Shown: piece after piece, positions 1 through 62,933 of the stretch
How positions within the stretch are numbered: the stretch's first letter is position 1
How the letters are laid out: the number at the start of each line of letters is the position of its first letter
Virus record (IMG/VR): IMGVR_UViG_3300032282_004841
Span: 1 to 62,933 of that record
Reading direction: 5' to 3' (one strand)
From: a virus
Taxonomy: Duplodnaviria > Caudoviricetes
DNA: 62,933 nt
Translations under genes and position numbers: made by a program
Notes under the pieces: model-generated
Told to the model about the DNA's origin: nothing
Database searches by the model: none
The model's input: the letters and a program-made list of their open reading frames with translations, nothing else

Positions 1-93
1 AAGACAGAAACAACTAGAGATAAAATTATTTTAAAATTAAAAGCGATAACCGAATCCATTAATCACTGGGAAGAAGAAAGAGTTAAAAAATGA
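1..93 (+). CDS. 3' end of upstream gene (partial, runs off window)
   Basis: Frame 1 is open from base 1 (KTETTRDK...NHWEEERVKK*); its TGA overlaps the next ATG (ATGA at 90-93), as elsewhere in this cluster. Confidence 0.6.
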   Translation, partial: KTETTRDKIILKLKAITESINHWEEERVKK

Positions 94-1214
94 ATCTTTT
101 ATACATAAGTGATTATAATTCTGAAACTGGATATGGAAAAGCTGCTATTGAATTTATTAGAAGTTTAAACACTTCTGGAATAAATGTATTTTGTAGACCT
201 ATAGTTTTTAATAATTCTACTTTAGAAAATCCGCCAAGCGACATATTAGAAATACAAAAAAAGAAAATAAAAGACATAGATGTAGTAATACAGCATACTC
301 TTCCTAATCATATGCAGTATATGTCTAAGTATTGTAACATAGGTATGTTTGCTTATGAAGCAGATAGATATGTTGGTTCTGGATGGAAAAATCAACTCAA
401 CTGTATGGATGAAGTATTTGTATTTAATAAGCAGATGATTGAATCTGCAAAAAAAAGCGGAGTTAAAAAAGAGTGCAAAATAATACCTCATGCTACAAAT
501 GTGGATAAATATTTTACTAAATATAATATTCCAAGTTTTATGAAACCTTTAAAAAAAGATAATCGTTTTATTTTTTATACAATAGGTGAGTTTAATAGAA
601 GAAAGAACTTAGCTTCTTTGCTGATGTCATTTTTTTTAGAATTTGGAAGAGATGAAAATGTTTGTCTATTAATAAAGACATCATGCGATGAAAGAGAGTT
701 CTTTTCATTCTGTGATCAAATATCTTCTTCTTTAAAATATAACATACTTCCTCAAGTAGCATTAGTCAATCAAAGGCTTTCAGAAGAAGAAATATGTGCC
801 ATTCATTATCATTCTGATTGCTTCGTACAGACATCTCATGGGGAGGCTTGGTCTATTCCAGCCTTTGAAGCAATGTGTTTTGGCAAAACCCCTATCGTTC
901 CTGCCTCTTCGGGGTATTTAGAGTACATGGATGAAGATTGCGGTTGGCTTATACCAGTAAGCGAATCACAAGTCTTTGGAATGCATAAAAACAACATTGA
1001 TTTATGCAGGGGAGATGAAATATGGTGGCAAGTAGATGTTTCTAAAACTCGTCAATTTATGAGGGAGGCATATACGAATGAAGATGTTAGAATTAAAAAG
1101 AGCGAAGTCGGTATAAATAAGTCATTTGCTTTTTCTCACGCCGAAATCGGCAAAATACTTTTAGAGAATATAAAATGGGCAATAGAAAGAAAGTTATCAA
1201 GTGGCAAGAAATAG
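90..1214 (+). CDS. Glycosyltransferase, GT-B fold (GT4 / Glycos_transf_1-like)
   Basis: N-terminal TGYGKAA; TIGEFNRRKNL; intact E-X7-E motif SHGEAWSIPAFEAMCFGKTPI. Confidence 0.85.
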   Translation: MNLLYISDYNSETGYGKAAIEFIRSLNTSGINVFCRPIVFNNSTLENPPSDILEIQKKKIKDIDVVIQHTLPNHMQYMSKYCNIGMFAYEADRYVGSGWKNQLNCMDEVFVFNKQMIESAKKSGVKKECKIIPHATNVDKYFTKYNIPSFMKPLKKDNRFIFYTIGEFNRRKNLASLLMSFFLEFGRDENVCLLIKTSCDEREFFSFCDQISSSLKYNILPQVALVNQRLSEEEICAIHYHSDCFVQTSHGEAWSIPAFEAMCFGKTPIVPASSGYLEYMDEDCGWLIPVSESQVFGMHKNNIDLCRGDEIWWQVDVSKTRQFMREAYTNEDVRIKKSEVGINKSFAFSHAEIGKILLENIKWAIERKLSSGKK

Positions 1215-1918
1215 TAGAACAAGAAAAAAGTGAAAAACAAAAAGAGATTGTTAGTTGGTCGGAAGAAAGAGATAAGTCAGTCGCTAGTATTAATAAGAAA
1301 AGAATAAAGCCTAAAACACCAAATCAAAGCATATTTTTTGATGCTATAAACAAAGCTACATTAACTATATGTACAGGTCCAGCAGGAACAGGTAAAAGTT
1401 ATCTTTCCTGTGGTGTTGCTATAGGCTTATTGCTTGATGGTAAGATAGATAAGATTATCATATCAAGACCTATTGTTGAATGCGGTGACGGTCTTGGGTT
1501 CTTACCAGGCGACATAGAACAAAAAACTGATCCGTTTATGGTTCCTATCTTTGAAGCTTTTGCCGATTTTATCAGTAGGCATGAGCTTAAAAAGTTTAAA
1601 GAAGATAAGGTAATTGAAGTTTGCCCATTGGAAACAATGAGAGGTAGAACTTTTAATAATTCTTTTGTTATTTTAGATGAAGCTCAAAACGCAACAAAAA
1701 AACAAATAAAAATGTTTTTAACCAGATTAGGAATGAATTCTAAAATGGTTGTTTGCGGAGATAAAAGCCAGAGCGATCTTCCTCACCAAGACGGAAACCC
1801 TTTGGACTGGATTCTTAAAATGCTTGACCATCCCGAAATAGCAAAAGTCTTTTTAACTTCAGAAGATGTTCAAAGACATGGATTAGTTCGATATATTATA
1901 GAAAAAATCGGAGAATGA
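1175..1918 (+). CDS. phoH: PhoH-family P-loop ATPase
   Basis: Walker A GPAGTGKS, SRPIVE, LGFLPGD, MRGRTF, LDEAQN, GDKSQSDL and RHGLV signature motifs. Confidence 0.95.
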   Translation: MGNRKKVIKWQEIVEQEKSEKQKEIVSWSEERDKSVASINKKRIKPKTPNQSIFFDAINKATLTICTGPAGTGKSYLSCGVAIGLLLDGKIDKIIISRPIVECGDGLGFLPGDIEQKTDPFMVPIFEAFADFISRHELKKFKEDKVIEVCPLETMRGRTFNNSFVILDEAQNATKKQIKMFLTRLGMNSKMVVCGDKSQSDLPHQDGNPLDWILKMLDHPEIAKVFLTSEDVQRHGLVRYIIEKIGE

Positions 1919-1939
1919 TTTGATTTGAGTAAGACACTT

Positions 1940-1963
1940 GTTACAATGCTAAAATATTGTAAC
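1940..1963 (+). promoter_or_regulatory. Perfect 8-bp inverted repeat enclosing an extended -10-like element
   Basis: GTTACAAT-gctaaaat-ATTGTAAC; TGcTAAAAT at 1947-1955; TTGAGT at 1925-1930; directly upstream of SD GAGG and ATG 1973, in the only real gap of the + cluster. Confidence 0.5.
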
Positions 1964-1972
1964 GAGGTGCAA

Positions 1973-2806
1973 ATGTCTAATCAAATAAATTCTATTTTCT
2001 GGAAGTTAAGAGAAAATAAACAAACTCTTAATATACTTTGCGATTTTTATAATGAAAAAGTTTTATATGACTTGTCTAAGACAGGTCATAATTTCTTTGT
2101 TTTGCCACCAAATAGCAAATACGAATGGAATAATCTATACAGAAAAAAACCTGATAATATTTGCTTATTAAAAAAAACTGAAGAACTATTTTTTAATTTT
2201 ACGGAATACGCATTTGATCTTTTTATAAATTTCACTAGTAAAAATAACAATCTTTTTTTTCATCTTGGAATACCGAAGCTAGACAATAAAGATTTTATAG
2301 GCATAGATACTGATTTATTTTCTCTTTCAGAAGATAAAAATGATTTATGCATATATGTTAATGGAGAATTTAAATTTGATGTAGAAGAATTTGATTTAGT
2401 ATCAGAACAACTAGAACTTGTAGTTATAGATGATAATACAAGATTAAGTTTTAATAAGCTTTTAAATCTTTATAAAACATCAAGCATCTATCTAAATTTT
2501 TCAAAAAAAGAAAAGATTTCAGTTTCTATGTTAGAAGCTATGTCATGCGGTTGTGTTCCTATAGCTTACGAAACAAAAGAAAATCAAAAAATAATTACTC
2601 ATGGTGAAAATGGATTTCTTTATACTTCAGTTGTTGATATGGTAAACATAGGAAAAAGAGTGCTAGGCTCAAAAGACTTTTTAAAAAGAATATCTATTAA
2701 TTCTAGAAATTCAATTATTAAAAGTTTTTCTTTGGAAAGCTATAAAAAAAATTGGAATGAATGTATTTATTCAACAATAGAAATGAATTGGTGGGAACAG
2801 ATATGA
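1973..2806 (+). CDS. Glycosyltransferase, GT-B fold (short N-terminal half)
   Basis: C-terminal EKISVSMLEAMSCGCVPI and ITHGENGFL motifs; start moved from TTG 1925 to ATG 1973, which follows GAGGTG. Confidence 0.75.
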   Translation: MSNQINSIFWKLRENKQTLNILCDFYNEKVLYDLSKTGHNFFVLPPNSKYEWNNLYRKKPDNICLLKKTEELFFNFTEYAFDLFINFTSKNNNLFFHLGIPKLDNKDFIGIDTDLFSLSEDKNDLCIYVNGEFKFDVEEFDLVSEQLELVVIDDNTRLSFNKLLNLYKTSSIYLNFSKKEKISVSMLEAMSCGCVPIAYETKENQKIITHGENGFLYTSVVDMVNIGKRVLGSKDFLKRISINSRNSIIKSFSLESYKKNWNECIYSTIEMNWWEQI

Positions 2807-3282
2807 AAGTAAATTTGTTAATCAATGAAAAGCATTTAGCAAAAGCAGGATATTTAAATATAGATCCTTATGCAAAAAAAGAAGATGAACCTTTGATTGT
2901 TGAAGGAAATCCAACGGTTTTAGAAAACCTTGTAGAAGACGGAGAAGCAGAAGAAATAATAGCTATTAATATAATAGATTATGTTTCTCATCCAAAAGTT
3001 AATATGATCTTAAAACAATTCTTTGGAAAACTATCTCATAAAGGTATTCTAAGAATAGGATTTACTGATATATTAGCTACTGCTAGAAGATATTATATTG
3101 GACAAATAGAAGAATCAAAAATAGCAGAAATGCTTTATGGTAAGTGTGTAGATAGTTGGGATACAAAAAAGGCTGCTTTGACATTAGATTCGATGAAAAC
3201 AAAAATGGAAGAAATTGGATTTGTAATAAAAAGCGTTAAATTCATAGAACACTTTATAGTTATAGAGGGAGAAAGACCTTGA
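2803..3282 (+). CDS. Class I SAM-methyltransferase-like protein with degenerate motif I
   Basis: KVNL...GYLNID...EEIIA..IIDYV...LKQFFGKLSHKGILRI..TD follows the small phage Methyltransf_11-like pattern but lacks GCG; start at ATGA overlap 2803. Confidence 0.55.
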   Translation: MKVNLLINEKHLAKAGYLNIDPYAKKEDEPLIVEGNPTVLENLVEDGEAEEIIAINIIDYVSHPKVNMILKQFFGKLSHKGILRIGFTDILATARRYYIGQIEESKIAEMLYGKCVDSWDTKKAALTLDSMKTKMEEIGFVIKSVKFIEHFIVIEGERP

Positions 3283-4109
3283 GCGAAAATGATAAGTTTA
3301 TGGACACGGCGTGTAAAAATTGTATTTTTTCTGAAAAAGTTGGAAATACTCAGATGGGTTGTAGCTATGGAAACATAGAACGATTTAAAAAAGTTAATTG
3401 TGAAATCATAGAAGCAGAAGACGAAGCAGATAATTTTTTTGTTATTAAAAATAGACTTTGCATGGCTCTTAGAGTTGGTGCTTGGGGTTCTGATCTTACG
3501 CAAGAAGAAAAGATTCTAAAAGTAAGAAAAGACATTACTACAAAAATAACATGTATTTTAATTATAAAAAAAGAAACATCAAACATAGATGATGTTTTAG
3601 ACACTTTTAAAAGTGCGATATCACAAAAAACCAGTTTTGATTCTATACATTTCATTATTGAGAAGGGAGGATCTATTAAGATCGGCTCTTTAATGAATAG
3701 TATTAAAAAAATTGACTGTAATGTAAAATGGTTTGTCAAACAGCTTGTGCATGATGATTTTTCATACAGGCATGGTATAGATGAAATTGTAGAAAAGCTT
3801 AAGTCTGTTTTTTCTGCCGTATTTGTTTGTGGTTTTAAGATACCTGACGATTTTGTTCATTGTATAGACACAAGCATTAATGAAGAACTAAATAGATTTA
3901 TAATACTTAAGCCAGTTGATGAAAACGGAATGGTTGTGCAAAACAAAAGCTTTAATTTATTTGGCGGTAACAGGGAAGCAATTAATGATTTAGACAATAA
4001 TAAATTTATGTCTATTTCTGAAAAAATAGATTATATAGCAAAAGATCAAAACCTGAATCATTTAATACAGGATATCGTTTCTATATGTCCATCAATGAAT
4101 CAAAAATAG
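3279..4109 (+). CDS. Hypothetical protein with Cys-rich N-terminus, possibly GT-A-derived
   Basis: TTG start overlapping the previous stop; CKNC..C..C cluster; context within GT cluster. Confidence 0.55.
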   Translation: MSENDKFMDTACKNCIFSEKVGNTQMGCSYGNIERFKKVNCEIIEAEDEADNFFVIKNRLCMALRVGAWGSDLTQEEKILKVRKDITTKITCILIIKKETSNIDDVLDTFKSAISQKTSFDSIHFIIEKGGSIKIGSLMNSIKKIDCNVKWFVKQLVHDDFSYRHGIDEIVEKLKSVFSAVFVCGFKIPDDFVHCIDTSINEELNRFIILKPVDENGMVVQNKSFNLFGGNREAINDLDNNKFMSISEKIDYIAKDQNLNHLIQDIVSICPSMNQK

Positions 4110-4738
4110 CGATTATGGTTTTTTTTGATAAGTATTCTTCTACTATTAAAGATTTAATACAAAGCATTTCTTTGTGTTCTTCTTTTGATATTTGTTTGTA
4201 TTTATTAGATAACGAGTTATCTTCTGATATTAGTGATGAGATATTGGGGATGATGGGCGAATTAACTATAGAAGAAAAAAAAGACAACATAGTTTTTACC
4301 AAGGGTCGTTATAAAAATTTAGAGATTATACTTACAAAAGTGTGTGAGTTTGATAGAGAAACGGTATTGAATTATTTTACATATGAATATATGACTTCCT
4401 ATGACATCGTTGGAGTGTTTAATAAGAATGTTGTTTTTTATCCTCATATTATAGATTCAGTTTCTTCTGTTCTTAAGAAAGATAGCTTTATTACTGGTTG
4501 TTGTTATTCTAATTGCGATGTGCTTACAAAAAATGGTTATAGATATTCTGATTATAAAAAATCTTTTTCTTGCAATAAAGAAAACTCAAATAGTTATAAT
4601 TTTTTTATTAGTAAGCTAGCAATAGAAACAACCAAACCTAAAAACATTTTTACAAAAAACAAAAATCCAACTTTGATTATTGGAGAAAACTTTCTTTGCC
4701 AAAGAATTAACGAAAAACTATACATGGTGAAAGAATGA
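4085..4738 (+). CDS. Hypothetical protein, possibly degenerate GT2-like
   Basis: 217-aa coupled ORF; weak GT-A-like pattern (YDIVGVFNKNVVFYP..I) without DxD. Confidence 0.5.
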   Translation: MSINESKIAIMVFFDKYSSTIKDLIQSISLCSSFDICLYLLDNELSSDISDEILGMMGELTIEEKKDNIVFTKGRYKNLEIILTKVCEFDRETVLNYFTYEYMTSYDIVGVFNKNVVFYPHIIDSVSSVLKKDSFITGCCYSNCDVLTKNGYRYSDYKKSFSCNKENSNSYNFFISKLAIETTKPKNIFTKNKNPTLIIGENFLCQRINEKLYMVKE

Positions 4739-5418
4739 TAAATGCTTGCGTTATAATACCAGCTGCTGGAATTGGTAAAAGAATGAAGTCTCACGGTCCT
4801 AAAGCCAATATTAAAATAGATAATAAAAACACGGTTATAAATAGGGCCGTTTCTATATTAAACAAAAGCTTTGGAAAAATTCAAATAAATGTCATTCTTG
4901 GTTTTCAAAAAGAAAAAATTGACATGTCTAATAATAATTTAAATTTTATAGTCAATGAAGATTTTGAGACAACAAATGTTTCTAAGTCTATAAACATAGG
5001 AATTAAAAGTTCAAAAAGAAAAGACTGTTTAATTATATATGGAGATCTAGTATTTAAAAAAGACATATTTAAAAATTTTAATTTTGAAAATAGTTGTATA
5101 TGGGTTGAAAAAAGCGATAAAAGAAATTCTGAAATAGGCGTTAACATAATAGATGGAGCAGTAGAGCATTTTAGTTATGGGATTTTTCCTAAATGGGCGC
5201 AGATTGTATTCTTAAAGGAAAAAGATAAAAAGATATTTCTTGAGATATCCAATAACAAAAAAACAAACAAATGGTTTGGTTATGAGATTTTAAATAAAAT
5301 GATAGATAAAGGTATAATCTTTTCTGTCAACTACATAGATGAAATAGTTGAGATAGATACATATTTAGACATAATAAAGGCTAAGAAGTTTGTGAGGAAA
5401 AATGAAAATATTATGTAG
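4735..5418 (+). CDS. Sugar/choline-phosphate nucleotidyltransferase (NTP_transf_3, LicC-like)
   Basis: IIPAAGIGKRMKSHGPK, NEDFETTN, IIYGDLVF and EIDTYLDI motifs. Confidence 0.8.
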   Translation: MINACVIIPAAGIGKRMKSHGPKANIKIDNKNTVINRAVSILNKSFGKIQINVILGFQKEKIDMSNNNLNFIVNEDFETTNVSKSINIGIKSSKRKDCLIIYGDLVFKKDIFKNFNFENSCIWVEKSDKRNSEIGVNIIDGAVEHFSYGIFPKWAQIVFLKEKDKKIFLEISNNKKTNKWFGYEILNKMIDKGIIFSVNYIDEIVEIDTYLDIIKAKKFVRKNENIM

Positions 5419-6415
5419 GCAAGATTCAGGAAAAAGATTTAGACAACTTTCTGGTTTTGGAAAAGTCTTTTCAGACATTGGATGCGATTTTATTTTCTGG
5501 AACGGAGAAAAGAAATCAACATTTGATGCGTTCTACGAACAAAATCCAGATATCTATATATGCAGCACTTCAGATGTAGATACCGCTTTAATAAAATGCT
5601 TAAAAAAACACAGCAATACAAAAGTAATACTTATCGCTTCGTTATCACACGAAGAAGTTTCTAATAATAAATTTGCTAAAATAAATGAAATTGAAAATGT
5701 AAAAACTATGTTTAATGAGATAGGCAAGCCAAATTTAATTATTGGTAATTGTTCTTCTTTTACTTTTGATAAGTGCATGTCTGTTTGGAAAAAATTAGGA
5801 TGCAATACGATAGCATCTCCAGTAGCTTCTGATTTCTATCTTTCTGTAAACCCATTGGCTGTTGAAAAATTTGTATCAGATGTTGTTCATGTTGGAAATT
5901 TTACTGATTACAAATCGAAAGACTTAGAAGAGATATTATTTCCTTTGCATTATGATGACTCTATAAATTTAAAAATATTTGGCAAAAAAGAATGGCCCTT
6001 AACAAGTTATGTTGGGTTTATAAACAACTACGATTTAAAGAATGTTATAAAATCATCTAAAATATGTGCTGTTATATCAAAGCCTCATACTAAAAAGTTT
6101 GGATTTGATGCTCCCCAGTTTCTTTTTGATGTTCTATCATCGGGTGGATTCCCCATTTGTGATTATTCTGAAGATGTCAATTTCTTACTTGGCGATTATC
6201 TTTTGCTTGCTAAAAATAAAGATGAATATTTAAATATGGTTCACGATATGTTAAAGCGAGATGTCAAAAGAGATGAGATGTCATCAATTGCTCGCTCGTT
6301 CATTCTCAACAATCATACATATCATCATAGATTGATAGACATATTAATAAATATTAACATGGAAGATCTTGCTATTAAGATATCTGATAATTTCTTAAAA
6401 AGAAAAGGTGACTAA
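5402..6415 (+). CDS. CgeB/YkvP-like glycosyltransferase (Glyco_trans_1_2)
   Basis: DVVHVGN, LKIFGKKEW, FDVLSSGGFPICD and C-terminal NHTYHHRL motifs. Confidence 0.75.
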   Translation: MKILCRQDSGKRFRQLSGFGKVFSDIGCDFIFWNGEKKSTFDAFYEQNPDIYICSTSDVDTALIKCLKKHSNTKVILIASLSHEEVSNNKFAKINEIENVKTMFNEIGKPNLIIGNCSSFTFDKCMSVWKKLGCNTIASPVASDFYLSVNPLAVEKFVSDVVHVGNFTDYKSKDLEEILFPLHYDDSINLKIFGKKEWPLTSYVGFINNYDLKNVIKSSKICAVISKPHTKKFGFDAPQFLFDVLSSGGFPICDYSEDVNFLLGDYLLLAKNKDEYLNMVHDMLKRDVKRDEMSSIARSFILNNHTYHHRLIDILININMEDLAIKISDNFLKRKGD

Positions 6416-7107
6416 TGAGTTTATCTATATTACTAACTCCTGATAATAATTTAGTTTATTTCAGAAGATGTCTTTATCACATATCTAGATTTACTAAAAC
6501 ACTTCTTGAAAAGAATGAGAAGTTTGAACTAGTAGTAATTGACGATGGAAGTTTTGACATTTATCCAGAAGTAGAAGCATTTGGTATAAACTTTTTTTGG
6601 AAAATAGTAAGGCCACATTACAATTCTTTAGAAAAAGTTGGAATAGACAAGCTCTATAAATTTCCAAATTACTCAGAACGGCTAGCGTTTGACAATTGCG
6701 CTTATGATAAAATAATTAAAATATCTGCGAATGTAATACCTGTACAAGATTCTTTGCCAAAGCTTTATTCGTCTGAGGTTTTAAACGGATGGAATTTGTC
6801 AAATGTTTTTGGAATAGATCCATCTATAGAAGACAGAATTGATACATACGGAGTTTTCTTTCCTAAGAATGTTAAAGAACTTTCTGATCCGAATCCTATT
6901 CAAACAGATTTATATATAAAATACAAAAGACCTGTATTTGGAATTACAAAAAAAGAATTTTATTGGTCAGACGATTTTAATGTTTTGTATGATGCATACG
7001 CACTCTCTTTTATGCAAGACGATTCGCTGTTTAAAAATGATGGCGTTGAAGATTCTAAACTTATAGATTTAAAAGAAAATATCGAAGTAATTACTAATAT
7101 ACTATGA
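6415..7107 (+). CDS. GT2-like protein (N-terminal GT-A motif only)
   Basis: LSILL.....FRRCL....FELVVIDDGS; no clear downstream DxD. Confidence 0.55.
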   Translation: MSLSILLTPDNNLVYFRRCLYHISRFTKTLLEKNEKFELVVIDDGSFDIYPEVEAFGINFFWKIVRPHYNSLEKVGIDKLYKFPNYSERLAFDNCAYDKIIKISANVIPVQDSLPKLYSSEVLNGWNLSNVFGIDPSIEDRIDTYGVFFPKNVKELSDPNPIQTDLYIKYKRPVFGITKKEFYWSDDFNVLYDAYALSFMQDDSLFKNDGVEDSKLIDLKENIEVITNIL

Positions 7108-8039
7108 TCATAACAAAAACCCCATTACGAATAACCTTTTTAGGTTCCCTTACGGATAATCCTAAATGGCATTCCGAAAACAAAGGAATGGTCATAGGAT
7201 CATCTATAAATAAATATGTTTATTGCTTTGTAAGAAAGCTGAGTGCTTATGAGAAGCAAAAAGAAATAACTTGTCCTTATATAAAAAATGTTTTAAATTA
7301 TTTTAAAGAAAAATCAATAGATTGTTCTAATTTTGAGATAACTCATTTTTGTGACTTGCCTTCAAATTCTGGACTTGGTTATCAATCTGCACTAACTGTC
7401 GGATTACTTCAAGCAATACATGCAATTAGTAACATATACATATCAAAAAAAGACATTGCTAATTTATGTAACTGCATACTACAAAAGAACTTATGTAATT
7501 TTATATCATCGGCGGATGCTTTTTTATCTGTTTACGGAGGACAAAACATTGTTAAGTTCAATAAAAGCGATGATGTTTTAATGATCCCCTTAAAGATAAA
7601 GCATGATAATCTACAAGCCCTTTTAGACCGCATAGGACTGTATTATTTAAACTCTTTTGACCAAATAGACTCTCAGCCCAATGAAATGCCAGAAATTGAT
7701 TTTAAACGCAATATGTGGCCATTGGTTAAAATTACTGAAGATGGTGCTGAGGTATTGTTATCATCTTTTGATCTTGAAGAGTTTTTTAGACTGATAAAAA
7801 GCTCTTTTAAGGCAAGGGCGTTGTTCTTCTTTAGAATGTTTACGAAGTATTCATCTGATTTCTTTGACAGGTGTGTATTTTCTAAGCTATTAGGGTTTGA
7901 TTTGATGAACGACAATGGCTCTGGATGCGGTATTATTTATACAGATAAGCCTATTAGTGAAATTCATTTAGAGCTTTTAAAAGACTACGAGAGAGTTCCA
8001 TTTAATTTTGAAAGTAATGGGAGTAGCATAATATTATGA
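7104..8039 (+). CDS. GHMP sugar kinase homologue (HddA-like), motifs degenerate
   Basis: MIITKTPLRITFLGSLTD, SINKYVY, DLPSNSGLGYQSAL, YGGQN, terminal VPFNFESNGS. Confidence 0.8.
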   Translation: MIITKTPLRITFLGSLTDNPKWHSENKGMVIGSSINKYVYCFVRKLSAYEKQKEITCPYIKNVLNYFKEKSIDCSNFEITHFCDLPSNSGLGYQSALTVGLLQAIHAISNIYISKKDIANLCNCILQKNLCNFISSADAFLSVYGGQNIVKFNKSDDVLMIPLKIKHDNLQALLDRIGLYYLNSFDQIDSQPNEMPEIDFKRNMWPLVKITEDGAEVLLSSFDLEEFFRLIKSSFKARALFFFRMFTKYSSDFFDRCVFSKLLGFDLMNDNGSGCGIIYTDKPISEIHLELLKDYERVPFNFESNGSSIIL

Positions 8040-8506
8040 GAATAGGATTTGCGATAGATAGTGATTGTAACTCACAATTTATGTATTCTGTTTTTGAACA
8101 AACTAAATATTTTATAGGCGATGTACTATTCTTTTGCGAAAGAAAAGGCAACTCTCTATTAAACTATAATATTTGTAGTTTTCCAATTGAAGATTCTTTT
8201 TACTTTACTCAATCCCCATTGATTGCCACTAGTATAAATACTGCTAAGAGTATTTTAAACAATTACTCAAACACTAAGAAGTATCTATATCTATATGACT
8301 TGGAGTGGTATCAAAAAATAAGTAGGTTTAACTACGATCATTTTGAACAAATATATAGAAATAAAGACTTAGAAATCATTGCAGAAAACGAAGATTTTGC
8401 TAAAATATTTACTAGGTGTTGGAATAGAAAACCATGTGCTGTAATACCAAAAACTAATCTCAACGAAATATATAGGTTATATTATGGACATTCAAAAAGT
8501 AATTGA
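8036..8506 (+). CDS. Hypothetical protein (GT-B N-terminal-like fragment)
   Basis: LIATSINTA...YLYLYDLEW resembles the IAT...YF.QD.E segment of GT4 N-domains; coupled ORF. Confidence 0.45.
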   Translation: MRIGFAIDSDCNSQFMYSVFEQTKYFIGDVLFFCERKGNSLLNYNICSFPIEDSFYFTQSPLIATSINTAKSILNNYSNTKKYLYLYDLEWYQKISRFNYDHFEQIYRNKDLEIIAENEDFAKIFTRCWNRKPCAVIPKTNLNEIYRLYYGHSKSN

Positions 8507-9254
8507 CTGTTATGTTAATGAGAATATGTCAACCTATCAAATAGCTAGGAAATTTAAAACATATCCTAATAAAGTTAGGCGTGAATTAATTAAAAGCGGA
8601 ATTACAATCAGAGATCATTCTGAAGCACAGGCAAAAGCTTTAGAAACAGGAATTGCCAAACACCCCACAAAAGGCAAAAAAGTTAATCAAGAAACCAAAG
8701 AAAAAATTGGCGAGTCTATGCTTAACTCTTGGAAACAAATGGATGCTACCGAAAGAAAACGCCGTTCTGATATATCGAAAAAGAATTGGGAATCAATGTC
8801 AAATTCAAAGATAGAAGAGATGAGGTCTGAGAGCGCATTAGCAGTTAGAAAAGCTAGTAGAGAAGGAAGCAAGCTTGAAAAATATTTAATGGCTGGATTA
8901 CTGTCTATGGGATATTCAGCTTCTATGCACTATCTTTTTGCTCAAAAACAACATATAGATATTTTTGTTTCTTCTCCCGATGATAAGAATAAAGGTATAG
9001 CAATAGAAGTTGATGGGCCTACTCATTTTAAACCAATTTGGGGAAATGAAAGCCTACATAAGCAAAAGAAAAGCGATAATAAAAAAACTGGATTGCTTTT
9101 GGCAGGAGGATATATATTAATAAGAGTTGTGACCAACGGAGAAGATTCTGATATTCGTATGAAAAAGACCTTGACCAAGATAGATCAGACGATACAATGT
9201 ACTAAGTTGGAAAGCGATAAAAATTATTTCGAGATCTTCACAGAGGAATTTTAA
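8484..9254 (+). CDS. HTH + NUMOD3-like + Vsr/DUF559-type PD-(D/E)xK endonuclease
   Basis: N-terminal MSTYQIA..FKTYPNKVRR helix-turn-helix; KGKKVNQETKEKIGES; C-terminal IDIFV...IAIEVDGPTHF...D..K...GYILIRV. Confidence 0.75.
   Translation: MDIQKVIDCYVNENMSTYQIARKFKTYPNKVRRELIKSGITIRDHSEAQAKALETGIAKHPTKGKKVNQETKEKIGESMLNSWKQMDATERKRRSDISKKNWESMSNSKIEEMRSESALAVRKASREGSKLEKYLMAGLLSMGYSASMHYLFAQKQHIDIFVSSPDDKNKGIAIEVDGPTHFKPIWGNESLHKQKKSDNKKTGLLLAGGYILIRVVTNGEDSDIRMKKTLTKIDQTIQCTKLESDKNYFEIFTEEF
9171..9198 (+). promoter_or_regulatory. Sigma70-like promoter inside the 3' end of the endonuclease gene
   Basis: TTGACC-16 nt-TACAAT, ~55 nt upstream of ATG 9254 (SD GAGGA). Confidence 0.5.
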
Positions 9255-9922
9255 TGCCAGAAAATGAAAAGCCTAGTTTTAACTCTCCAGAGTGGAACGA
9301 TTATGTTCTTTCTCTATTTACCAACGAAGAACTTGTAGACGGCAATCCAACCGTTGATGGGCTTCGCAGGGTGACAGAATTAGTTCTTGGAAAAATAATT
9401 TCTACATCTGTAGATATTGTTCAAGCCCCAAGTATGTCTAATGGGAATTGTTGTGTTCTAAAATATAGAATCAATATAGTTCCAGATAATATAGACATTA
9501 AAGAAACTCTTTCTTATGAAGCTGCTGCTGATTGCAGTTCAAACAATTGTGATGCAAGGTTTGCTGTTTTTGCTACTGCTGTAGCAGAGACAAGGGCTGA
9601 AGGTCGTGTTCTTAGGAAGGCGCTTAGATTAAGGAAAGTTATAGCTGCTGAAGAAGCAGTTGCTGTTCCTCATGAAGATTCGCTTTCTGATGGAAGAATT
9701 ACACAGACTCAGATAAAGTTTATTGAGGTTCTTTCGCAAAGAAATGACATCAATATAGTTAAGTATCTTTCCGCTGCTAAAGATTTTAAATTTACTGGAA
9801 GACTAGAAGATATTCCTTATAAAAGTGCTGTTACTGTAATAGCTCATTTAAGCGAAATGCAAAGGAACAATGCTTCTATTTCCCCCAAGTTCAAGGGCTT
9901 TGAACAAGACTGGAGAAAGTAA
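9254..9922 (+). CDS. Putative single-strand annealing recombination protein (Rad52-like fold)
   Basis: VDGLRRV; AVAETRAEGRVLRKAL...AAEE helix motif; C-terminal ITQTQIKFI domain typical of phage SSAPs. Confidence 0.5.
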   Translation: MPENEKPSFNSPEWNDYVLSLFTNEELVDGNPTVDGLRRVTELVLGKIISTSVDIVQAPSMSNGNCCVLKYRINIVPDNIDIKETLSYEAAADCSSNNCDARFAVFATAVAETRAEGRVLRKALRLRKVIAAEEAVAVPHEDSLSDGRITQTQIKFIEVLSQRNDINIVKYLSAAKDFKFTGRLEDIPYKSAVTVIAHLSEMQRNNASISPKFKGFEQDWRK

Positions 9923-10290
9923 TGAAGGCTAATGTAAAAGTTCATTTCGGAACAATCGAAATCGATGGCGAAAGTGTTAAAGACATTTTTAGAGAGATGT
10001 CGAATGTTCATGAGATTTTTAACGAATCTAAATGCGGGTGCTGTGGCGGAACTGATATTAGGCCAAGTACTAGAAGCGTAGAGAAGAATAAAAAGAACTA
10101 TGAATACTTTGAGTTTGCATGTAATAGTCCAAAATGTAGGGCCAGATTGAATTTTGGCCAAAGGCAAGACGGCGGTGGTCTTTTCCCAATTAGGCGATTA
10201 GATGAAAATGGAAAACCAGATCGAGAAAACGGACAGTACGGACCACACAATGGTTGGTCAAAGTACCGTGGAGAAGCAAAAGAAGAGTAA
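9922..10290 (+). CDS. Zn-ribbon-containing hypothetical protein
   Basis: CGCCGG and CNSPKC cysteine pairs; TAATG-coupled to the SSAP gene. Confidence 0.65.
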   Translation: MKANVKVHFGTIEIDGESVKDIFREMSNVHEIFNESKCGCCGGTDIRPSTRSVEKNKKNYEYFEFACNSPKCRARLNFGQRQDGGGLFPIRRLDENGKPDRENGQYGPHNGWSKYRGEAKEE

Positions 10291-10451
10291 TTTCATCTCT
10301 ACTATTTTGCTAACTAATAGTTCTATTGCTAATAGCCTTAGATCTATGACCGTAGATGATTTAATTGGGGAGATAGAGTGGTTTAAGAAAACCGATCTCC
10401 CTTTTTCTTCTGAAGTTAAAGTGTTATTTGAGAGCGAGCTTGATAATAGGT

Positions 10452-11114
10452 TTAAAGATACTCAAGACTTACATAAAGTCCATACTGAGTCTTAGAACCA
10501 ATACCTGTTGGCGATGCAGTCAACCCTAAATACCAATCATGTCTTAGTCCTGATCCTGTGGTATTTCCAACAGCATTAAGACCGCTTGTACCAGGAGAAT
10601 TTCTTAAAGGAAGGAAGTTTGCTACTTCGGTAACATCTTTCCATGTTCCAGAACCAGAACCAACAACTAACTGAGATGGGTCTGGATGAACTACTTCATA
10701 TGCAAATGTGCTAACACCACTTGCTTTGCTTGCAATACTACTTCTATCATAAATTATTACTTTTGCATTTTGTGTTCTAACATTTGTAGTTGGGTGTGTA
10801 AATCTAATGTTTAAAGTAGACAGATAATTAGGAATTTTATTAACAGCTATTGAAGTCGAACTTCCTGGGGTTTCTTGCCCAAGAATAGCAGATGCTGCTG
10901 CTGTCCACTTTACATTCCTAGCTTCTAACCCTTGTGTAACTCCAGAGCCATCTGTGATAAATGTTCTCTCTTGAAAACTATTTACCTGTACAGATGTTCC
11001 AAATCCATTGCCGTAAAAACCCAATCCGCTTCCTGCCGGAGCATTTATATTATGCTCTCCAGAAACGCCATTTGTCAGTGGATTAACATAGAAAGATATA
11101 CTTGGGGTAGCCAT
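10452..11114 (-). CDS. Putative virion structural protein (Ser/Gly/Thr-rich, beta-rich)
   Basis: Last gene of the structural operon; strong SD AGGAG; own GGTGTAA motif upstream. Confidence 0.6.
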   Translation of the reverse strand: MATPSISFYVNPLTNGVSGEHNINAPAGSGLGFYGNGFGTSVQVNSFQERTFITDGSGVTQGLEARNVKWTAAASAILGQETPGSSTSIAVNKIPNYLSTLNIRFTHPTTNVRTQNAKVIIYDRSSIASKASGVSTFAYEVVHPDPSQLVVGSGSGTWKDVTEVANFLPLRNSPGTSGLNAVGNTTGSGLRHDWYLGLTASPTGIGSKTQYGLYVSLEYL

Positions 11115-11137
11115 TGAATTTTCTCCTGGTTATTCAG

Positions 11138-11151
11138 TAATAATTACACCA
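11138..11151 (-). promoter_or_regulatory. Putative phage late promoter motif, copy 1
   Basis: TGGTGTAATTATTA, ~36 nt upstream of ATG 11114; overlaps the GT stop codon. Confidence 0.5.
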
Positions 11152-11956
11152 TTTTTGAATCTTCGAACCTTTTAATAGAAGTTAAAAGTTCTTCAGGGGT
11201 TATTTGTTTGCTAAAATGCTCTATTACTTCCCCTATGTCTAAGCCTAGCTCATGCCATCCTATTAGATAATTAACTATCCTGTCAACTAAAGAAAGTCTA
11301 TAAGGAACACCATTAGGGCGACCAAATCTATGAACCCACTTTAAAAATGGAAGGCATAGTGTTCTACCCCCATTTTGTCTAACCTTTTCTTGCATATAAC
11401 CTTCTTCTCCACCAAATCCCTTAAACTTTCTATTGAACGAAGGCCAGTTAGCCTTTTTCATGCAGAACAAGCCCATTCCTTGCATTGTTATGTCAAAAGG
11501 ATCACCTCTATGCACCAATGGGTCTAAGCCCCAAACACCGTACATGTGGCCTGACCATACAGGTGTAAAGTGAGTCGCCATGTTTTTCATATCGTCATAT
11601 AGTAATGGCCCTTGGAGAAGGTCTTTTTCAAGTCCTTTAATGGCTATATAATCTTTTAAATTTCTTATTACATTAGGGGCGAGCAATATGTGTGAGTCTA
11701 GGCAAAGCACATAGTCTTTAGTAGCCCTTTCAAATACGAAGTTTTTAGCTTCTGAAGGAGTATTAGCAGCACTAGGTTCATGAAAGTATTTAGTGTCTGT
11801 TAAATTACAAACTTTTTTAAGCTCTGAACAACCATTTTCTTCAGTATCTATGACTAAAATTTCGCAGTCTTGTACATCTTGATAAAGGCGAAGCGCCTGT
11901 ATTGTAAAGTAGCATCCATCAAAGTCTTTATAGGTTGGCATTCCTATTGTTATCAT
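11144..11956 (-). CDS. GT-A glycosyltransferase with GT2 N-terminus and GT27 (ppGalNAc-T)-like motifs
   Basis: ITIGMPTY, EILVID, CLDSH (DxH), TMQGMGLF, FGGEEGY, QNGG, VHRF...PY. Confidence 0.85.
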   Translation of the reverse strand: MITIGMPTYKDFDGCYFTIQALRLYQDVQDCEILVIDTEENGCSELKKVCNLTDTKYFHEPSAANTPSEAKNFVFERATKDYVLCLDSHILLAPNVIRNLKDYIAIKGLEKDLLQGPLLYDDMKNMATHFTPVWSGHMYGVWGLDPLVHRGDPFDITMQGMGLFCMKKANWPSFNRKFKGFGGEEGYMQEKVRQNGGRTLCLPFLKWVHRFGRPNGVPYRLSLVDRIVNYLIGWHELGLDIGEVIEHFSKQITPEELLTSIKRFEDSKMV

Positions 11957-11971
11957 AAGTATAATCCTTTG

Positions 11972-12508
11972 CTACTGTTGAATATTTTCTATTTTTTGAT
12001 ACGGTATATACCATTGTATAGAAGCGCTCAGGTTTTCAAAAGTAATAGTGGCTTTTTTAGGACTATTAGTAGCACAACCACCTTGATGATCGTGTGTTTC
12101 AACGCTATATCTTTCATAGGTTAAGTATGTAACCATTTTAGTTCCATCTGCAATAGATGGCAGTTTTATATTTCCAGAACCCCAATCAAGCGTTATTAAT
12201 AAAAATAATTCTCCAGAAGCACTTTGAGTTAACGCATAGGAAACAATAATAGTGCCTTCTGGATTAGTATTATACCATCCAAAATACAAATCAAATTTTT
12301 CTTGTGCTGACGAACTTAAATTTCTAACATAAAATGTTTCACTTCCACCAGAAGATGTATTATCTCCACTCCATATAACTCGATTAGGACTAGGACCCGC
12401 CACGCAAGAGTATCCATTTCTCCATTCCTTATATACTAAAGCTGTGTCTAAGTCTCTACCTGTAAATTGTTGACAGCATCCACACCCTTGTATTATTTCT
12501 GTTATCAT
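11972..12508 (-). CDS. Hypothetical tail-tip protein with N-terminal CGCC
   Basis: Directly follows the 1143-aa tip gene; MITEIIQGCGCCQQ. Confidence 0.55.
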   Translation of the reverse strand: MITEIIQGCGCCQQFTGRDLDTALVYKEWRNGYSCVAGPSPNRVIWSGDNTSSGGSETFYVRNLSSSAQEKFDLYFGWYNTNPEGTIIVSYALTQSASGELFLLITLDWGSGNIKLPSIADGTKMVTYLTYERYSVETHDHQGGCATNSPKKATITFENLSASIQWYIPYQKIENIQQ

Positions 12509-12510
12509 TT

Positions 12511-15500
12511 TTAATATCCTGGAGTCGTAGTAGTAGGAGTTAAAGTAGTAGTCGTAGTTCCAGTACCGCTACCACTAGCCACAACTTCTTTTAATAGCCC
12601 ATTTTTAAATTTCATCACTTTCTTTTCTATCACTAAACTTGACCCACTACAAGTAACGCTGTGTATATATGGCACATCTTCTGTTTGTCCACTAGCCGAT
12701 AATTCTATAGGAACTCCAAACCATGTATTTAAATTAGCATCAAAAAGACCCATTACAGTTTTGATTGGATTTATTCCAGTTCCACTCCAATCTTTTCCAG
12801 ACCCATTAAATATCTTTACTACTACAGGAGTACCTAACTTAGTTAATTTGCTTCCATTAAAATTACTATAAATATAACCGCTTCCAAACTCTCCTGTCTT
12901 TACTAATCCTGTTCCTTCCACAGAAAAAGTAGCTACACTATTATTAGTCCAAACGCCCCTACCTTCATCCCAAACTAAATCTACAGGGCCTGTTTTAAAC
13001 GAATTTGTTTGCTGTACTATTAGTTCTTTATTATCTTGCGATGATGGATAAGGCTCGCTAATTCTGTCTTTTCCTACCTTTGGAACTGCCTGTAAAGTAT
13101 ATCGATCAAATCCCCATCCAGACAACATTAATGGACCTCTAAGAGCAAACGGTTTTAAGTTTACAAGATCTAAAGTTTCGTTCTCTTTGTTTTGACCCTC
13201 ATTAAATGTATTTGCATAGATACACGCAACATCTGAAAGCGTTCCAAACGGATTTAAACTTCTAGTATTTAAATAAGATCCAGTATTTTGAGGGTCTGTT
13301 AATGCGGGTAAGTATTCGCCCACATTTTCTAACTCTTTTGGAATTTCCCCTACAGATCCATAATAATTATAATAAGGTCTTATTAATCCATCTAAGGACA
13401 TTGCTGCTGTATTTACTGTTGGTCCAAGTCTTCCATATAAAAATCTTTCTGCATCATCTGAATCCCCAGTTTGTATTTTTGTTATAATAGTAGGATTGCC
13501 ATTATCTGTTTGCGTTATATCCGTAGCAGACATAAACCATATATGAGGACTATTAAGTTTTAAATTTCTTTGTTTTCTTTTAACTCTATTCAAAGCATCC
13601 AGTCCAATTCTTGCAGATAATCTTAATTGAGCTATGTCATAGTCTGTTGCAGAAACAGTTTCTAAAATTCTAGACTTTACATCTTTAACCGTATCGCTAA
13701 AGTTTTTTATTTGATTTATTCTTGTTTGATTAAAAGTTCCAAACTTTGGAGAAAATCTTCTAAATCTATATGTGGTACTATATCCAGATTTTGAATCTAT
13801 AGTAATACTTATAGCGCTTATAGAGACTCCTACAAACTGCATTATATTTCCAAACTCAGTAGTTGGCAGTCCTGTTATAGTTAGATCGCCCTCTTCATTT
13901 AATTGTGATTTACTTAGACTATTAGCTACTGTTTGTCTTGCATAATCATTCATTATCCTTGTGCTTCCCCAATTCCAAGGGGTTAGCTGACTATCTAAAT
14001 CTACTTGTGTCTTTCCAACATTTCCAACCGCTGCCCAAGGTCCATAACTTTGTGTTAAATCTTTTACTGGTATTCCAGCACCCAATGGATTGTTTGGAGC
14101 ATCTTGAATTGTAGGAGGTTTAAATTTAGTTCCAAACCCCGGCCTACCCATAGACACTAATTTATTTTGTTGATCTATAGTATCCGATTTTAATACCGCC
14201 ATTGGCGTATTCCAAACTGGATATGGAAATTTTTTCATCGATGTATCGTATCTATATATGCAACCTTCATTAGTTATAAAGCTTTGTCCATCCATATAAG
14301 GATATCCAAAATCTGCTTGATTAGCTGGATTACCCAAAATCATTTCCGCCCCGCCATCCGAAGGAACTACATATCCTCCAGCACTCCATCCAATAGACTT
14401 ATCAACTTTTACTCCAGAAATTAAAAATGGCTTAAATCTCATGTCGCTAGAAATTAATTGATTTATATTGTATCCATCGTTAAAAGTAACAAGTCCGGCT
14501 TCCCATTCTGGAAACCAAGCAGATCCAACCGCTTCTCTACTAAATTGGAGTTTGCCATATTCCTGTCTTACAAGAATTTCATCTCCTACAGGATAAGCAA
14601 ATCCCATATGTCCATATGTTTCAGCCAGAGCATCAATAAAAAGTTTAATATTGTCTTCTAAGTCATCTCCTTGTATTAATCCTCTCCTTTCTTTTTGTAA
14701 CAAAAATGCAAATCCATCATCTCTTGCAACTTCTCTTCTTCCGTCTGATCCGCCAAGAGCGACATAAACTGAATATCTATATTTTTTTAAGTATTCTCCA
14801 AGATCTCCATCTCCATCTCCTTTGCCTGATTTAATCTCATTCGCAAATTCTAGTTCATATAATGTAGCGGTAAATATATTTGTTCCTAGCAATCTGGCTA
14901 AGGTATTGTCTTTTATTAAAACAGGAACTATTTCAGTTAAAATTCCATAGCTTTTTTGAGTTGGTTTTTCACCTCCTTGAGTAACTTTCCAATCAACATC
15001 GTTATCACTAGTCGTAGGTAATGGTTTATCATTTAAAGAACTCATAAACAATGTAATTAATGCTGGCTGTCCAAATATTGGCAGTCCATTAAAATCTTTT
15101 CCATAATACCTAGATCCTATTTTTGGAAAATACATAAACTCTTGATTTGGACCAACAATCATTCTTGAAGTCGTAGCATCTTTTGCGATGCTTATTCCTC
15201 TGCTAAAACTAGAAACATTATTTCCAGATCCATTGACAATAAAATCTTGCAAAGCAGAAGTTGAGACTTGATCATATATAGAAACTGTCCTTATTTTTAT
15301 GACATATCCATTTAGCTCTACAAAAAAGTCTAAACCTAATTGGGTACACACACTAGAAACCATAGATAATAAATCTTGTTGAAAATCATTTATAGTTATA
15401 TAAGAGTTTGGTATTTCGCTTAGATCAACAGCATACCTAACGCCAGCAAACATCATAGCACCGCCAAAAATAACATTAGCCCCAGGATTGTTTGTGTATT

Positions 15501-15942
15501 GAGATATGCCAAGTCTGATAATGTCAAAATACATTCCGCTTGGAGTAATCGAAGATCCGGTATAACCAAGCGCACCATAAACATTAAAGACATTTGGGGC
15601 AGTAACAACACCTAAATAATCCTTGCATATAATTGTATAGTTAGAAAGTATAAATCTTGGATCTACTAATTTAGCATCATATAACGGTAGTCCACTTTGA
15701 CTTCCGTTTTGAGAAAAGTTTTCTAATATGCCCTGAAAAGAAAAACCGCTAGACATCGCAAATGTTGCAGGAAGGCCGATCATCAATGATAAATCAGGGC
15801 CAGCATCTGCGCTTACTCCAAAGGCTATATTACCAGGATCTACAACCAAGCCTAAGCTTAATGAAGACTCAGAACTTCCCCATCCGCAATCGGATTTTAT
15901 GCTAGTTACAGAATATCCAGCAAATTGAATAGATCCTGACAT
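12511..15942 (-). CDS. Putative tail-tip / baseplate hub-like protein
   Basis: 1143 aa, third gene downstream of TMP; Gly/aromatic beta-rich; Thr-rich C-terminal tail. Confidence 0.55.
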   Translation of the reverse strand: MSGSIQFAGYSVTSIKSDCGWGSSESSLSLGLVVDPGNIAFGVSADAGPDLSLMIGLPATFAMSSGFSFQGILENFSQNGSQSGLPLYDAKLVDPRFILSNYTIICKDYLGVVTAPNVFNVYGALGYTGSSITPSGMYFDIIRLGISQYTNNPGANVIFGGAMMFAGVRYAVDLSEIPNSYITINDFQQDLLSMVSSVCTQLGLDFFVELNGYVIKIRTVSIYDQVSTSALQDFIVNGSGNNVSSFSRGISIAKDATTSRMIVGPNQEFMYFPKIGSRYYGKDFNGLPIFGQPALITLFMSSLNDKPLPTTSDNDVDWKVTQGGEKPTQKSYGILTEIVPVLIKDNTLARLLGTNIFTATLYELEFANEIKSGKGDGDGDLGEYLKKYRYSVYVALGGSDGRREVARDDGFAFLLQKERRGLIQGDDLEDNIKLFIDALAETYGHMGFAYPVGDEILVRQEYGKLQFSREAVGSAWFPEWEAGLVTFNDGYNINQLISSDMRFKPFLISGVKVDKSIGWSAGGYVVPSDGGAEMILGNPANQADFGYPYMDGQSFITNEGCIYRYDTSMKKFPYPVWNTPMAVLKSDTIDQQNKLVSMGRPGFGTKFKPPTIQDAPNNPLGAGIPVKDLTQSYGPWAAVGNVGKTQVDLDSQLTPWNWGSTRIMNDYARQTVANSLSKSQLNEEGDLTITGLPTTEFGNIMQFVGVSISAISITIDSKSGYSTTYRFRRFSPKFGTFNQTRINQIKNFSDTVKDVKSRILETVSATDYDIAQLRLSARIGLDALNRVKRKQRNLKLNSPHIWFMSATDITQTDNGNPTIITKIQTGDSDDAERFLYGRLGPTVNTAAMSLDGLIRPYYNYYGSVGEIPKELENVGEYLPALTDPQNTGSYLNTRSLNPFGTLSDVACIYANTFNEGQNKENETLDLVNLKPFALRGPLMLSGWGFDRYTLQAVPKVGKDRISEPYPSSQDNKELIVQQTNSFKTGPVDLVWDEGRGVWTNNSVATFSVEGTGLVKTGEFGSGYIYSNFNGSKLTKLGTPVVVKIFNGSGKDWSGTGINPIKTVMGLFDANLNTWFGVPIELSASGQTEDVPYIHSVTCSGSSLVIEKKVMKFKNGLLKEVVASGSGTGTTTTTLTPTTTTPGY

Positions 15943-15951
15943 TTAGCGCCC

Positions 15952-17430
15952 CTATATTGCTATTATATACTTTGCCGTAGCTGTATATTTTCCACTTGTA
16001 TAGTTAAACGAATCTTCAAAAGAAGTTAATGTATTAAGATTAACTGTGCTTTGCATCAATGAGTATATTTGATTTATGTCTGGAACAGTATATCTATTTG
16101 GTGGCTTTCTAACAAAATTTAAAGTTACTGTTACGCCTCTTTCTGGTGCAGAATTTAAAGGTTGCACAACTGGCCCTGCTGCTCTTCCAAGAACTGGGAT
16201 TACAGCATATTGTCTTGGCGATCCGATATCTACCGGATTGGTTCTTGCTACATTGAAATCAAAAGATATAAAATCATCTACTAAAAATCCATCTGGCAAA
16301 ACTCTATCTTGATATTCATAGCTATAAGTAATCACACCGTTATTAAAATTAACACCAACGCTTGAACTGGTAGAAGCCCTATCAACATCACTTCCTGGCA
16401 TAGTAGGAAAATAAACTTTTATCCTATTTAAAACTTCTGGCTTTACGCTTGCCCATTTAGCCAAGGCATTTGTATATCTGCTGTTTGCATCTGTGGTTTT
16501 TAAACCTTTAATTGTTCCACTTATTTTTGCAGTAAATAAACTCTCTCCGCTATTTGATGCTTCTATAGAATATTCTTCTGTTGCTGGAGCAGTTCCTATA
16601 GGACTAGTCGTGTTTTCAATATCATATAAAATCCATGTTTCTGATGCATTTACTTTTCCTGCTCCTTCATCAGATGTAAGACTAACATTGTAGTCATATA
16701 GTTTTGCGTTTGCTCCAAATAAATTGCCTTGAAAATAGGTATCTAAATTTTCATTTTTTTCAGGTCCTAAGTCCGTGATCTCTTCTACTTTTCCCCTTAA
16801 CTTTTTTTTAATAGCTTTTTTACATTGATCGTATGCTTCTTTCCATTCTGTTGTATTGTAAAACCTTTTAGATCCAACGCTTAATGTATGAGTTAGTTTA
16901 AAAGACCTTCCAGATTCATCAGATTGATCAACTTGCCAGCTTTCTTGTACTTGTTTTTCAAGGGCGTTTTCATCTTGTGCCTCTCCTATTATGGTACTAC
17001 CAATCGTCATAGTATCTGTTTCTAACTGTATCGTATATTCTACATAATCAGTCCAAGGCCCTTCTTTAAAATCAATAGATTTAATTCTAGGATTAAACTT
17101 AATAATTGAAGCACCGCCATCCCAACCATCGATTTCTATCCAATCAGGATCTTCGGTTGTTTTTCCTTCTTTCAGTTTGAAATGCTGTAGTAGCGCTTCT
17201 TGTTTTTCCTGTATTTTATTTTGTCTTTGTAATGGTGTGACAGCAAGATCTGGCGTATGACCCTCAGTGCCACTAGCCATCAGCCCGCCCATATACGAAA
17301 ACAATTTTCCATTTAGCGTTACTACAAAAGAAGTCTTTAACAGCGTTCCATCTTCTCCATAGTCTTTATTCGTTGTAATATTTACATATGGAGCAGGAAC
17401 AAGAGCTTTACCTTTATAAATAACTGGCAT
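15952..17430 (-). CDS. Putative distal tail protein
   Basis: 492 aa, downstream of TMP; beta-strand-rich pattern. Confidence 0.45.
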   Translation of the reverse strand: MPVIYKGKALVPAPYVNITTNKDYGEDGTLLKTSFVVTLNGKLFSYMGGLMASGTEGHTPDLAVTPLQRQNKIQEKQEALLQHFKLKEGKTTEDPDWIEIDGWDGGASIIKFNPRIKSIDFKEGPWTDYVEYTIQLETDTMTIGSTIIGEAQDENALEKQVQESWQVDQSDESGRSFKLTHTLSVGSKRFYNTTEWKEAYDQCKKAIKKKLRGKVEEITDLGPEKNENLDTYFQGNLFGANAKLYDYNVSLTSDEGAGKVNASETWILYDIENTTSPIGTAPATEEYSIEASNSGESLFTAKISGTIKGLKTTDANSRYTNALAKWASVKPEVLNRIKVYFPTMPGSDVDRASTSSSVGVNFNNGVITYSYEYQDRVLPDGFLVDDFISFDFNVARTNPVDIGSPRQYAVIPVLGRAAGPVVQPLNSAPERGVTVTLNFVRKPPNRYTVPDINQIYSLMQSTVNLNTLTSFEDSFNYTSGKYTATAKYIIAI

Positions 17431-17431
17431 G

Positions 17432-20392
17432 TTAGAAACCTCTTATATACATAGTTGTATTATTAATAATCAAACCTTTAGTTAATGGCATAGCTAAACT
17501 AGTAGAGTTGCTAAATGTTAAGTTGTTAGATATGTACATCGTAAAACTTTCTGGCAAATAAAACGATGAATATCCATTTATATACATAGACATAGTATTA
17601 CTTGTACTAGGAGTTCTTTCAATGTACATATTTAAACTTTGATTAAATGGCAAAGCCCCATTGCTTGTTTCTTCTGTTTTTATAGTTAAAATAAAAGTGT
17701 TTGATTTAATTCTAGTGTCATTTTGCAAAAACAATGTGCTTGAATTAGTACTGTATGAAAGTTCTGATCGTATAAACATATTAACATTTGCAATAAATTT
17801 AAAACTTTCTTGAGCTAGCATAAACAAGTTCATCGTAGAGCTAAATACTTGTCCTTCTATGTATAAAGATCTTCCTGCTATTATCTGTGTAAGACTGTCT
17901 ATGCCTAATGAATTTATATACAACGGCGTTGAATTAGTTACTTGTACAGGTTCTACAACTTTTATAAATAACGGAATTTTTTCATTTTTAGGATCTGCAC
18001 CAATATACAAGTTTGTCGTATTTGAGTATTCATTAAAACCTTTTATAAACAATGTTCTTATTGGACTTGAAGATGGATCTAATTGAGTTGAATGTCCATT
18101 TATAAACAATGTGGTTGATATGCTTTGTTCGCCATAAATAAATAATGTTGTGTTGCTATTTAAATCGGGCGATAATTGTAATACTAAAGGCAATCCAGGA
18201 TTCGTAGTTTCATAAGTATTTGCTGCGATTGTATACAATGTTGTTTTATTATTTAAGTTTGGCGATAGCTGCAATACTAATGGTAATCCTGGATTTGAAG
18301 TTTTATAAGTATCTATACCGCTTATAAATAATGTTTTAGATTCTAATATTCTAGCATCTGCTCTTAAAGTAATAGGTTCTGAAAAAAAAGTAGGAAGATA
18401 ACTAGTAGATGGTATATCAGAAACGCTTGTCGCTATGTTATTCCAGTTTATATTATCTTGTACTGGCGCTCCCAAAGAAAAAAATGTAAATTTAGCATTT
18501 CCAGAACCTGTAGATGTTATATTGTTTTCTGTTCCGTTATATTTTCCAAATTTTACTTTTGGCAATCCATAACTTCCAACCCCATAACTACCAACTATAA
18601 ATTTGTATATTCCTTCTATCCAATAGTTTGCAGTTTGTGAATAATATGAAAAGAATGGAGGTGGATCGGCTAACGGATTTTTATTTGTGTTTGCAACTAA
18701 ACATGTAAAATAAATTCCATCTATTAATACTATATCAAATACTATATAGCCAGAAGAAGAGTTCCAATTAGAACTATTGATTAATCCAATCGGTAAATCA
18801 TCACCTTCTATTTTTACAAAAGTATTATTAGTACTACTTAAATAAGATGTTAATTTAAATCTTTCATCTGAAAATTCAAATGTATTTTGTAATACATCAA
18901 CAGTAGAAGAGTTTAAAGTTAAATCAACCGAAAAATTCATAGGTTCTTTTAAAGATACATTTTTTTTAGCTTGTACTATAGATGTGCGTTCTTCACTTTC
19001 TTTGAACAAACTTATTGAATATGGAGGATAAGGAAGACTAACATATTGAGAAGAAATTGTTTTGTATTTATAAGAAATTATATCATTAGTAGAATAAGAA
19101 CCGTTTATGTCGTACTCGCCTAAATAATTAGGTCTTAATGCATAGTCAGGATTGGTATTTTTTCCTATCGTACTATTAAGAATAGGATATGAATAAATAA
19201 AATATTTAAATCTAAAGTCTATGCTTTCGCCTTCTAGCAAATTTCCAGTAAAATAAGCATCTATTGTAGCCTTTCCTTTTATAAATTTGGTATTTCCTCT
19301 AGGACCTACAAGACTCATATTTGCGACCTTGGTAGTAATATTTTTATTTACTATTTCTACCTCGAAATTATAAGTAGTATAACCAGTACTATAATTGTAA
19401 TAAGATCCATTTACTGTTTGTGTCCAATCAAATGACTGTATTCCATTTCCATCTAATATTGTTATTTCTATGGGTGGCTCTAAATAATTTTGCTGCTGAA
19501 AGCTTTTGTATAAATACGCAAAAGAAGGAACATTATCAAATTTTATAAAACATGGATAAGAATATTTTCTGCCATTACCATCAAAATAAATTTTTTGTAT
19601 TTCTTCTATTGGTATTGTTTCATTATAAAATCTTAAATCGTCTATGTTTAAATTTATTGGATTGGTATTGTCATACCCGCCCATATAGAATCTATTCATA
19701 GAAGTACCAAGAATTTGAGCTAGACTAAAGTAATTATTGTCAATTAATGTTGTGTATCTATATAAATCTACCATTCTTTGCAATTGATAATTGTATGTTT
19801 CTCCGTACTTATATTTCAAAGGATTAAAAACTTCTATTAGATTTGCATCTATGTAAAAACTAATTGGTTGATAGGAAACAGCTGCGCTTGCATCATATAT
19901 TGTATCTTGCGTTATTGTTATTAAATGCCAAGTGTCTGGCGAAAAGGTATTGGTTGCGCTTTGTATAAGCTTTACATATTTTGTAAGATCCCAAAGACTT
20001 CCGTTCTGAAGATATTGGTAATGCTGTAAGTAAAGTTTTAATGAATTGTTTTCTTGGTCAATGTCTATTTGTAATGCGTAATCAAAACCAGCGCTATCAT
20101 TCGTAGAATACATTCTTGCTATAGTCCCAGGATCTCCGCCATCTGTAGTTATAAACTTTACCCAAAAAGATATAGAAAATGTACTATTACTAGACACGCC
20201 ATAAGTTGATGGATCAAAATAAAATCCTAGAGCAGAAAGATCAAATCTAGATCTATAGCATCTCCCTAAATTTGTTAGTCCGTCTTCATAAGCTGCTAAA
20301 GGGGCAACAAAACCTCCGTTATATTGCAACGCTGTTTGGTTAAGATCGTCATATAAAGTATCTTCAAAAGAAAATATTCTGGAAATTGCCAT
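17432..20392 (-). CDS. LamG/ConA-like domain tail protein with C-terminal (TTL[FY]I.G)-type repeats
   Basis: FSISFWVKF, DTWHLITIT, FYIDA and IDDLRFYNETI..EEI..IY LamG motifs; repeated TTLFI/MNLFM/MSMYI strands. Confidence 0.7.
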   Translation of the reverse strand: MAISRIFSFEDTLYDDLNQTALQYNGGFVAPLAAYEDGLTNLGRCYRSRFDLSALGFYFDPSTYGVSSNSTFSISFWVKFITTDGGDPGTIARMYSTNDSAGFDYALQIDIDQENNSLKLYLQHYQYLQNGSLWDLTKYVKLIQSATNTFSPDTWHLITITQDTIYDASAAVSYQPISFYIDANLIEVFNPLKYKYGETYNYQLQRMVDLYRYTTLIDNNYFSLAQILGTSMNRFYMGGYDNTNPINLNIDDLRFYNETIPIEEIQKIYFDGNGRKYSYPCFIKFDNVPSFAYLYKSFQQQNYLEPPIEITILDGNGIQSFDWTQTVNGSYYNYSTGYTTYNFEVEIVNKNITTKVANMSLVGPRGNTKFIKGKATIDAYFTGNLLEGESIDFRFKYFIYSYPILNSTIGKNTNPDYALRPNYLGEYDINGSYSTNDIISYKYKTISSQYVSLPYPPYSISLFKESEERTSIVQAKKNVSLKEPMNFSVDLTLNSSTVDVLQNTFEFSDERFKLTSYLSSTNNTFVKIEGDDLPIGLINSSNWNSSSGYIVFDIVLIDGIYFTCLVANTNKNPLADPPPFFSYYSQTANYWIEGIYKFIVGSYGVGSYGLPKVKFGKYNGTENNITSTGSGNAKFTFFSLGAPVQDNINWNNIATSVSDIPSTSYLPTFFSEPITLRADARILESKTLFISGIDTYKTSNPGLPLVLQLSPNLNNKTTLYTIAANTYETTNPGLPLVLQLSPDLNSNTTLFIYGEQSISTTLFINGHSTQLDPSSSPIRTLFIKGFNEYSNTTNLYIGADPKNEKIPLFIKVVEPVQVTNSTPLYINSLGIDSLTQIIAGRSLYIEGQVFSSTMNLFMLAQESFKFIANVNMFIRSELSYSTNSSTLFLQNDTRIKSNTFILTIKTEETSNGALPFNQSLNMYIERTPSTSNTMSMYINGYSSFYLPESFTMYISNNLTFSNSTSLAMPLTKGLIINNTTMYIRGF
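18148..18309 (-). repeat. 90-nt period tandem duplication within LamG gene
   Basis: YKTSNPGLPLVLQLSPNLNNKTTL vs YETTNPGLPLVLQLSPDLNSNTTL. Confidence 0.8.
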
Positions 20393-23300
20393 TATGCGTT
20401 CCTTATATCTCGTATGTCTAGTTTTCCTTCACTAACATCATTTAGTCTTCCTGTTATATCACTTACGGCTTTTCCAACTGCGGTAGTAATATCTTTTGCA
20501 AAATCAGGAGAATCTATTGTAACGGTTGCCTGATTATTTACAGTTATATTTCCTGTTATATTGTCAGGTATATTTACCTTAGATAATTTATCCATCGTTC
20601 CTTCTAATTTATTTACAGACTTCTCCATTTTTGCCATACTTGTTTCAAATGATTTTGCTGCTTTATTAAATTCTCTAGCAGCATTATTAAGGCTGTCAAC
20701 ATCCATGCTGTTAGCGCTTTGACTATTTGCAACATTGTTCATTTTATCAAATACGCTTGCTCTAGGACTACCAACTGCGCCACCGTCATAAAACCTTTGT
20801 GGTTTTCTCATCTTTTCAAGATTGCCAAGACCAATCCTGTTTACTGCATGTCTCGGCATTACAAATTCACCAGCAGACAAGAAAGCTGGAATTGTATCTC
20901 CGTCTGAAGCTCCGTTTACATGTCCACCTTGTTCAAACCTTCTTGGTCTTCCTATCATATCCGCTATCGTATGCTCTATTAGTTTTGGATTTTCACCTTC
21001 TTTTGGCTTAAATCTTAAATCAAGATAATCTTTTTCTTTAATATTTGGATTAAAATATTCAGCCCTTGCAGTTATAGCTGTATGAACTGGGCTTCCGTCT
21101 TCGTCTTTTGTTCCGTACTCTTTCATAAAATCACCCGCATTTAACATTGGTTTGATTGTAGCTTTTGGATTTTTTATTTGTTTTAAAGGATCATTAATTT
21201 GCTGTTTATTTTTTTGTCTTATGACTTGCCCATTTATCGATGAACCAAGCGCACCTCTATCTTTGTTTAATTGGTCTAAAGACTCTTGTATATTTGTAAC
21301 ATCTTGATTTCTTAAAAAAGTATCTTGTTGATTAAAAATTTTACCTATTTCTCCAAAATAATTTGCATTATTAAAATCTTCATTTGGTCCAGAAAATCCT
21401 TTTATTTTTTGATTTTTTAATTTGTCCATAAATTCTTTTGCTATGTCTGAATCTAAAGTATTGTTAAAACCTTTTTTAAAATGTTTCATTCCAGTCAAAT
21501 AAGTTTTGTCAATTTCTTTATTATCTTTTAATAATTTTGGTATTTCATTAGGGCTAAATATTTTACCTTTTGCGCTTTTTTCAAATTCTTCACCTCTTTG
21601 ACCAAGTTTTTTTTGGCCTTTTCTTTTTATAGTGTCTAATTTATTTGCGATTTCATTGACCCTATCACCAGCTGCATAATATCCAACGGCTCCGCCATCT
21701 GCATAACCCTTTGGAGCAACAGACTTAACTTTCTGCAATTCTTCTGGAGCCTCAAACATTTTTAATATTTCTGGAGAAAAAGTCTCTGTTCTTTTTTGAA
21801 AATCTGTTACCGCACTTAATTTTTTCGTCATCATTTCTGGTAACGCTGTTTGCAATTTTTGCATTTCATTTGGATCTTGATATTTGCGTTTTTTTAAAGC
21901 TTTTTGCACTTTTTGCATATCGTTAGGATTTGGCATAGCCGTTTTAAGTTTTTGTATTTTGCTAAAATCTATTTCCCCTCCATCAGCATAATAACCAACC
22001 GAACCGCCAGAAGCGAGATGTTGCAAAAGAGAAGCATTTTCTGTTGATGATTTAGCATTAACTACGAAAGAACCTGTTTCCAATCGTGCGTAAACAGTAT
22101 CTGTATTTGCAGAAGGAATTCCTTTTGGATTTGGAGCATGATCAGGAACTGTAAATGATGCTTGACCCCCAAGACTAAGATGTTTTACTTTTCCACCGCT
22201 ATTTATATGACTTAAAAGACCTGGACTTCTGCTTTCTATTTGTGCAACTTTTCTTGGAGAAAAAACCTTTTCTTTTGGAGTTAACATAGTATCTATACTG
22301 CCACCACCATTACGATAAGCTACTGGACCGCCAGAGCTAGCATTAATAGGAATCCATTCAAAATCGCCCATTCCGCCATTACCTTGTTTTCTTACTGGCT
22401 TATGAGTAAATTCTTTTGGAGGAACAATGCTTAATGCTTCTTTTCCCCCTAATGGGAATCCCGATCTTGACCAACCATCTGGAAGTTTAATATCATAACC
22501 AATCTTATTAGAAACCATTTTTCTAAATGCTGTCCGTGTCTCTACATATTCAAAAGCACTATTAAGATCTGGCTCTTCTGCGTTCACTCTTTTTGCAGCA
22601 TCTTTAATTGATTTATCTGCTGATACACTAACTTTTGATCGATAATCATAAATTTGTTGATATATTGATTTTAAATCTTCTACTTGTTTTTCTTTTCCCG
22701 CTGCCATCAAACCAGGATTTTCTACGCCATTTTTATCTGTAACAGTACCATTGCCATATTGACCAAAGAAATCCATTTCAATATCACGCTGCGAAATATC
22801 CCACCAGCTTGTAGCATTATAACCCTTGGGAGTATCGCCTAAATATTTTTTTCCGCTAAAAGCTCCGGTTTTTGTCGGCCATATGACTGTATCTGGATCA
22901 AAATTAAGAGCCACGGGCTTGGCTTCTTCCGCTGGAATTGGAATCACAGGAGGCTTCGCCTGTTCCGCTGGCACTGCAACTACAGGCTTCGCTTTTTCCT
23001 CTGCTATTACTTTTGCTGCCTCCGCAGGTTTTTCTTTTTTATTTCTCTCTAAAAAGTCTTGTACCGCTATATTCTTAGATCCTTGTGGAGCTTTTTGTAT
23101 TTTATCCCTTATAAAGCTTTCTAATACTGCCTGATCTCTTTTAACCTTCTCGTAAACTGGAATAGAGAATTCGTTTCTATATGATAAATTTTTGCCTATA
23201 TAATCCATGTCATTTGCAATAATATCAATTTGATCATAGATATTATGATAATCTTTATTTTTTGATTGATAGTCATGCTTGCCCATTGATTGATCAATCA

Positions 23301-26300
23301 TTCGTTTGTTAGGTGGATCTCCAGCATGTATAAGATCGTCATCAGCGCCTTGCCATTTTATTCCAACAGCTTGATTATAAGTTTTATATAACTTCATCAA
23401 TCGATTCATATCTTTGCTAGGTTCGGTATAAATTTCTGGACTTTCTTTTTTTACTTCTCCCCTAACTTTTCTAGCTATAAGCATTGCTGCTTCACGATCC
23501 ATCTTAGCAGCTAGTTCAATATTTTTATTTTGTATAGTCCTAGCGAAATCTTCTGTGTCATTAAAACCAAATCTTCTTTCGTTTACAGAATCGTAATATT
23601 CCTGTAATGCCATAATAGCTGGATTTAAAACAGGTATGTTTTCATCGGCATATGCTTTTAAAGATACAGATGATAGCTTTTTTACATCGCCAAGTTTTGA
23701 TATGTCAACTTGTTTAAGAAAATCGCTATAAACTAATGGATCGTTAAAATCCATTTCTGGTTTTTTATGAGAAGCTATTGTTTTTGCTATTTGAGTGTGC
23801 AGTCTTTGTGCAATAGGATCAGTATCACCACTTTGAACTTGAGCTTTTTTGAACGCCATCATTTTTTTAATATCGTTTTCTTTTCCGCCAAATGCCTTAA
23901 CATTTTCATAATCAAGTTTTTTTCCTTGTAAATCTTTTGGATTAGTATGTCTAATAGCTTCAGAAAAAAGATCTTCTTTTAAACGACCAGCCTCGTCTAT
24001 TCTATTCTTTCTATTTAGCGCTGTTTGGTTTTCCATTTCTACATTTTTTATAGCTTGCGCTTCTTGCATAGCAATAGTAGGTCTAGCTATAGGCGCTGCT
24101 TCTGCTTCTGGTGTAAATTCTCCTTTAAATCCTTGCACTGGGAATGGAAGTTTATCATCTGGCAATCTTGGATTTTTTATTCTTGCGTATAAATTTTCAT
24201 TACTTTTTGCTAGTTTTGCATCAACACCCTTTAGAGGTATACCTTTTTCCAAGCTTGATTCTGCTTCTATTTCTGCGCTTACCTTCTTTTTTATATTCTC
24301 TATATTTTGTGCTAGTGCTTTGTTTTTTTGTTCTCTAGCTTGTTTTATCAAGTCTATTAATATGTCGGATTCTTGTTGGTTTGTATTTGTTTCTCCTGAA
24401 ATTTCTGTTCCTGTTAATGGATCTATTGAAGGTAATTTAAAGCCACCCATTCCGGCTCTGTGTCTAAGTTCATTTATTTTAAGGTTATTTATTAAATGAT
24501 CAGCGCCTTCTTCTGATAGTCCTCCTAATCCAACTTGACCAGCCGAACTAACTTCAAATCCTTGATTTTTAGTACTTGAAATTATATTAGGAGCGCTACC
24601 ATAACTACCTCCAACTTTTCTCCAAGTATCTCTTAAGCCATATACGCCCATGCCTTTTATATCATTGCTAACCGATTCATCTATTTCATTACCATAAGAG
24701 AATGGATATCGTGGAGTAATATCTTTTAAGTGATGAAAAAATTCATCTTCATAATCAAATTTATTTGCATCTTCTGTTATCTGTTTTAATGATGCTGCCG
24801 GAGCGCTAATATCTTTCCATGTATCTTTAGAATAAGTAAGTTTTCCTACTATATCTTGAGCCATACTTTCATTCTTACTTAATTTTCGACCTTCTGCATT
24901 TACATAAGCTAAATCACTAACAGCCCTTTCAAACTCAAGCCTTATGTCTGCAATAGTGTATTTTACATCATTTATGTCATCTACTTCTGATCTTCCTTCT
25001 TTATTATTTTTTCTGTCTGGCCTAATTTTATTTAAATGTTTTTCGTAGCCTTCAAATTGAAAACCTTCTGGCATCTTAAGATCTGTAAGATTATATTTTT
25101 CTTTTATTTTTGATTTTTTTTCTTTGTATTCTTTTGATTCTTCCATCTTTTTTATGTTTGCCAAGAGAAGATCTTTTTTATCCTGTATATTTTTTGGGCT
25201 AGATGGTTTCATCATCAAATCAATATCTTCTTTGCTAATCGGATTTACGCCTTCTGATACTGATACAAAATTTCTAGGAAACTTTATTGGTTGATTTGTA
25301 CCAGACTCAAACTTTTTAAAAGCTTCCCAAGCAATATCTTCTGCATCGTTTGAATAGTCTGCGTTTTTTTCTCCAAATGTGTCTATAAAATCTTTTCTAT
25401 TAAAAATACCATCTCTATCTTTATATGGATATGAACTATATTGCGTTATTACGCTTTGTTTTTTTACAGAAGAACCAGTCATAGATGCTCTATTATTAGC
25501 AATTCTCGCTCTTTCTTCTAAGGTTTCACGCCTACTTTTATCTATGTCTGCTTGAGTTAGTCTGCCTCCTACATCAAAATAGCCAACCTTATGGCCCTTA
25601 TTCATAGCTTCCAATTCTGGTCTATTATTTCTAGCAGCCCCCTCATTCATCACAAACTCGCCCTTACTAAGCAAGGTTGGATACTTATCCCTTTGGGCGA
25701 TATCTTTAGTTGGATTGTTATATATAGAACCACCCATTGATCTTCCGATAAAACCGCCATTTGCTTTTTCTTCTGGTTTTTTTAATCTTTTTTGTAAATC
25801 TTCAATGGCTTTTGTTAACAGATCTATTGCTTTTGGCAATTTATCTATTGATGTATTTGCATTTCTTAATTTTTCAGCTACTAAAAGAAGACCAACAAGT
25901 TCATCACCTCTTTGAATACCATTCAATCCACCTGGCATTTGCCTGTTTTCAACATCTTTAGTTGATGCGGGTTGAAATTGACCAACTTGTTCAGGTGAAA
26001 AAGGACCTGAAGCTACTTTTATTTTAAGCTCTAAAGCCTTTATTTTATCTTCAACATCTTTTCTTGCAGCAAAAACAGAACCTCTATTTTTAGGGTCGTT
26101 TAAAACCGGAGTTGAAAGTCCGCCAAAACTAGTTGCAAATCCTTTTTTTTGTTCGTTTAAATCTGTAGATAAAGCATCTCTTGAATTTGTTTTGTTTTCT
26201 GCTCTTTGAAGAAAAGGTAAAAATTCTTTATAGTTTTTTAATTTTGCGTTATCATCTGCTATATTTTGTAAATTTTCTTGTGCGAATACTTTAGGAAATT

Positions 26301-29300
26301 CTTTTTCTCTGTTTTGTTTGTTTTCACCTTTTCCGATTATTTCTGTGTAGTTTTTAAAATTTGGATCTTTTTCAATCGCTTTTAAATTATCTTGTGCAAT
26401 TTTATCTACGCCAATTTGCCCAGTAACACCTCTATTAAATTCTGTTATTAATAAATTTTTAAGTTCTTTTATAAAATCATTATTTACACCTTTTAATTTG
26501 TCAATCTGTAAAGCATTTTCCGTTTTAATTAATTTGGCATATAATTCCGCTGCTTCTTTTTGTTTTATAGTTATCTCTTTAATGTCCTGTAAAGCCTGAT
26601 CTATTTTTTTATTCTCTTCTCCAACTGGTACTCCTTGTCCTCCAGCTGCCCTTTCTAGCGCCACTTGTCTTACCTGTTCACCTGTTTTTCCACCAAGTTC
26701 AGGGAGTTTTATATTTCCATACAATTTTGTGTATTCAAAAAAAGCTTTTCTCTGTTTAAGAGACATGTCTTCTAAATTTGCACCACCAGCAACTTGTTCA
26801 GCAGCTTCTTTTCCTCTTCGTAAATTCCTTTTTCCGGCCCTATCCATAGTTAATAGATTTTCAGTTACTGATAATTTATTTTCTCTGTCTTTTTCAGCTT
26901 TGGTAAGTCTAGATTCAGCTTCTGCCAATGTAACCGTTTCATCTCTAAGATTTCTTAGTGCATCACCAAGCGAAGACACTACATTTCTAAGATTGTCATT
27001 TTTTTCTGCTATGCCTCTAGCTTTTTCTCTAGCATCAACATTAGAACTTGCTAAATCAGCATTGCTAGCTTGTAATTCTTTATCGGATTCTTCTAATGCT
27101 TCAGCTGCTTTTTTAATATTGTCAAATATGGTTTTAGGATCTTGTATACCTCCTACTTCCATTTTTCCAGCAGTAATATTTTGCTGTCTTTCAACAAAAG
27201 GAGCTATTCTTTGTTCTTTGGTTAGAAAATCTTCTGGATTTCCCCTTACTGCTCTTGCTTGTATAGCAGCATTAGCCTTGTTTACAGATAAAGATTTGTC
27301 AGATATTTTATCAAATTCTTGTATGTATTTTTTTTGTTCTTCTGATATTCTTCTGAGTCCAGATATATATGATTGTGTAACCTGATTAAGCGCTTGGGAA
27401 TTTGATTGCAATAAACCTTCGTACTCAGCTATTGTTTGCCCTAAAGCTTCCTTTGTTATTTTATCTCCGGTAACGCCACCTTTTTTAATATCTGTTTCTT
27501 TAGTTTCTAATACATTCTTAAATAAATCAAATAAATCTTGTTGAGTAGAAGTAAACTTTCCTCCCTGTGGTTTTAGTTTTTCTTTTAAGTTTTGTTCTGT
27601 TAAATTAGCTAAATTTCCGCCAAGATTATCTTTATTTTTTTCTTTTGCAGCATCAAACGCTGATGGTAATTCTAACACAAATGCGTTTAATTCTTTGGCT
27701 TGATTTTTTACTGAATCTCCTAATTCTCCAAAAGAAATAAAAACTTTATCTGCTTCTTTATTAAATAATTCGGAATCTGTTCCTATTTTTAACCTACTAG
27801 TATTTTGCTGTACTTTAAATTCAGATCTTCCTTCTAATTTATCACTAAAATTACCCATTGATTCGGAAATGTTTTTAAATGATTCAGATGCTAAATTTAC
27901 AGAATTAGACAATGTATTTATTCTTAGTGTTATTTTTTCATGAACTATAACCAAATTCTTTTGAGCTTCTTCTAATTTTTTTGCAGTAATAGCAGAACTT
28001 GCCAATGTTAATGCGTGTTTTTGAACTTCTATTGCTGATTTCCCACTCGCTACCCCAAGACTTTCTATCGCTAATTGTCCATATGTAGTTTGTTTGAATT
28101 CATTAAATATATCAGAACTTTTTCTTTGATCATCGGGCTTAACCATATTGGCAATTGCATTAGACAATTCTTCTGATATTGCTCCTAAATTAGATCCGAA
28201 TTTTTCAAGAGATTTAGCCCTTACTTCTTCCTCTAGTTTTGCTCCTGAAAATCCTTCTGAGGCTGCTGTTTTTCTAATGTCAAAAACAGTTGCTCTAACA
28301 TCGGTAAATGCAGCAGTACCCTTTTGTTCTCTTTCTAATCCTGAAAAATTCTTTAGTTCAACTAATTTTTCACTAGTAGATTTTGCTTGTTTATCAACTT
28401 GAAGTTTTAATAATTCTAATTGTGCTTTCTTTACAGCGCTTCCAAATCCTAGTAAGAAAGCTGTCGCACCACCAATAACAGCGAGAAAAGGTCCAGCAAC
28501 AGGAATCATACTTAAGGCTATTGCAGTTGTTGCTGCTTGATTTATTCCCTCTCCAACACCAGATGAATAAATATTTCTATTTGCACTTACTAATCCTTTA
28601 TCAACATCTTCAGCTGTTCCTGCGGTGCTTGCTATGTATTGTCCTCCTATAGCCAATCCAGCACCAGCAACACCAGCACCTATTCTTCCTAATCTGCTAT
28701 TTCTTAAGGCAGCAAAAGTTCCTGTTATTCCACCACCACCTCTACGCATTTCTTCTGCGAATTCATTTCCGGCACTTACTAAAGTATCCTCAATACTTCT
28801 AATAGTTAATTTTAATTTTCCAATTGCTGTTGATCCAACTTTTAACTCTTGCGACACGCCTCTCATTGATTGATCTACATTTTTTCCGCTGTCTACTATG
28901 TCTTGTTCTAATGACACTAATCCAAGTAATTTTCCTTCGCTATCTTTCGCTAATTTTGCATTCTGTTGCATCGCTACAGTAAATTTTTCAACAGCCATTT
29001 CCGCAAGAACTTCTTGATCTGTTATGCCTGTCGTTATTCGAAGTTGTTCTCCTATAGCTAATATAAGTTGTTTTCTTAATTTAGATTCTTCTTCAGCAGC
29101 CAATCTTATTTTTGTAACAGATGCAATATTCTCTCCATCTCCACTCGGAGAAATCTTGACAGCTTTTTCTCTTGCTCTATTTCTTATTTCGTCAGATATG
29201 TTTATTTTTTCATTTTTTGCATAGTCATAATCTTTGCCCTTTCCTACTTCTATCGTTGAGCCAGTTCCTATTTTTGTTCTGCTCTGTATATCCCCTGTAG

Positions 29301-32127
29301 GTAAACCCACATTGGTTAATCCCACTTCCTTAGACAGTTTACCTCTTTGTTGTTTTAAATATTTTAATTCTGCTGCATCTGCCTCTATTTCAGGCTGAGT
29401 TGCTGTGCTACTACGATTGGCGATTACTGCTTCTTGTGCTTTTATAGCATTGTCTATATCTTCATATCTTCGCATTATATCAGTTGCTATTCTAGAAGCC
29501 TCTGCAAGCTTTTGAGTTTCGCTTAAATTTGCTCTAAAAGCCTTGACCTCTTCAAGAATTATTGCTTCAAGAGAAGCTTGGGCTGCTGTAAGATCTGGAA
29601 AACCTTGTACAAATTCTTGTATCTTTTGAAATTTTGGAACTTGTACTTGTGTTTGAGAAGCAACAGTATAAGCTTCTTCGCCTATTGGATTTCCGCCAGC
29701 AGCAAGACCTACTCTACCTCCAGCAGCAAACTTAGCATGTTTGTTCATTCTTTCTAAATTTGCAGATCCTATAGATTTTGCAGAAGAAGGCGAAAATACA
29801 AACTCACCTGGCATTAACATGGCAGGAACTTTTCCGCCCTCAGCATATCCTTTTCTAGAAATACTGCTTAAATTTTCAGCGCCAAGTTTAGCAACAGAAG
29901 ATTTTCTAACTACAAAAGATCCTTCGTCTAGATCCATAGGAACACTATCCGTATTCCCAGTTCCTGGAATCATAAATCCGCCAGCTGCCTTTTTTGTTGC
30001 TAATCTATTTTTAGCTTCTTGAGTACTTAATGTTACATTGCTTATGCCTTCAGATGTTTCTGTTGCATATGTTTTTCTTCTGTAGTTTTCTTGTCCAGCA
30101 GTTATTGTTTCTGTATCTTTAAATGCATCATTGCCTGTTATTTTTGCAGTGTTATAAACAAGTCCTATTTGTCCTAAATCTATAGTCTCTTCTCCCTTGG
30201 AAGAGTTTTTAAAGATATTATCTCCAAACTTTTGAAATCTATATCTAGCTAACTTATCAACTATAGAAGCATCACTAACAGGACTAGCTACATTTTTTAC
30301 CTCGTAAGGGAAACCATTCTTTTCTAAATCTACAGGACTGTTAGATCCTCTATCATCTGATTTTGCTATTCGAATAGCTCCTAGTTGTTTTTCTGCTTCT
30401 TTTTCAAAAAACTCACCTTGCTTTTTATAGTCACCTTTTAAAGATTCTTTTCCTCCGTCAACTTTTATAGTAACTATTTCATATTTAAAATTATCATTTT
30501 TATTTATAGTTTTTCCTGTTTTATAATCCTCTTCTTTAATAAGAGGGTCATTTAATTTACGCTGAATTGCCAAAGAAGACATTTCGTTAACAGAAACAGT
30601 GCCACCACCAGCGTATTTTTTAGGTATTACTAATTCGCCTGGTTCTAACAATGCTTTAACTTTATCTCCACTCCCACTACCAGGAACCACACCACCGTTT
30701 TTCATTTTTATATAACCACCTTCGGCAACCCTATTTTGATTAAATATTTTAGGGTTTGGAGAAGCGGTAACACCAGTAGCAAAACCTTTAACAAACTGTC
30801 CAAAAGAAGTGGCTAGCTTTACAGCAGCAATAGCAGTTATTAAAGGAAGAAGAAATTTTAGAGCATCTGCTAGTTGAATAGCTGCACTTGCTCCAGAAAT
30901 AAAAGTATCAAAGATTTTTTGAAAGCCAGACGATTGAGTAACAGATCGTATAAGAGCATTAAACTCTTCTTTAATTTTTTGTATTTTTATAATGTAAGCA
31001 TTTTGTGCTTGGGCAGCATTAGCAGCCAAAGAAGAAGATCCGCCCAAAGCTACATTGAGCGCCCCTTGACTTACTGAGAATTCTTGCAAAAGAGGTATAA
31101 CTTTTGAGATCTGTCTATAACCACCAAGCTCTTCTACTATAGCTGAGTATTTTCCCGATGTAGTAGGAATGCCAGCCAACGCTTCTGACAATCTCCTTAC
31201 TGCCTCATAAGGGCCTACAAATTGATCTGCTAATTTTGTATTTCCTAAAGCAGTAGCTTCTTGTGATGTATATCTAAGATTTATACCTAACTCTTTAAGA
31301 GACTCTATGGTTTGCCCACGCTGTATTCTTGTAAATATAGTTCTCAACCCAGTACTAATTGTTTCGGCGCTCTCTCTAGTTGTCTGTCTTACAGATGTAA
31401 ATAACGCTAGCAATTCATTTAGATCACCACCAGCAGATTTAAAAGCACCACCAGTTTTTCTAATAACTTCAACTAAGTCAGATGCTTCAACTGCATACTC
31501 GCCAGCAACTGCATTTACGGAACCTAAAGCAGCTTCTAGTCCTGCTGCCCCAATCTTAAATTGGTTTAAAACCGCAATAGCACCTTGAGTTGTATTTGCA
31601 AAGTTTTCAAAGTTAGGAGCTAAAGCAGCTTTTGCTAATGCTTCAAGAGCTATTTTAGTATCATCGATTGATAAGTTAGCTTGTTTTAATGTTACAGCAG
31701 CGCCGATTAAATCCTTACTAGAAACGCCAAGAGCAACGGACAGTCTAGTTACTTCATTTCCAACCGCTTGTATAGATGCAACGCTATCATTTGAAACCTG
31801 TCCTAATCGAACCATTTCCCTATCAAAAGAAATAGCTTCGGCAGTAGACGATTTTATAGCACTTACTAAAGTAATCATTGAACCAGCAGCCAAACTAAAA
31901 GCACCAAACCTTTTTGCTGCTAAACCAGCTTGTCTACCAAAACTTTCTACAGAAGTAATAGCCCCTTCTATGTCCGCCTTTATTCTTTTTATTGAATCAG
32001 GATTAGCAAGAGAAAGGTCAACCGTCACTCTTTTGTTTTGAAGTGCTTTGTTGATATCTCTTGATATTTTTGTGGCTGCTCCAGATGCGAGAGCGACATT
32101 CATGATTGCGGTAATATTGAAAGCCAT
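20392..32127 (-). CDS. Tail tape measure protein (TP901-type core), 3911 aa, with inserted domains
   Basis: N-terminal PhageMin_Tail-like region (FDREMVRL, VAGEYAVEASDL, RESAETISTGLRTIFTRI), hydrophobic segments, long coiled coils; follows tube and chaperone genes. Confidence 0.92.
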   Translation of the reverse strand: MAFNITAIMNVALASGAATKISRDINKALQNKRVTVDLSLANPDSIKRIKADIEGAITSVESFGRQAGLAAKRFGAFSLAAGSMITLVSAIKSSTAEAISFDREMVRLGQVSNDSVASIQAVGNEVTRLSVALGVSSKDLIGAAVTLKQANLSIDDTKIALEALAKAALAPNFENFANTTQGAIAVLNQFKIGAAGLEAALGSVNAVAGEYAVEASDLVEVIRKTGGAFKSAGGDLNELLALFTSVRQTTRESAETISTGLRTIFTRIQRGQTIESLKELGINLRYTSQEATALGNTKLADQFVGPYEAVRRLSEALAGIPTTSGKYSAIVEELGGYRQISKVIPLLQEFSVSQGALNVALGGSSSLAANAAQAQNAYIIKIQKIKEEFNALIRSVTQSSGFQKIFDTFISGASAAIQLADALKFLLPLITAIAAVKLATSFGQFVKGFATGVTASPNPKIFNQNRVAEGGYIKMKNGGVVPGSGSGDKVKALLEPGELVIPKKYAGGGTVSVNEMSSLAIQRKLNDPLIKEEDYKTGKTINKNDNFKYEIVTIKVDGGKESLKGDYKKQGEFFEKEAEKQLGAIRIAKSDDRGSNSPVDLEKNGFPYEVKNVASPVSDASIVDKLARYRFQKFGDNIFKNSSKGEETIDLGQIGLVYNTAKITGNDAFKDTETITAGQENYRRKTYATETSEGISNVTLSTQEAKNRLATKKAAGGFMIPGTGNTDSVPMDLDEGSFVVRKSSVAKLGAENLSSISRKGYAEGGKVPAMLMPGEFVFSPSSAKSIGSANLERMNKHAKFAAGGRVGLAAGGNPIGEEAYTVASQTQVQVPKFQKIQEFVQGFPDLTAAQASLEAIILEEVKAFRANLSETQKLAEASRIATDIMRRYEDIDNAIKAQEAVIANRSSTATQPEIEADAAELKYLKQQRGKLSKEVGLTNVGLPTGDIQSRTKIGTGSTIEVGKGKDYDYAKNEKINISDEIRNRAREKAVKISPSGDGENIASVTKIRLAAEEESKLRKQLILAIGEQLRITTGITDQEVLAEMAVEKFTVAMQQNAKLAKDSEGKLLGLVSLEQDIVDSGKNVDQSMRGVSQELKVGSTAIGKLKLTIRSIEDTLVSAGNEFAEEMRRGGGGITGTFAALRNSRLGRIGAGVAGAGLAIGGQYIASTAGTAEDVDKGLVSANRNIYSSGVGEGINQAATTAIALSMIPVAGPFLAVIGGATAFLLGFGSAVKKAQLELLKLQVDKQAKSTSEKLVELKNFSGLEREQKGTAAFTDVRATVFDIRKTAASEGFSGAKLEEEVRAKSLEKFGSNLGAISEELSNAIANMVKPDDQRKSSDIFNEFKQTTYGQLAIESLGVASGKSAIEVQKHALTLASSAITAKKLEEAQKNLVIVHEKITLRINTLSNSVNLASESFKNISESMGNFSDKLEGRSEFKVQQNTSRLKIGTDSELFNKEADKVFISFGELGDSVKNQAKELNAFVLELPSAFDAAKEKNKDNLGGNLANLTEQNLKEKLKPQGGKFTSTQQDLFDLFKNVLETKETDIKKGGVTGDKITKEALGQTIAEYEGLLQSNSQALNQVTQSYISGLRRISEEQKKYIQEFDKISDKSLSVNKANAAIQARAVRGNPEDFLTKEQRIAPFVERQQNITAGKMEVGGIQDPKTIFDNIKKAAEALEESDKELQASNADLASSNVDAREKARGIAEKNDNLRNVVSSLGDALRNLRDETVTLAEAESRLTKAEKDRENKLSVTENLLTMDRAGKRNLRRGKEAAEQVAGGANLEDMSLKQRKAFFEYTKLYGNIKLPELGGKTGEQVRQVALERAAGGQGVPVGEENKKIDQALQDIKEITIKQKEAAELYAKLIKTENALQIDKLKGVNNDFIKELKNLLITEFNRGVTGQIGVDKIAQDNLKAIEKDPNFKNYTEIIGKGENKQNREKEFPKVFAQENLQNIADDNAKLKNYKEFLPFLQRAENKTNSRDALSTDLNEQKKGFATSFGGLSTPVLNDPKNRGSVFAARKDVEDKIKALELKIKVASGPFSPEQVGQFQPASTKDVENRQMPGGLNGIQRGDELVGLLLVAEKLRNANTSIDKLPKAIDLLTKAIEDLQKRLKKPEEKANGGFIGRSMGGSIYNNPTKDIAQRDKYPTLLSKGEFVMNEGAARNNRPELEAMNKGHKVGYFDVGGRLTQADIDKSRRETLEERARIANNRASMTGSSVKKQSVITQYSSYPYKDRDGIFNRKDFIDTFGEKNADYSNDAEDIAWEAFKKFESGTNQPIKFPRNFVSVSEGVNPISKEDIDLMMKPSSPKNIQDKKDLLLANIKKMEESKEYKEKKSKIKEKYNLTDLKMPEGFQFEGYEKHLNKIRPDRKNNKEGRSEVDDINDVKYTIADIRLEFERAVSDLAYVNAEGRKLSKNESMAQDIVGKLTYSKDTWKDISAPAASLKQITEDANKFDYEDEFFHHLKDITPRYPFSYGNEIDESVSNDIKGMGVYGLRDTWRKVGGSYGSAPNIISSTKNQGFEVSSAGQVGLGGLSEEGADHLINNLKINELRHRAGMGGFKLPSIDPLTGTEISGETNTNQQESDILIDLIKQAREQKNKALAQNIENIKKKVSAEIEAESSLEKGIPLKGVDAKLAKSNENLYARIKNPRLPDDKLPFPVQGFKGEFTPEAEAAPIARPTIAMQEAQAIKNVEMENQTALNRKNRIDEAGRLKEDLFSEAIRHTNPKDLQGKKLDYENVKAFGGKENDIKKMMAFKKAQVQSGDTDPIAQRLHTQIAKTIASHKKPEMDFNDPLVYSDFLKQVDISKLGDVKKLSSVSLKAYADENIPVLNPAIMALQEYYDSVNERRFGFNDTEDFARTIQNKNIELAAKMDREAAMLIARKVRGEVKKESPEIYTEPSKDMNRLMKLYKTYNQAVGIKWQGADDDLIHAGDPPNKRMIDQSMGKHDYQSKNKDYHNIYDQIDIIANDMDYIGKNLSYRNEFSIPVYEKVKRDQAVLESFIRDKIQKAPQGSKNIAVQDFLERNKKEKPAEAAKVIAEEKAKPVVAVPAEQAKPPVIPIPAEEAKPVALNFDPDTVIWPTKTGAFSGKKYLGDTPKGYNATSWWDISQRDIEMDFFGQYGNGTVTDKNGVENPGLMAAGKEKQVEDLKSIYQQIYDYRSKVSVSADKSIKDAAKRVNAEEPDLNSAFEYVETRTAFRKMVSNKIGYDIKLPDGWSRSGFPLGGKEALSIVPPKEFTHKPVRKQGNGGMGDFEWIPINASSGGPVAYRNGGGSIDTMLTPKEKVFSPRKVAQIESRSPGLLSHINSGGKVKHLSLGGQASFTVPDHAPNPKGIPSANTDTVYARLETGSFVVNAKSSTENASLLQHLASGGSVGYYADGGEIDFSKIQKLKTAMPNPNDMQKVQKALKKRKYQDPNEMQKLQTALPEMMTKKLSAVTDFQKRTETFSPEILKMFEAPEELQKVKSVAPKGYADGGAVGYYAAGDRVNEIANKLDTIKRKGQKKLGQRGEEFEKSAKGKIFSPNEIPKLLKDNKEIDKTYLTGMKHFKKGFNNTLDSDIAKEFMDKLKNQKIKGFSGPNEDFNNANYFGEIGKIFNQQDTFLRNQDVTNIQESLDQLNKDRGALGSSINGQVIRQKNKQQINDPLKQIKNPKATIKPMLNAGDFMKEYGTKDEDGSPVHTAITARAEYFNPNIKEKDYLDLRFKPKEGENPKLIEHTIADMIGRPRRFEQGGHVNGASDGDTIPAFLSAGEFVMPRHAVNRIGLGNLEKMRKPQRFYDGGAVGSPRASVFDKMNNVANSQSANSMDVDSLNNAAREFNKAAKSFETSMAKMEKSVNKLEGTMDKLSKVNIPDNITGNITVNNQATVTIDSPDFAKDITTAVGKAVSDITGRLNDVSEGKLDIRDIRNA

Positions 32128-32140
32128 AGACCTTCCTCAG

Positions 32141-32183
32141 AAAAAGAAAAGGAGCAATCTCTTATTTGAAAAAAGACTGCCCC
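32141..32183 (-). terminator. Rho-independent terminator-like hairpin just upstream of the TMP SD
   Basis: GGGGCAGTCTTTT-loop-AAGAGATTGCTCC (13 bp including G-U pairs) followed by TTTTCTTTTT. Confidence 0.7.
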
Positions 32184-32199
32184 CATTAGACTATCCTAC

Positions 32200-32213
32200 T
32201 TAATATTACACCA
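32200..32213 (-). promoter_or_regulatory. Putative phage late promoter motif, copy 2
   Basis: TGGTGTAATATTAA in the intergenic gap before TMP. Confidence 0.5.
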
Positions 32214-32217
32214 ATTA

Positions 32218-33024
32218 CTACTCGACAATAGGCTTGCCTGTATCGTCTAAGAATGGAGTAAAATCTACAATGTAATTACCTTCTTCGTCTACCTTATTGC
32301 CATCCATATCAATGAATTCGCCCTGTTCATTAATATAACGACCTTCAGCATTAAGAAGACGGCCCTCAGAGTCAATCCTTCGACCTTGAGCATCAATTAG
32401 ATTTAACTTGTCATCAATAAATTTGTATTTTTTTAGAAATTCATTTTCTGGCAATTTATCTTCATAGTCTTGGTTAATGCCGTAAAGCATCATAGCCAAG
32501 TTAGAAGCTGCTGGCCCAATTGCTGGATCAACATCTTTTGCAAGAAATTCCTCATGGGATTTGAAGTAGGACTTGCCAGTGTCATTATACAAAGTACAGC
32601 TAGACACAAAGAAGTTAAACTGGGCATTATCGGCTTGGCCCTCAGCGGTATTATTATCCAAACCAATCCGGTCTGAATTTAAATTCCTGAGTTCCGCCCT
32701 GTACTTCTTCATCTGAAGAGCTACTTCTTTAGCTTCTGTCAGTTTAATACCACCAGATTTGATCTTCCGTTCAGCTTCAGAGAGCTTGTCTTGAATTTCA
32801 CGAAGTTGTTTCTGTTTGTTGTCATCCCAAAGCTTTTGATCACGCATAACGCTTTCAACTTTGGCACGAAGAATACCACCAGATTCGACTGCATCACGAA
32901 AGGCTTTATTATAAACCTTCTGTCCTTCTTGCTTTTGCTTTACAGTAGGTCGTTGAACTGCGAGTTCAATTTCCTTATCGTCAAGCTTTACCTTAAAAAC
33001 CCTTTTGTTATCAGGCGCACTCAT
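32218..33024 (-). CDS. Putative tail assembly chaperone with C-terminal 7-aa [DN]xxG repeats
   Basis: Immediately upstream of TMP; charged/helical; LIDAQGRRIDSEGRLLNAEGRYINEQGEFIDMDGNKVDEEGNY. Confidence 0.6.
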   Translation of the reverse strand: MSAPDNKRVFKVKLDDKEIELAVQRPTVKQKQEGQKVYNKAFRDAVESGGILRAKVESVMRDQKLWDDNKQKQLREIQDKLSEAERKIKSGGIKLTEAKEVALQMKKYRAELRNLNSDRIGLDNNTAEGQADNAQFNFFVSSCTLYNDTGKSYFKSHEEFLAKDVDPAIGPAASNLAMMLYGINQDYEDKLPENEFLKKYKFIDDKLNLIDAQGRRIDSEGRLLNAEGRYINEQGEFIDMDGNKVDEEGNYIVDFTPFLDDTGKPIVE

Positions 33025-33026
33025 AA

Positions 33027-33392
33027 CTATCCTCCTATAGAATAATTTCTAACATGACCGTTCCAAGAAACCGAATATTGATCTATCTCAGATTCTACAG
33101 ACCTTAGCTGATTATTTCCATTATTAAGTATTTCAGATCTGCATTTTTCCCAAACATTTTTCCAATATTGCTTTTCTTTTATATCGTAATCGTCATCACT
33201 TGGGTTTATTTTCCACAGTTCTTCAAAAGATAACTCTACGGCAGAGAGAGCGCCTATAAAAGAAGTCTTCATTTTAGTTTTAATTACTTTTTGTAGTTTG
33301 TCTTTTGATAGTAAATCGTGCTTTTCTAATAGTCTTTTTTCGTCTTCTCTATTTATTTTAGAAGCTCTTTCAAAGTTCTCATGAATTCCCAT
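33027..33392 (-). CDS. Hypothetical helical protein (tail chaperone region)
   Basis: 121 aa, SD GAGGA, located between tube and TMP. Confidence 0.65.
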   Translation of the reverse strand: MGIHENFERASKINREDEKRLLEKHDLLSKDKLQKVIKTKMKTSFIGALSAVELSFEELWKINPSDDDYDIKEKQYWKNVWEKCRSEILNNGNNQLRSVESEIDQYSVSWNGHVRNYSIGG

Positions 33393-33401
33393 GTCATCCT
33401 C

Positions 33402-34427
33402 CTACATAGAGTTCTTTTTCATCTGTATGTCACGCTTTACATCGGAAAAATCTAGATCGCTAACTTCGCCCTTTTCCTGTATGATTTTCTGTCTAGATCG
33501 TTTGATAGCCTGAACTTCTGGACTATTCATGGATTCTACCATGTCCTTCTCTTTTTGTGAATGGGCTACTACGAAAATTTCAGAAGAATTCTTAACTTTA
33601 TCTGATAATTTAGAATCTATAGTGTTTTGATTCTTTTTAGTTTCCGATTCTTCTCGCTGAGAAATCATCCACCCATCTAAAGCATCGTCATCATTTATAA
33701 TATCATCAGGGGGGCATTCCATGTGTTCTGCTATGTTTTCATATAACTGACTCCATGTTATCAATGATCTTCTTTCATCGTCTAAATCAACGACAGGAAC
33801 GCCAAAGATAGAACCCTCTGACTTTTTAGCAGACCAAAAGCTTCTCCAGTTATTGTTTTTAGACAACTGTCTTATTTTTTCATCATTCATCTTGTTTTGA
33901 TTATAAAAGACAACAGCCTCATCAAGAAGAGAACTTCTATTCTTCCAAAAGGCCGAATCGTTAAATACCTTATCCCCATTCTCGTAATGTAGACTTGAGC
34001 CAATTAAATACTTGGCCTTAGTTGTATAGGCATACCCACTTGCTGTTAGATATGAATAGGCATACTTCTCTGAGTTTAGATCATTTCTCTCTGACTTAGC
34101 GACTTCTATGACCTTCCTTATTGCTAAACTTTCTTTGTCTTTAAAAAAGTTTTTAAATAGACTTACTTTTAATTTTTCTATTTCTTTAGATATTTTATTG
34201 AGCCGTTCTTCTTTTTCGTCATTCCATATACCATGATCTACCATCATGTCATTTATTTCTGTATCTTTATAAAATCCCTCTACTGAAGCTTCTAGTAGGG
34301 CCTCGTTATATATTTCTTCTGCTACATACCTTTGATATCTATCTGGATGCTTTATTAGATATGTCTTATCTTTGTACTTAAACCTTATTAGTCCAGCTAT
34401 TATTCTAGCTATTAATAAATCTTCCAA
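33402..34427 (-). CDS. Putative tail assembly chaperone
   Basis: TTG start with SD AAGGAG; directly downstream of tail tube; acidic motif ECPPDDIINDDDALDGW. Confidence 0.55.
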   Translation of the reverse strand: MEDLLIARIIAGLIRFKYKDKTYLIKHPDRYQRYVAEEIYNEALLEASVEGFYKDTEINDMMVDHGIWNDEKEERLNKISKEIEKLKVSLFKNFFKDKESLAIRKVIEVAKSERNDLNSEKYAYSYLTASGYAYTTKAKYLIGSSLHYENGDKVFNDSAFWKNRSSLLDEAVVFYNQNKMNDEKIRQLSKNNNWRSFWSAKKSEGSIFGVPVVDLDDERRSLITWSQLYENIAEHMECPPDDIINDDDALDGWMISQREESETKKNQNTIDSKLSDKVKNSSEIFVVAHSQKEKDMVESMNSPEVQAIKRSRQKIIQEKGEVSDLDFSDVKRDIQMKKNSM

Positions 34428-34438
34428 AGACGCTCCTT

Positions 34439-34476
34439 AAATAAAAAATACCAAGGAGAAAAATCCCCTTGGCATT
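34439..34476 (-). terminator. Rho-independent terminator after tail tube gene
   Basis: ATGCCAAGGGGA-TTTT-TCTCCTTGGTAT followed by TTTTTATTT. Confidence 0.75.
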
Positions 34477-34508
34477 ATTATAAGTTTTTAAACTTAATTT
34501 ATCAACTA

Positions 34509-35564
34509 TTAACCTGGGTCATTAGGATGAGTAACATCAAAGTCATTATAAGTTCTGTAGCTATAAGTGACTGTTCCGTTACCACCATCAGCACCACCGC
34601 CAGCGTTATTTACAGAAGTCAGCTTGCAACTAGTACCAAGATCAATAGAAAGACCTTCTTCAAATACTAGTTTGATAGCCTGATCGCTAACATTATCAGT
34701 TAGTTCGTCAGCTTCTACTAAATCGCCAACCTTGTTCATTACTTCAAATTCAGCACTAACTTCAACTGGGAATTTGACATAACGGAAGTAAGGAGCTTTT
34801 CGGCCCAATTCAAGCATCTGTTCACGACCAAGATTAGCGCTAACGCTAACTGATTGAACACTAGCCCTGAAACAACCAAGAGTATCATCAAGTACATTTA
34901 CGCCAGAGGCATTAATACCAGGAATACCGCCCTTTTTAGTGCTTCCGTCATTACAAGGTAACAAGCTAGAAGCAAAAATAATGTGCTGTCTGCGATTAAC
35001 ACCAGATGGGTTGTTGTCGGTAGCTTTTTCAGAAGCAGCAATACCTTCGCCATCAGCAGAACCTTGAGTATATCCAGCGAAATAATCAGCATCGCCAGAA
35101 GTTACTCTCTGCCATTTCTTGTTATTAGCAACCATAGTTACGCTTTCTGTAGCGTTGCCTTCAGTAGCCAATTTATAAGAAATCTGACTAACAAAAGCGC
35201 CAGAAACGACAACTTCTGAGAGAGGACTACCGCTAGCAAGAGCTTGATTGTCATTATAAAATTGCATTGCGACTGAACACTTTGCATTAGACCTACCAAC
35301 CAAACTTGTATCTACCCTACCTTGAGTGGCAAGAGTATAGATAGGAGCAGTTCCGTCAAGAACACGCTCAATGGTGATTTCAACATCTGGAACATTTTCA
35401 ACAATCTGATAAAGAGAAAGTTGACCAAGTTCAAATACATTTTCAAGATTGAAAGTAGTATTCATACCAACGGTTTGAACACCGTGTACAAAAGTAAAAG
35501 CGGAGGTTGCATCAGCTGCAATACTCAGTGCTTCTACAGCATAAAACATTCTTCGATTTGCCAT
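34509..35564 (-). CDS. Major tail tube protein
   Basis: GVQTVGMNTTFNLENVFELGQ and VQSVSVSANLGREQMLELGRKAPY (two tube-like half-domains); strong SD; own promoter motif and terminator; canonical position. Confidence 0.75.
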   Translation of the reverse strand: MANRRMFYAVEALSIAADATSAFTFVHGVQTVGMNTTFNLENVFELGQLSLYQIVENVPDVEITIERVLDGTAPIYTLATQGRVDTSLVGRSNAKCSVAMQFYNDNQALASGSPLSEVVVSGAFVSQISYKLATEGNATESVTMVANNKKWQRVTSGDADYFAGYTQGSADGEGIAASEKATDNNPSGVNRRQHIIFASSLLPCNDGSTKKGGIPGINASGVNVLDDTLGCFRASVQSVSVSANLGREQMLELGRKAPYFRYVKFPVEVSAEFEVMNKVGDLVEADELTDNVSDQAIKLVFEEGLSIDLGTSCKLTSVNNAGGGADGGNGTVTYSYRTYNDFDVTHPNDPG

Positions 35565-35601
35565 TATTATTCTCCTATTGACAATTCAGGTAACTACCTA
35601 T

Positions 35602-35615
35602 TAAAACTTACACCA
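35602..35615 (-). promoter_or_regulatory. Putative phage late promoter motif, copy 3
   Basis: TGGTGTAAGTTTTA, ~50 nt upstream of tail tube ATG. Confidence 0.5.
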
Positions 35616-35626
35616 AAAAAGATTTT

Positions 35627-36589
35627 TTAAGGCAAATCACTTTCACATGTTAGCCTTATTTCACAACCATACAATGGATTTGGAACTTCTATTTCTCTAG
35701 ACTTAAGATTTTCAAACCTTATTTGTTGCCAAGCATAGTTTCCATTAACCATTTGCGGGTATTGTATTCCACTGGCAGATACAGATCCATCATAGTTTAA
35801 GGGGTATTTCCTGTCTTCTGTTAGTTTCCTTCTGTCAACTCCCATTATTCTTTTCTGCCATTGATAAGCCACAATATCATGTATTTGATTTCTGTCGTAA
35901 GATGTTTCTGCTAATATAGTTATGACTACTTCTTGTTGATGTTTTCTGCTTAAATTACCAAGTTCTAGAGGGTAAAAATTTACTTTTGGTATAGCCTCTA
36001 TGATCATGGCTGGTAATTGAATTCTGTTCTTAGATAGTACATCCCAAGTTCCAGATGCACTTTGCATAAAATGAGGGTCAGCAGAGTTATAACTATTGAT
36101 AATCAACTGGTTAAACCAAGACTGAGAGCCGTTAATAATCTTTACACTTCTATTGGAATATTCACATTGAACTTTACTTCCAGAAGCTATTGGCGAATTA
36201 AATACTATTTTTCCTTCTGGATAAGAAATTACATAGCCAGAAGGTCCAGTTTGCTCTTTAGGAATAAAGTTGTTATTTACATAAACACCGCTTATTGAAA
36301 TAGGCTGGTTTGGATATTCAACGCCTGTTTCCCAAACCCAATCAGATCTCGCCCCTTCCCATACCCTTCCAGATACATATCTTGGATCTCTAACAAGTCT
36401 TAGTCTTGAAGGATCTGCTGAGTGAGAAGCTATTCCGCTAGGAGCGTTATTTATTCTAACATTAGAAAAAGCCCCAATTCCAAGCATGGCCCATTGACTG
36501 AACAATAGAAGAGAAGTTTCAAAATTTTCAGAAGCTAAAGGTTGTCCGTAATGATCAACCCCATTAAATTTTGTAATCGCTGTTGTCAT
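35627..36589 (-). CDS. Putative tail terminator/completion protein
   Basis: Immediately upstream of tube; IQLPAMIIE...ITILAETSYDRNQI.D pattern. Confidence 0.55.
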   Translation of the reverse strand: MTTAITKFNGVDHYGQPLASENFETSLLLFSQWAMLGIGAFSNVRINNAPSGIASHSADPSRLRLVRDPRYVSGRVWEGARSDWVWETGVEYPNQPISISGVYVNNNFIPKEQTGPSGYVISYPEGKIVFNSPIASGSKVQCEYSNRSVKIINGSQSWFNQLIINSYNSADPHFMQSASGTWDVLSKNRIQLPAMIIEAIPKVNFYPLELGNLSRKHQQEVVITILAETSYDRNQIHDIVAYQWQKRIMGVDRRKLTEDRKYPLNYDGSVSASGIQYPQMVNGNYAWQQIRFENLKSREIEVPNPLYGCEIRLTCESDLP

Positions 36590-37299
36590 TGTTCTGCTTC
36601 CCTATTTATAATATCTGTTATGCTTGGTATAGCCCTATTAAAAGATCTCGTTATCCAGTTGTCATCTTCTGTTCCTGCAAACTCTGAATCTATACTAAAG
36701 CCAGTCACGCCTAAAAAGTTACCATTAGAATTAAAAAACTTAGAAGATTTTGTTCTGGCAGCTATTTTAGTCGGTTGTACCATTAAAGCGAATTTACTTC
36801 TTGAGTTTTTTTGAGGTCTATCATAATACCTTACTTCATAATCTTGAATTATAGTAGAACTTCCTTCTGTTAACAGCCATTTTAACCAAGGTATTTCGCC
36901 AGCCTTAGACTGATAAGATGCTAGTGGACTACTTATTAAACCTTCAAGACCTTCTCTTTTTAGCAAATAAAGGGCCATTCCCCCCAAAGAATTTGCATTT
37001 CCATCCTTCTTTACAAAACTAATCTGATTAGCTATATATTCTATCAACTGATATAAAACCACTTCTGCGTTTTCAATACCCAAATCCATCCTTAGCTTTC
37101 CTCTTAACTCAGTCATTGATTCATATTCTGGAGAATTTTTAATGTGGTATATAACTGCTGCTTTTACGGCTGGCCTAGTTTTTTTAATCAAAGCGCTTAT
37201 ATATGTAGATACTATCTTTCTTAACTCTAGTTTTATTGAATCTTCAAATTCTCTATTGTTAAAATCGATAGACCATCTATATTCCATATTATCCACCAA
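36586..37299 (-). CDS. Putative neck / tail completion protein
   Basis: Position between head-closure and terminator genes; PWLKWLL..G, GTEDDNWITR. Confidence 0.5.
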   Translation of the reverse strand: MVDNMEYRWSIDFNNREFEDSIKLELRKIVSTYISALIKKTRPAVKAAVIYHIKNSPEYESMTELRGKLRMDLGIENAEVVLYQLIEYIANQISFVKKDGNANSLGGMALYLLKREGLEGLISSPLASYQSKAGEIPWLKWLLTEGSSTIIQDYEVRYYDRPQKNSRSKFALMVQPTKIAARTKSSKFFNSNGNFLGVTGFSIDSEFAGTEDDNWITRSFNRAIPSITDIINREAEQ

Positions 37300-37810
37300 C
37301 CCTTGACCAGTTAGCCACCCAATATTTTCCCTGCACGATATTCCCTTGATCTATTGGCTCTCCAGCTAGTTCATAGGTATATCTTATTAGCCCCTGTATA
37401 TCTAATTGTACTACCATCTTTCTTGTCTGCAATACATCTGGCAAATCTATCATATAGCCTTTTGTTTGAATAGACCCATAAGGCAATTGAACATTAGCTG
37501 GAAGTTTTTGAAAAAAATCTTTAGGAGAGTTAGCTATTAAAAGTTTAACACCCTTGGTTAATGAAGTAAAGTGTAAGCCCTCGCCATTACAAGAAGGGCA
37601 ATTAGACCCATTCTCAAAAGGAATTGGTCCTCCATTAATCCAAGTATTCGAAGACTTATTTCCGATAGGATCAAAAACACAGTTTGGGCAAGGAGATGGA
37701 GTAGGTGCGTAAATTAATTGGCATGTTTTTCCAAGCTGATCAATAAGATCATCTATGGCATATTCTGCTATTAACTTAATATCATCAGAGAGCGTAAATA
37801 TTTTTGCCAT
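37289..37810 (-). CDS. Putative head-closure (stopper) protein with Zn finger
   Basis: LGKTCQLIY..CPNC...CPSCNGEG; synteny. Confidence 0.55.
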   Translation of the reverse strand: MAKIFTLSDDIKLIAEYAIDDLIDQLGKTCQLIYAPTPSPCPNCVFDPIGNKSSNTWINGGPIPFENGSNCPSCNGEGLHFTSLTKGVKLLIANSPKDFFQKLPANVQLPYGSIQTKGYMIDLPDVLQTRKMVVQLDIQGLIRYTYELAGEPIDQGNIVQGKYWVANWSRVGG

Positions 37811-37811
37811 G

Positions 37812-39077
37812 TTATATCCAGTTTACTACTATGGTTTTTGAAGCTACGCTCGTATCGCTGCATGTAAATTCAAGAACCATATAAGGAGTTTCTGATGTTA
37901 AAGAAAAATTACTAACTGTAAATCCTAAATCTTCAAATACAACCATGCCATTAGTAAGACTCTTATGTTGCGCCCCAGTCAATGAATAAGTAGGAGTTCC
38001 AGAAACGCCCCCTATAGATTTTATAGAAACATCTACAAACCTAACCGTGTCATTATTAGTATATGTAGTTTCTGCAATACCATTAGAAGGAACAGGAACT
38101 GATTTGTTAGTAAAGTTCGCATTAGAATCAAATATATTAGTGTGACCAGTCGTTAAAGCTATCGTAATAGGAACCGTAAATGTAGAATTGTTTTTTTGAA
38201 TTTGATGGAACTGTGGGTAATAAAGAAATTTCATATAAGGTTTTATATATTCATTTCTAATTTGACCAGCAGAACCAGTAACAGCTTTAAAATCATAATG
38301 AGCGCTTGCTATGGTATTAGTTGCTATTAAACTATAATTAGTTGCTAGGAATTCAACATTTAAACAAGTATTAGAATTATAATTCATTGTACTTGATTGA
38401 ACAGTATTAAATTCATAACCATATGAAGATGTGTCTACTTTAAGTTTTATTCCGTAAGCATATGAATACCAATTTTTTGAATCCGATTTTTGAAATTTTG
38501 GATTGTCAGTAGCTTTATAAACAGTTGTTGATAATACAGGACTTTTTGTAAGGGGATTTGTTTTGCTCCAACTGGCTGTTATAGCAGGAATACTAGGAAG
38601 CAAAATTGGATTACCATATGCATCTAAAAATAATACAAAATAATTTATTTCGGTAATGCTTGGATCAGGAGATGGACCATTAATTTGAATATCATAATCA
38701 GATGGTATTCTAGAATTTACAATGTTCTTTCCTGAAAGCCAGCTTGTATTACTAATAACGAGAGGGTCTTTAAGAATACCTTGTATATCTGGAGGACAAT
38801 AAAAAACCATAGACTTTGGGGTATTTGGTATTTTTACAGAACATGTACTTTTTGCAATTGTCCAACCATCAGTAGCATTCCAAAAATTAAATGTGTTTGT
38901 AGAAGTATCTTGCCATACGGAATTTCTCCCTTTTAAATCTTGTACTGTTGGTTGTGTAGACTGTTTAAAGAATACATCTGGTTCTAATCTAGTCCAGCCC
39001 TTACCAGTTTTAAAAACAAAGTAATTATTTCCAGCTATATATACTTGCAAGTCTACAGGATTTTTTGGAAATGGCAT
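37812..39077 (-). CDS. Fibre-associated protein (MPFP.NP module + Q...P...VW module + Ig-like C-terminus)
   Basis: Start moved to ATG 39077 (SD GAGG); N-terminus paralogous to 39085-39324. Confidence 0.6.
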   Translation of the reverse strand: MPFPKNPVDLQVYIAGNNYFVFKTGKGWTRLEPDVFFKQSTQPTVQDLKGRNSVWQDTSTNTFNFWNATDGWTIAKSTCSVKIPNTPKSMVFYCPPDIQGILKDPLVISNTSWLSGKNIVNSRIPSDYDIQINGPSPDPSITEINYFVLFLDAYGNPILLPSIPAITASWSKTNPLTKSPVLSTTVYKATDNPKFQKSDSKNWYSYAYGIKLKVDTSSYGYEFNTVQSSTMNYNSNTCLNVEFLATNYSLIATNTIASAHYDFKAVTGSAGQIRNEYIKPYMKFLYYPQFHQIQKNNSTFTVPITIALTTGHTNIFDSNANFTNKSVPVPSNGIAETTYTNNDTVRFVDVSIKSIGGVSGTPTYSLTGAQHKSLTNGMVVFEDLGFTVSNFSLTSETPYMVLEFTCSDTSVASKTIVVNWI

Positions 39078-39084
39078 ATTAACC

Positions 39085-39324
39085 TCATGAACAAATTGTA
39101 AAATAAGACTTCCAGTCACCGTCTTGCCATAAATAAATAACACCTTCTAATGGATTGTGCCAAACTGCCACTCTTGAAGGTTCTATTGATATTGTAGGCT
39201 TAGTGTTTTGCACAAAATAGCTGGTCGGTTCTTGTTGTACCCATCCAGTTTTTGAATTATAAATAAAATATTTATTTCCAAGCTTATAAACAAAACCATC
39301 TGCTGGATTTACTGGAAATGGCAT
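39085..39324 (-). CDS. Small fibre adaptor-module protein
   Basis: MPFPVNPADG..Y......Y....GW + YFVQNTKPT...VAVWHN....IYLW. Confidence 0.65.
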   Translation of the reverse strand: MPFPVNPADGFVYKLGNKYFIYNSKTGWVQQEPTSYFVQNTKPTISIEPSRVAVWHNPLEGVIYLWQDGDWKSYFTICS

Positions 39325-39325
39325 T

Positions 39326-40132
39326 TTATATTCCTTTCATGCTAGCTATAACACCAGGTGGTTCATAATTTACAATAACATAAAAATATCTAGGGCCTGT
39401 TTCTTGCCAAGAATATTCATTGTTTGTAGTTCCTAAATTTGAAAAATTAGGAAAATCAATGTCTGAAAAGTTCTGTAGCTTTGCCCCATTTCTTAATCCG
39501 TTATAAATAGCAGAATTAAAATTAACAGGATTTTTGATAGCAAAACTTTCGTCTTTTAACTTTCCAGAAGCACAATTATATCCACCTATTGTATACCCCT
39601 GATCAAGATTAAATCTATAATAAGTACAACCTTTCATATTCTGATAGCTTTTCCAGCGATCAAAAGGTCTATCTAATTGATTGTTATCTGTGCTTACATT
39701 AATGAAGTCTGGATTGTCTAAAGTGTGCCTGTATATTTTTTCTTCTATAATGCCACTACTATTACATTGATAAGTAAATCTTAAATGCAAGTTTGGCAAA
39801 GAATCATAAAAGTGAAAGTTGAAATATATCTTTGTTTTAAGACCCGCTTCTTTTACTAAGTCATTTGGAGCGCATCCCGCAGGATGACCAAGTGTAAAAT
39901 ATGGGTCATATCTAAGCCTTACTAATTCACCATCTCCAGAATTAGACATTTTTAAATATTGTTTTTTCTGCTCAAACTCATAGTAGTATTCACTCTCTAC
40001 ATCTTGAGGCCAATAACTAGTAAAGTCATTTTTTAAAAAAAGCCACGAAGGACTTTCTGCTTTCCAGTTAAATCTAGAATCAGAAAAGAAAAATCCAGCA
40101 TAAACTTTATAAACTTTTTTTTGCGGTAGCAT
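39326..40132 (-). CDS. Hypothetical aromatic-rich protein
   Basis: 268-aa ORF packed in operon with SD AAGGA. Confidence 0.6.
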   Translation of the reverse strand: MLPQKKVYKVYAGFFFSDSRFNWKAESPSWLFLKNDFTSYWPQDVESEYYYEFEQKKQYLKMSNSGDGELVRLRYDPYFTLGHPAGCAPNDLVKEAGLKTKIYFNFHFYDSLPNLHLRFTYQCNSSGIIEEKIYRHTLDNPDFINVSTDNNQLDRPFDRWKSYQNMKGCTYYRFNLDQGYTIGGYNCASGKLKDESFAIKNPVNFNSAIYNGLRNGAKLQNFSDIDFPNFSNLGTTNNEYSWQETGPRYFYVIVNYEPPGVIASMKGI

Positions 40133-40144
40133 GTTTATATATCC

Positions 40145-50200
<10,056 letters not shown>

Positions 50201-50214
50201 ATAATTTTCCTATC

Positions 50215-53200
50215 TTAAACATACTGTGTTAATGTTGCAATATAACCAGAACTCAAAATTTGTGTTCCATCAGTAAAACTATTTACTTTAATTTCAAAAG
50301 TCAAAACAACTTCTACCGGATTGGAACCTGTGAAAATAGAAGGATCTGATCCTATCCAATGAACGCAATAAAAAATAGATTCGAACCATCCTGGAGCGAC
50401 ATAAGAAATACCACAATCTGGATATGAAAGATTTTTTACTTGATTAGATTTTGAGATACCATTAGTTACAATAAAATCGGGATGAGAAGTTTTTACAGTT
50501 ACTGACTGTATATCAACACGAACAGATTTTGTTGCACAGTTATAACCTCTCCATAAAGTTCCTAAATCGTTTTCAGTATGATAAAAATCAAACTTTATTT
50601 TTCCCAATGGAAAATATCCATCCGAATTTAATTCCATTTCAGGAAAAGTAGAACTTGATACATTAGTAGAAGAAATGAAAGAAATAGCAAATGAACTTGC
50701 TGGAACTTGGCAAGTAGCAAGCGGAAAATTAGGATCAAGAGTTGTTGTTGTTGTTGTTGTTGTAGTTGTAGGACAAGGAATGCAAGTATAAGAAGCAGGA
50801 CATATGCCAGAATAATTATAATTTGTTTGAAGACAATTACGCCCTGGAGGACAAGTTGGAATTGGAATCTTTGGACACTCAGGACAAATTGAATTAGAAG
50901 CCATAATAACAGGTCGTGATGTATATCCACTACCTTGATTTGTTATATTTATACGAGCAATCACACCGTTATAAACTTCTGCGGTTGCTTGTGCGCCATC
51001 GCCATCGCCTCCAACTATCCTAATCTCTGGAACGGATTCATATCCAAAACCGCCATTTGAAACAGGTGCATAAATTAATTTTCCATCAACAACGACTCCT
51101 GAAATACACTCCATAGGTTCTGTGTATTGTACTATCATGGGCAATCCGATAGTGTTAAAATTAACATTCACACTACCATTAGAAGGACTAATTCTATAAC
51201 TAGTATAAAAAGGATAGATACCTTCTTTTCCATTGACAACACTTTTTTGAGCAAGTACTTTTCTCCAAGAACCTTCTCTATACTGCGAACTTAAACCTAT
51301 TGTAAATGGAGCTATCGTTCCCTTTCCATTAACTATCGGTATTCTTATTCCAGCAGAAGAAGAATAATTATTTGGGGCTATAGTTGCTTCTGGAACAGCC
51401 CACCATACACTATTACCAATATTAAGTTCAAAATAAGAACTTGAATTTTCATTAATATTAAAGTTATTAGCTACTATTGCATTTTTATCAACAATAAATA
51501 TATTTATAGGACTTGTTGTAACTGCATACTTATTAGCTTCTATTGTTAATATTGGATTGTTTACACTTTCCGCCGTTTGGGAAGGCATAGATGGTATTAT
51601 ATTATCCCATGTAGCTGGATCGCTATAACTAGACATAACTTGATAAGCAACACTAGCATCTCTTTTAAGATTTACTATTCCTGTAGTCGTTATAGTAGTT
51701 CCATTTGCCAAAAGAACAGAAAATGTAAGTATTATTTGATGAGTAGCATTATTATTAAATACAGAAGGGTTATTTCCTGTCCAGTATACCACTAATTGTA
51801 AATCTCTATAATCATTAGTAGAAAATGAATAAGCTCCATATCCAGATGTCCAACTTATATTTGGAGACTTAGAAGTTTTTGACCAATAAGATTGATCTTT
51901 TACACCTACATAAAATTCTGGATCTGAAGTGGTTATAGATAATGTGCCATTTGTTTCTATATTGCTAGAACTACCTAAATAAGTAAATCCAAGTCTTATG
52001 TCTGTTAATGGAGCCTGTGTATTTTGATCAAATTTAGATAAATAAGGAAGTCCAAATAAAACAGAAACTGCATCTGGAGCATTTTTAGTTGGAGCTAAAG
52101 TGGTAGTCGTAGGAGCAGAAGTAGTAGTAGTAGTAGTAGTGGTCGTAGTTGGTGTAGTCGAACAAGCTCCAGAAGTTAATGTTGGTGCTGGATCAATTCC
52201 CCATGAAGGTACTTTTTCCCAAGTAGATGGAGGAACAGTATAACTTTGAAATCCTGTTCCTATGTAATAGGCTTGTGTCAGACTAGTTATAATCCATTTA
52301 GCGCCAGTGTAACTATATCGAAGAAATCGACCCTTACCATTTGGGCTATCCAAATCAGGACCATTAAATGTATATGTTCCGTTTATTTCGCTTAAATATG
52401 CACCAGAGACACAATAGTAAGTTGGAGGATTAGGGTAAGGACATGGTGGAGTTCTTTGGCTATACAAAGATTGTTGACATTCTAGAAGAGTAGCAAATTC
52501 TCCAGTCGATCCACCACAAACACATTGCAGACAATCAATTCTTGCACAGTCATAAGCAGTAGTATAAGTATTGCAAAGAATAGGTTCTGGTATTGATTCA
52601 AATAAACAATCTGATACTTTCCACATCACTTTATCAGGGTACACACTCGAAATAAATAACTTAGAAGAAAAAACAACTCCATACCAATCACCACTATCAA
52701 CTACATTTCTTTCTTGCCAAGAATTTTCTTGAAGAGTTTTTGAAATATAAATAGATTTTCCAAGACCAACCAATATAAAATATCCATTTAAATACAATAG
52801 ATTATTCCATTTTCCAGCAGGAATAGCTTTAGTTGTCCAGTGTAAAGCATTCTCAGAATAAGAAATCGTATTGTTTTTATAAAGAACTACATAATTTCCA
52901 TTTCCAGAGATTATTATTTCCGAATCCATAGGAGGTCGTTCTATGTATTGATTCGAAACAAAAGCAGAGCTACCAGCACTTTCAATATCAGTAATGGTTC
53001 CCATTAGAAACGAACTATCTACTACAACTGATTTTTCTGCACCAATAAGAAAACCGCCTTGCACATCACATAGTGAAATCTTATTATCGTGCCAGTTATC
53101 TTTTGGAGTTTTATTTTGAAATTGTAAAGGTATAAATGCGGAAAATTTATATCTATTCGCAGTAATTACCCCCGTAGCATTAGCATTATTATATGCGAAT

Positions 53201-54900
53201 TCAGTAAGAAAATTATAATTTGGCTCTATTATAAAAATTCTATTGTTTTTTCCAACTGCAAAAGCTCCAGATACAGATGCAAATATATTTACAACTTCCA
53301 CTCTGGTACTTCTATACAAAGTACTTTTGTAATGTACATATCCAGCATCATAAACAGAGAATGAAATTATTGGTCCGCCTACACCCGATATTTTGCTTTC
53401 AAAAATTTCATTTTTATCGCCAAGTATAAAAACATTATATCCAGATGCTACCACTTTTACTATGTTTGCAGATTTACAAGTAGTACTACAAGCTATTGTT
53501 TTAGCGGACCACTTAATTCCATCAACAGACTGAGACATAAATAACAATCCGCTGTCAATAGAAAATAAATACAAAGCCCTATTAAAGTTTACAATTTGAT
53601 TCCAACTCGCCTTTAAATTTAAAGATGTAGAGCTAGGAATCCAATCAGATCCACAAGGGGGCAAGGTTGTAGTAGTAGTAGTTACAGCGGGAACACAAGA
53701 ACTACGAGCTATGATATAACCATCAGATGTTTTTGCCTGTAAAAAAATATCATAAGAACTAAGCGCAATAACTCTTTCCCAATTAGCACTAAGACCTATA
53801 TCTCTAGGAGTCCAAACAAATTGACCATTAACAACTTGTAATTGATAAAGATACTGACCGTTTGCAGAAAGAATAATATCTGTATTATCTGTTGAAGTAC
53901 CATCGGATGCAGGAGTAGCGGATGTGGCGAATTCTTTCCAATCAGATGTTTTTCCACTACTTACTATATTAGGATTTGAAACTATTGATCTATTCATTTT
54001 GTAAAGAATACTAGTGCCATTACCAAGAATTTTTGTAGGGCCAATTTGTGGTGATGAATAACCACCAACTGACTTTATGGTATAACCATTTTCATATACC
54101 CCTCTTTTTAATTCGTAAAATGTAAAATACATAGGCTGTATATGAAGTATAGAAATACTGCCATTGCCACCATTAAATATCATAGAGTCCACAGATGGAT
54201 TAAATGTAAAAAGAGGCATATATTGTTGACTTGGATCATTTTCAACAGCTATGAATTTGTTCGCACTCGTTCGATCAGAAGACATGTTTCCAGATCTATC
54301 CCAAATATACAAAGAATTATTTTCGTCAAAACCTAGATTTATTATAGGACTTTGTGAATTGGAATATATTGTTTTTATTTTTTGACCATTTTTTTCTAAA
54401 TTATTATTAAATGAATTAAACCAGCAATTAAGTTGTTCGGCAGTATAGCCATTTATATAGGGCTGGCCATTGTAAAATCCGTAAACAGCACCCTCCGGCA
54501 TAATAGTAATATCTTCCCATAATTTTGTAAGACTATTATAAAAAGATGTGTAAAAACGAGAATCTATTCCTTTGAAATAAGCTAGGTAGCCATAATTAGC
54601 ATTAACAACTGTTATAAATTCATAACTAGGAGAAGCAACAAGGGGAGTTGTAATATCCCATTTAGTAAGACATGTATCTAAAGGCGAAGCCGTAGTAGTA
54701 GTTGTAGTAGTAGTGCCAAAGGCACTAACAGGAACCCAATCGTTTAATTTAGTATCCCAAAAATATGTTCCAGAATTTGAAGTGTTGTACCAAAATGCAG
54801 GGCGAGTCCTTTCTACTGCTGTAGGTCTTTCGCTTTGCCTAAAAACTACTATGTCTTTAGATGGGTTCGATATTCCTGGAACAATATTTGAATTAGGCAT
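50215..54900 (-). CDS. Large fibre/adhesin protein with beta-propeller-like (Asp-box) and Cys-rich segments
   Basis: Start probably ATG 54900 (MPNSN); SQSVDGIKW and SYSENALHW Asp-box-like motifs; four poly-Thr linkers. Confidence 0.7.
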   Translation of the reverse strand: MPNSNIVPGISNPSKDIVVFRQSERPTAVERTRPAFWYNTSNSGTYFWDTKLNDWVPVSAFGTTTTTTTTASPLDTCLTKWDITTPLVASPSYEFITVVNANYGYLAYFKGIDSRFYTSFYNSLTKLWEDITIMPEGAVYGFYNGQPYINGYTAEQLNCWFNSFNNNLEKNGQKIKTIYSNSQSPIINLGFDENNSLYIWDRSGNMSSDRTSANKFIAVENDPSQQYMPLFTFNPSVDSMIFNGGNGSISILHIQPMYFTFYELKRGVYENGYTIKSVGGYSSPQIGPTKILGNGTSILYKMNRSIVSNPNIVSSGKTSDWKEFATSATPASDGTSTDNTDIILSANGQYLYQLQVVNGQFVWTPRDIGLSANWERVIALSSYDIFLQAKTSDGYIIARSSCVPAVTTTTTTLPPCGSDWIPSSTSLNLKASWNQIVNFNRALYLFSIDSGLLFMSQSVDGIKWSAKTIACSTTCKSANIVKVVASGYNVFILGDKNEIFESKISGVGGPIISFSVYDAGYVHYKSTLYRSTRVEVVNIFASVSGAFAVGKNNRIFIIEPNYNFLTEFAYNNANATGVITANRYKFSAFIPLQFQNKTPKDNWHDNKISLCDVQGGFLIGAEKSVVVDSSFLMGTITDIESAGSSAFVSNQYIERPPMDSEIIISGNGNYVVLYKNNTISYSENALHWTTKAIPAGKWNNLLYLNGYFILVGLGKSIYISKTLQENSWQERNVVDSGDWYGVVFSSKLFISSVYPDKVMWKVSDCLFESIPEPILCNTYTTAYDCARIDCLQCVCGGSTGEFATLLECQQSLYSQRTPPCPYPNPPTYYCVSGAYLSEINGTYTFNGPDLDSPNGKGRFLRYSYTGAKWIITSLTQAYYIGTGFQSYTVPPSTWEKVPSWGIDPAPTLTSGACSTTPTTTTTTTTTTSAPTTTTLAPTKNAPDAVSVLFGLPYLSKFDQNTQAPLTDIRLGFTYLGSSSNIETNGTLSITTSDPEFYVGVKDQSYWSKTSKSPNISWTSGYGAYSFSTNDYRDLQLVVYWTGNNPSVFNNNATHQIILTFSVLLANGTTITTTGIVNLKRDASVAYQVMSSYSDPATWDNIIPSMPSQTAESVNNPILTIEANKYAVTTSPINIFIVDKNAIVANNFNINENSSSYFELNIGNSVWWAVPEATIAPNNYSSSAGIRIPIVNGKGTIAPFTIGLSSQYREGSWRKVLAQKSVVNGKEGIYPFYTSYRISPSNGSVNVNFNTIGLPMIVQYTEPMECISGVVVDGKLIYAPVSNGGFGYESVPEIRIVGGDGDGAQATAEVYNGVIARINITNQGSGYTSRPVIMASNSICPECPKIPIPTCPPGRNCLQTNYNYSGICPASYTCIPCPTTTTTTTTTTLDPNFPLATCQVPASSFAISFISSTNVSSSTFPEMELNSDGYFPLGKIKFDFYHTENDLGTLWRGYNCATKSVRVDIQSVTVKTSHPDFIVTNGISKSNQVKNLSYPDCGISYVAPGWFESIFYCVHWIGSDPSIFTGSNPVEVVLTFEIKVNSFTDGTQILSSGYIATLTQYV
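50741..50763 (-). repeat. In-frame trinucleotide microsatellite encoding poly-Thr
   Basis: (GTT)7 on + strand = ACA repeats on coding strand. Confidence 0.85.
52120..52140 (-). repeat. In-frame trinucleotide microsatellite encoding poly-Thr
   Basis: (AGT)7 on + strand = (ACT)7 on coding strand. Confidence 0.85.
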
Positions 54901-57112
54901 AAGCGTTTCCTGAAAACGAAATCCAATTCGAACCATTGATATCAGTTACCCAAAAATAGATAACTGCATTTTCTGTATCATACCAAACCGCAAAGGAATT
55001 ATCACTAGGATTAACTGTTGGTCTTGTAGATTGTTGATAAAAATTAACTATTCCAGAACCTATCAAGCCTTGATATCCCTGTGGTCCAGTCGGGCCAGTT
55101 ATTCCAGCAGGACCTTCAGGGCCTCTAGGTCCAGTAATTCCTATGTCACCTCTAGGACCAGCAGCACCATTTGTTCCGTTGGTTCCGTTGGTTCCGTTAG
55201 CGCCAGCAGCACCGTCAGAACCTCGTAAATCAGCAAGCAAAAATGTTCTGGTCTTTGCAGATTGGGTAGACTGAATTAATAAAGTAGAGGAAGATTCATT
55301 TATAGGAATATCCCAAGTAACAACATTTTTAGTACCAAGTAATGTGTCATTATTTAAAGTTGTTGCAACAACAGCGTTAGATCCAGAAGTAGTTCTTATT
55401 GCTAAAAGTTCTGGAGAAGCCGTAAAGTCGAAATAATATCTCTGCCCCCTGATTATTGGAATAGCAGCAGTATTTGCGATTCCGCTTATTTCTATAACGC
55501 TAGAATTGTTTGTAACGGTATATAGTGTTCCACCTCTTTGTCCATAATCACCTTGATATCCTTGACTACCCCTGAGTCCTTGCGACCCAGTAAGCCCCTG
55601 TCTTCCTTGAGCGCCTTGAGATCCAGATAAACCAGTCAAACCTTGACGGCCTTGCGGACCTGTAGGACCACCAGCACCACCAATAGCACCAGCTTGAGCT
55701 AAAGTAGACCAATATGTTGGATTTGCATCTGGAATTTTAGAAGCAGTACTAGTACTTGCAAGTATAGCTATATAACTAGTTCCAAGATAATATACTACAT
55801 CACTAACAGAATAGTTATTTGCTGCTGACCAATCACCTCTCCAAGCTATGCCAGCACCAACTGTTCCTTGAAAACCTTGATATCCCTGTGCGCCAGCAGA
55901 GCCAGAAGTACCATTGGTTCCAGCAGAACCTTGATCTCCTTGACTACCAATAGGCCCAGTAGAGCCAACAAAACCCTGATAACCTTGAAAACCTTGATAG
56001 CCACGACCACCTTGATCACCTTGATTTCCATCATTACCAGCCAAGCCTTGTCTTCCTTGATAACCTTGCAAACCTTGTTCTCCAACGCTGCCTTGGCGAC
56101 CTTGAAATCCTTGACTACCTGACCCATCTCTTCCTTGATAACCTTGAACACCAACAGATCCTTGATTTCCCTGAACGCCCTGTTCACCTTGACTACCTTG
56201 AGCGCCAATATAATCAACGCAATTGATAGATCTTGCAATAGAAGTGTTAGTAATTGATTGTAGTACAATACCTGAAGACGGAGCATCTAAAGGAACATCG
56301 TATGTTATGATTTCACCAACAGAACCAGTCGTTTCTATATTATTAGCACTAGTTCCAACCACATTAGTAGTTACGCCACCGCCATTTCTTATAGCTGCAT
56401 AATGAGTAACAGCAGAAAGATCAAATATAAATCTTTGTCCACGAACTAATTCTATTGCAGTGTCATTACTAGCTATGCCATCAACTGCAAATTTTAAAGA
56501 AGAAATACTTACGGCAAAAGAAGTTCCACCTTTAGATCCAATATCTCCTTGATACCCCTTAGAACCTTGAGTACCAGCACTTCCAGTAAAACCTTGTCTA
56601 CCTTGTGCGCCTTGAAAACCTTGGGAACCCTGTCCGCCTTGCAAGCCTTGTCTTCCTTGATTTCCTTGCGATCCCTGATCGCCTTGATCGCCTTGATCTC
56701 CTTTATAACCCTGATAACCAACAGAACCCTGACTACCACGACTACCTTGATCTCCTTGATCTCCTTGAGATCCAACCACACCTTGACTGCCTTGTAAACC
56801 CTGTAATCCAATCGATCCTTTTTCACCTTGCAAGCCTTGTAAACCTTGCAATCCTTGATTTCCATTAGTTCCTGCTAGGCCCTGTCTTCCCTGCGAACCT
56901 TGGGAACCCTGACTTCCAATAGAGCCATCTCCAAAAGAAGCCCAGTATGTAGTAGCCGTAGATGGATTTTCATTTACAGAACCAAGTATCGATATATATG
57001 AACTTAATTCATGGATTACTATATCATTTATTGCGTAAGTATCAGCGGAAGACCAAACGCCTTTATATAGAGTTCCTATAGTAGATGTTCCACCAGTATT
57101 AATTAAAGGCAT
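54893..57112 (-). CDS. Collagen-like (Gly-X-Gln) fibre protein with interspersed globular domains
   Basis: Four G-X-Y blocks (GSQ/GLQ/GDQ/GYQ/GFQ/GRQ); two W....Y...D.V....SY modules; two RGQR[FY].FD modules. Confidence 0.88.
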   Translation of the reverse strand: MPLINTGGTSTIGTLYKGVWSSADTYAINDIVIHELSSYISILGSVNENPSTATTYWASFGDGSIGSQGSQGSQGRQGLAGTNGNQGLQGLQGLQGEKGSIGLQGLQGSQGVVGSQGDQGDQGSRGSQGSVGYQGYKGDQGDQGDQGSQGNQGRQGLQGGQGSQGFQGAQGRQGFTGSAGTQGSKGYQGDIGSKGGTSFAVSISSLKFAVDGIASNDTAIELVRGQRFIFDLSAVTHYAAIRNGGGVTTNVVGTSANNIETTGSVGEIITYDVPLDAPSSGIVLQSITNTSIARSINCVDYIGAQGSQGEQGVQGNQGSVGVQGYQGRDGSGSQGFQGRQGSVGEQGLQGYQGRQGLAGNDGNQGDQGGRGYQGFQGYQGFVGSTGPIGSQGDQGSAGTNGTSGSAGAQGYQGFQGTVGAGIAWRGDWSAANNYSVSDVVYYLGTSYIAILASTSTASKIPDANPTYWSTLAQAGAIGGAGGPTGPQGRQGLTGLSGSQGAQGRQGLTGSQGLRGSQGYQGDYGQRGGTLYTVTNNSSVIEISGIANTAAIPIIRGQRYYFDFTASPELLAIRTTSGSNAVVATTLNNDTLLGTKNVVTWDIPINESSSTLLIQSTQSAKTRTFLLADLRGSDGAAGANGTNGTNGTNGAAGPRGDIGITGPRGPEGPAGITGPTGPQGYQGLIGSGIVNFYQQSTRPTVNPSDNSFAVWYDTENAVIYFWVTDINGSNWISFSGNAYA

Positions 57113-57115
57113 TTT

Positions 57116-57571
57116 TTAACCCTCTTTTGCAATAAAAGATTTACCAGAAGCTGCACAAATTGCTGTAACCCTGCCGTCAGGAATGAATCCACCCTCAAAA
57201 CTTAACTGTCCGTTTGGAGAGACAGGATAAGAATTAGATGTTGTAGCATCACCATTTATATTTACATAAATCAAAGTATTTGAATTGTTAATAAACAAAA
57301 GATAATTTCTTTGTAATCTCTCAGGAAAAACAACTTGAGAAACATTGGCTTCTTCTATTGTTCCAGATCCATCTAACAATAAACCAGTAGTAGAACTATC
57401 AACAGGCAAAACGCCAAAATTGTGTGCTACTCTAGGTTGTGGTAGAGTGTCATAAAAAACAGTACGACTAGTCAATGTTCCATTAGCTATGTTATTAATG
57501 CCTGGTGGCATTTGGCAAAAAGAAGATCCATATGCAAAAGCTCCAGATTCAATAGTATTAATGTCAGACAT
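57116..57571 (-). CDS. Small beta-sandwich virion accessory protein
   Basis: SD GGAG; RNYLLFINNS..LIYVN...GQLSFE...SGKSFIAKEG. Confidence 0.55.
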   Translation of the reverse strand: MSDINTIESGAFAYGSSFCQMPPGINNIANGTLTSRTVFYDTLPQPRVAHNFGVLPVDSSTTGLLLDGSGTIEEANVSQVVFPERLQRNYLLFINNSNTLIYVNINGDATTSNSYPVSPNGQLSFEGGFIPDGRVTAICAASGKSFIAKEG

Positions 57572-57579
57572 CTCTTCTC

Positions 57580-58116
57580 CTATCTAAAATAAGAATTACC
57601 ACCCTGATTATTCGGATAAAAGGCCGATACACTATAACCAGCAAATACCCTGAAAGCACCAACAATTGCTGCTCCGCAAACAGCCCCTGATCTTCCTGAT
57701 TCATAAGTCATTTTTGACTCATCGTAAACAGAACACCAGCCTTTTTCTATTAATTTTAATCTTCCATCCATAGACCCACGAAGATCTATAGAGGAACTAC
57801 CATCTCTAATAGCAATACCTTGACGAACACTTGTTCTTGCTTCAGATCTTTCAATTACACAAGCAGCTTTAAAACAAACTAAGTTTATAAAACTATCATC
57901 TCTATTTGGACCATTGCGATCTGTAGGATCTGGATCTATTGACATTGCCTGAATATTGATTTCAAAATGTTTATTAAAGTATGCAATGTCATGAATTACT
58001 ATTTGGGCAGCAACAGCTAATGTCTGTATAAGTCTGCCATCACTATAGTTTGGCGTAGGTGATAGATCATCTATCAAGACCCGCAGCAAAGTTGTCATTT
58101 CTGACTGCCACAACAT
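57580..58116 (-). CDS. Putative head-tail adaptor protein
   Basis: Helical LRVLIDDL...YSDGRL, AIRDGSSSIDL; start likely ATG 58116 after GAGG. Confidence 0.55.
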   Translation of the reverse strand: MLWQSEMTTLLRVLIDDLSPTPNYSDGRLIQTLAVAAQIVIHDIAYFNKHFEINIQAMSIDPDPTDRNGPNRDDSFINLVCFKAACVIERSEARTSVRQGIAIRDGSSSIDLRGSMDGRLKLIEKGWCSVYDESKMTYESGRSGAVCGAAIVGAFRVFAGYSVSAFYPNNQGGNSYFR

Positions 58117-58124
58117 AGAAGACC

Positions 58125-58445
58125 TCAAGCTATTGGTGCTATTTTAAAACTTCCGGTAATTAATGTGGATTTATGATTGTTGGGGAATACTGCCCTTATT
58201 TCATAAAACCATGTTCCATAACCTATTGCTCGTAAAGTACTTGCATCAAAAAGTATGGAAAATTTATTGCCAAATACAAAATCCATACTAAACGAGAAGT
58301 TCTTTACATTAAATATTACACCAGCATTAGTTATATATGTGTCTTGATCTATCTCAAAAAAATCTAATGAGGGAATATAACTATCATTTAAAATTTTTAA
58401 AAAAAATTGACTTTTTACTTTCGATTTTTCTAATTTTATTGGCAT
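58125..58445 (-). CDS. BppU-N-like adaptor domain protein
   Basis: GTWFYEIRAVF....TLITGSFKIAP. Confidence 0.5.
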   Translation of the reverse strand: MPIKLEKSKVKSQFFLKILNDSYIPSLDFFEIDQDTYITNAGVIFNVKNFSFSMDFVFGNKFSILFDASTLRAIGYGTWFYEIRAVFPNNHKSTLITGSFKIAPIA

Positions 58446-59090
58446 TTAATCCCCAAACGGAGGAACAATTATTAGGTTTCCCTTTATCAAAGTAACAGTA
58501 CTTGTATTAGATAGCGTAGATCTTAACTCATACGACCATCTTCCAGCACCAATAATTGCTAAATCCTCAGCGCTTAATTCAATTCTTAGCATGTTACCGT
58601 TGATTAATATTGGAGTTTTTTCAAAAGAAACTTGTCCATCTACCAAAAATCTATTAGTAGAACCGTCTAAGGAAGGCCAAGTATCATTACTAATATCAAT
58701 AGACCTACCTTCTGTTGCAAAATAATCATCCGTAAGTCTTAACTCTATGGTTCCTTTATCACTAGGAATATTATTTACAAAAAGCGAAGATGTAAGACCT
58801 GTTCCTGTACATCTAGTAGTAATTGGAGTATCTACATATTCTAATTCTTCTGGATTTATAGCAAAAAATCCTAAAAGATCATTTCCTTTTTTAAATTTTA
58901 TACCGCCCCTAAAATTAGAAGGAAAACTATAGTAAGTCCATAAATAATTACCTAATCCAATTTCTACAAAACCTAAATAAATAGGAGAGGTTATTTCAAC
59001 TCCCTCTACATTTACTAAAATGGCATTTAAATTAGTCAAACCAGCATATCTAATACCAAAATCTAATGATATAGAAGCTTTATAAGGCAT
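58446..59090 (-). CDS. Two-domain protein with C-terminal BppU-N-like domain
   Basis: IELSAED....GRWSYELRSTL....TLIKGNLIIVP; paralogous to 58125-58445. Confidence 0.55.
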   Translation of the reverse strand: MPYKASISLDFGIRYAGLTNLNAILVNVEGVEITSPIYLGFVEIGLGNYLWTYYSFPSNFRGGIKFKKGNDLLGFFAINPEELEYVDTPITTRCTGTGLTSSLFVNNIPSDKGTIELRLTDDYFATEGRSIDISNDTWPSLDGSTNRFLVDGQVSFEKTPILINGNMLRIELSAEDLAIIGAGRWSYELRSTLSNTSTVTLIKGNLIIVPPFGD

Positions 59091-59101
59091 TTTTCACCGT
59101 A

Positions 59102-60706
59102 TTAAATAAGTGTAAATGTCGGCCTTGGAACATAAGGAGTTAAAGATGAGAACATGTTCAAAGGAGATTCAAATGGATTATTAATATCTTCACAACCTAA
59201 ATAGTTTTGTAACACTTCTTCTTCGACTAATTGACCAGTCCTATTATAAGATCCATCAACATATGGCATTCCAGTAGAAGGATCTATATCTATAAGACCA
59301 GTATTATGATTAAAATTAGAAGATGTAGTGCAAGCCCCCTTAGAAAACATAAGAGGATCTTTTTTTGTTGGGTTATTATCCCAGTATTGTTGTATTACAT
59401 CATTTGTTATTGCAGGAAGAGCCTTTAAAGAAATTACAAGCTCTTTCCATTGATCTGGAGTAATTACTAATCCAGATTCTTCATTTATTACATCTCCAGA
59501 ATTATTGTTATAGCCTATTAAATTTTCACCACACGGTCCATTTAAATAAAGTATTTGTTTCTTTGTATTTTCATTCATATTTACAGAGTCATATATCCCA
59601 ACATTAGGAATATAATCTCCATTGTTGTAAATCTGACTTGGATCATCTATCGAAAAATATTTTTTAGGATCTTTTTGTTTGCCACGAAAATAAGTAGAGC
59701 AAGATAAGTCTATATACTCACTCGCTTTTTTACCAAAATTAGTTAAGATATTTTTATCTGCAAAAAGACCTTTTAATAAACATGGACCAAAACCAAAATT
59801 AACAGAAGAATTAGTGCCATCAAGCATTTCTTCTATAGATATTGTATTTTGATTAAGCATAATAGCTGTAGTTCCGCCATCATATCTAGCCGTTTGAACG
59901 CCAGCATCCGCAGCTGCTGGAATAGAGCATCTAGGATTACAAATAGCCCCATGAAATAAATAAGGAACATGTCCAGTATCACGACTTATATTTGCATAAA
60001 AAGGTTCGGAAGATACAGAATCAATAGTATCCCAAATATCAGAAAGGTATCCTTCTCCTGTAATATAATGATGTTTATAACCATCTTCTTTATTTCCTGT
60101 CGTTATGTATGATGGATAAAAAATCGAAGAAGCTGACTGTTTAGGGAAAGTAAATCCTTGTTGAGTTTTATTTTTTGATAAATTAGAACCAGAAAGTATA
60201 TAATCGCTATAAGATTCTTTTTCTTGATCGGTAATATTAAATACGACATCCCCAGTCGCATTTTGATTTGATATGGCAACAGGAAAAATTCTAGAGTTAG
60301 CAACAACACCAGTAATTGAATAAAAATTTCTATTAGATTCAATGGCTGTCCATTCGGAAGAATTGAATCCGTCTAAATCAACATTATAACTAGAATCTTT
60401 TTGCGAGAAAAAATTACCACAAGATTTAAATGGCTTAGTTATGGTATCTGAATGAGTATCCTTTGGATTTGGATAATGAACACTATGGGCTAATTGTATA
60501 GATCTAAAAAAAGTTCTTCCAATACTTCCATTTTTTTTATTGGAGTGCGCCCAATAGCATGTATTACTAACTGTTTTTGCACCACCAGCATTATTCAATG
60601 GATCGATAACATCATTATCGATGATCATTTTAAGCTTTCCATCAACCGCTATAAATATTTTGCCATTTCTAAATGTAATGCCATCATAAAAAGGTATATC
60701 ATTCAT
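59102..60706 (-). CDS. Hypothetical protein (534 aa)
   Basis: Long ORF with SD AGGA in structural operon; no recognised motif. Confidence 0.65.
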   Translation of the reverse strand: MNDIPFYDGITFRNGKIFIAVDGKLKMIIDNDVIDPLNNAGGAKTVSNTCYWAHSNKKNGSIGRTFFRSIQLAHSVHYPNPKDTHSDTITKPFKSCGNFFSQKDSSYNVDLDGFNSSEWTAIESNRNFYSITGVVANSRIFPVAISNQNATGDVVFNITDQEKESYSDYILSGSNLSKNKTQQGFTFPKQSASSIFYPSYITTGNKEDGYKHHYITGEGYLSDIWDTIDSVSSEPFYANISRDTGHVPYLFHGAICNPRCSIPAAADAGVQTARYDGGTTAIMLNQNTISIEEMLDGTNSSVNFGFGPCLLKGLFADKNILTNFGKKASEYIDLSCSTYFRGKQKDPKKYFSIDDPSQIYNNGDYIPNVGIYDSVNMNENTKKQILYLNGPCGENLIGYNNNSGDVINEESGLVITPDQWKELVISLKALPAITNDVIQQYWDNNPTKKDPLMFSKGACTTSSNFNHNTGLIDIDPSTGMPYVDGSYNRTGQLVEEEVLQNYLGCEDINNPFESPLNMFSSLTPYVPRPTFTLI

Positions 60707-60715
60707 ATATTAATC

Positions 60716-61012
60716 CTAGTTTTTATTTACTGGGTCGTGGATTTCTTTTTTATTTCTTTTGAGTTCTTGCAATTCTCTAGTGTTCAATAGTATCTGATTA
60801 AGTATACCCATAGTATTTTCTTGGCTCTTAACCACATTCTCTAGTCCAACTTCTAGCCTGTCTATAAACTTGATATGTCTATCGTGCAAAGGAAGAATGA
60901 TCTTTTCTCCCAACCAATTTGCTGCTTTATATGCTGTCCAGACAAAAAACATTAAGAATGTACAAGAAACACCTAATCGTTCAACTAATAGGACAATTTC
61001 TTTTTCATCCAT
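60716..61012 (-). CDS. Holin-like small membrane protein
   Basis: One N-terminal TM segment (LGVSCTFLMFFVWTAY), coiled coil, basic C-terminus; SD GGGAG before ATG 61012. Confidence 0.55.
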   Translation of the reverse strand: MDEKEIVLLVERLGVSCTFLMFFVWTAYKAANWLGEKIILPLHDRHIKFIDRLEVGLENVVKSQENTMGILNQILLNTRELQELKRNKKEIHDPVNKN

Positions 61013-61028
61013 TGTTCTAACTCCCAAA

Positions 61029-61060
61029 TAATGTAGTTGTGCCTACATTAAATTACACCT
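61029..61060 (-). promoter_or_regulatory. Late promoter motif copy 4 plus 8-bp hairpin
   Basis: AGGTGTAATTTAAT at 61047-61060; TAATGTAG-N6-CTACATTA at 61029-61050. Confidence 0.45.
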
Positions 61061-61608
61061 AGCTCTTCAATTGTGGTAGCATCTGCGACAGCTTTTCGTC
61101 TGGCAGCAAATGAACTAGCCATATTGGAGCGAGCTTGGCCATATTGGAGAAGTAGAAGGGTCATTTCTTGTATGGTGGAGAAGCTAATGGGTGTATTAGC
61201 CATACTGATTAGGTGAGGAAGTTCTAAGCTCAATGCTGCTGCCTCTTTTGCAAGAGAGAACACACCTACGAGAAGTGCTACATCAGAAGGAGTAATGCCA
61301 AGATAATAGCCTTGACCAGAATCCCAACCTGTTTTTTCTAGGGCAATCCATTCATTATTTATAACTTGTATTTTTCTTGCTTTAGCTTGAGATAACTCAT
61401 CTGGTGCAGCATCTGGAATATAATCCCATGCTTTTGCTACTAGTGATTTTATAAATATTCCATCATCCGAGGATAATTCTATTGGAATATTAACATTTCT
61501 TGTAACGCCTTCATCATTAATTTTAGATAAAGATACGCTGTAAAAATCTTCTAGAATATTAAGATCTACATTTACTTTTTGCGTAAGAATTATGCTTAAA
61601 CTTTCCAT
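61048..61608 (-). CDS. Tail fibre assembly-like protein (DUF4376-like C-terminal half)
   Basis: LSQAKARKIQVIN...AARRKAVADATTIEEL; directly follows the tail-collar gene. Confidence 0.55.
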   Translation of the reverse strand: MESLSIILTQKVNVDLNILEDFYSVSLSKINDEGVTRNVNIPIELSSDDGIFIKSLVAKAWDYIPDAAPDELSQAKARKIQVINNEWIALEKTGWDSGQGYYLGITPSDVALLVGVFSLAKEAAALSLELPHLISMANTPISFSTIQEMTLLLLQYGQARSNMASSFAARRKAVADATTIEELGVI

Positions 61609-61616
61609 CTTATCTC

Positions 61617-62312
61617 CTATGTTTTTATGATAAAGTTAATGGCTATTGAAGGCTGCATATTATTATGAGCAGAACCAGATCCATTGTTTCCGATGCTAAC
61701 ATTAGATGTTCCACTATTAACAGTAACGGCATGTTGATGAACTGCACTTCTACCACCAGTAGTAGTCTGACTACCTGAGTCATTTCCTCTTATGATTAAA
61801 ATACCAGCATATCCACCACCAACAGCACTAAAACCAGATGCTGCTCTGCCTAAGTTTGTTCCATCAACACTAGGAATATGAGTATGATCGGCAGTTTCGT
61901 TACCTACTGTTGTTGTATGACTATGTCCAGAGTCGGTAGCGGTATGATTATGAGATGCTAATTCCGCAGTAGATAACGCAACAGTTTCCACCCCAGTAGT
62001 TGCAGCCAATGTTCTAGCTGTTAAACCAGAACCAGTTCCAACACCAATTGGGGTTCTTCCCCTCATATCTGGTAAAGTAAATGTATCATTAGAATTGCCA
62101 GCACCATAAGTAACACCAATTACTTTAAATAGATCGCTATAAGTCTTTCTGCTGACAGTACTTCCGTCACAAACTAGCCATCCATTAGGGGCGGTAGAAC
62201 CAGCAAACATTTCAATAACACCAACAGGAATTACAGAAGGCTGAACTGCTTGAAAGGCAGAACCCTTTGGAGAATTAGTCGGTGTCATTCCATAACTAAA
62301 TGCTCCTGGCAT
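61617..62312 (-). CDS. Phage tail collar domain fibre protein
   Basis: PVGVIEMFAGSTAPNGWLVCDG..VSR..Y..LF..IG..YG.G....F.LPD.RGR; H-x-H motifs (HNH, HSH, HTH, HQH); AHNNMQPS...NFIIK. Confidence 0.92.
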   Translation of the reverse strand: MPGAFSYGMTPTNSPKGSAFQAVQPSVIPVGVIEMFAGSTAPNGWLVCDGSTVSRKTYSDLFKVIGVTYGAGNSNDTFTLPDMRGRTPIGVGTGSGLTARTLAATTGVETVALSTAELASHNHTATDSGHSHTTTVGNETADHTHIPSVDGTNLGRAASGFSAVGGGYAGILIIRGNDSGSQTTTGGRSAVHQHAVTVNSGTSNVSIGNNGSGSAHNNMQPSIAINFIIKT

Positions 62313-62758
62313 TAGTAACTACCTCCCATTACACAAACTTGCAATGCAGTAGTACTAGCAGTAGTAGTAACACTAACAGATGCATAAAGTTTGAATGTAG
62401 ATGGTAAAACAAGAGGATTGGCAAAAGTCAAAGTGCTAGTAAATCCAGCAGCAGTAGTTGAAGGAGTTACAGCAGTCACAAGTATTTCTGTAAACAAATA
62501 AGCTGTAGTACCATCCCATACCCATATGCCTACAATATTACCAGCGGTAGGTGCGGTAAAAGAGGTGGAGCAAGCATTGACTTGAATAGCATCAATTCTT
62601 AGTCCATTAGTAGAAGTTGGTACAATCTCTATAATATTTGCTGCTGCAAGACTAGCTGTTACTGTTGGGCCTCTAGTTGTACAAGCTGTTTGTGCTGCAA
62701 GAGTTTTTGCAACAAAGTATGGGGCTTGAGGAAAGATAGGTGTAGATGTTACTGCCAT
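62312..62758 (-). CDS. Thr/Ala-rich virion structural protein
   Basis: 148 aa, TAATG-coupled to the collar gene; SD GGAGG. Confidence 0.6.
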   Translation of the reverse strand: MAVTSTPIFPQAPYFVAKTLAAQTACTTRGPTVTASLAAANIIEIVPTSTNGLRIDAIQVNACSTSFTAPTAGNIVGIWVWDGTTAYLFTEILVTAVTPSTTAAGFTSTLTFANPLVLPSTFKLYASVSVTTTASTTALQVCVMGGSY

Positions 62759-62760
62759 AG

Positions 62761-62910
62761 TTATAAACCTCCAAAGTTGTTAGCTAGGTAAATTGTATTG
62801 GATGCATCATTTGGCATTTTTTTCCAACCAGTACCATTGTAAATCCAAATGTATCCACCATAGGAGTAAGTTTGACCAGTAGTAGGAGATGCTGGAAAAT
62901 CTATCGCCAT
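62761..62910 (-). CDS. 49-aa fibre adaptor-module protein (absent from ORF track)
   Basis: MAIDFPASPTTGQTYSYGGYIWIYNGTGWKK...NNFGGL*; SD GGAGG; TAATG overlap with an upstream partial gene ending SSNYGGL*. Confidence 0.7.
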   Translation of the reverse strand: MAIDFPASPTTGQTYSYGGYIWIYNGTGWKKMPNDASNTIYLANNFGGL

Positions 62911-62933
62911 TATAACCCTCCATAGTTACTAGA

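Follow-up and report, generated by a model that had tools for sequence, protein, structure and literature searches.

We identified, in a 62,933-nucleotide stretch of viral DNA (the window), a gene for a soluble GT-A glycosyltransferase of the GT2-like superfamily, which lies in the tail module and probably glycosylates the threonine runs of the phage's own particle. The fold of the enzyme most resembles that of the catalytic domains in animal and Toxoplasma polypeptide GalNAc-transferases (ppGalNAc-Ts; CAZy family GT27), and its probable role in sugar-coating the Thr runs is proposed because members of its family recur beside poly-Thr proteins in both phages and bacteria. According to this explanation, which we consider the best and, taken as a whole, reasonably probable, a cytoplasmic and metal-dependent enzyme would move a sugar from a nucleotide sugar to the Thr hydroxyls of poly-Thr tracts in virion proteins, before or during virion assembly. 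The candidate acceptors are the C-terminal tail of an 1143-residue distal tail protein and the Thr runs of two fiber-like proteins of 1573 and 3351 residues, while a plus-strand cluster of kinase, nucleotidyltransferase, and GT1 genes would make or extend the glycan. We infer, in addition to the role of the Thr tracts as acceptors, the identity of the sugar and the purpose of the coat: virion glycosylation itself, GalNAc as the donor sugar, and the anomeric outcome are presumed, and the coat might stiffen the appendages, shield them from proteases, or promote adhesion. Mucin-type O-glycosylation is considered a process of the eukaryotic Golgi. The earlier note on this DNA had read the locus as a mucin-type glycosylation system, and the present analysis partly supports that reading.

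Sequence and family of the enzyme

The enzyme gene occupies positions 11144..11956 on the minus strand and appears in the ORF listing of the window as a 270-residue ORF with an ATG start. The motifs that the earlier note quoted are all present in the translation, namely CLDSH (residues 85–89), TMQGMGLF (157–164), FGGEEGY (181–187), RQNGG (193–197), VHRF (208–211), and PY (218–219). The protein matches the Pfam family Glycos_transf_2 (PF00535) over residues 4–104 with an E value of 2e-7 and a score of 31.5 bits, above the cut-off of 23.3, and no Pfam match to a Ricin_B domain was present. The AF2 model of the enzyme reveals a GT-A fold (pLDDT 95.1, pTM 0.92). As judged from the model and the ORF, the enzyme has no N-terminal extension, its fold opening with a beta strand from residue 2 onward, and its C terminus is formed by three short helices that end at residue 270.

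The family of the enzyme comprises 1623 representative clusters and has no curated family model. Two motif patterns yielded at least 486 viral stretches with family members out of 2.9 million contigs. Residues C85, D87, H89, M158, Q159, G160, G162, F181, G182, E184, E185, Y187, R193, G196, H209, R210, and F211 are invariant across an alignment of 42 family sequences, indicating that the motifs, including the DxH (D87, H89), the distal His (H209), MQGxGxF, and FGGEE, are not products of chance. All 42 members match PF00535, and 12 of the 42 show weak matches to PF02709 (Glyco_transf_7C; best E = 0.011), with the window protein unmatched; PF02709 is found in 20–82% of the members of some Atlas neighbor clusters. 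A tblastn search with the enzyme gave no match in 50,697 GenBank phage records, a set that may leave out records near the window. When the single sequence was searched against the PDB, only chance-level matches were returned (a flavodoxin at E = 0.065, and cyclophilins), and no GT27 match appeared at E ≤ 10. No PHROG family was matched by the enzyme or by its four nearest minus-strand neighbors. A full-text literature search found no work on the family or on the pairing of poly-Thr with a glycosyltransferase in phages. General papers on phage glycosyltransferases were turned up by the literature search.

Structural comparison with polypeptide GalNAc-transferases

The model was compared with known structures using Foldseek and VIA-align. 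The earlier note had named a Foldseek comparison with GALNT catalytic domains as a check, and all 31 of the matches listed from the PDB (ranks 1–50) were indeed ppGalNAc-Ts, the best of those listed being 4d0z_F (E = 5.5e-14, TMq = 0.75, 13% identity). A VIA-align search against 48,161 representatives placed mGalNAc-T1 (8v9q; Z = 22.4, rmsd = 3.0, 253 residues aligned) and TgGalNAc-T3 (8uhv; Z = 21.6) at the top. The next folds were K4CP (Z = 18.3), B4GALNT1 (17.6), GlfT2 (17.5), TarS (17.4), TarP (16.5), and, as a much weaker match, the GT2 S-glycosyltransferase SunS (13.7), leaving the two GalNAc-T representatives ahead of the other folds by ~3–4 Z units. In the structural alignments, the sequence identity to the GalNAc-Ts is 12–16%.

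Profile searches of the PDB pointed in the same direction at sub-significant levels. The profile of the C-terminal half retrieved only GalNAc-T7 (6iwq) at E ≤ 10, with an E value of 0.086, and the full-family profile retrieved GalNAc-T7 at E = 0.23. The GalNAc-T7 profile alignment pairs PMQGlGlF with PAMAGGLF, GFGGEE with IWGGEN, aGGk with CGGK, and WvH with vGH, such that FGGEE of the enzyme is aligned with WGGEN of the Gal/GalNAc-T motif and H209 is aligned with the His of the ...VGH... motif. In GT27, the Mn2+ ligands are the D and H of the DxH motif plus the distal His, and in the phage enzyme D87 and H89 together with H209 form a conserved predicted metal site.

Comparing the phage enzyme and the GT27 enzymes (8v9q, 4d0z/2ffu human GalNAc-T2, 6iwq, and 8uhv), which provide the best whole-length structural match over all 270 residues, both have a DxH motif and a distal His, as well as the MxGG-LF, GGE, and GG motifs in the same order. 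Genomic pairing with Ser/Thr-rich mucin-like tracts is likewise common to GT27 and the phage family. However, the phage enzyme has a short helical C terminus and neither a ricin-type lectin domain nor an anchor or stem, and it would act in the cytoplasm, whereas GT27 enzymes act in the Golgi. CAZy families are defined by sequence. Because the sequence match is not significant and both the ricin lectin domain and the membrane anchor are absent, the enzyme is not a member of GT27. The proposal of a ppGalNAc-T-like enzyme therefore stands with respect to the catalytic domain, whose resemblance in fold and motif order is real and specific, and falls with respect to GT27 membership. In effect, the phage enzyme would be a lectin-less prokaryotic/viral counterpart of the ppGalNAc-T catalytic domain.

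The N-terminal half of the enzyme, taken separately, suggests a different target. Among solved sequences, this nucleotide-binding half best matches TarP (6h1j; E = 2e-6), which is also phage-encoded, and it matches chondroitin synthase and TarS as well. NCBIfam gives weak matches to exopolysaccharide transferases, far under the cut-offs, and a portion of the family carries further fused domains of the GT2, GT25, LicD, methyltransferase, or sulfotransferase type, as occurs in polysaccharide loci. The enzyme could accordingly act on a host envelope polymer or a lipid-linked precursor (wall teichoic acid, O-antigen, or capsule) and alter the surface of the infected cell, as with phage-borne TarP or Gtr, its place in the tail block being incidental. 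We consider this unlikely, since the TarP-type matches span just the generic nucleotide-binding half (residues 2–112), the whole-fold scores of TarP and TarS (Z = 16.5 to 17.4) are lower than that of GalNAc-T1 (22.4), and the enzyme gene lies within a late structural operon. Moreover, TarP has a DxD motif where the family of the enzyme has DxH, its acceptor half differs, and an envelope target would leave both the poly-Thr association and the PqqD fusions described below unexplained.

Genomic neighborhood and threonine tracts in the window

The source phage is long-tailed, uncultured, and aquatic-type, with 33% G+C. The minus-strand block that contains the enzyme gene is the tail module, which is marked by the gene for a 3911-residue tape measure protein (20392..32127, minus strand; PHROG tape measure families, best E = 9e-16). 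The earlier note had located the enzyme among tail-tip genes; it does lie in the minus-strand gene run that comes after the tape measure gene, and "tail-tip" is a label derived from this position. On the same strand, the enzyme gene begins 15 nt after a 178-residue ORF (11972..12508, minus strand), a singleton in the clustering, and ends 29 nt before the ORF of a 220-residue Ser/Thr-rich protein (10452..11114, minus strand). The latter gene ends the minus-strand block, and its cluster (c5) adjoins the enzyme in 14 related loci in addition to the window; the AF2 model of its product is unusable (pLDDT 37.3). Two genes upstream of the enzyme lies the gene for the 1143-residue protein of the distal tail block (12511..15942, minus strand), whose orthologues (cluster c10) occupy the equivalent place in 12 related viral loci. 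No Pfam or PHROG family was matched by the 986-, 492-, 1143-, 178-, and 220-residue proteins. Neither promoter-like sites (24 versus 23.4) nor terminator-like sites (5 versus 3.7) were enriched over shuffles.

Three virion proteins encoded on the minus strand of the window together contain six Thr tracts. The 1143-residue protein ends in ...GTGTTTTTLTPTTTTPGY, which confirms the mucin-like C terminus described two genes upstream of the enzyme, and its Thr-rich tail, ASGSGTGTTTTTLTPTTTTPG (residues 1122–1142; 12517..12579, minus strand), is a candidate acceptor. This tail is retained in the closest relatives (L001, L002, L004, and L005; …TTTLSPTTTTPS…) and is missing in orthologues that are more distantly related (L018–L029), though the phages of the latter retain the enzyme. 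Thr runs are also present in two more minus-strand virion proteins. In the 1573-residue virion-type protein (50215..54936, minus strand; PHROG virion structural and Ig-like repeat families), the three candidate acceptor runs are residues 70–88 (54673–54729), 921–948 (52093–52176), and 1386–1403 (50728–50781), all on the minus strand. In the 3351-residue virion-type protein (40145..50200, minus strand), the candidate acceptor is the Thr run of residues 1323–1343 (46172–46234). The enzyme gene is part of the tail operon, and virion proteins of the window bear Thr tracts, as would be expected of virion O-glycosylation.

A divergent sugar cluster occupies positions 90..8039 on the plus strand, in which Pfam recognizes three or four GT1-type transferases, a MobA/IspD-like nucleotidyltransferase, and a GHMP kinase. 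The GT1-type genes (90–6415, plus strand) bear out the observation that the other glycosyltransferases lie on the opposite strand. A PhoH gene is inserted within the cluster. The cluster may supply and extend sugars. Alternatively, the first sugar could come from another enzyme, for example a plus-strand GT1 or a host enzyme, with the tail-block enzyme extending rather than starting the virion glycan. More glycosyltransferases and methyltransferases are found near the gene in the window and in several lineages. Closeness of fold also does not fix the acceptor, as the next best folds, chondroitin polymerase and B4GALNT1, are those of sugar-to-sugar enzymes. However, in many lineages (for example, L036–L043, L030, L048, and L158), the enzyme is the sole recognizable glycosyltransferase beside the poly-Thr gene, and the PqqD fusions of the bacterial members point to direct recognition of peptides, so that a role in extension seems improbable to us.

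Co-occurrence with poly-Thr proteins in viruses

Co-occurrence with poly-Thr tracts, another check named in the earlier note, gave a positive outcome at three levels, namely viral records, gene order, and bacterial loci, and the family is statistically associated with poly-Thr proteins. Coding tracts of ten Thr residues (Thr x10, in mixed ACN codons) were detected in 22 of the 46 viral records with the enzyme, representing 13 of 29 lineages, and in six of the eight enzyme-bearing records that were at least 90% complete. The records of the other 16 lineages, many of which are fragments, contain no Thr x10 tract. As a control, 50 viral records were drawn by an arbitrary 18-mer pattern and were not matched for habitat or host; one of them had a Thr x10 tract, encoded by a pure ACG repeat, and none of the 19 that were at least 90% complete had any. 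The enrichment with the enzyme is significant by Fisher's test both by record (p = 4.7e-8) and by lineage (p = 2.8e-6), although the record-level association could be inflated by shared ecology. Two other sets of loci were dropped as controls, one anchored on PhoH (6 loci), which came from the same phage group, and one anchored on tail-collar genes (76 loci), which overlapped with the enzyme-bearing phages.

The order of the genes was also informative. Within flanks of up to 8 kb on each side of the enzyme, a poly-Thr protein was found in 13 of 30 lineages, always on the strand of the enzyme and at gene position −1 in seven of them, and was absent from the flanks in 17. With one representative per lineage, poly-Thr proteins accounted for 11 of 85 proteins encoded by the three upstream genes versus 1 of 86 encoded by the three downstream genes (p = 0.002).

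Sampling in the reverse direction covered 55 of 75 viral records that had been picked solely for a Thr x12 tract. Two of the 55 carry the enzyme, compared with a background frequency of no fewer than 486 among 2.9 million contigs. By batch, the yield was 0 of 38 in the first, which had no positive controls, and 2 of 17 in the second, in which all 10 positive controls were recovered. In L158, one of these two records, the enzyme gene follows the tract-bearing gene after 12 nt; in the second record, the tract is located ~2.3 kb upstream of the enzyme gene. The family is absent from the remaining 53 records, 13 of which are at least 60% complete, and Thr tracts therefore do not need the enzyme. 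A glycosyltransferase domain was found near the sampled tracts at 6 of 80 loci, two of which represent the family of the enzyme; the underlying Pfam survey comprised 112 ORFs within 2 kb of the tracts, most of them without a Pfam match.

In several lineages, the enzyme gene is located among genes for DnaB, primase, dNMP kinase, and Pol III alpha, or beside terminase, rather than in a tail module, which speaks against the virion reading. In six lineages (L050, L064, L069, L073, L077, and L080), the gene is flanked by PD-(D/E)XK nuclease, dNMP kinase, primase/helicase, and DNA polymerase III alpha genes, a setting that would suit an anti-restriction enzyme that glycosylates phage DNA or its nucleotide precursors. 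Such a function is very improbable given that in the window the gene belongs to the tail block, well away from any replication gene. One replication-module record, G064 (L050), also has 40 Thr x10 matches elsewhere, and another, G147 (L080), has none. No known DNA glycosyltransferase folds were conspicuous among the best 50 structural matches of the enzyme.

Comparison with known virion glycosylation

To our knowledge, virion glycosylation has been experimentally shown only in mycobacteriophages, where Freeman and colleagues, in Cell Host Microbe in 2023, reportedly described virion O-glycosylation in Che8, Corndog, and Myrna. According to a published report (PMC12619734), phage glycosyltransferases decorate the C termini of the phage's own structural proteins in mycobacteriophages. 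A phage-encoded glycosyltransferase is common to both systems, and the present one would likewise act on the phage's own virion. Unlike the mycobacteriophage system, the present one is encoded by a 33% G+C aquatic-type phage and uses a distinct ppGalNAc-T-like family, which would target homopolymeric Thr runs of tail and fiber proteins.

If glycosylation of the Thr runs holds true, sugar-coated appendages would be widespread in environmental phages, considering the at least 486 viral stretches obtained with two motif patterns, and many unexplained poly-Thr linkers of phage structural proteins would acquire a biochemical meaning. The glycan coat could influence particle stability, adhesion, host recognition, and the immune recognition of therapeutic phages. 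In addition, a small, soluble, and lectin-free enzyme might serve to produce mucin-like glycopeptides in bacteria.

Bacterial family members

In bacterial members of the family, the catalytic domain is fused to PqqD peptide-recognition and HPr-kinase-like domains, and a PF14907 nucleotidyltransferase gene adjoins the family gene in 25 of 77 bacterial loci. These fusions and neighbors, along with small precursor-like proteins, resemble RiPP tailoring systems. In the lasso peptide clusters of paeninodin and pseudomycoidin, such enzymes phosphorylate and glycosylate a Ser of the peptide (PMC8498205). Lasso cyclase and protease genes were not observed. Unlike the RiPP systems, the phage enzyme is a bare catalytic domain with no recognition domain, and its putative substrates are long Thr runs in large proteins. 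If the family does glycosylate Thr runs, the origin of the GT27 fold could be connected, in a way open to testing, with peptide-tailoring systems of bacteria.

A broader reading can be put forward tentatively, as we judge its parts, taken jointly, to be slightly more apt to fail than to hold. The family would then be a large new prokaryotic and viral family of polypeptide Thr O-glycosyltransferases, a bare-domain counterpart and possible evolutionary relative of the eukaryotic mucin-initiating enzymes. Many phage lineages would make mucin-like glycan brushes from poly-Thr fiber, tail-tip, and head parts, and bacteria would glycosylate small Tat-exported Thr-rich proteins in the cytoplasm, prior to export, by means of leader-recognition and kinase domains.

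The bacterial loci were examined for poly-Thr proteins as well. In 9 of 67 loci, a poly-Thr protein is encoded at most one gene away from the family gene and on its strand, with the other 58 having no adjacent one, and the corresponding control count was 1 of 396 ORFs located four or more genes from the family gene. Many of these bacterial poly-Thr neighbors are small and carry a twin-arginine-like signal, with a conserved segment, ...WxKPVVxSVIxPAHA, whose PAHA motif stands before the Thr run.

Genomic setting of the enzyme gene

The 62.9-kb window, at ~33% G+C, is a fragment of an uncultured virus record, and its plus-strand genes are confined to bases 90-10,495. This region holds three or four GT1-type transferases recognized by Pfam, a MobA/IspD-like nucleotidyltransferase, and a GHMP kinase, with a PhoH gene (1175-1918, plus strand) between two of the GT1 genes. 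An HNH/NUMOD3, REase_MTES_1575-like endonuclease gene (8484-9254, plus strand) separates the sugar cluster from the tail block. The minus strand carries every gene from 62,758 to 10,452, among them those for tail-fibre and collagen-like proteins, giant virion-type proteins of 1573 and 3351 aa, and a 3911-aa tape measure protein (20392-32127), which matches tape-measure PHROGs over its first ~990 residues only. By the usual length rule, a tape measure of 3911 aa implies an exceptionally long tail. The 739-aa collagen-repeat tail-fibre protein (54893-57112, minus strand) carries a CBM_5_12 carbohydrate-binding module.

Past the tape measure, minus-strand genes for proteins of 986, 492, 1143, and 178 aa, the glycosyltransferase, and a 220-aa protein follow in that order. 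The enzyme ORF described in the earlier note was recovered intact (11144..11956, minus strand, 270 aa, ATG start), with an AAAGGA ribosome-binding site 9 nt 5' of its start and a strand opposite to that of the plus-strand GT1-type genes, as had been noted. Its placement among tail-tip genes holds insofar as it sits in the minus-strand tail block after the tape measure, but the term tail-tip itself rests on gene order, as no family match was obtained for the five proteins that follow the tape measure. Since the gaps to the neighbouring genes are 15 and 29 nt and promoter-like and terminator-like sites show no excess over shuffled sequence, the enzyme gene is most simply read as cotranscribed with the tail genes.

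A 221-kb IMG/VR contig from which two of the viral loci (L001 and L004) derive contains the enzyme locus twice, ~147 kb apart. In this relative, a ~145-kb genome seems to have been assembled as a concatemer, and therefore the window probably spans under half of its phage genome.

A large family with a polypeptide GalNAc-transferase-like fold

Every motif quoted in the earlier note was found in the enzyme translation. Across 42 aligned family members, which share 46-93% identity with the window protein, the invariant residues are C85, D87, H89, Q115-G116-P117, D121, W134, M158-Q159-G160, G162, F181-G182, E184-E185, Y187, K191, R193, G196, H209-R210-F211, and R213. The motifs are functional, not chance resemblances. 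The Pfam match, Glycos_transf_2 (residues 4-104, E 2e-7), covers the nucleotide-binding half only, while a PHROGs search gave no family and an NCBIfam search nothing but far-sub-threshold matches. The family is large: 1676 of 2089 word-sharing candidates matched at E <= 0.001, an exhaustive representative search gave 1623 clusters at E <= 0.001 and 1004 at E <= 1e-30, and a relative is encoded in 486 of 501 pattern-matching stretches of viral contigs and in 451 of 549 from bacterial genomes.

The AlphaFold model built on the family alignment is a confident one, with a pLDDT of 95.1 and a pTM of 0.92. The Foldseek comparison with GalNAc-transferase catalytic domains suggested in the earlier note bore out the proposed likeness: all 31 PDB matches listed (ranks 1 to 50) are polypeptide GalNAc-transferases, with 4d0z_F as the best (E 5.5e-14, TMq 0.75). 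An independent structural search of 48,161 representatives ranked mouse GalNAc-T1 first (Z 22.4, rmsd 3.0, 253/270 residues aligned) and Toxoplasma GalNAc-T3 second (Z 21.6), 3 to 4 Z units above the next folds, namely chondroitin polymerase (18.3), B4GALNT1 (17.6), GlfT2 (17.5), TarS (17.4), TarP (16.5), and SunS (13.7).

The sequence link to GalNAc-transferases is weak. With the full family profile, the N-terminal half matches generic GT2 enzymes (TarP, E 2e-6) and GalNAc-T7 appears at E 0.23; with a profile of the C-terminal half, GalNAc-T7 is the sole PDB sequence at E <= 10 (E 0.086). This latter alignment reproduces the motif correspondence drawn in the earlier note, pairing PMQGlGlF with PAMAGGLF, GFGGEE with IWGGEN, aGGk with CGGK, and WvH with vGH (family and GalNAc-T7, respectively). 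Moreover, Pfam Glyco_transf_7C weakly matches 12 of the 42 members. Both a lectin domain and a membrane anchor are missing from the enzyme, whose fold begins with strand 1 at residue 2. Thus, it is like the GT27 catalytic domain in fold and active-site layout, but by sequence, lectin domain, and topology it falls outside GT27. The GT27 enzymes are the closest known enzymes; like the phage protein, they are paired with mucin-like tracts, and they have its fold and metal-site motifs, whereas they belong to another sequence family and differ in topology, lectin domain, and cellular compartment.

Association with poly-Thr tracts

The window contains six Thr-rich tracts, all within minus-strand virion proteins, including one run in the 3351-aa protein and three in the 1573-aa protein. 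The mucin-like C terminus reported for the gene two upstream of the enzyme is present as ASGSGTGTTTTTLTPTTTTPG, which ends the 1143-aa protein. This tail is kept in the closest relatives and missing from more distant orthologues, whose phages still carry the enzyme.

ORFs were called in 80 viral loci and the window; six loci whose enzyme gene is truncated at the edge of the locus (L010, L012, L013, L017, L044, and L068) were left out, and the others fell into 30 lineages at enzyme identity >= 70%. A poly-Thr protein (>= 9 Thr in 12 residues) occurs in the examined flanks of 13/30 lineages, always on the strand of the enzyme, and the nearest such gene occupies position -1 (seven lineages), -2 (two), or -3, -4, -6, or +1 (one each). 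Extreme tracts are common, with TTTTTTASPTTTTTT-type repeats running to as many as ~200 residues. Taking a single representative for each lineage, picked by flank completeness, gives 5/30 at -1, 4/28 at -2, and 2/27 at -3, against 1/30 at +1 and none at +2 to +4; upstream slots 1-3 thus exceed downstream slots 1-3 (11/85 versus 1/86, Fisher p 0.002).

The co-occurrence proposed in the earlier note was likewise evident in whole records searched for ten consecutive Thr codons. Matches were found in 22/46 enzyme-bearing records (6/8 of those >= 90% complete) and 13/29 enzyme-bearing lineages, compared with 1/50 viral records drawn arbitrarily by means of an unrelated 18-mer (0/19 of those >= 90% complete), the sole match there being a pure ACG repeat (Fisher p 4.7e-8 by record, 2.8e-6 by lineage). 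In one lineage (L050), a replication module houses the enzyme gene, yet 40 such matches occur elsewhere in the genome.

On balance, we favor the enzyme being a protein Thr-tract O-glycosyltransferase. The soluble enzyme would use its Rossmann-like half to bind a nucleotide sugar and, by analogy with GT27, hold a divalent metal through the conserved D87, H89, and H209. In the cytoplasm, the sugar would pass to Thr hydroxyls in unfolded Thr runs of freshly translated virion proteins. Activated sugar and lengthening of the glycan could come from the GHMP kinase, nucleotidyltransferase, and GT1 genes of the plus strand. An enzyme that extends a glycan rather than initiating it seems unlikely, and an acceptor in the host envelope is similarly doubtful beside the poly-Thr association. 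Modification of DNA by the enzyme appears highly improbable. For a Thr-tract transferase, the glycan could stiffen linkers, protect against proteases, or mediate adhesion or masking.

The closest known system is mycobacteriophage virion glycosylation, as summarised in PMC12619734. Full-text searches of main texts returned no description of the enzyme family and no pairing of phage poly-Thr with a glycosyltransferase, only general phage-glycosyltransferase papers. The proposed phage self-glycosylation would be carried out by an enzyme family undescribed in these texts that resembles the mucin initiators.

In L018 and L022, both relatives of the window phage, the enzyme gene has as its opposite-strand neighbour a 2OG-Fe(II) oxygenase of a prolyl-hydroxylase-type Pfam family (cluster c151, ~7.2-8.1 kb in L022), recalling hydroxyproline-linked glycosylation. 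In two lineages (L050, 8843-9829; L066, gene -1), a radical-SAM/SPASM enzyme, of a type typical of peptide maturases, directly adjoins it.

Poly-Thr records sampled without regard to the enzyme

Of 75 distinct records chosen solely for a Thr x12 tract, several of them eukaryotic-virus fragments, 55 were searched, and the enzyme was present in two (positive controls, 10/10). This far exceeds the base rate, which is at least 486 per 2.9 million contigs (binomial p 4e-5, rising to 1e-3 for a fivefold higher rate). In one of the two (L158), the tract-bearing gene stops 12 nt before the enzyme gene, and in the other the tract lies ~2.3 kb upstream. The remaining 53 records, 13 of them >= 60% complete, lack the enzyme; therefore, poly-Thr tracts do not depend on this family. 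Other glycosyltransferase domains lie <= 2 kb from the tract in four further loci of 80 by Pfam, most neighbours being without annotation. Other transferases may serve these tracts, and some tracts may be unmodified.

In L159, an unrelated viral fragment, two BNR/sortilin-like repeat proteins (897-2917, minus strand) with C-terminal poly-Thr tracts and then a basic tail are encoded upstream of an enzyme family member. In L088, a record without the enzyme, a radical-SAM/SPASM gene (1865-2914) lies <1 kb from the tract.

Bacterial relatives

In bacteria, including Thermomicrobiales and other Chloroflexota, Hyphomicrobiales, Arenicellales, Desulfobulbaceae, and Planctomycetota, the enzyme domain mostly occurs within ~600-aa proteins (median 613 aa). 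Its fusion partners include PqqD, the peptide-recognition element of RiPP pathways, as well as an HPr-kinase-like region (weak matches), ATP-grasp, GT25, other GT2, methyltransferase, sulfotransferase, LicD, and DUF7164 domains. In addition, a PF14907 nucleotidyltransferase neighbours the domain in 25/77 loci. According to PMC8498205, HPr-kinase homologues, such nucleotidyltransferases, and PqqD are peptide-tailoring components of lasso-peptide clusters, in which the C-terminal Ser is phosphorylated and glycosylated. Because the bacterial partners match these components, they indirectly support a peptide or protein as the family's acceptor.

A same-strand poly-Thr protein is <= 1 gene away in 9/67 bacterial loci with a called enzyme ORF, against a background of 1/396 ORFs >= 4 genes away; the other 58/67 have no adjacent poly-Thr ORF. 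Of the poly-Thr neighbours, many are small proteins in which a twin-arginine-like signal (…RRQVLK…) and a conserved …WxKPVVxSVIxPAHA segment precede the Thr run. In bacterial loci L301, L310, L317, L321, L333, L339, and others, such small …PAHA proteins (cluster b2) have Thr-rich or repeat tails and often stand in several tandem copies beside genes for kinase-like/glycosyltransferase fusions. They resemble precursors of an exported, glycosylated peptide or protein that is as yet undescribed.

Follow-up and report, generated by a model that had tools for sequence, protein, structure and literature searches.

Phage lambda's tape measure protein, gpH (853 aa), is cut into gpH* and gpHC within a glycine-rich region, and to our knowledge how, where and why lambda makes this cut has been an open question since 1974. 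The size of the C-terminal fragment, 14 kDa, places the cut near aa 715-720. A 2025 structural paper (PMC12617516), in the accessible part of its text, calls both the cleavage site and the catalyst unknown; in the gpH structure, as far as the accessible description goes, only residues 818-849 are modelled, and the region that concerns us below is not visible. Cleavage is also described for the tape measure of phage T5, pb2, which is cut after R1127 while the tail is being assembled, with a hydrophobic stretch on one side of the cut and the C-terminal piece on the other, and this functional (enzymatic) piece stays in the tip. The giant tape measure gp96 of Thermus phage P23-45 (5,002 aa) is fused to a virion RNA polymerase and brings the enzyme into the host; it is reported to specify a tail of extraordinary length, and the accessible portion of the report mentions no processing (PMC10770324). 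For Douge, a mycobacteriophage and cultured siphophage, residues 1658-1699 of the 1,699-aa tape measure gp16 are the only ones modelled (PDB 8ZDO/8ZDQ), and we found no text on SDS-PAGE, mass spectrometry or proteolysis in the Douge paper.

The window analysed here is a stretch of viral DNA of 62,933 nucleotides, in which the reading frame at 20392..32127 on the minus strand (the strand of every feature given below) encodes P0001, a protein of 3,911 aa. Pfam family PF10145 (PhageMin_Tail, the TP901-type core domain) matches aa 125-335 (31123..31755) at 72.1 bits against a cut-off of 33.2, and the match was found again at genome level at 80.5 bits. PHROG tape-measure families also match P0001, and its full-length relatives have 3,979-4,358 aa. 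These matches identify P0001 as the tape measure protein of a large, uncultured water phage. Complete relatives of this phage have genomes of ~200 kb, and the tail-sheath family PF04984 gave no match in either of the two complete relatives searched. The core domain is enclosed in a conserved N-core (aa 1-467, 30727-32127) that is 92-98% identical across nine relatives and carries a hydrophobic helix (aa 415-433, 30829..30885, mean KD >1.6) near its end. Directly upstream of the tape measure frame stand two small ORFs of 121 and 268 aa (32218..33392), which by position only would be the usual tail assembly chaperones and which have no family match in Pfam, PHROGs or NCBIfam. Small ORFs lie upstream of P0001, large ORFs downstream and fibre genes within the same block. 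This order would suit a tail gene module (tube, chaperones, tape measure, distal tail proteins), but Pfam, PHROGs and NCBIfam give no match for the genes right next to P0001.

P0001 contains seven copies of a joint module of ~65 aa. In its full form the module opens with a flexible, glycine-rich [FY]AxGG half-site; the core D-x-V-P-A-x-L-x-x-G-E-F-V, an extended and nearly invariant peptide, leads into a short, amphipathic helical part (a helix pair) with the pattern A..(I/Y)G...L..(M/I)N, and a second glycine-rich half-site closes the module. The modules (M1-M7) divide the protein into the N-core with its hydrophobic helix, M1, segment S1, M2-M3, S2, M4, S3, M5-M6, S4, M7 and a tail of ~120 aa. 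Profiles built from six copies and scored on the seventh recovered six of the seven at 14.2-42.8 bits, where the best score among 200 shuffled proteins was 2.8 bits. Module 1 (aa 468-534, 30526..30726; core LEPGELV at aa 494, 16-residue core at 30619-30666; 17.6 bits) lies just downstream of the hydrophobic helix and lacks the usual helix part. Modules 2 (aa 707-773, 29809..30009; core LDEGSFV at aa 733, 16-residue core at 29902-29949; 15.5 bits) and 3 (aa 745-811, 29695..29895; core LMPGEFV at aa 771, 16-residue core at 29788-29835; 42.8 bits) stand in tandem. Module 4 (aa 2127-2193, 25549..25749; core LSKGEFV at aa 2153, 16-residue core at 25642-25689; 14.2 bits) has the trailing half-site YFDVGG. 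The copy that the profiles missed is module 5, which is degenerate (aa 3256-3322, 22162..22362; core LTPKEKV at aa 3282, 16-residue core at 22255-22302; 0.3 bits). It is followed by module 6 (aa 3323-3389, 21961..22161; core LETGSFV at aa 3349, 16-residue core at 22054-22101; 15.1 bits), with the trailing half-site YYADGG. Module 7 (aa 3724-3790, 20758..20958; core LSAGEFV at aa 3750, 16-residue core at 20851-20898; 24.9 bits) is the copy nearest to the family consensus.

Simple pattern searches agree with the profiles. In P0001 the expression L..[GK][ES].V occurs eight times, at the seven copies and at LGFGSAV (aa 1226), where 200 shuffles gave 0.4 matches on average and never more than 3. 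Half-sites of the form [FYW]x1-2GG number ten, eight of which adjoin modules; 1000 shuffles gave 2.9 on average and at most 10. A preliminary description of this DNA had counted seven cores and a set of [FY]AxGG half-sites in the tape measure; all seven cores are present at the positions above, and the half-sites are confirmed, including a stand-alone pair at 21667-21720. In the other frames of the window the module was not found, the next best match having E = 0.86, and self-BLAST of P0001 found no internal repeats at E<=1e-3. A likeness of 'G-D-S/T-x-P...G-E/D-x-V' to S24/S26 peptidases (LexA or signal peptidase) was considered and rejected: Pfam gave no match to the module at a limit as loose as E<=10, the two registers are one residue apart, and the residue that would act as nucleophile is not a conserved one. 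Where the family core would have a Ser/Thr, three of the seven P0001 copies have Lys.

The module extends far beyond this locus. Profile searches matched 10,927 protein clusters when the limit was E<=1e-3 and 617 when it was E<=1e-30, and among the top matches protein length goes up to 7,872 aa and copy number to 10; giant tape measures with 4-10 copies number in the hundreds, and the 269 cultured-phage records with the module are nearly all annotated as tape measures. The consensus DTVPAMLTPGEFV, drawn from 920 unique modules in 202 proteins, is close to invariant at six positions (D 94%, P 93%, L 98%, G 99%, E 95%, V 98%). In these 202 proteins a median of 140 aa separates the end of the final module from the C-terminus, and the spacing between modules has a median of 674 aa (interquartile range 273-1107), with 8% in tandem. 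In the pelagiphage HTVC104P, a module ends a 433-aa protein that is not a tape measure and that adjoins the portal gene. The preliminary description had held that the motif usually occurs in low copy near the C-terminus of ordinary tape measures, and this agrees with the single copies in lambda gpH and in a Nitrincola phage and the two in Douge. In the main texts of openly accessible articles we found no published description of a GEFV element in tape measures. The seven-copy arrangement of P0001 is a new multi-copy form of a known but unnamed tape-measure element, and the module is an ancient joint associated with tape measures.

The copy in lambda is of particular interest. It reads FATGG...GEFVFTKEATSRIGVGNLYRLMRGYATGGYVG and follows a hydrophobic, glycine-rich stretch; as FATGG...HRGEFVFTKEATSRIGVGNLYRLMRGYATGGYVG it spans aa ~733-790. 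Lambda has one copy in 853 aa and P0001 seven in 3,911 aa. The match of module profile A3 to gpH (aa 752-780, E 0.008) is partial, covering positions 29-57 of 66, which is the GEFV-plus-helix half only. The order in gpH of hydrophobic stretch, glycine-rich stretch and module is that of the N-core and module 1 in P0001, and the hub-docking tail of about 70 aa that follows the lambda module is like the C-terminal tail that follows module 7 (aa 3791-3911, 20395..20757), whereas the tape measure core families of the two proteins differ and, of the two, gpH alone has documented cleavage. By analogy with lambda, T5, T1, Douge and JBD30, the C-terminal tail of P0001 would dock in the tail-tip hub. 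The lambda module falls inside gpHC, and we infer that it lies within about 15-35 residues downstream of the gpH*/gpHC cut. Douge gp16 resembles P0001 in having more than one copy, with profile A3 matching aa 964-1015 and 1412-1461 (E 2e-12), but it belongs to an actinophage lineage, has the core form SDSMLARVSNGEFI and carries two copies rather than seven. Unlike P0001, P23-45 gp96, which is of another lineage, has no repeated joint: neither profile found a module in it at domain E<=1. Among PDB chain sequences, profile A3 gave no match to T5 pb2 or to JBD30 gp46 at E<=1. Cleavage of a tape measure does not need the module, because pb2 is cut and yet has no detectable copy.

We used the close relatives of P0001 to ask how far the joints are maintained. 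All seven positions, including that of the degenerate module 5, are kept in nine of nine relatives, down to 40% identity, and in the two complete relatives all seven module matches of each lie inside one 3,979-aa frame, that of the tape measure only. Module cores in the nine relatives are 0.78-0.97 identical, against 0.39-0.87 for their flanks; at module 4 the core is 0.83 identical and the flanks 0.39. Half-site codons vary at synonymous positions. By these patterns, the copies are maintained by selection on the protein and not on the DNA. The patterns also bear on the idea that ordinary tape measure genes, fused end to end or duplicated, gave rise to the giant gene, with the internal modules left as functionless C-terminal remnants. 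The first ~535 aa, with core, hydrophobic helix and module, do look like a complete small tape measure laid out as lambda's C-terminal end, and regions upstream of different modules are weakly similar in some relatives. Leftovers of this kind would sit poorly with the retention of all seven positions in every close relative, with cores markedly more conserved than their flanks and with near-invariance across 920 modules, and we consider this origin, already disfavoured on such grounds, highly improbable.

The relatives also differ from P0001 by segments gained, lost or replaced, and by their sequences the modules are seen to stand at the edges of such segments. Six of nine relatives have an insertion of 106-391 aa whose position is exactly aa 3380/3381, in module 6, between YADGG and FADGG, and three of nine have an insertion of 116-121 aa in S4 at aa 3488. 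Module 1 is the point where homology with 131 other giant tape measures stops. The tape measure of one further locus, L007, shares the blocks 1-518, 712-2188, 3272-3384 and 3489-3786 with P0001 at 77, 34, 41 and 32% identity; most edges of these blocks coincide with modules. More broadly, of 2354 homology breakpoints 573 are no more than 25 aa away from a module, where 330.5 +/- 16.4 would be expected (~1.7-fold), permutation figures that overstate the significance because breakpoints in related proteins are not independent. Part of the enrichment may reflect conservation islands at which alignments start and stop. At the nucleotide level, a hand count on long contigs from three other studies put 13 of 30 similarity-block edges inside modules or half-sites, which make up 11.8% of the gene; an edge at 25575, in module 4, recurs in contigs from two studies. 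Several large indels, at aa 2909-3017 and 2255-2295, lie away from any motif. The preliminary description had proposed indels bounded by the motif as a test, and the outcome is positive: the largest indels are so bounded and breakpoints are enriched ~1.7-fold. About three quarters of breakpoints fall elsewhere.

Another way to view the modules is through the segments that they separate. S1 (aa 535-706, 30010..30525) is a variable cassette, missing from ten of ten IMG/VR relatives' loci and from the L007 tape measure, with an invariant PVDLEKNGFPYEVKN stretch that might be PD-(D/E)xK-like, a lead only. In the ESM Atlas, where the top score for S1 was 0.88, a restriction-endonuclease cluster (R.HinP1I) came sixth at 0.86, again only a lead; AlphaFold2 with 10 homologues gave an unusable model (mean pLDDT 36), and no free-standing homologues of S1 were found. 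S2 (aa 812-2126, 25750..29694) is rich in helix-forming residues (50%, a measure of composition and not of structure) and has a second hydrophobic stretch (aa 1198-1216, 28480-28536, mean KD >1.6) and a weak coiled-coil Pfam match at aa 1680-1748. S3 (aa 2194-3255, 22363..25548) is the most variable part, contains no known domain and has as free-standing homologues only three fragments, on short contigs. S4 (aa 3390-3723, 20959..21960) holds the stand-alone half-sites GYADGGAVGYYAAGDRV. Beyond the tape measure core, P0001 has no match in Pfam, PHROGs, NCBIfam or PDB sequences and hence no recognisable enzyme domain. Enzyme domains do occur between modules in three of 57 relatives, an ADP-ribosyltransferase domain in P0019 and P0021 and CHAP+LysM in P0057, between modules at 2584 and 2891.

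Such domains invite the reading of the protein as a full polyprotein, cut at every module so that the tube would hold five or more separate, exchangeable cargo proteins that are ejected before the DNA. The position of the lambda module beside the gpH cut, the enzymatic C-terminal piece freed by cleavage of T5 pb2, the enzyme domains in those three relatives and the segment swaps at modules are all consistent with it. The segments of P0001, however, have no enzyme signature or free-standing homologues, S2 resembles an ordinary helical ruler with a hydrophobic stretch, cuts at the tandem pairs M2-M3 and M5-M6 would yield tiny fragments, and module 5 is degenerate; we regard complete processing of this kind as doubtful. 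The preliminary description, whose interpretation is on the whole supported in part, had spoken of cargo cassettes, and of this only the enzyme domains in the three relatives stand. In P0001 itself cargo is unproven, since the inter-module segments lack Pfam, NCBIfam and PDB-sequence matches and free-standing homologues.

Structure predictions suggest that the module is not an autonomous domain. AlphaFold2 gave the monomer a mean pLDDT of 64.9, with ~80 for the helix part alone; a trimer prediction (three copies, alignment A3) scored 0.02 against a mark of 0.42 and carries no weight either way. Pfam families found no peptidase among the window's 42 ORFs. Lambda gpK has been linked to a JAB peptidase, and a peptidase of this type was considered as the cutter and set aside, as Prok-JAB (PF14464, the only family tried) was found in none of four relatives' records.

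The modules might equally be joints of a ruler that is never cut, serving for docking or register along a whole protein of ~0.6 um, with segment exchange a by-product of module conservation. This is a plausible account, to which we give real weight short of calling it probable. Copy number grows with protein length (r = 0.73, 202 proteins), a conserved peptide with a weak monomer fold suits an element that depends on a partner, and the sheath family was not found in either complete relative. Computed from published figures, the rise per residue comes to 1.49 A for T1 and 1.55 A for JBD30, and the giant tape measure of P23-45 sets a very long tail according to the accessible part of its description. 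Joints of an uncut ruler may keep three or six chains in register, or bind the tube lumen or assembly chaperones, a role that we hold credible to the same limited degree. Against an uncut ruler stand the highly irregular spacing of modules, the copy that ends a protein other than a tape measure in HTVC104P, and the fact that lambda's single copy belongs to the piece that is cut off. The figure of ~590 nm that had been suggested for the tail at 0.15 nm per residue is arithmetically correct (3911 x 0.15 nm = 587 nm), and a tail of about 0.6 um would be the default expectation for the P0001 phage, because P23-45 gp96, the single giant tape measure that has been characterised, is said to set a tail of extraordinary length.

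Taking the locus as a whole, the explanation that we favour, with moderate confidence, is an ancient joint module, repeated as a boundary signal between segments of the ruler. The invariant peptide would be a short recognition or docking element rather than an autonomous fold, and peptide and glycine hinges would act together to mark the boundary between functional segments. As it is placed in lambda, the likeliest single role of the module would be to mark where the assembled tape measure matures by a cut in the adjacent glycine-rich hinge; whether cut or uncut, conserved joints would give relatives a common frame for the exchange of segments. Extending the analogy, at least one internal module of P0001 could be cut in virions, which we think possible rather than probable. 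The stronger proposal is that the GEFV module is a portable maturation signal, which determines the conversion of gpH to gpH* and of which each copy directs a lambda-type cut in a glycine hinge, with 5-10 proteins, some of them enzymes, swapped at the joints; this we think unlikely.

The significance of these findings is that one conserved, unnamed element adjoins the inferred gpH cut site in lambda. In thousands of phages, few stretches of the tape measure are conserved as strongly as the GEFV element, whose copies number up to ten in giants, and lambda experiments thereby gain a concrete target. Giant tape measures would be modular protein-delivery devices if their joints are cut, and if the module is indeed a portable maturation signal, an ADP-ribosyltransferase, a CHAP domain and perhaps a nuclease would enter the host before the DNA. 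If the joints stay uncut, these proteins would measure out tails of 0.6 um or more, and the joints would show how such rulers are held or chaperoned.

The tape measure protein P0001 is encoded by a single minus-strand ORF of 3,911 aa (20392-32127), and the seven cores that a preliminary description had placed along it were all found at those positions. When aligned on the Leu of L..GEFV, the copies (M1 to M7, N- to C-terminal) share the pattern xGxxxGDxVPAxLxxGEFVxxxxAxxxxGxxxLxxMN, flanked on both sides by [FY]AxGG half-sites, whose pattern occurs 10 times in P0001 against 2.9 expected. Six copies were recovered by leave-one-out profiles, with scores of 14.2-42.8 bits compared to a best of 2.8 bits among 200 shuffled proteins; the seventh, bearing LTPKEKV, is degenerate (0.3 bits), and copy 1 is without the helix part. 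The half-site codons differ between copies at synonymous positions, so the repeat is maintained at the protein level, and the other frames of the window gave no module. All seven module positions are kept in nine close relatives (P0002-P0010, 40-91% identical), and in the alignment with these relatives every 16-residue core is more conserved than the 100-residue flanks on each side (0.94-0.97 versus 0.76-0.87 for M1-M3, and 0.78-0.83 versus 0.39-0.64 for M4-M7).

To what family does such a module belong? No Pfam model matched it, even at E<=10. When 1.84 billion representative proteins were searched with a profile built from the seven copies, the number of matched clusters was 10,927 at E<=1e-3, falling to 2,910 at E<=1e-10 and to 617 at E<=1e-30. 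The top matches were proteins of 2,100-7,872 aa, each with 3-10 matched stretches. We pooled the best 150 from this search with 57 full-length relatives of P0001 to give a set of 202 proteins, containing 979 modules, of which 920 are unique. Their consensus is GG.(I/V)YA.AGGG.V.GPGGTDTVPAMLTPGEFVVNKKA..K(I)G..LL..INNG..GG, with the D, P, L, G, E and V 93-99% conserved. Each protein has 1-10 copies (median 5), numbers biased upward because the set was picked for high scores, and longer proteins carry more copies (r = 0.73). Across the set, the first module starts at a median residue 516, the last ends a median 140 aa from the C-terminus, and the modules are irregularly spaced (median 674 aa, interquartile range 273-1107).

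Copy 7, used as a tblastn query, matched 269 cultured-phage records, nearly all within annotated tape measures, from phages of Gordonia, Mycobacterium, Escherichia, Vibrio, Nitrincola and Microcystis. In cyanomyophage S-SM2 the match lies in a 766-aa membrane protein adjoining baseplate-hub genes. In Pelagibacter phage HTVC104P the module forms the end of gp81, a hypothetical protein of 433 aa whose gene (5906-7207 of locus L151) lies between those for portal and capsid, and the module is therefore not strictly limited to tape measures.

Among PDB chain sequences, three matched a profile of alignment A3 (138 rows: the seven window copies and 131 IMG/VR loci). Douge gp16 matched twice (E 2e-12) and lambda gpH at residues 752-780 (E 0.008); the 1,431-aa tape measure of 8VJH gave a non-significant E of 0.47, and T5 pb2 gave no match. 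The module falls outside the modelled part in all three matched structures, with only residues 1658-1699 of Douge gp16 and 818-849 of lambda gpH being modelled. No copy was found in P23-45 gp96. The module itself is old and present in lambda but has no name, and a search of the literature outside subscription journals and supplements found no published description of it.

Lambda gpH also offers a view of what the module may do. From residue ~691 its order is a hydrophobic stretch, GGAVGGGASASGG, FATGGFTGTGGKYEPAGIVHRGEFVFTKEATSRIGVGNLYRLMRGYATGGYVG and then ~70 residues, and the same succession of hydrophobic helix, Gly-rich stretch and module ends the N-terminal core of P0001 (aa 415-534). 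The start of the 14-kDa C-terminal fragment of gpH, gpHC, was computed near residue 715-720, which would place the maturation cut 15-35 residues upstream of the first half-site of the lambda module, an adjacency that is proximity and not proof. One report describes gpHC as remaining with the tip (PMC12617516). In T5 pb2 the cut follows R1127 and separates a hydrophobic stretch from the peptidase piece. We tentatively propose that P0001 may receive at least one internal cut. It is equally conceivable that the modules are docking or register joints that stay uncut. The AlphaFold2 monomer of the module is a weak model: its mean pLDDT is 64.9, no part but two short helices reaches ~80, and the invariant peptide has no regular structure in it. 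Since a near-invariant peptide of 13-16 residues lies between glycine hinges and does not fold alone in this model, the module looks like a recognition or docking element rather than a domain.

If the modules are boundaries, they might coincide with the edges of insertions and of similarity blocks. The preliminary description had proposed comparing homologues for indels bounded by the motif, and some of the large indels do lie at it. The largest is an insertion of 106-391 aa at exactly aa 3380/3381 in six of nine relatives, at the YYADGG half-site after M6 (in P0002 it runs from the end of GYYADGG to the junction of GFADGG and EIDFSK), and in P0008 a deletion of 229 aa extends up to the start of M5. 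Three of the nine relatives carry a 116-121-aa insert after stand-alone half-sites at aa 3470-3487. Other indels are away from the motif, namely the deletions 2909-3017 and 2255-2295 as well as several of 30-67 aa. Alignment of P0001 with its homologue in the complete 221-kb relative gave four main blocks of similarity, 1-518 (77%), 712-2188 (34%), 3272-3384 (41%) and 3489-3786 (32%). Most of the block edges coincide with M1, with the start of M2, with M5-M6 or with the end of M4 or M7, and the start at 3489 is just past stand-alone half-sites. The fifth block is weaker (2772-2957, 29%) and sits within the segment between M4 and M5, away from motifs, and the segment between M1 and M2 (S1) has no counterpart in that homologue.

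Against the other 201 proteins, keeping only HSPs of at least 120 aa and 30% identity, 11 of 38 breakpoint clusters in P0001 fell within 20 aa of a module, versus 6.3 expected (p ~0.045). An all-against-all comparison of a random 70 of the 202 proteins kept only HSPs of at least 150 aa and 25% identity and ignored ends that were within 20 aa of a terminus. Of its 2354 breakpoints beyond M1, 573 were no more than 25 aa from a module versus 330.5 +/- 16.4 expected, related proteins being non-independent samples in these counts. Of the 1781 breakpoints outside modules, 105 were within 12 aa of a stand-alone half-site (64.9 expected). Thus the enrichment is real but modest, ~1.6-1.8-fold, and about three quarters of breakpoints are not at modules. 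The gene is also matched in blocks, at 85-99% nucleotide identity, by contigs of three other studies labelled freshwater, lake and estuary. By hand count on three long contigs among the matches listed, 13 of 30 internal block edges are inside modules or half-sites, which make up 11.8% of the gene, and contigs from different studies share the edges at 20955, 21675 and 25575. Part of this block-edge pattern may reflect modules acting as islands of conservation.

The preliminary description had gone further, reading the protein as an injected polyprotein with exchangeable cargo. Pfam, PHROGs, NCBIfam and PDB sequences gave only the core domain in P0001 (PhageMin_Tail, aa 125-335, 72.1 bits against a cut-off of 33.2; PHROGs matches to tape-measure families only), and word-based searches found no free-standing homologues of S1 or of the segment between M4 and M5. 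S1 (30010-30525, minus strand, aa 535-706) holds a PVDLEKNGFPYEVKN stretch (D...E-x-K), invariant in 10 homologues, that looks like a PD-(D/E)xK nuclease motif; its Atlas score of 0.86 is a weak hint and its fold prediction (pLDDT 36) is unusable. Pfam enzyme domains do occur in 3 of the 57 relatives, every one located between modules: ADP-ribosyltransferases in P0019 (aa 882-1036, between modules at 533 and 1463) and P0021 (aa 798-953, between modules at 529 and 1227), and a CHAP peptidase with LysM in P0057 (aa 2674-2869), closely bracketed by modules at 2584 and 2891. We regard the full polyprotein reading as unlikely.

The ADP-ribosyltransferase domains are of the exoenzyme type (PF03496, E 1e-44 and 2e-13; aa 882-1036 and 1287-1447 of P0019, aa 798-953 of P0021), embedded in giant tape measures between modules 1 and 2. 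No title or abstract among the literature matches listed concerned such a fusion.

The window is an entire IMG/VR virus record of 62,933 bases, which CheckV estimates as 42% complete. Two relatives that it rates complete (G001, 221 kb, reached via related locus L007, and G002, 206 kb, via L009) both encode a 3,979-aa homologue of P0001, and neither matches the tail-sheath family PF04984. Relatives above 200 kb with no match to this family suggest a jumbo phage with a non-contractile tail, and the window phage is probably likewise very large and non-contractile, the tail type being judged from the one missing family. The lineage is probably a fresh- or brackish-water one, because multi-kb pieces ~94-95% identical to the gene occur in contigs labelled as estuary, freshwater and lake metagenomes (runs X2, X3, X7 and X8, of three further studies). 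Elsewhere on the minus strand are two giant ORFs with repeated Ig/fn3-like units (3,351 aa, 40145-50200; 1,573 aa, 50215-54936), which match PHROG families of virion-structural, baseplate-wedge and fibre proteins. The same strand also encodes a tail-fibre protein with collagen repeats and a CBM_5_12 carbohydrate-binding module (54893-57112), a tail-collar-domain fibre protein (61617-62312) and a family-2 glycosyltransferase (11144-11956). A sugar-activation and transfer cassette occupies 90-10495 on the plus strand; its products include PhoH, a GHMP kinase, a MobA-like nucleotidyltransferase and at least three group-1 glycosyltransferases.

We suggest that the modules would serve as boundary signals of a segmented ruler, and that they may mark sites at which the assembled protein can undergo maturation, as lambda gpH does. 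Dimensions reported for T1, in which 956 aa correspond to 34 rings x 42 A, and for JBD30, with 180 nm for 1,158 aa, are both consistent with a rise of 1.5 A per residue; if P0001 is uncut and extended at that rise, the tail would be ~0.59 um long.
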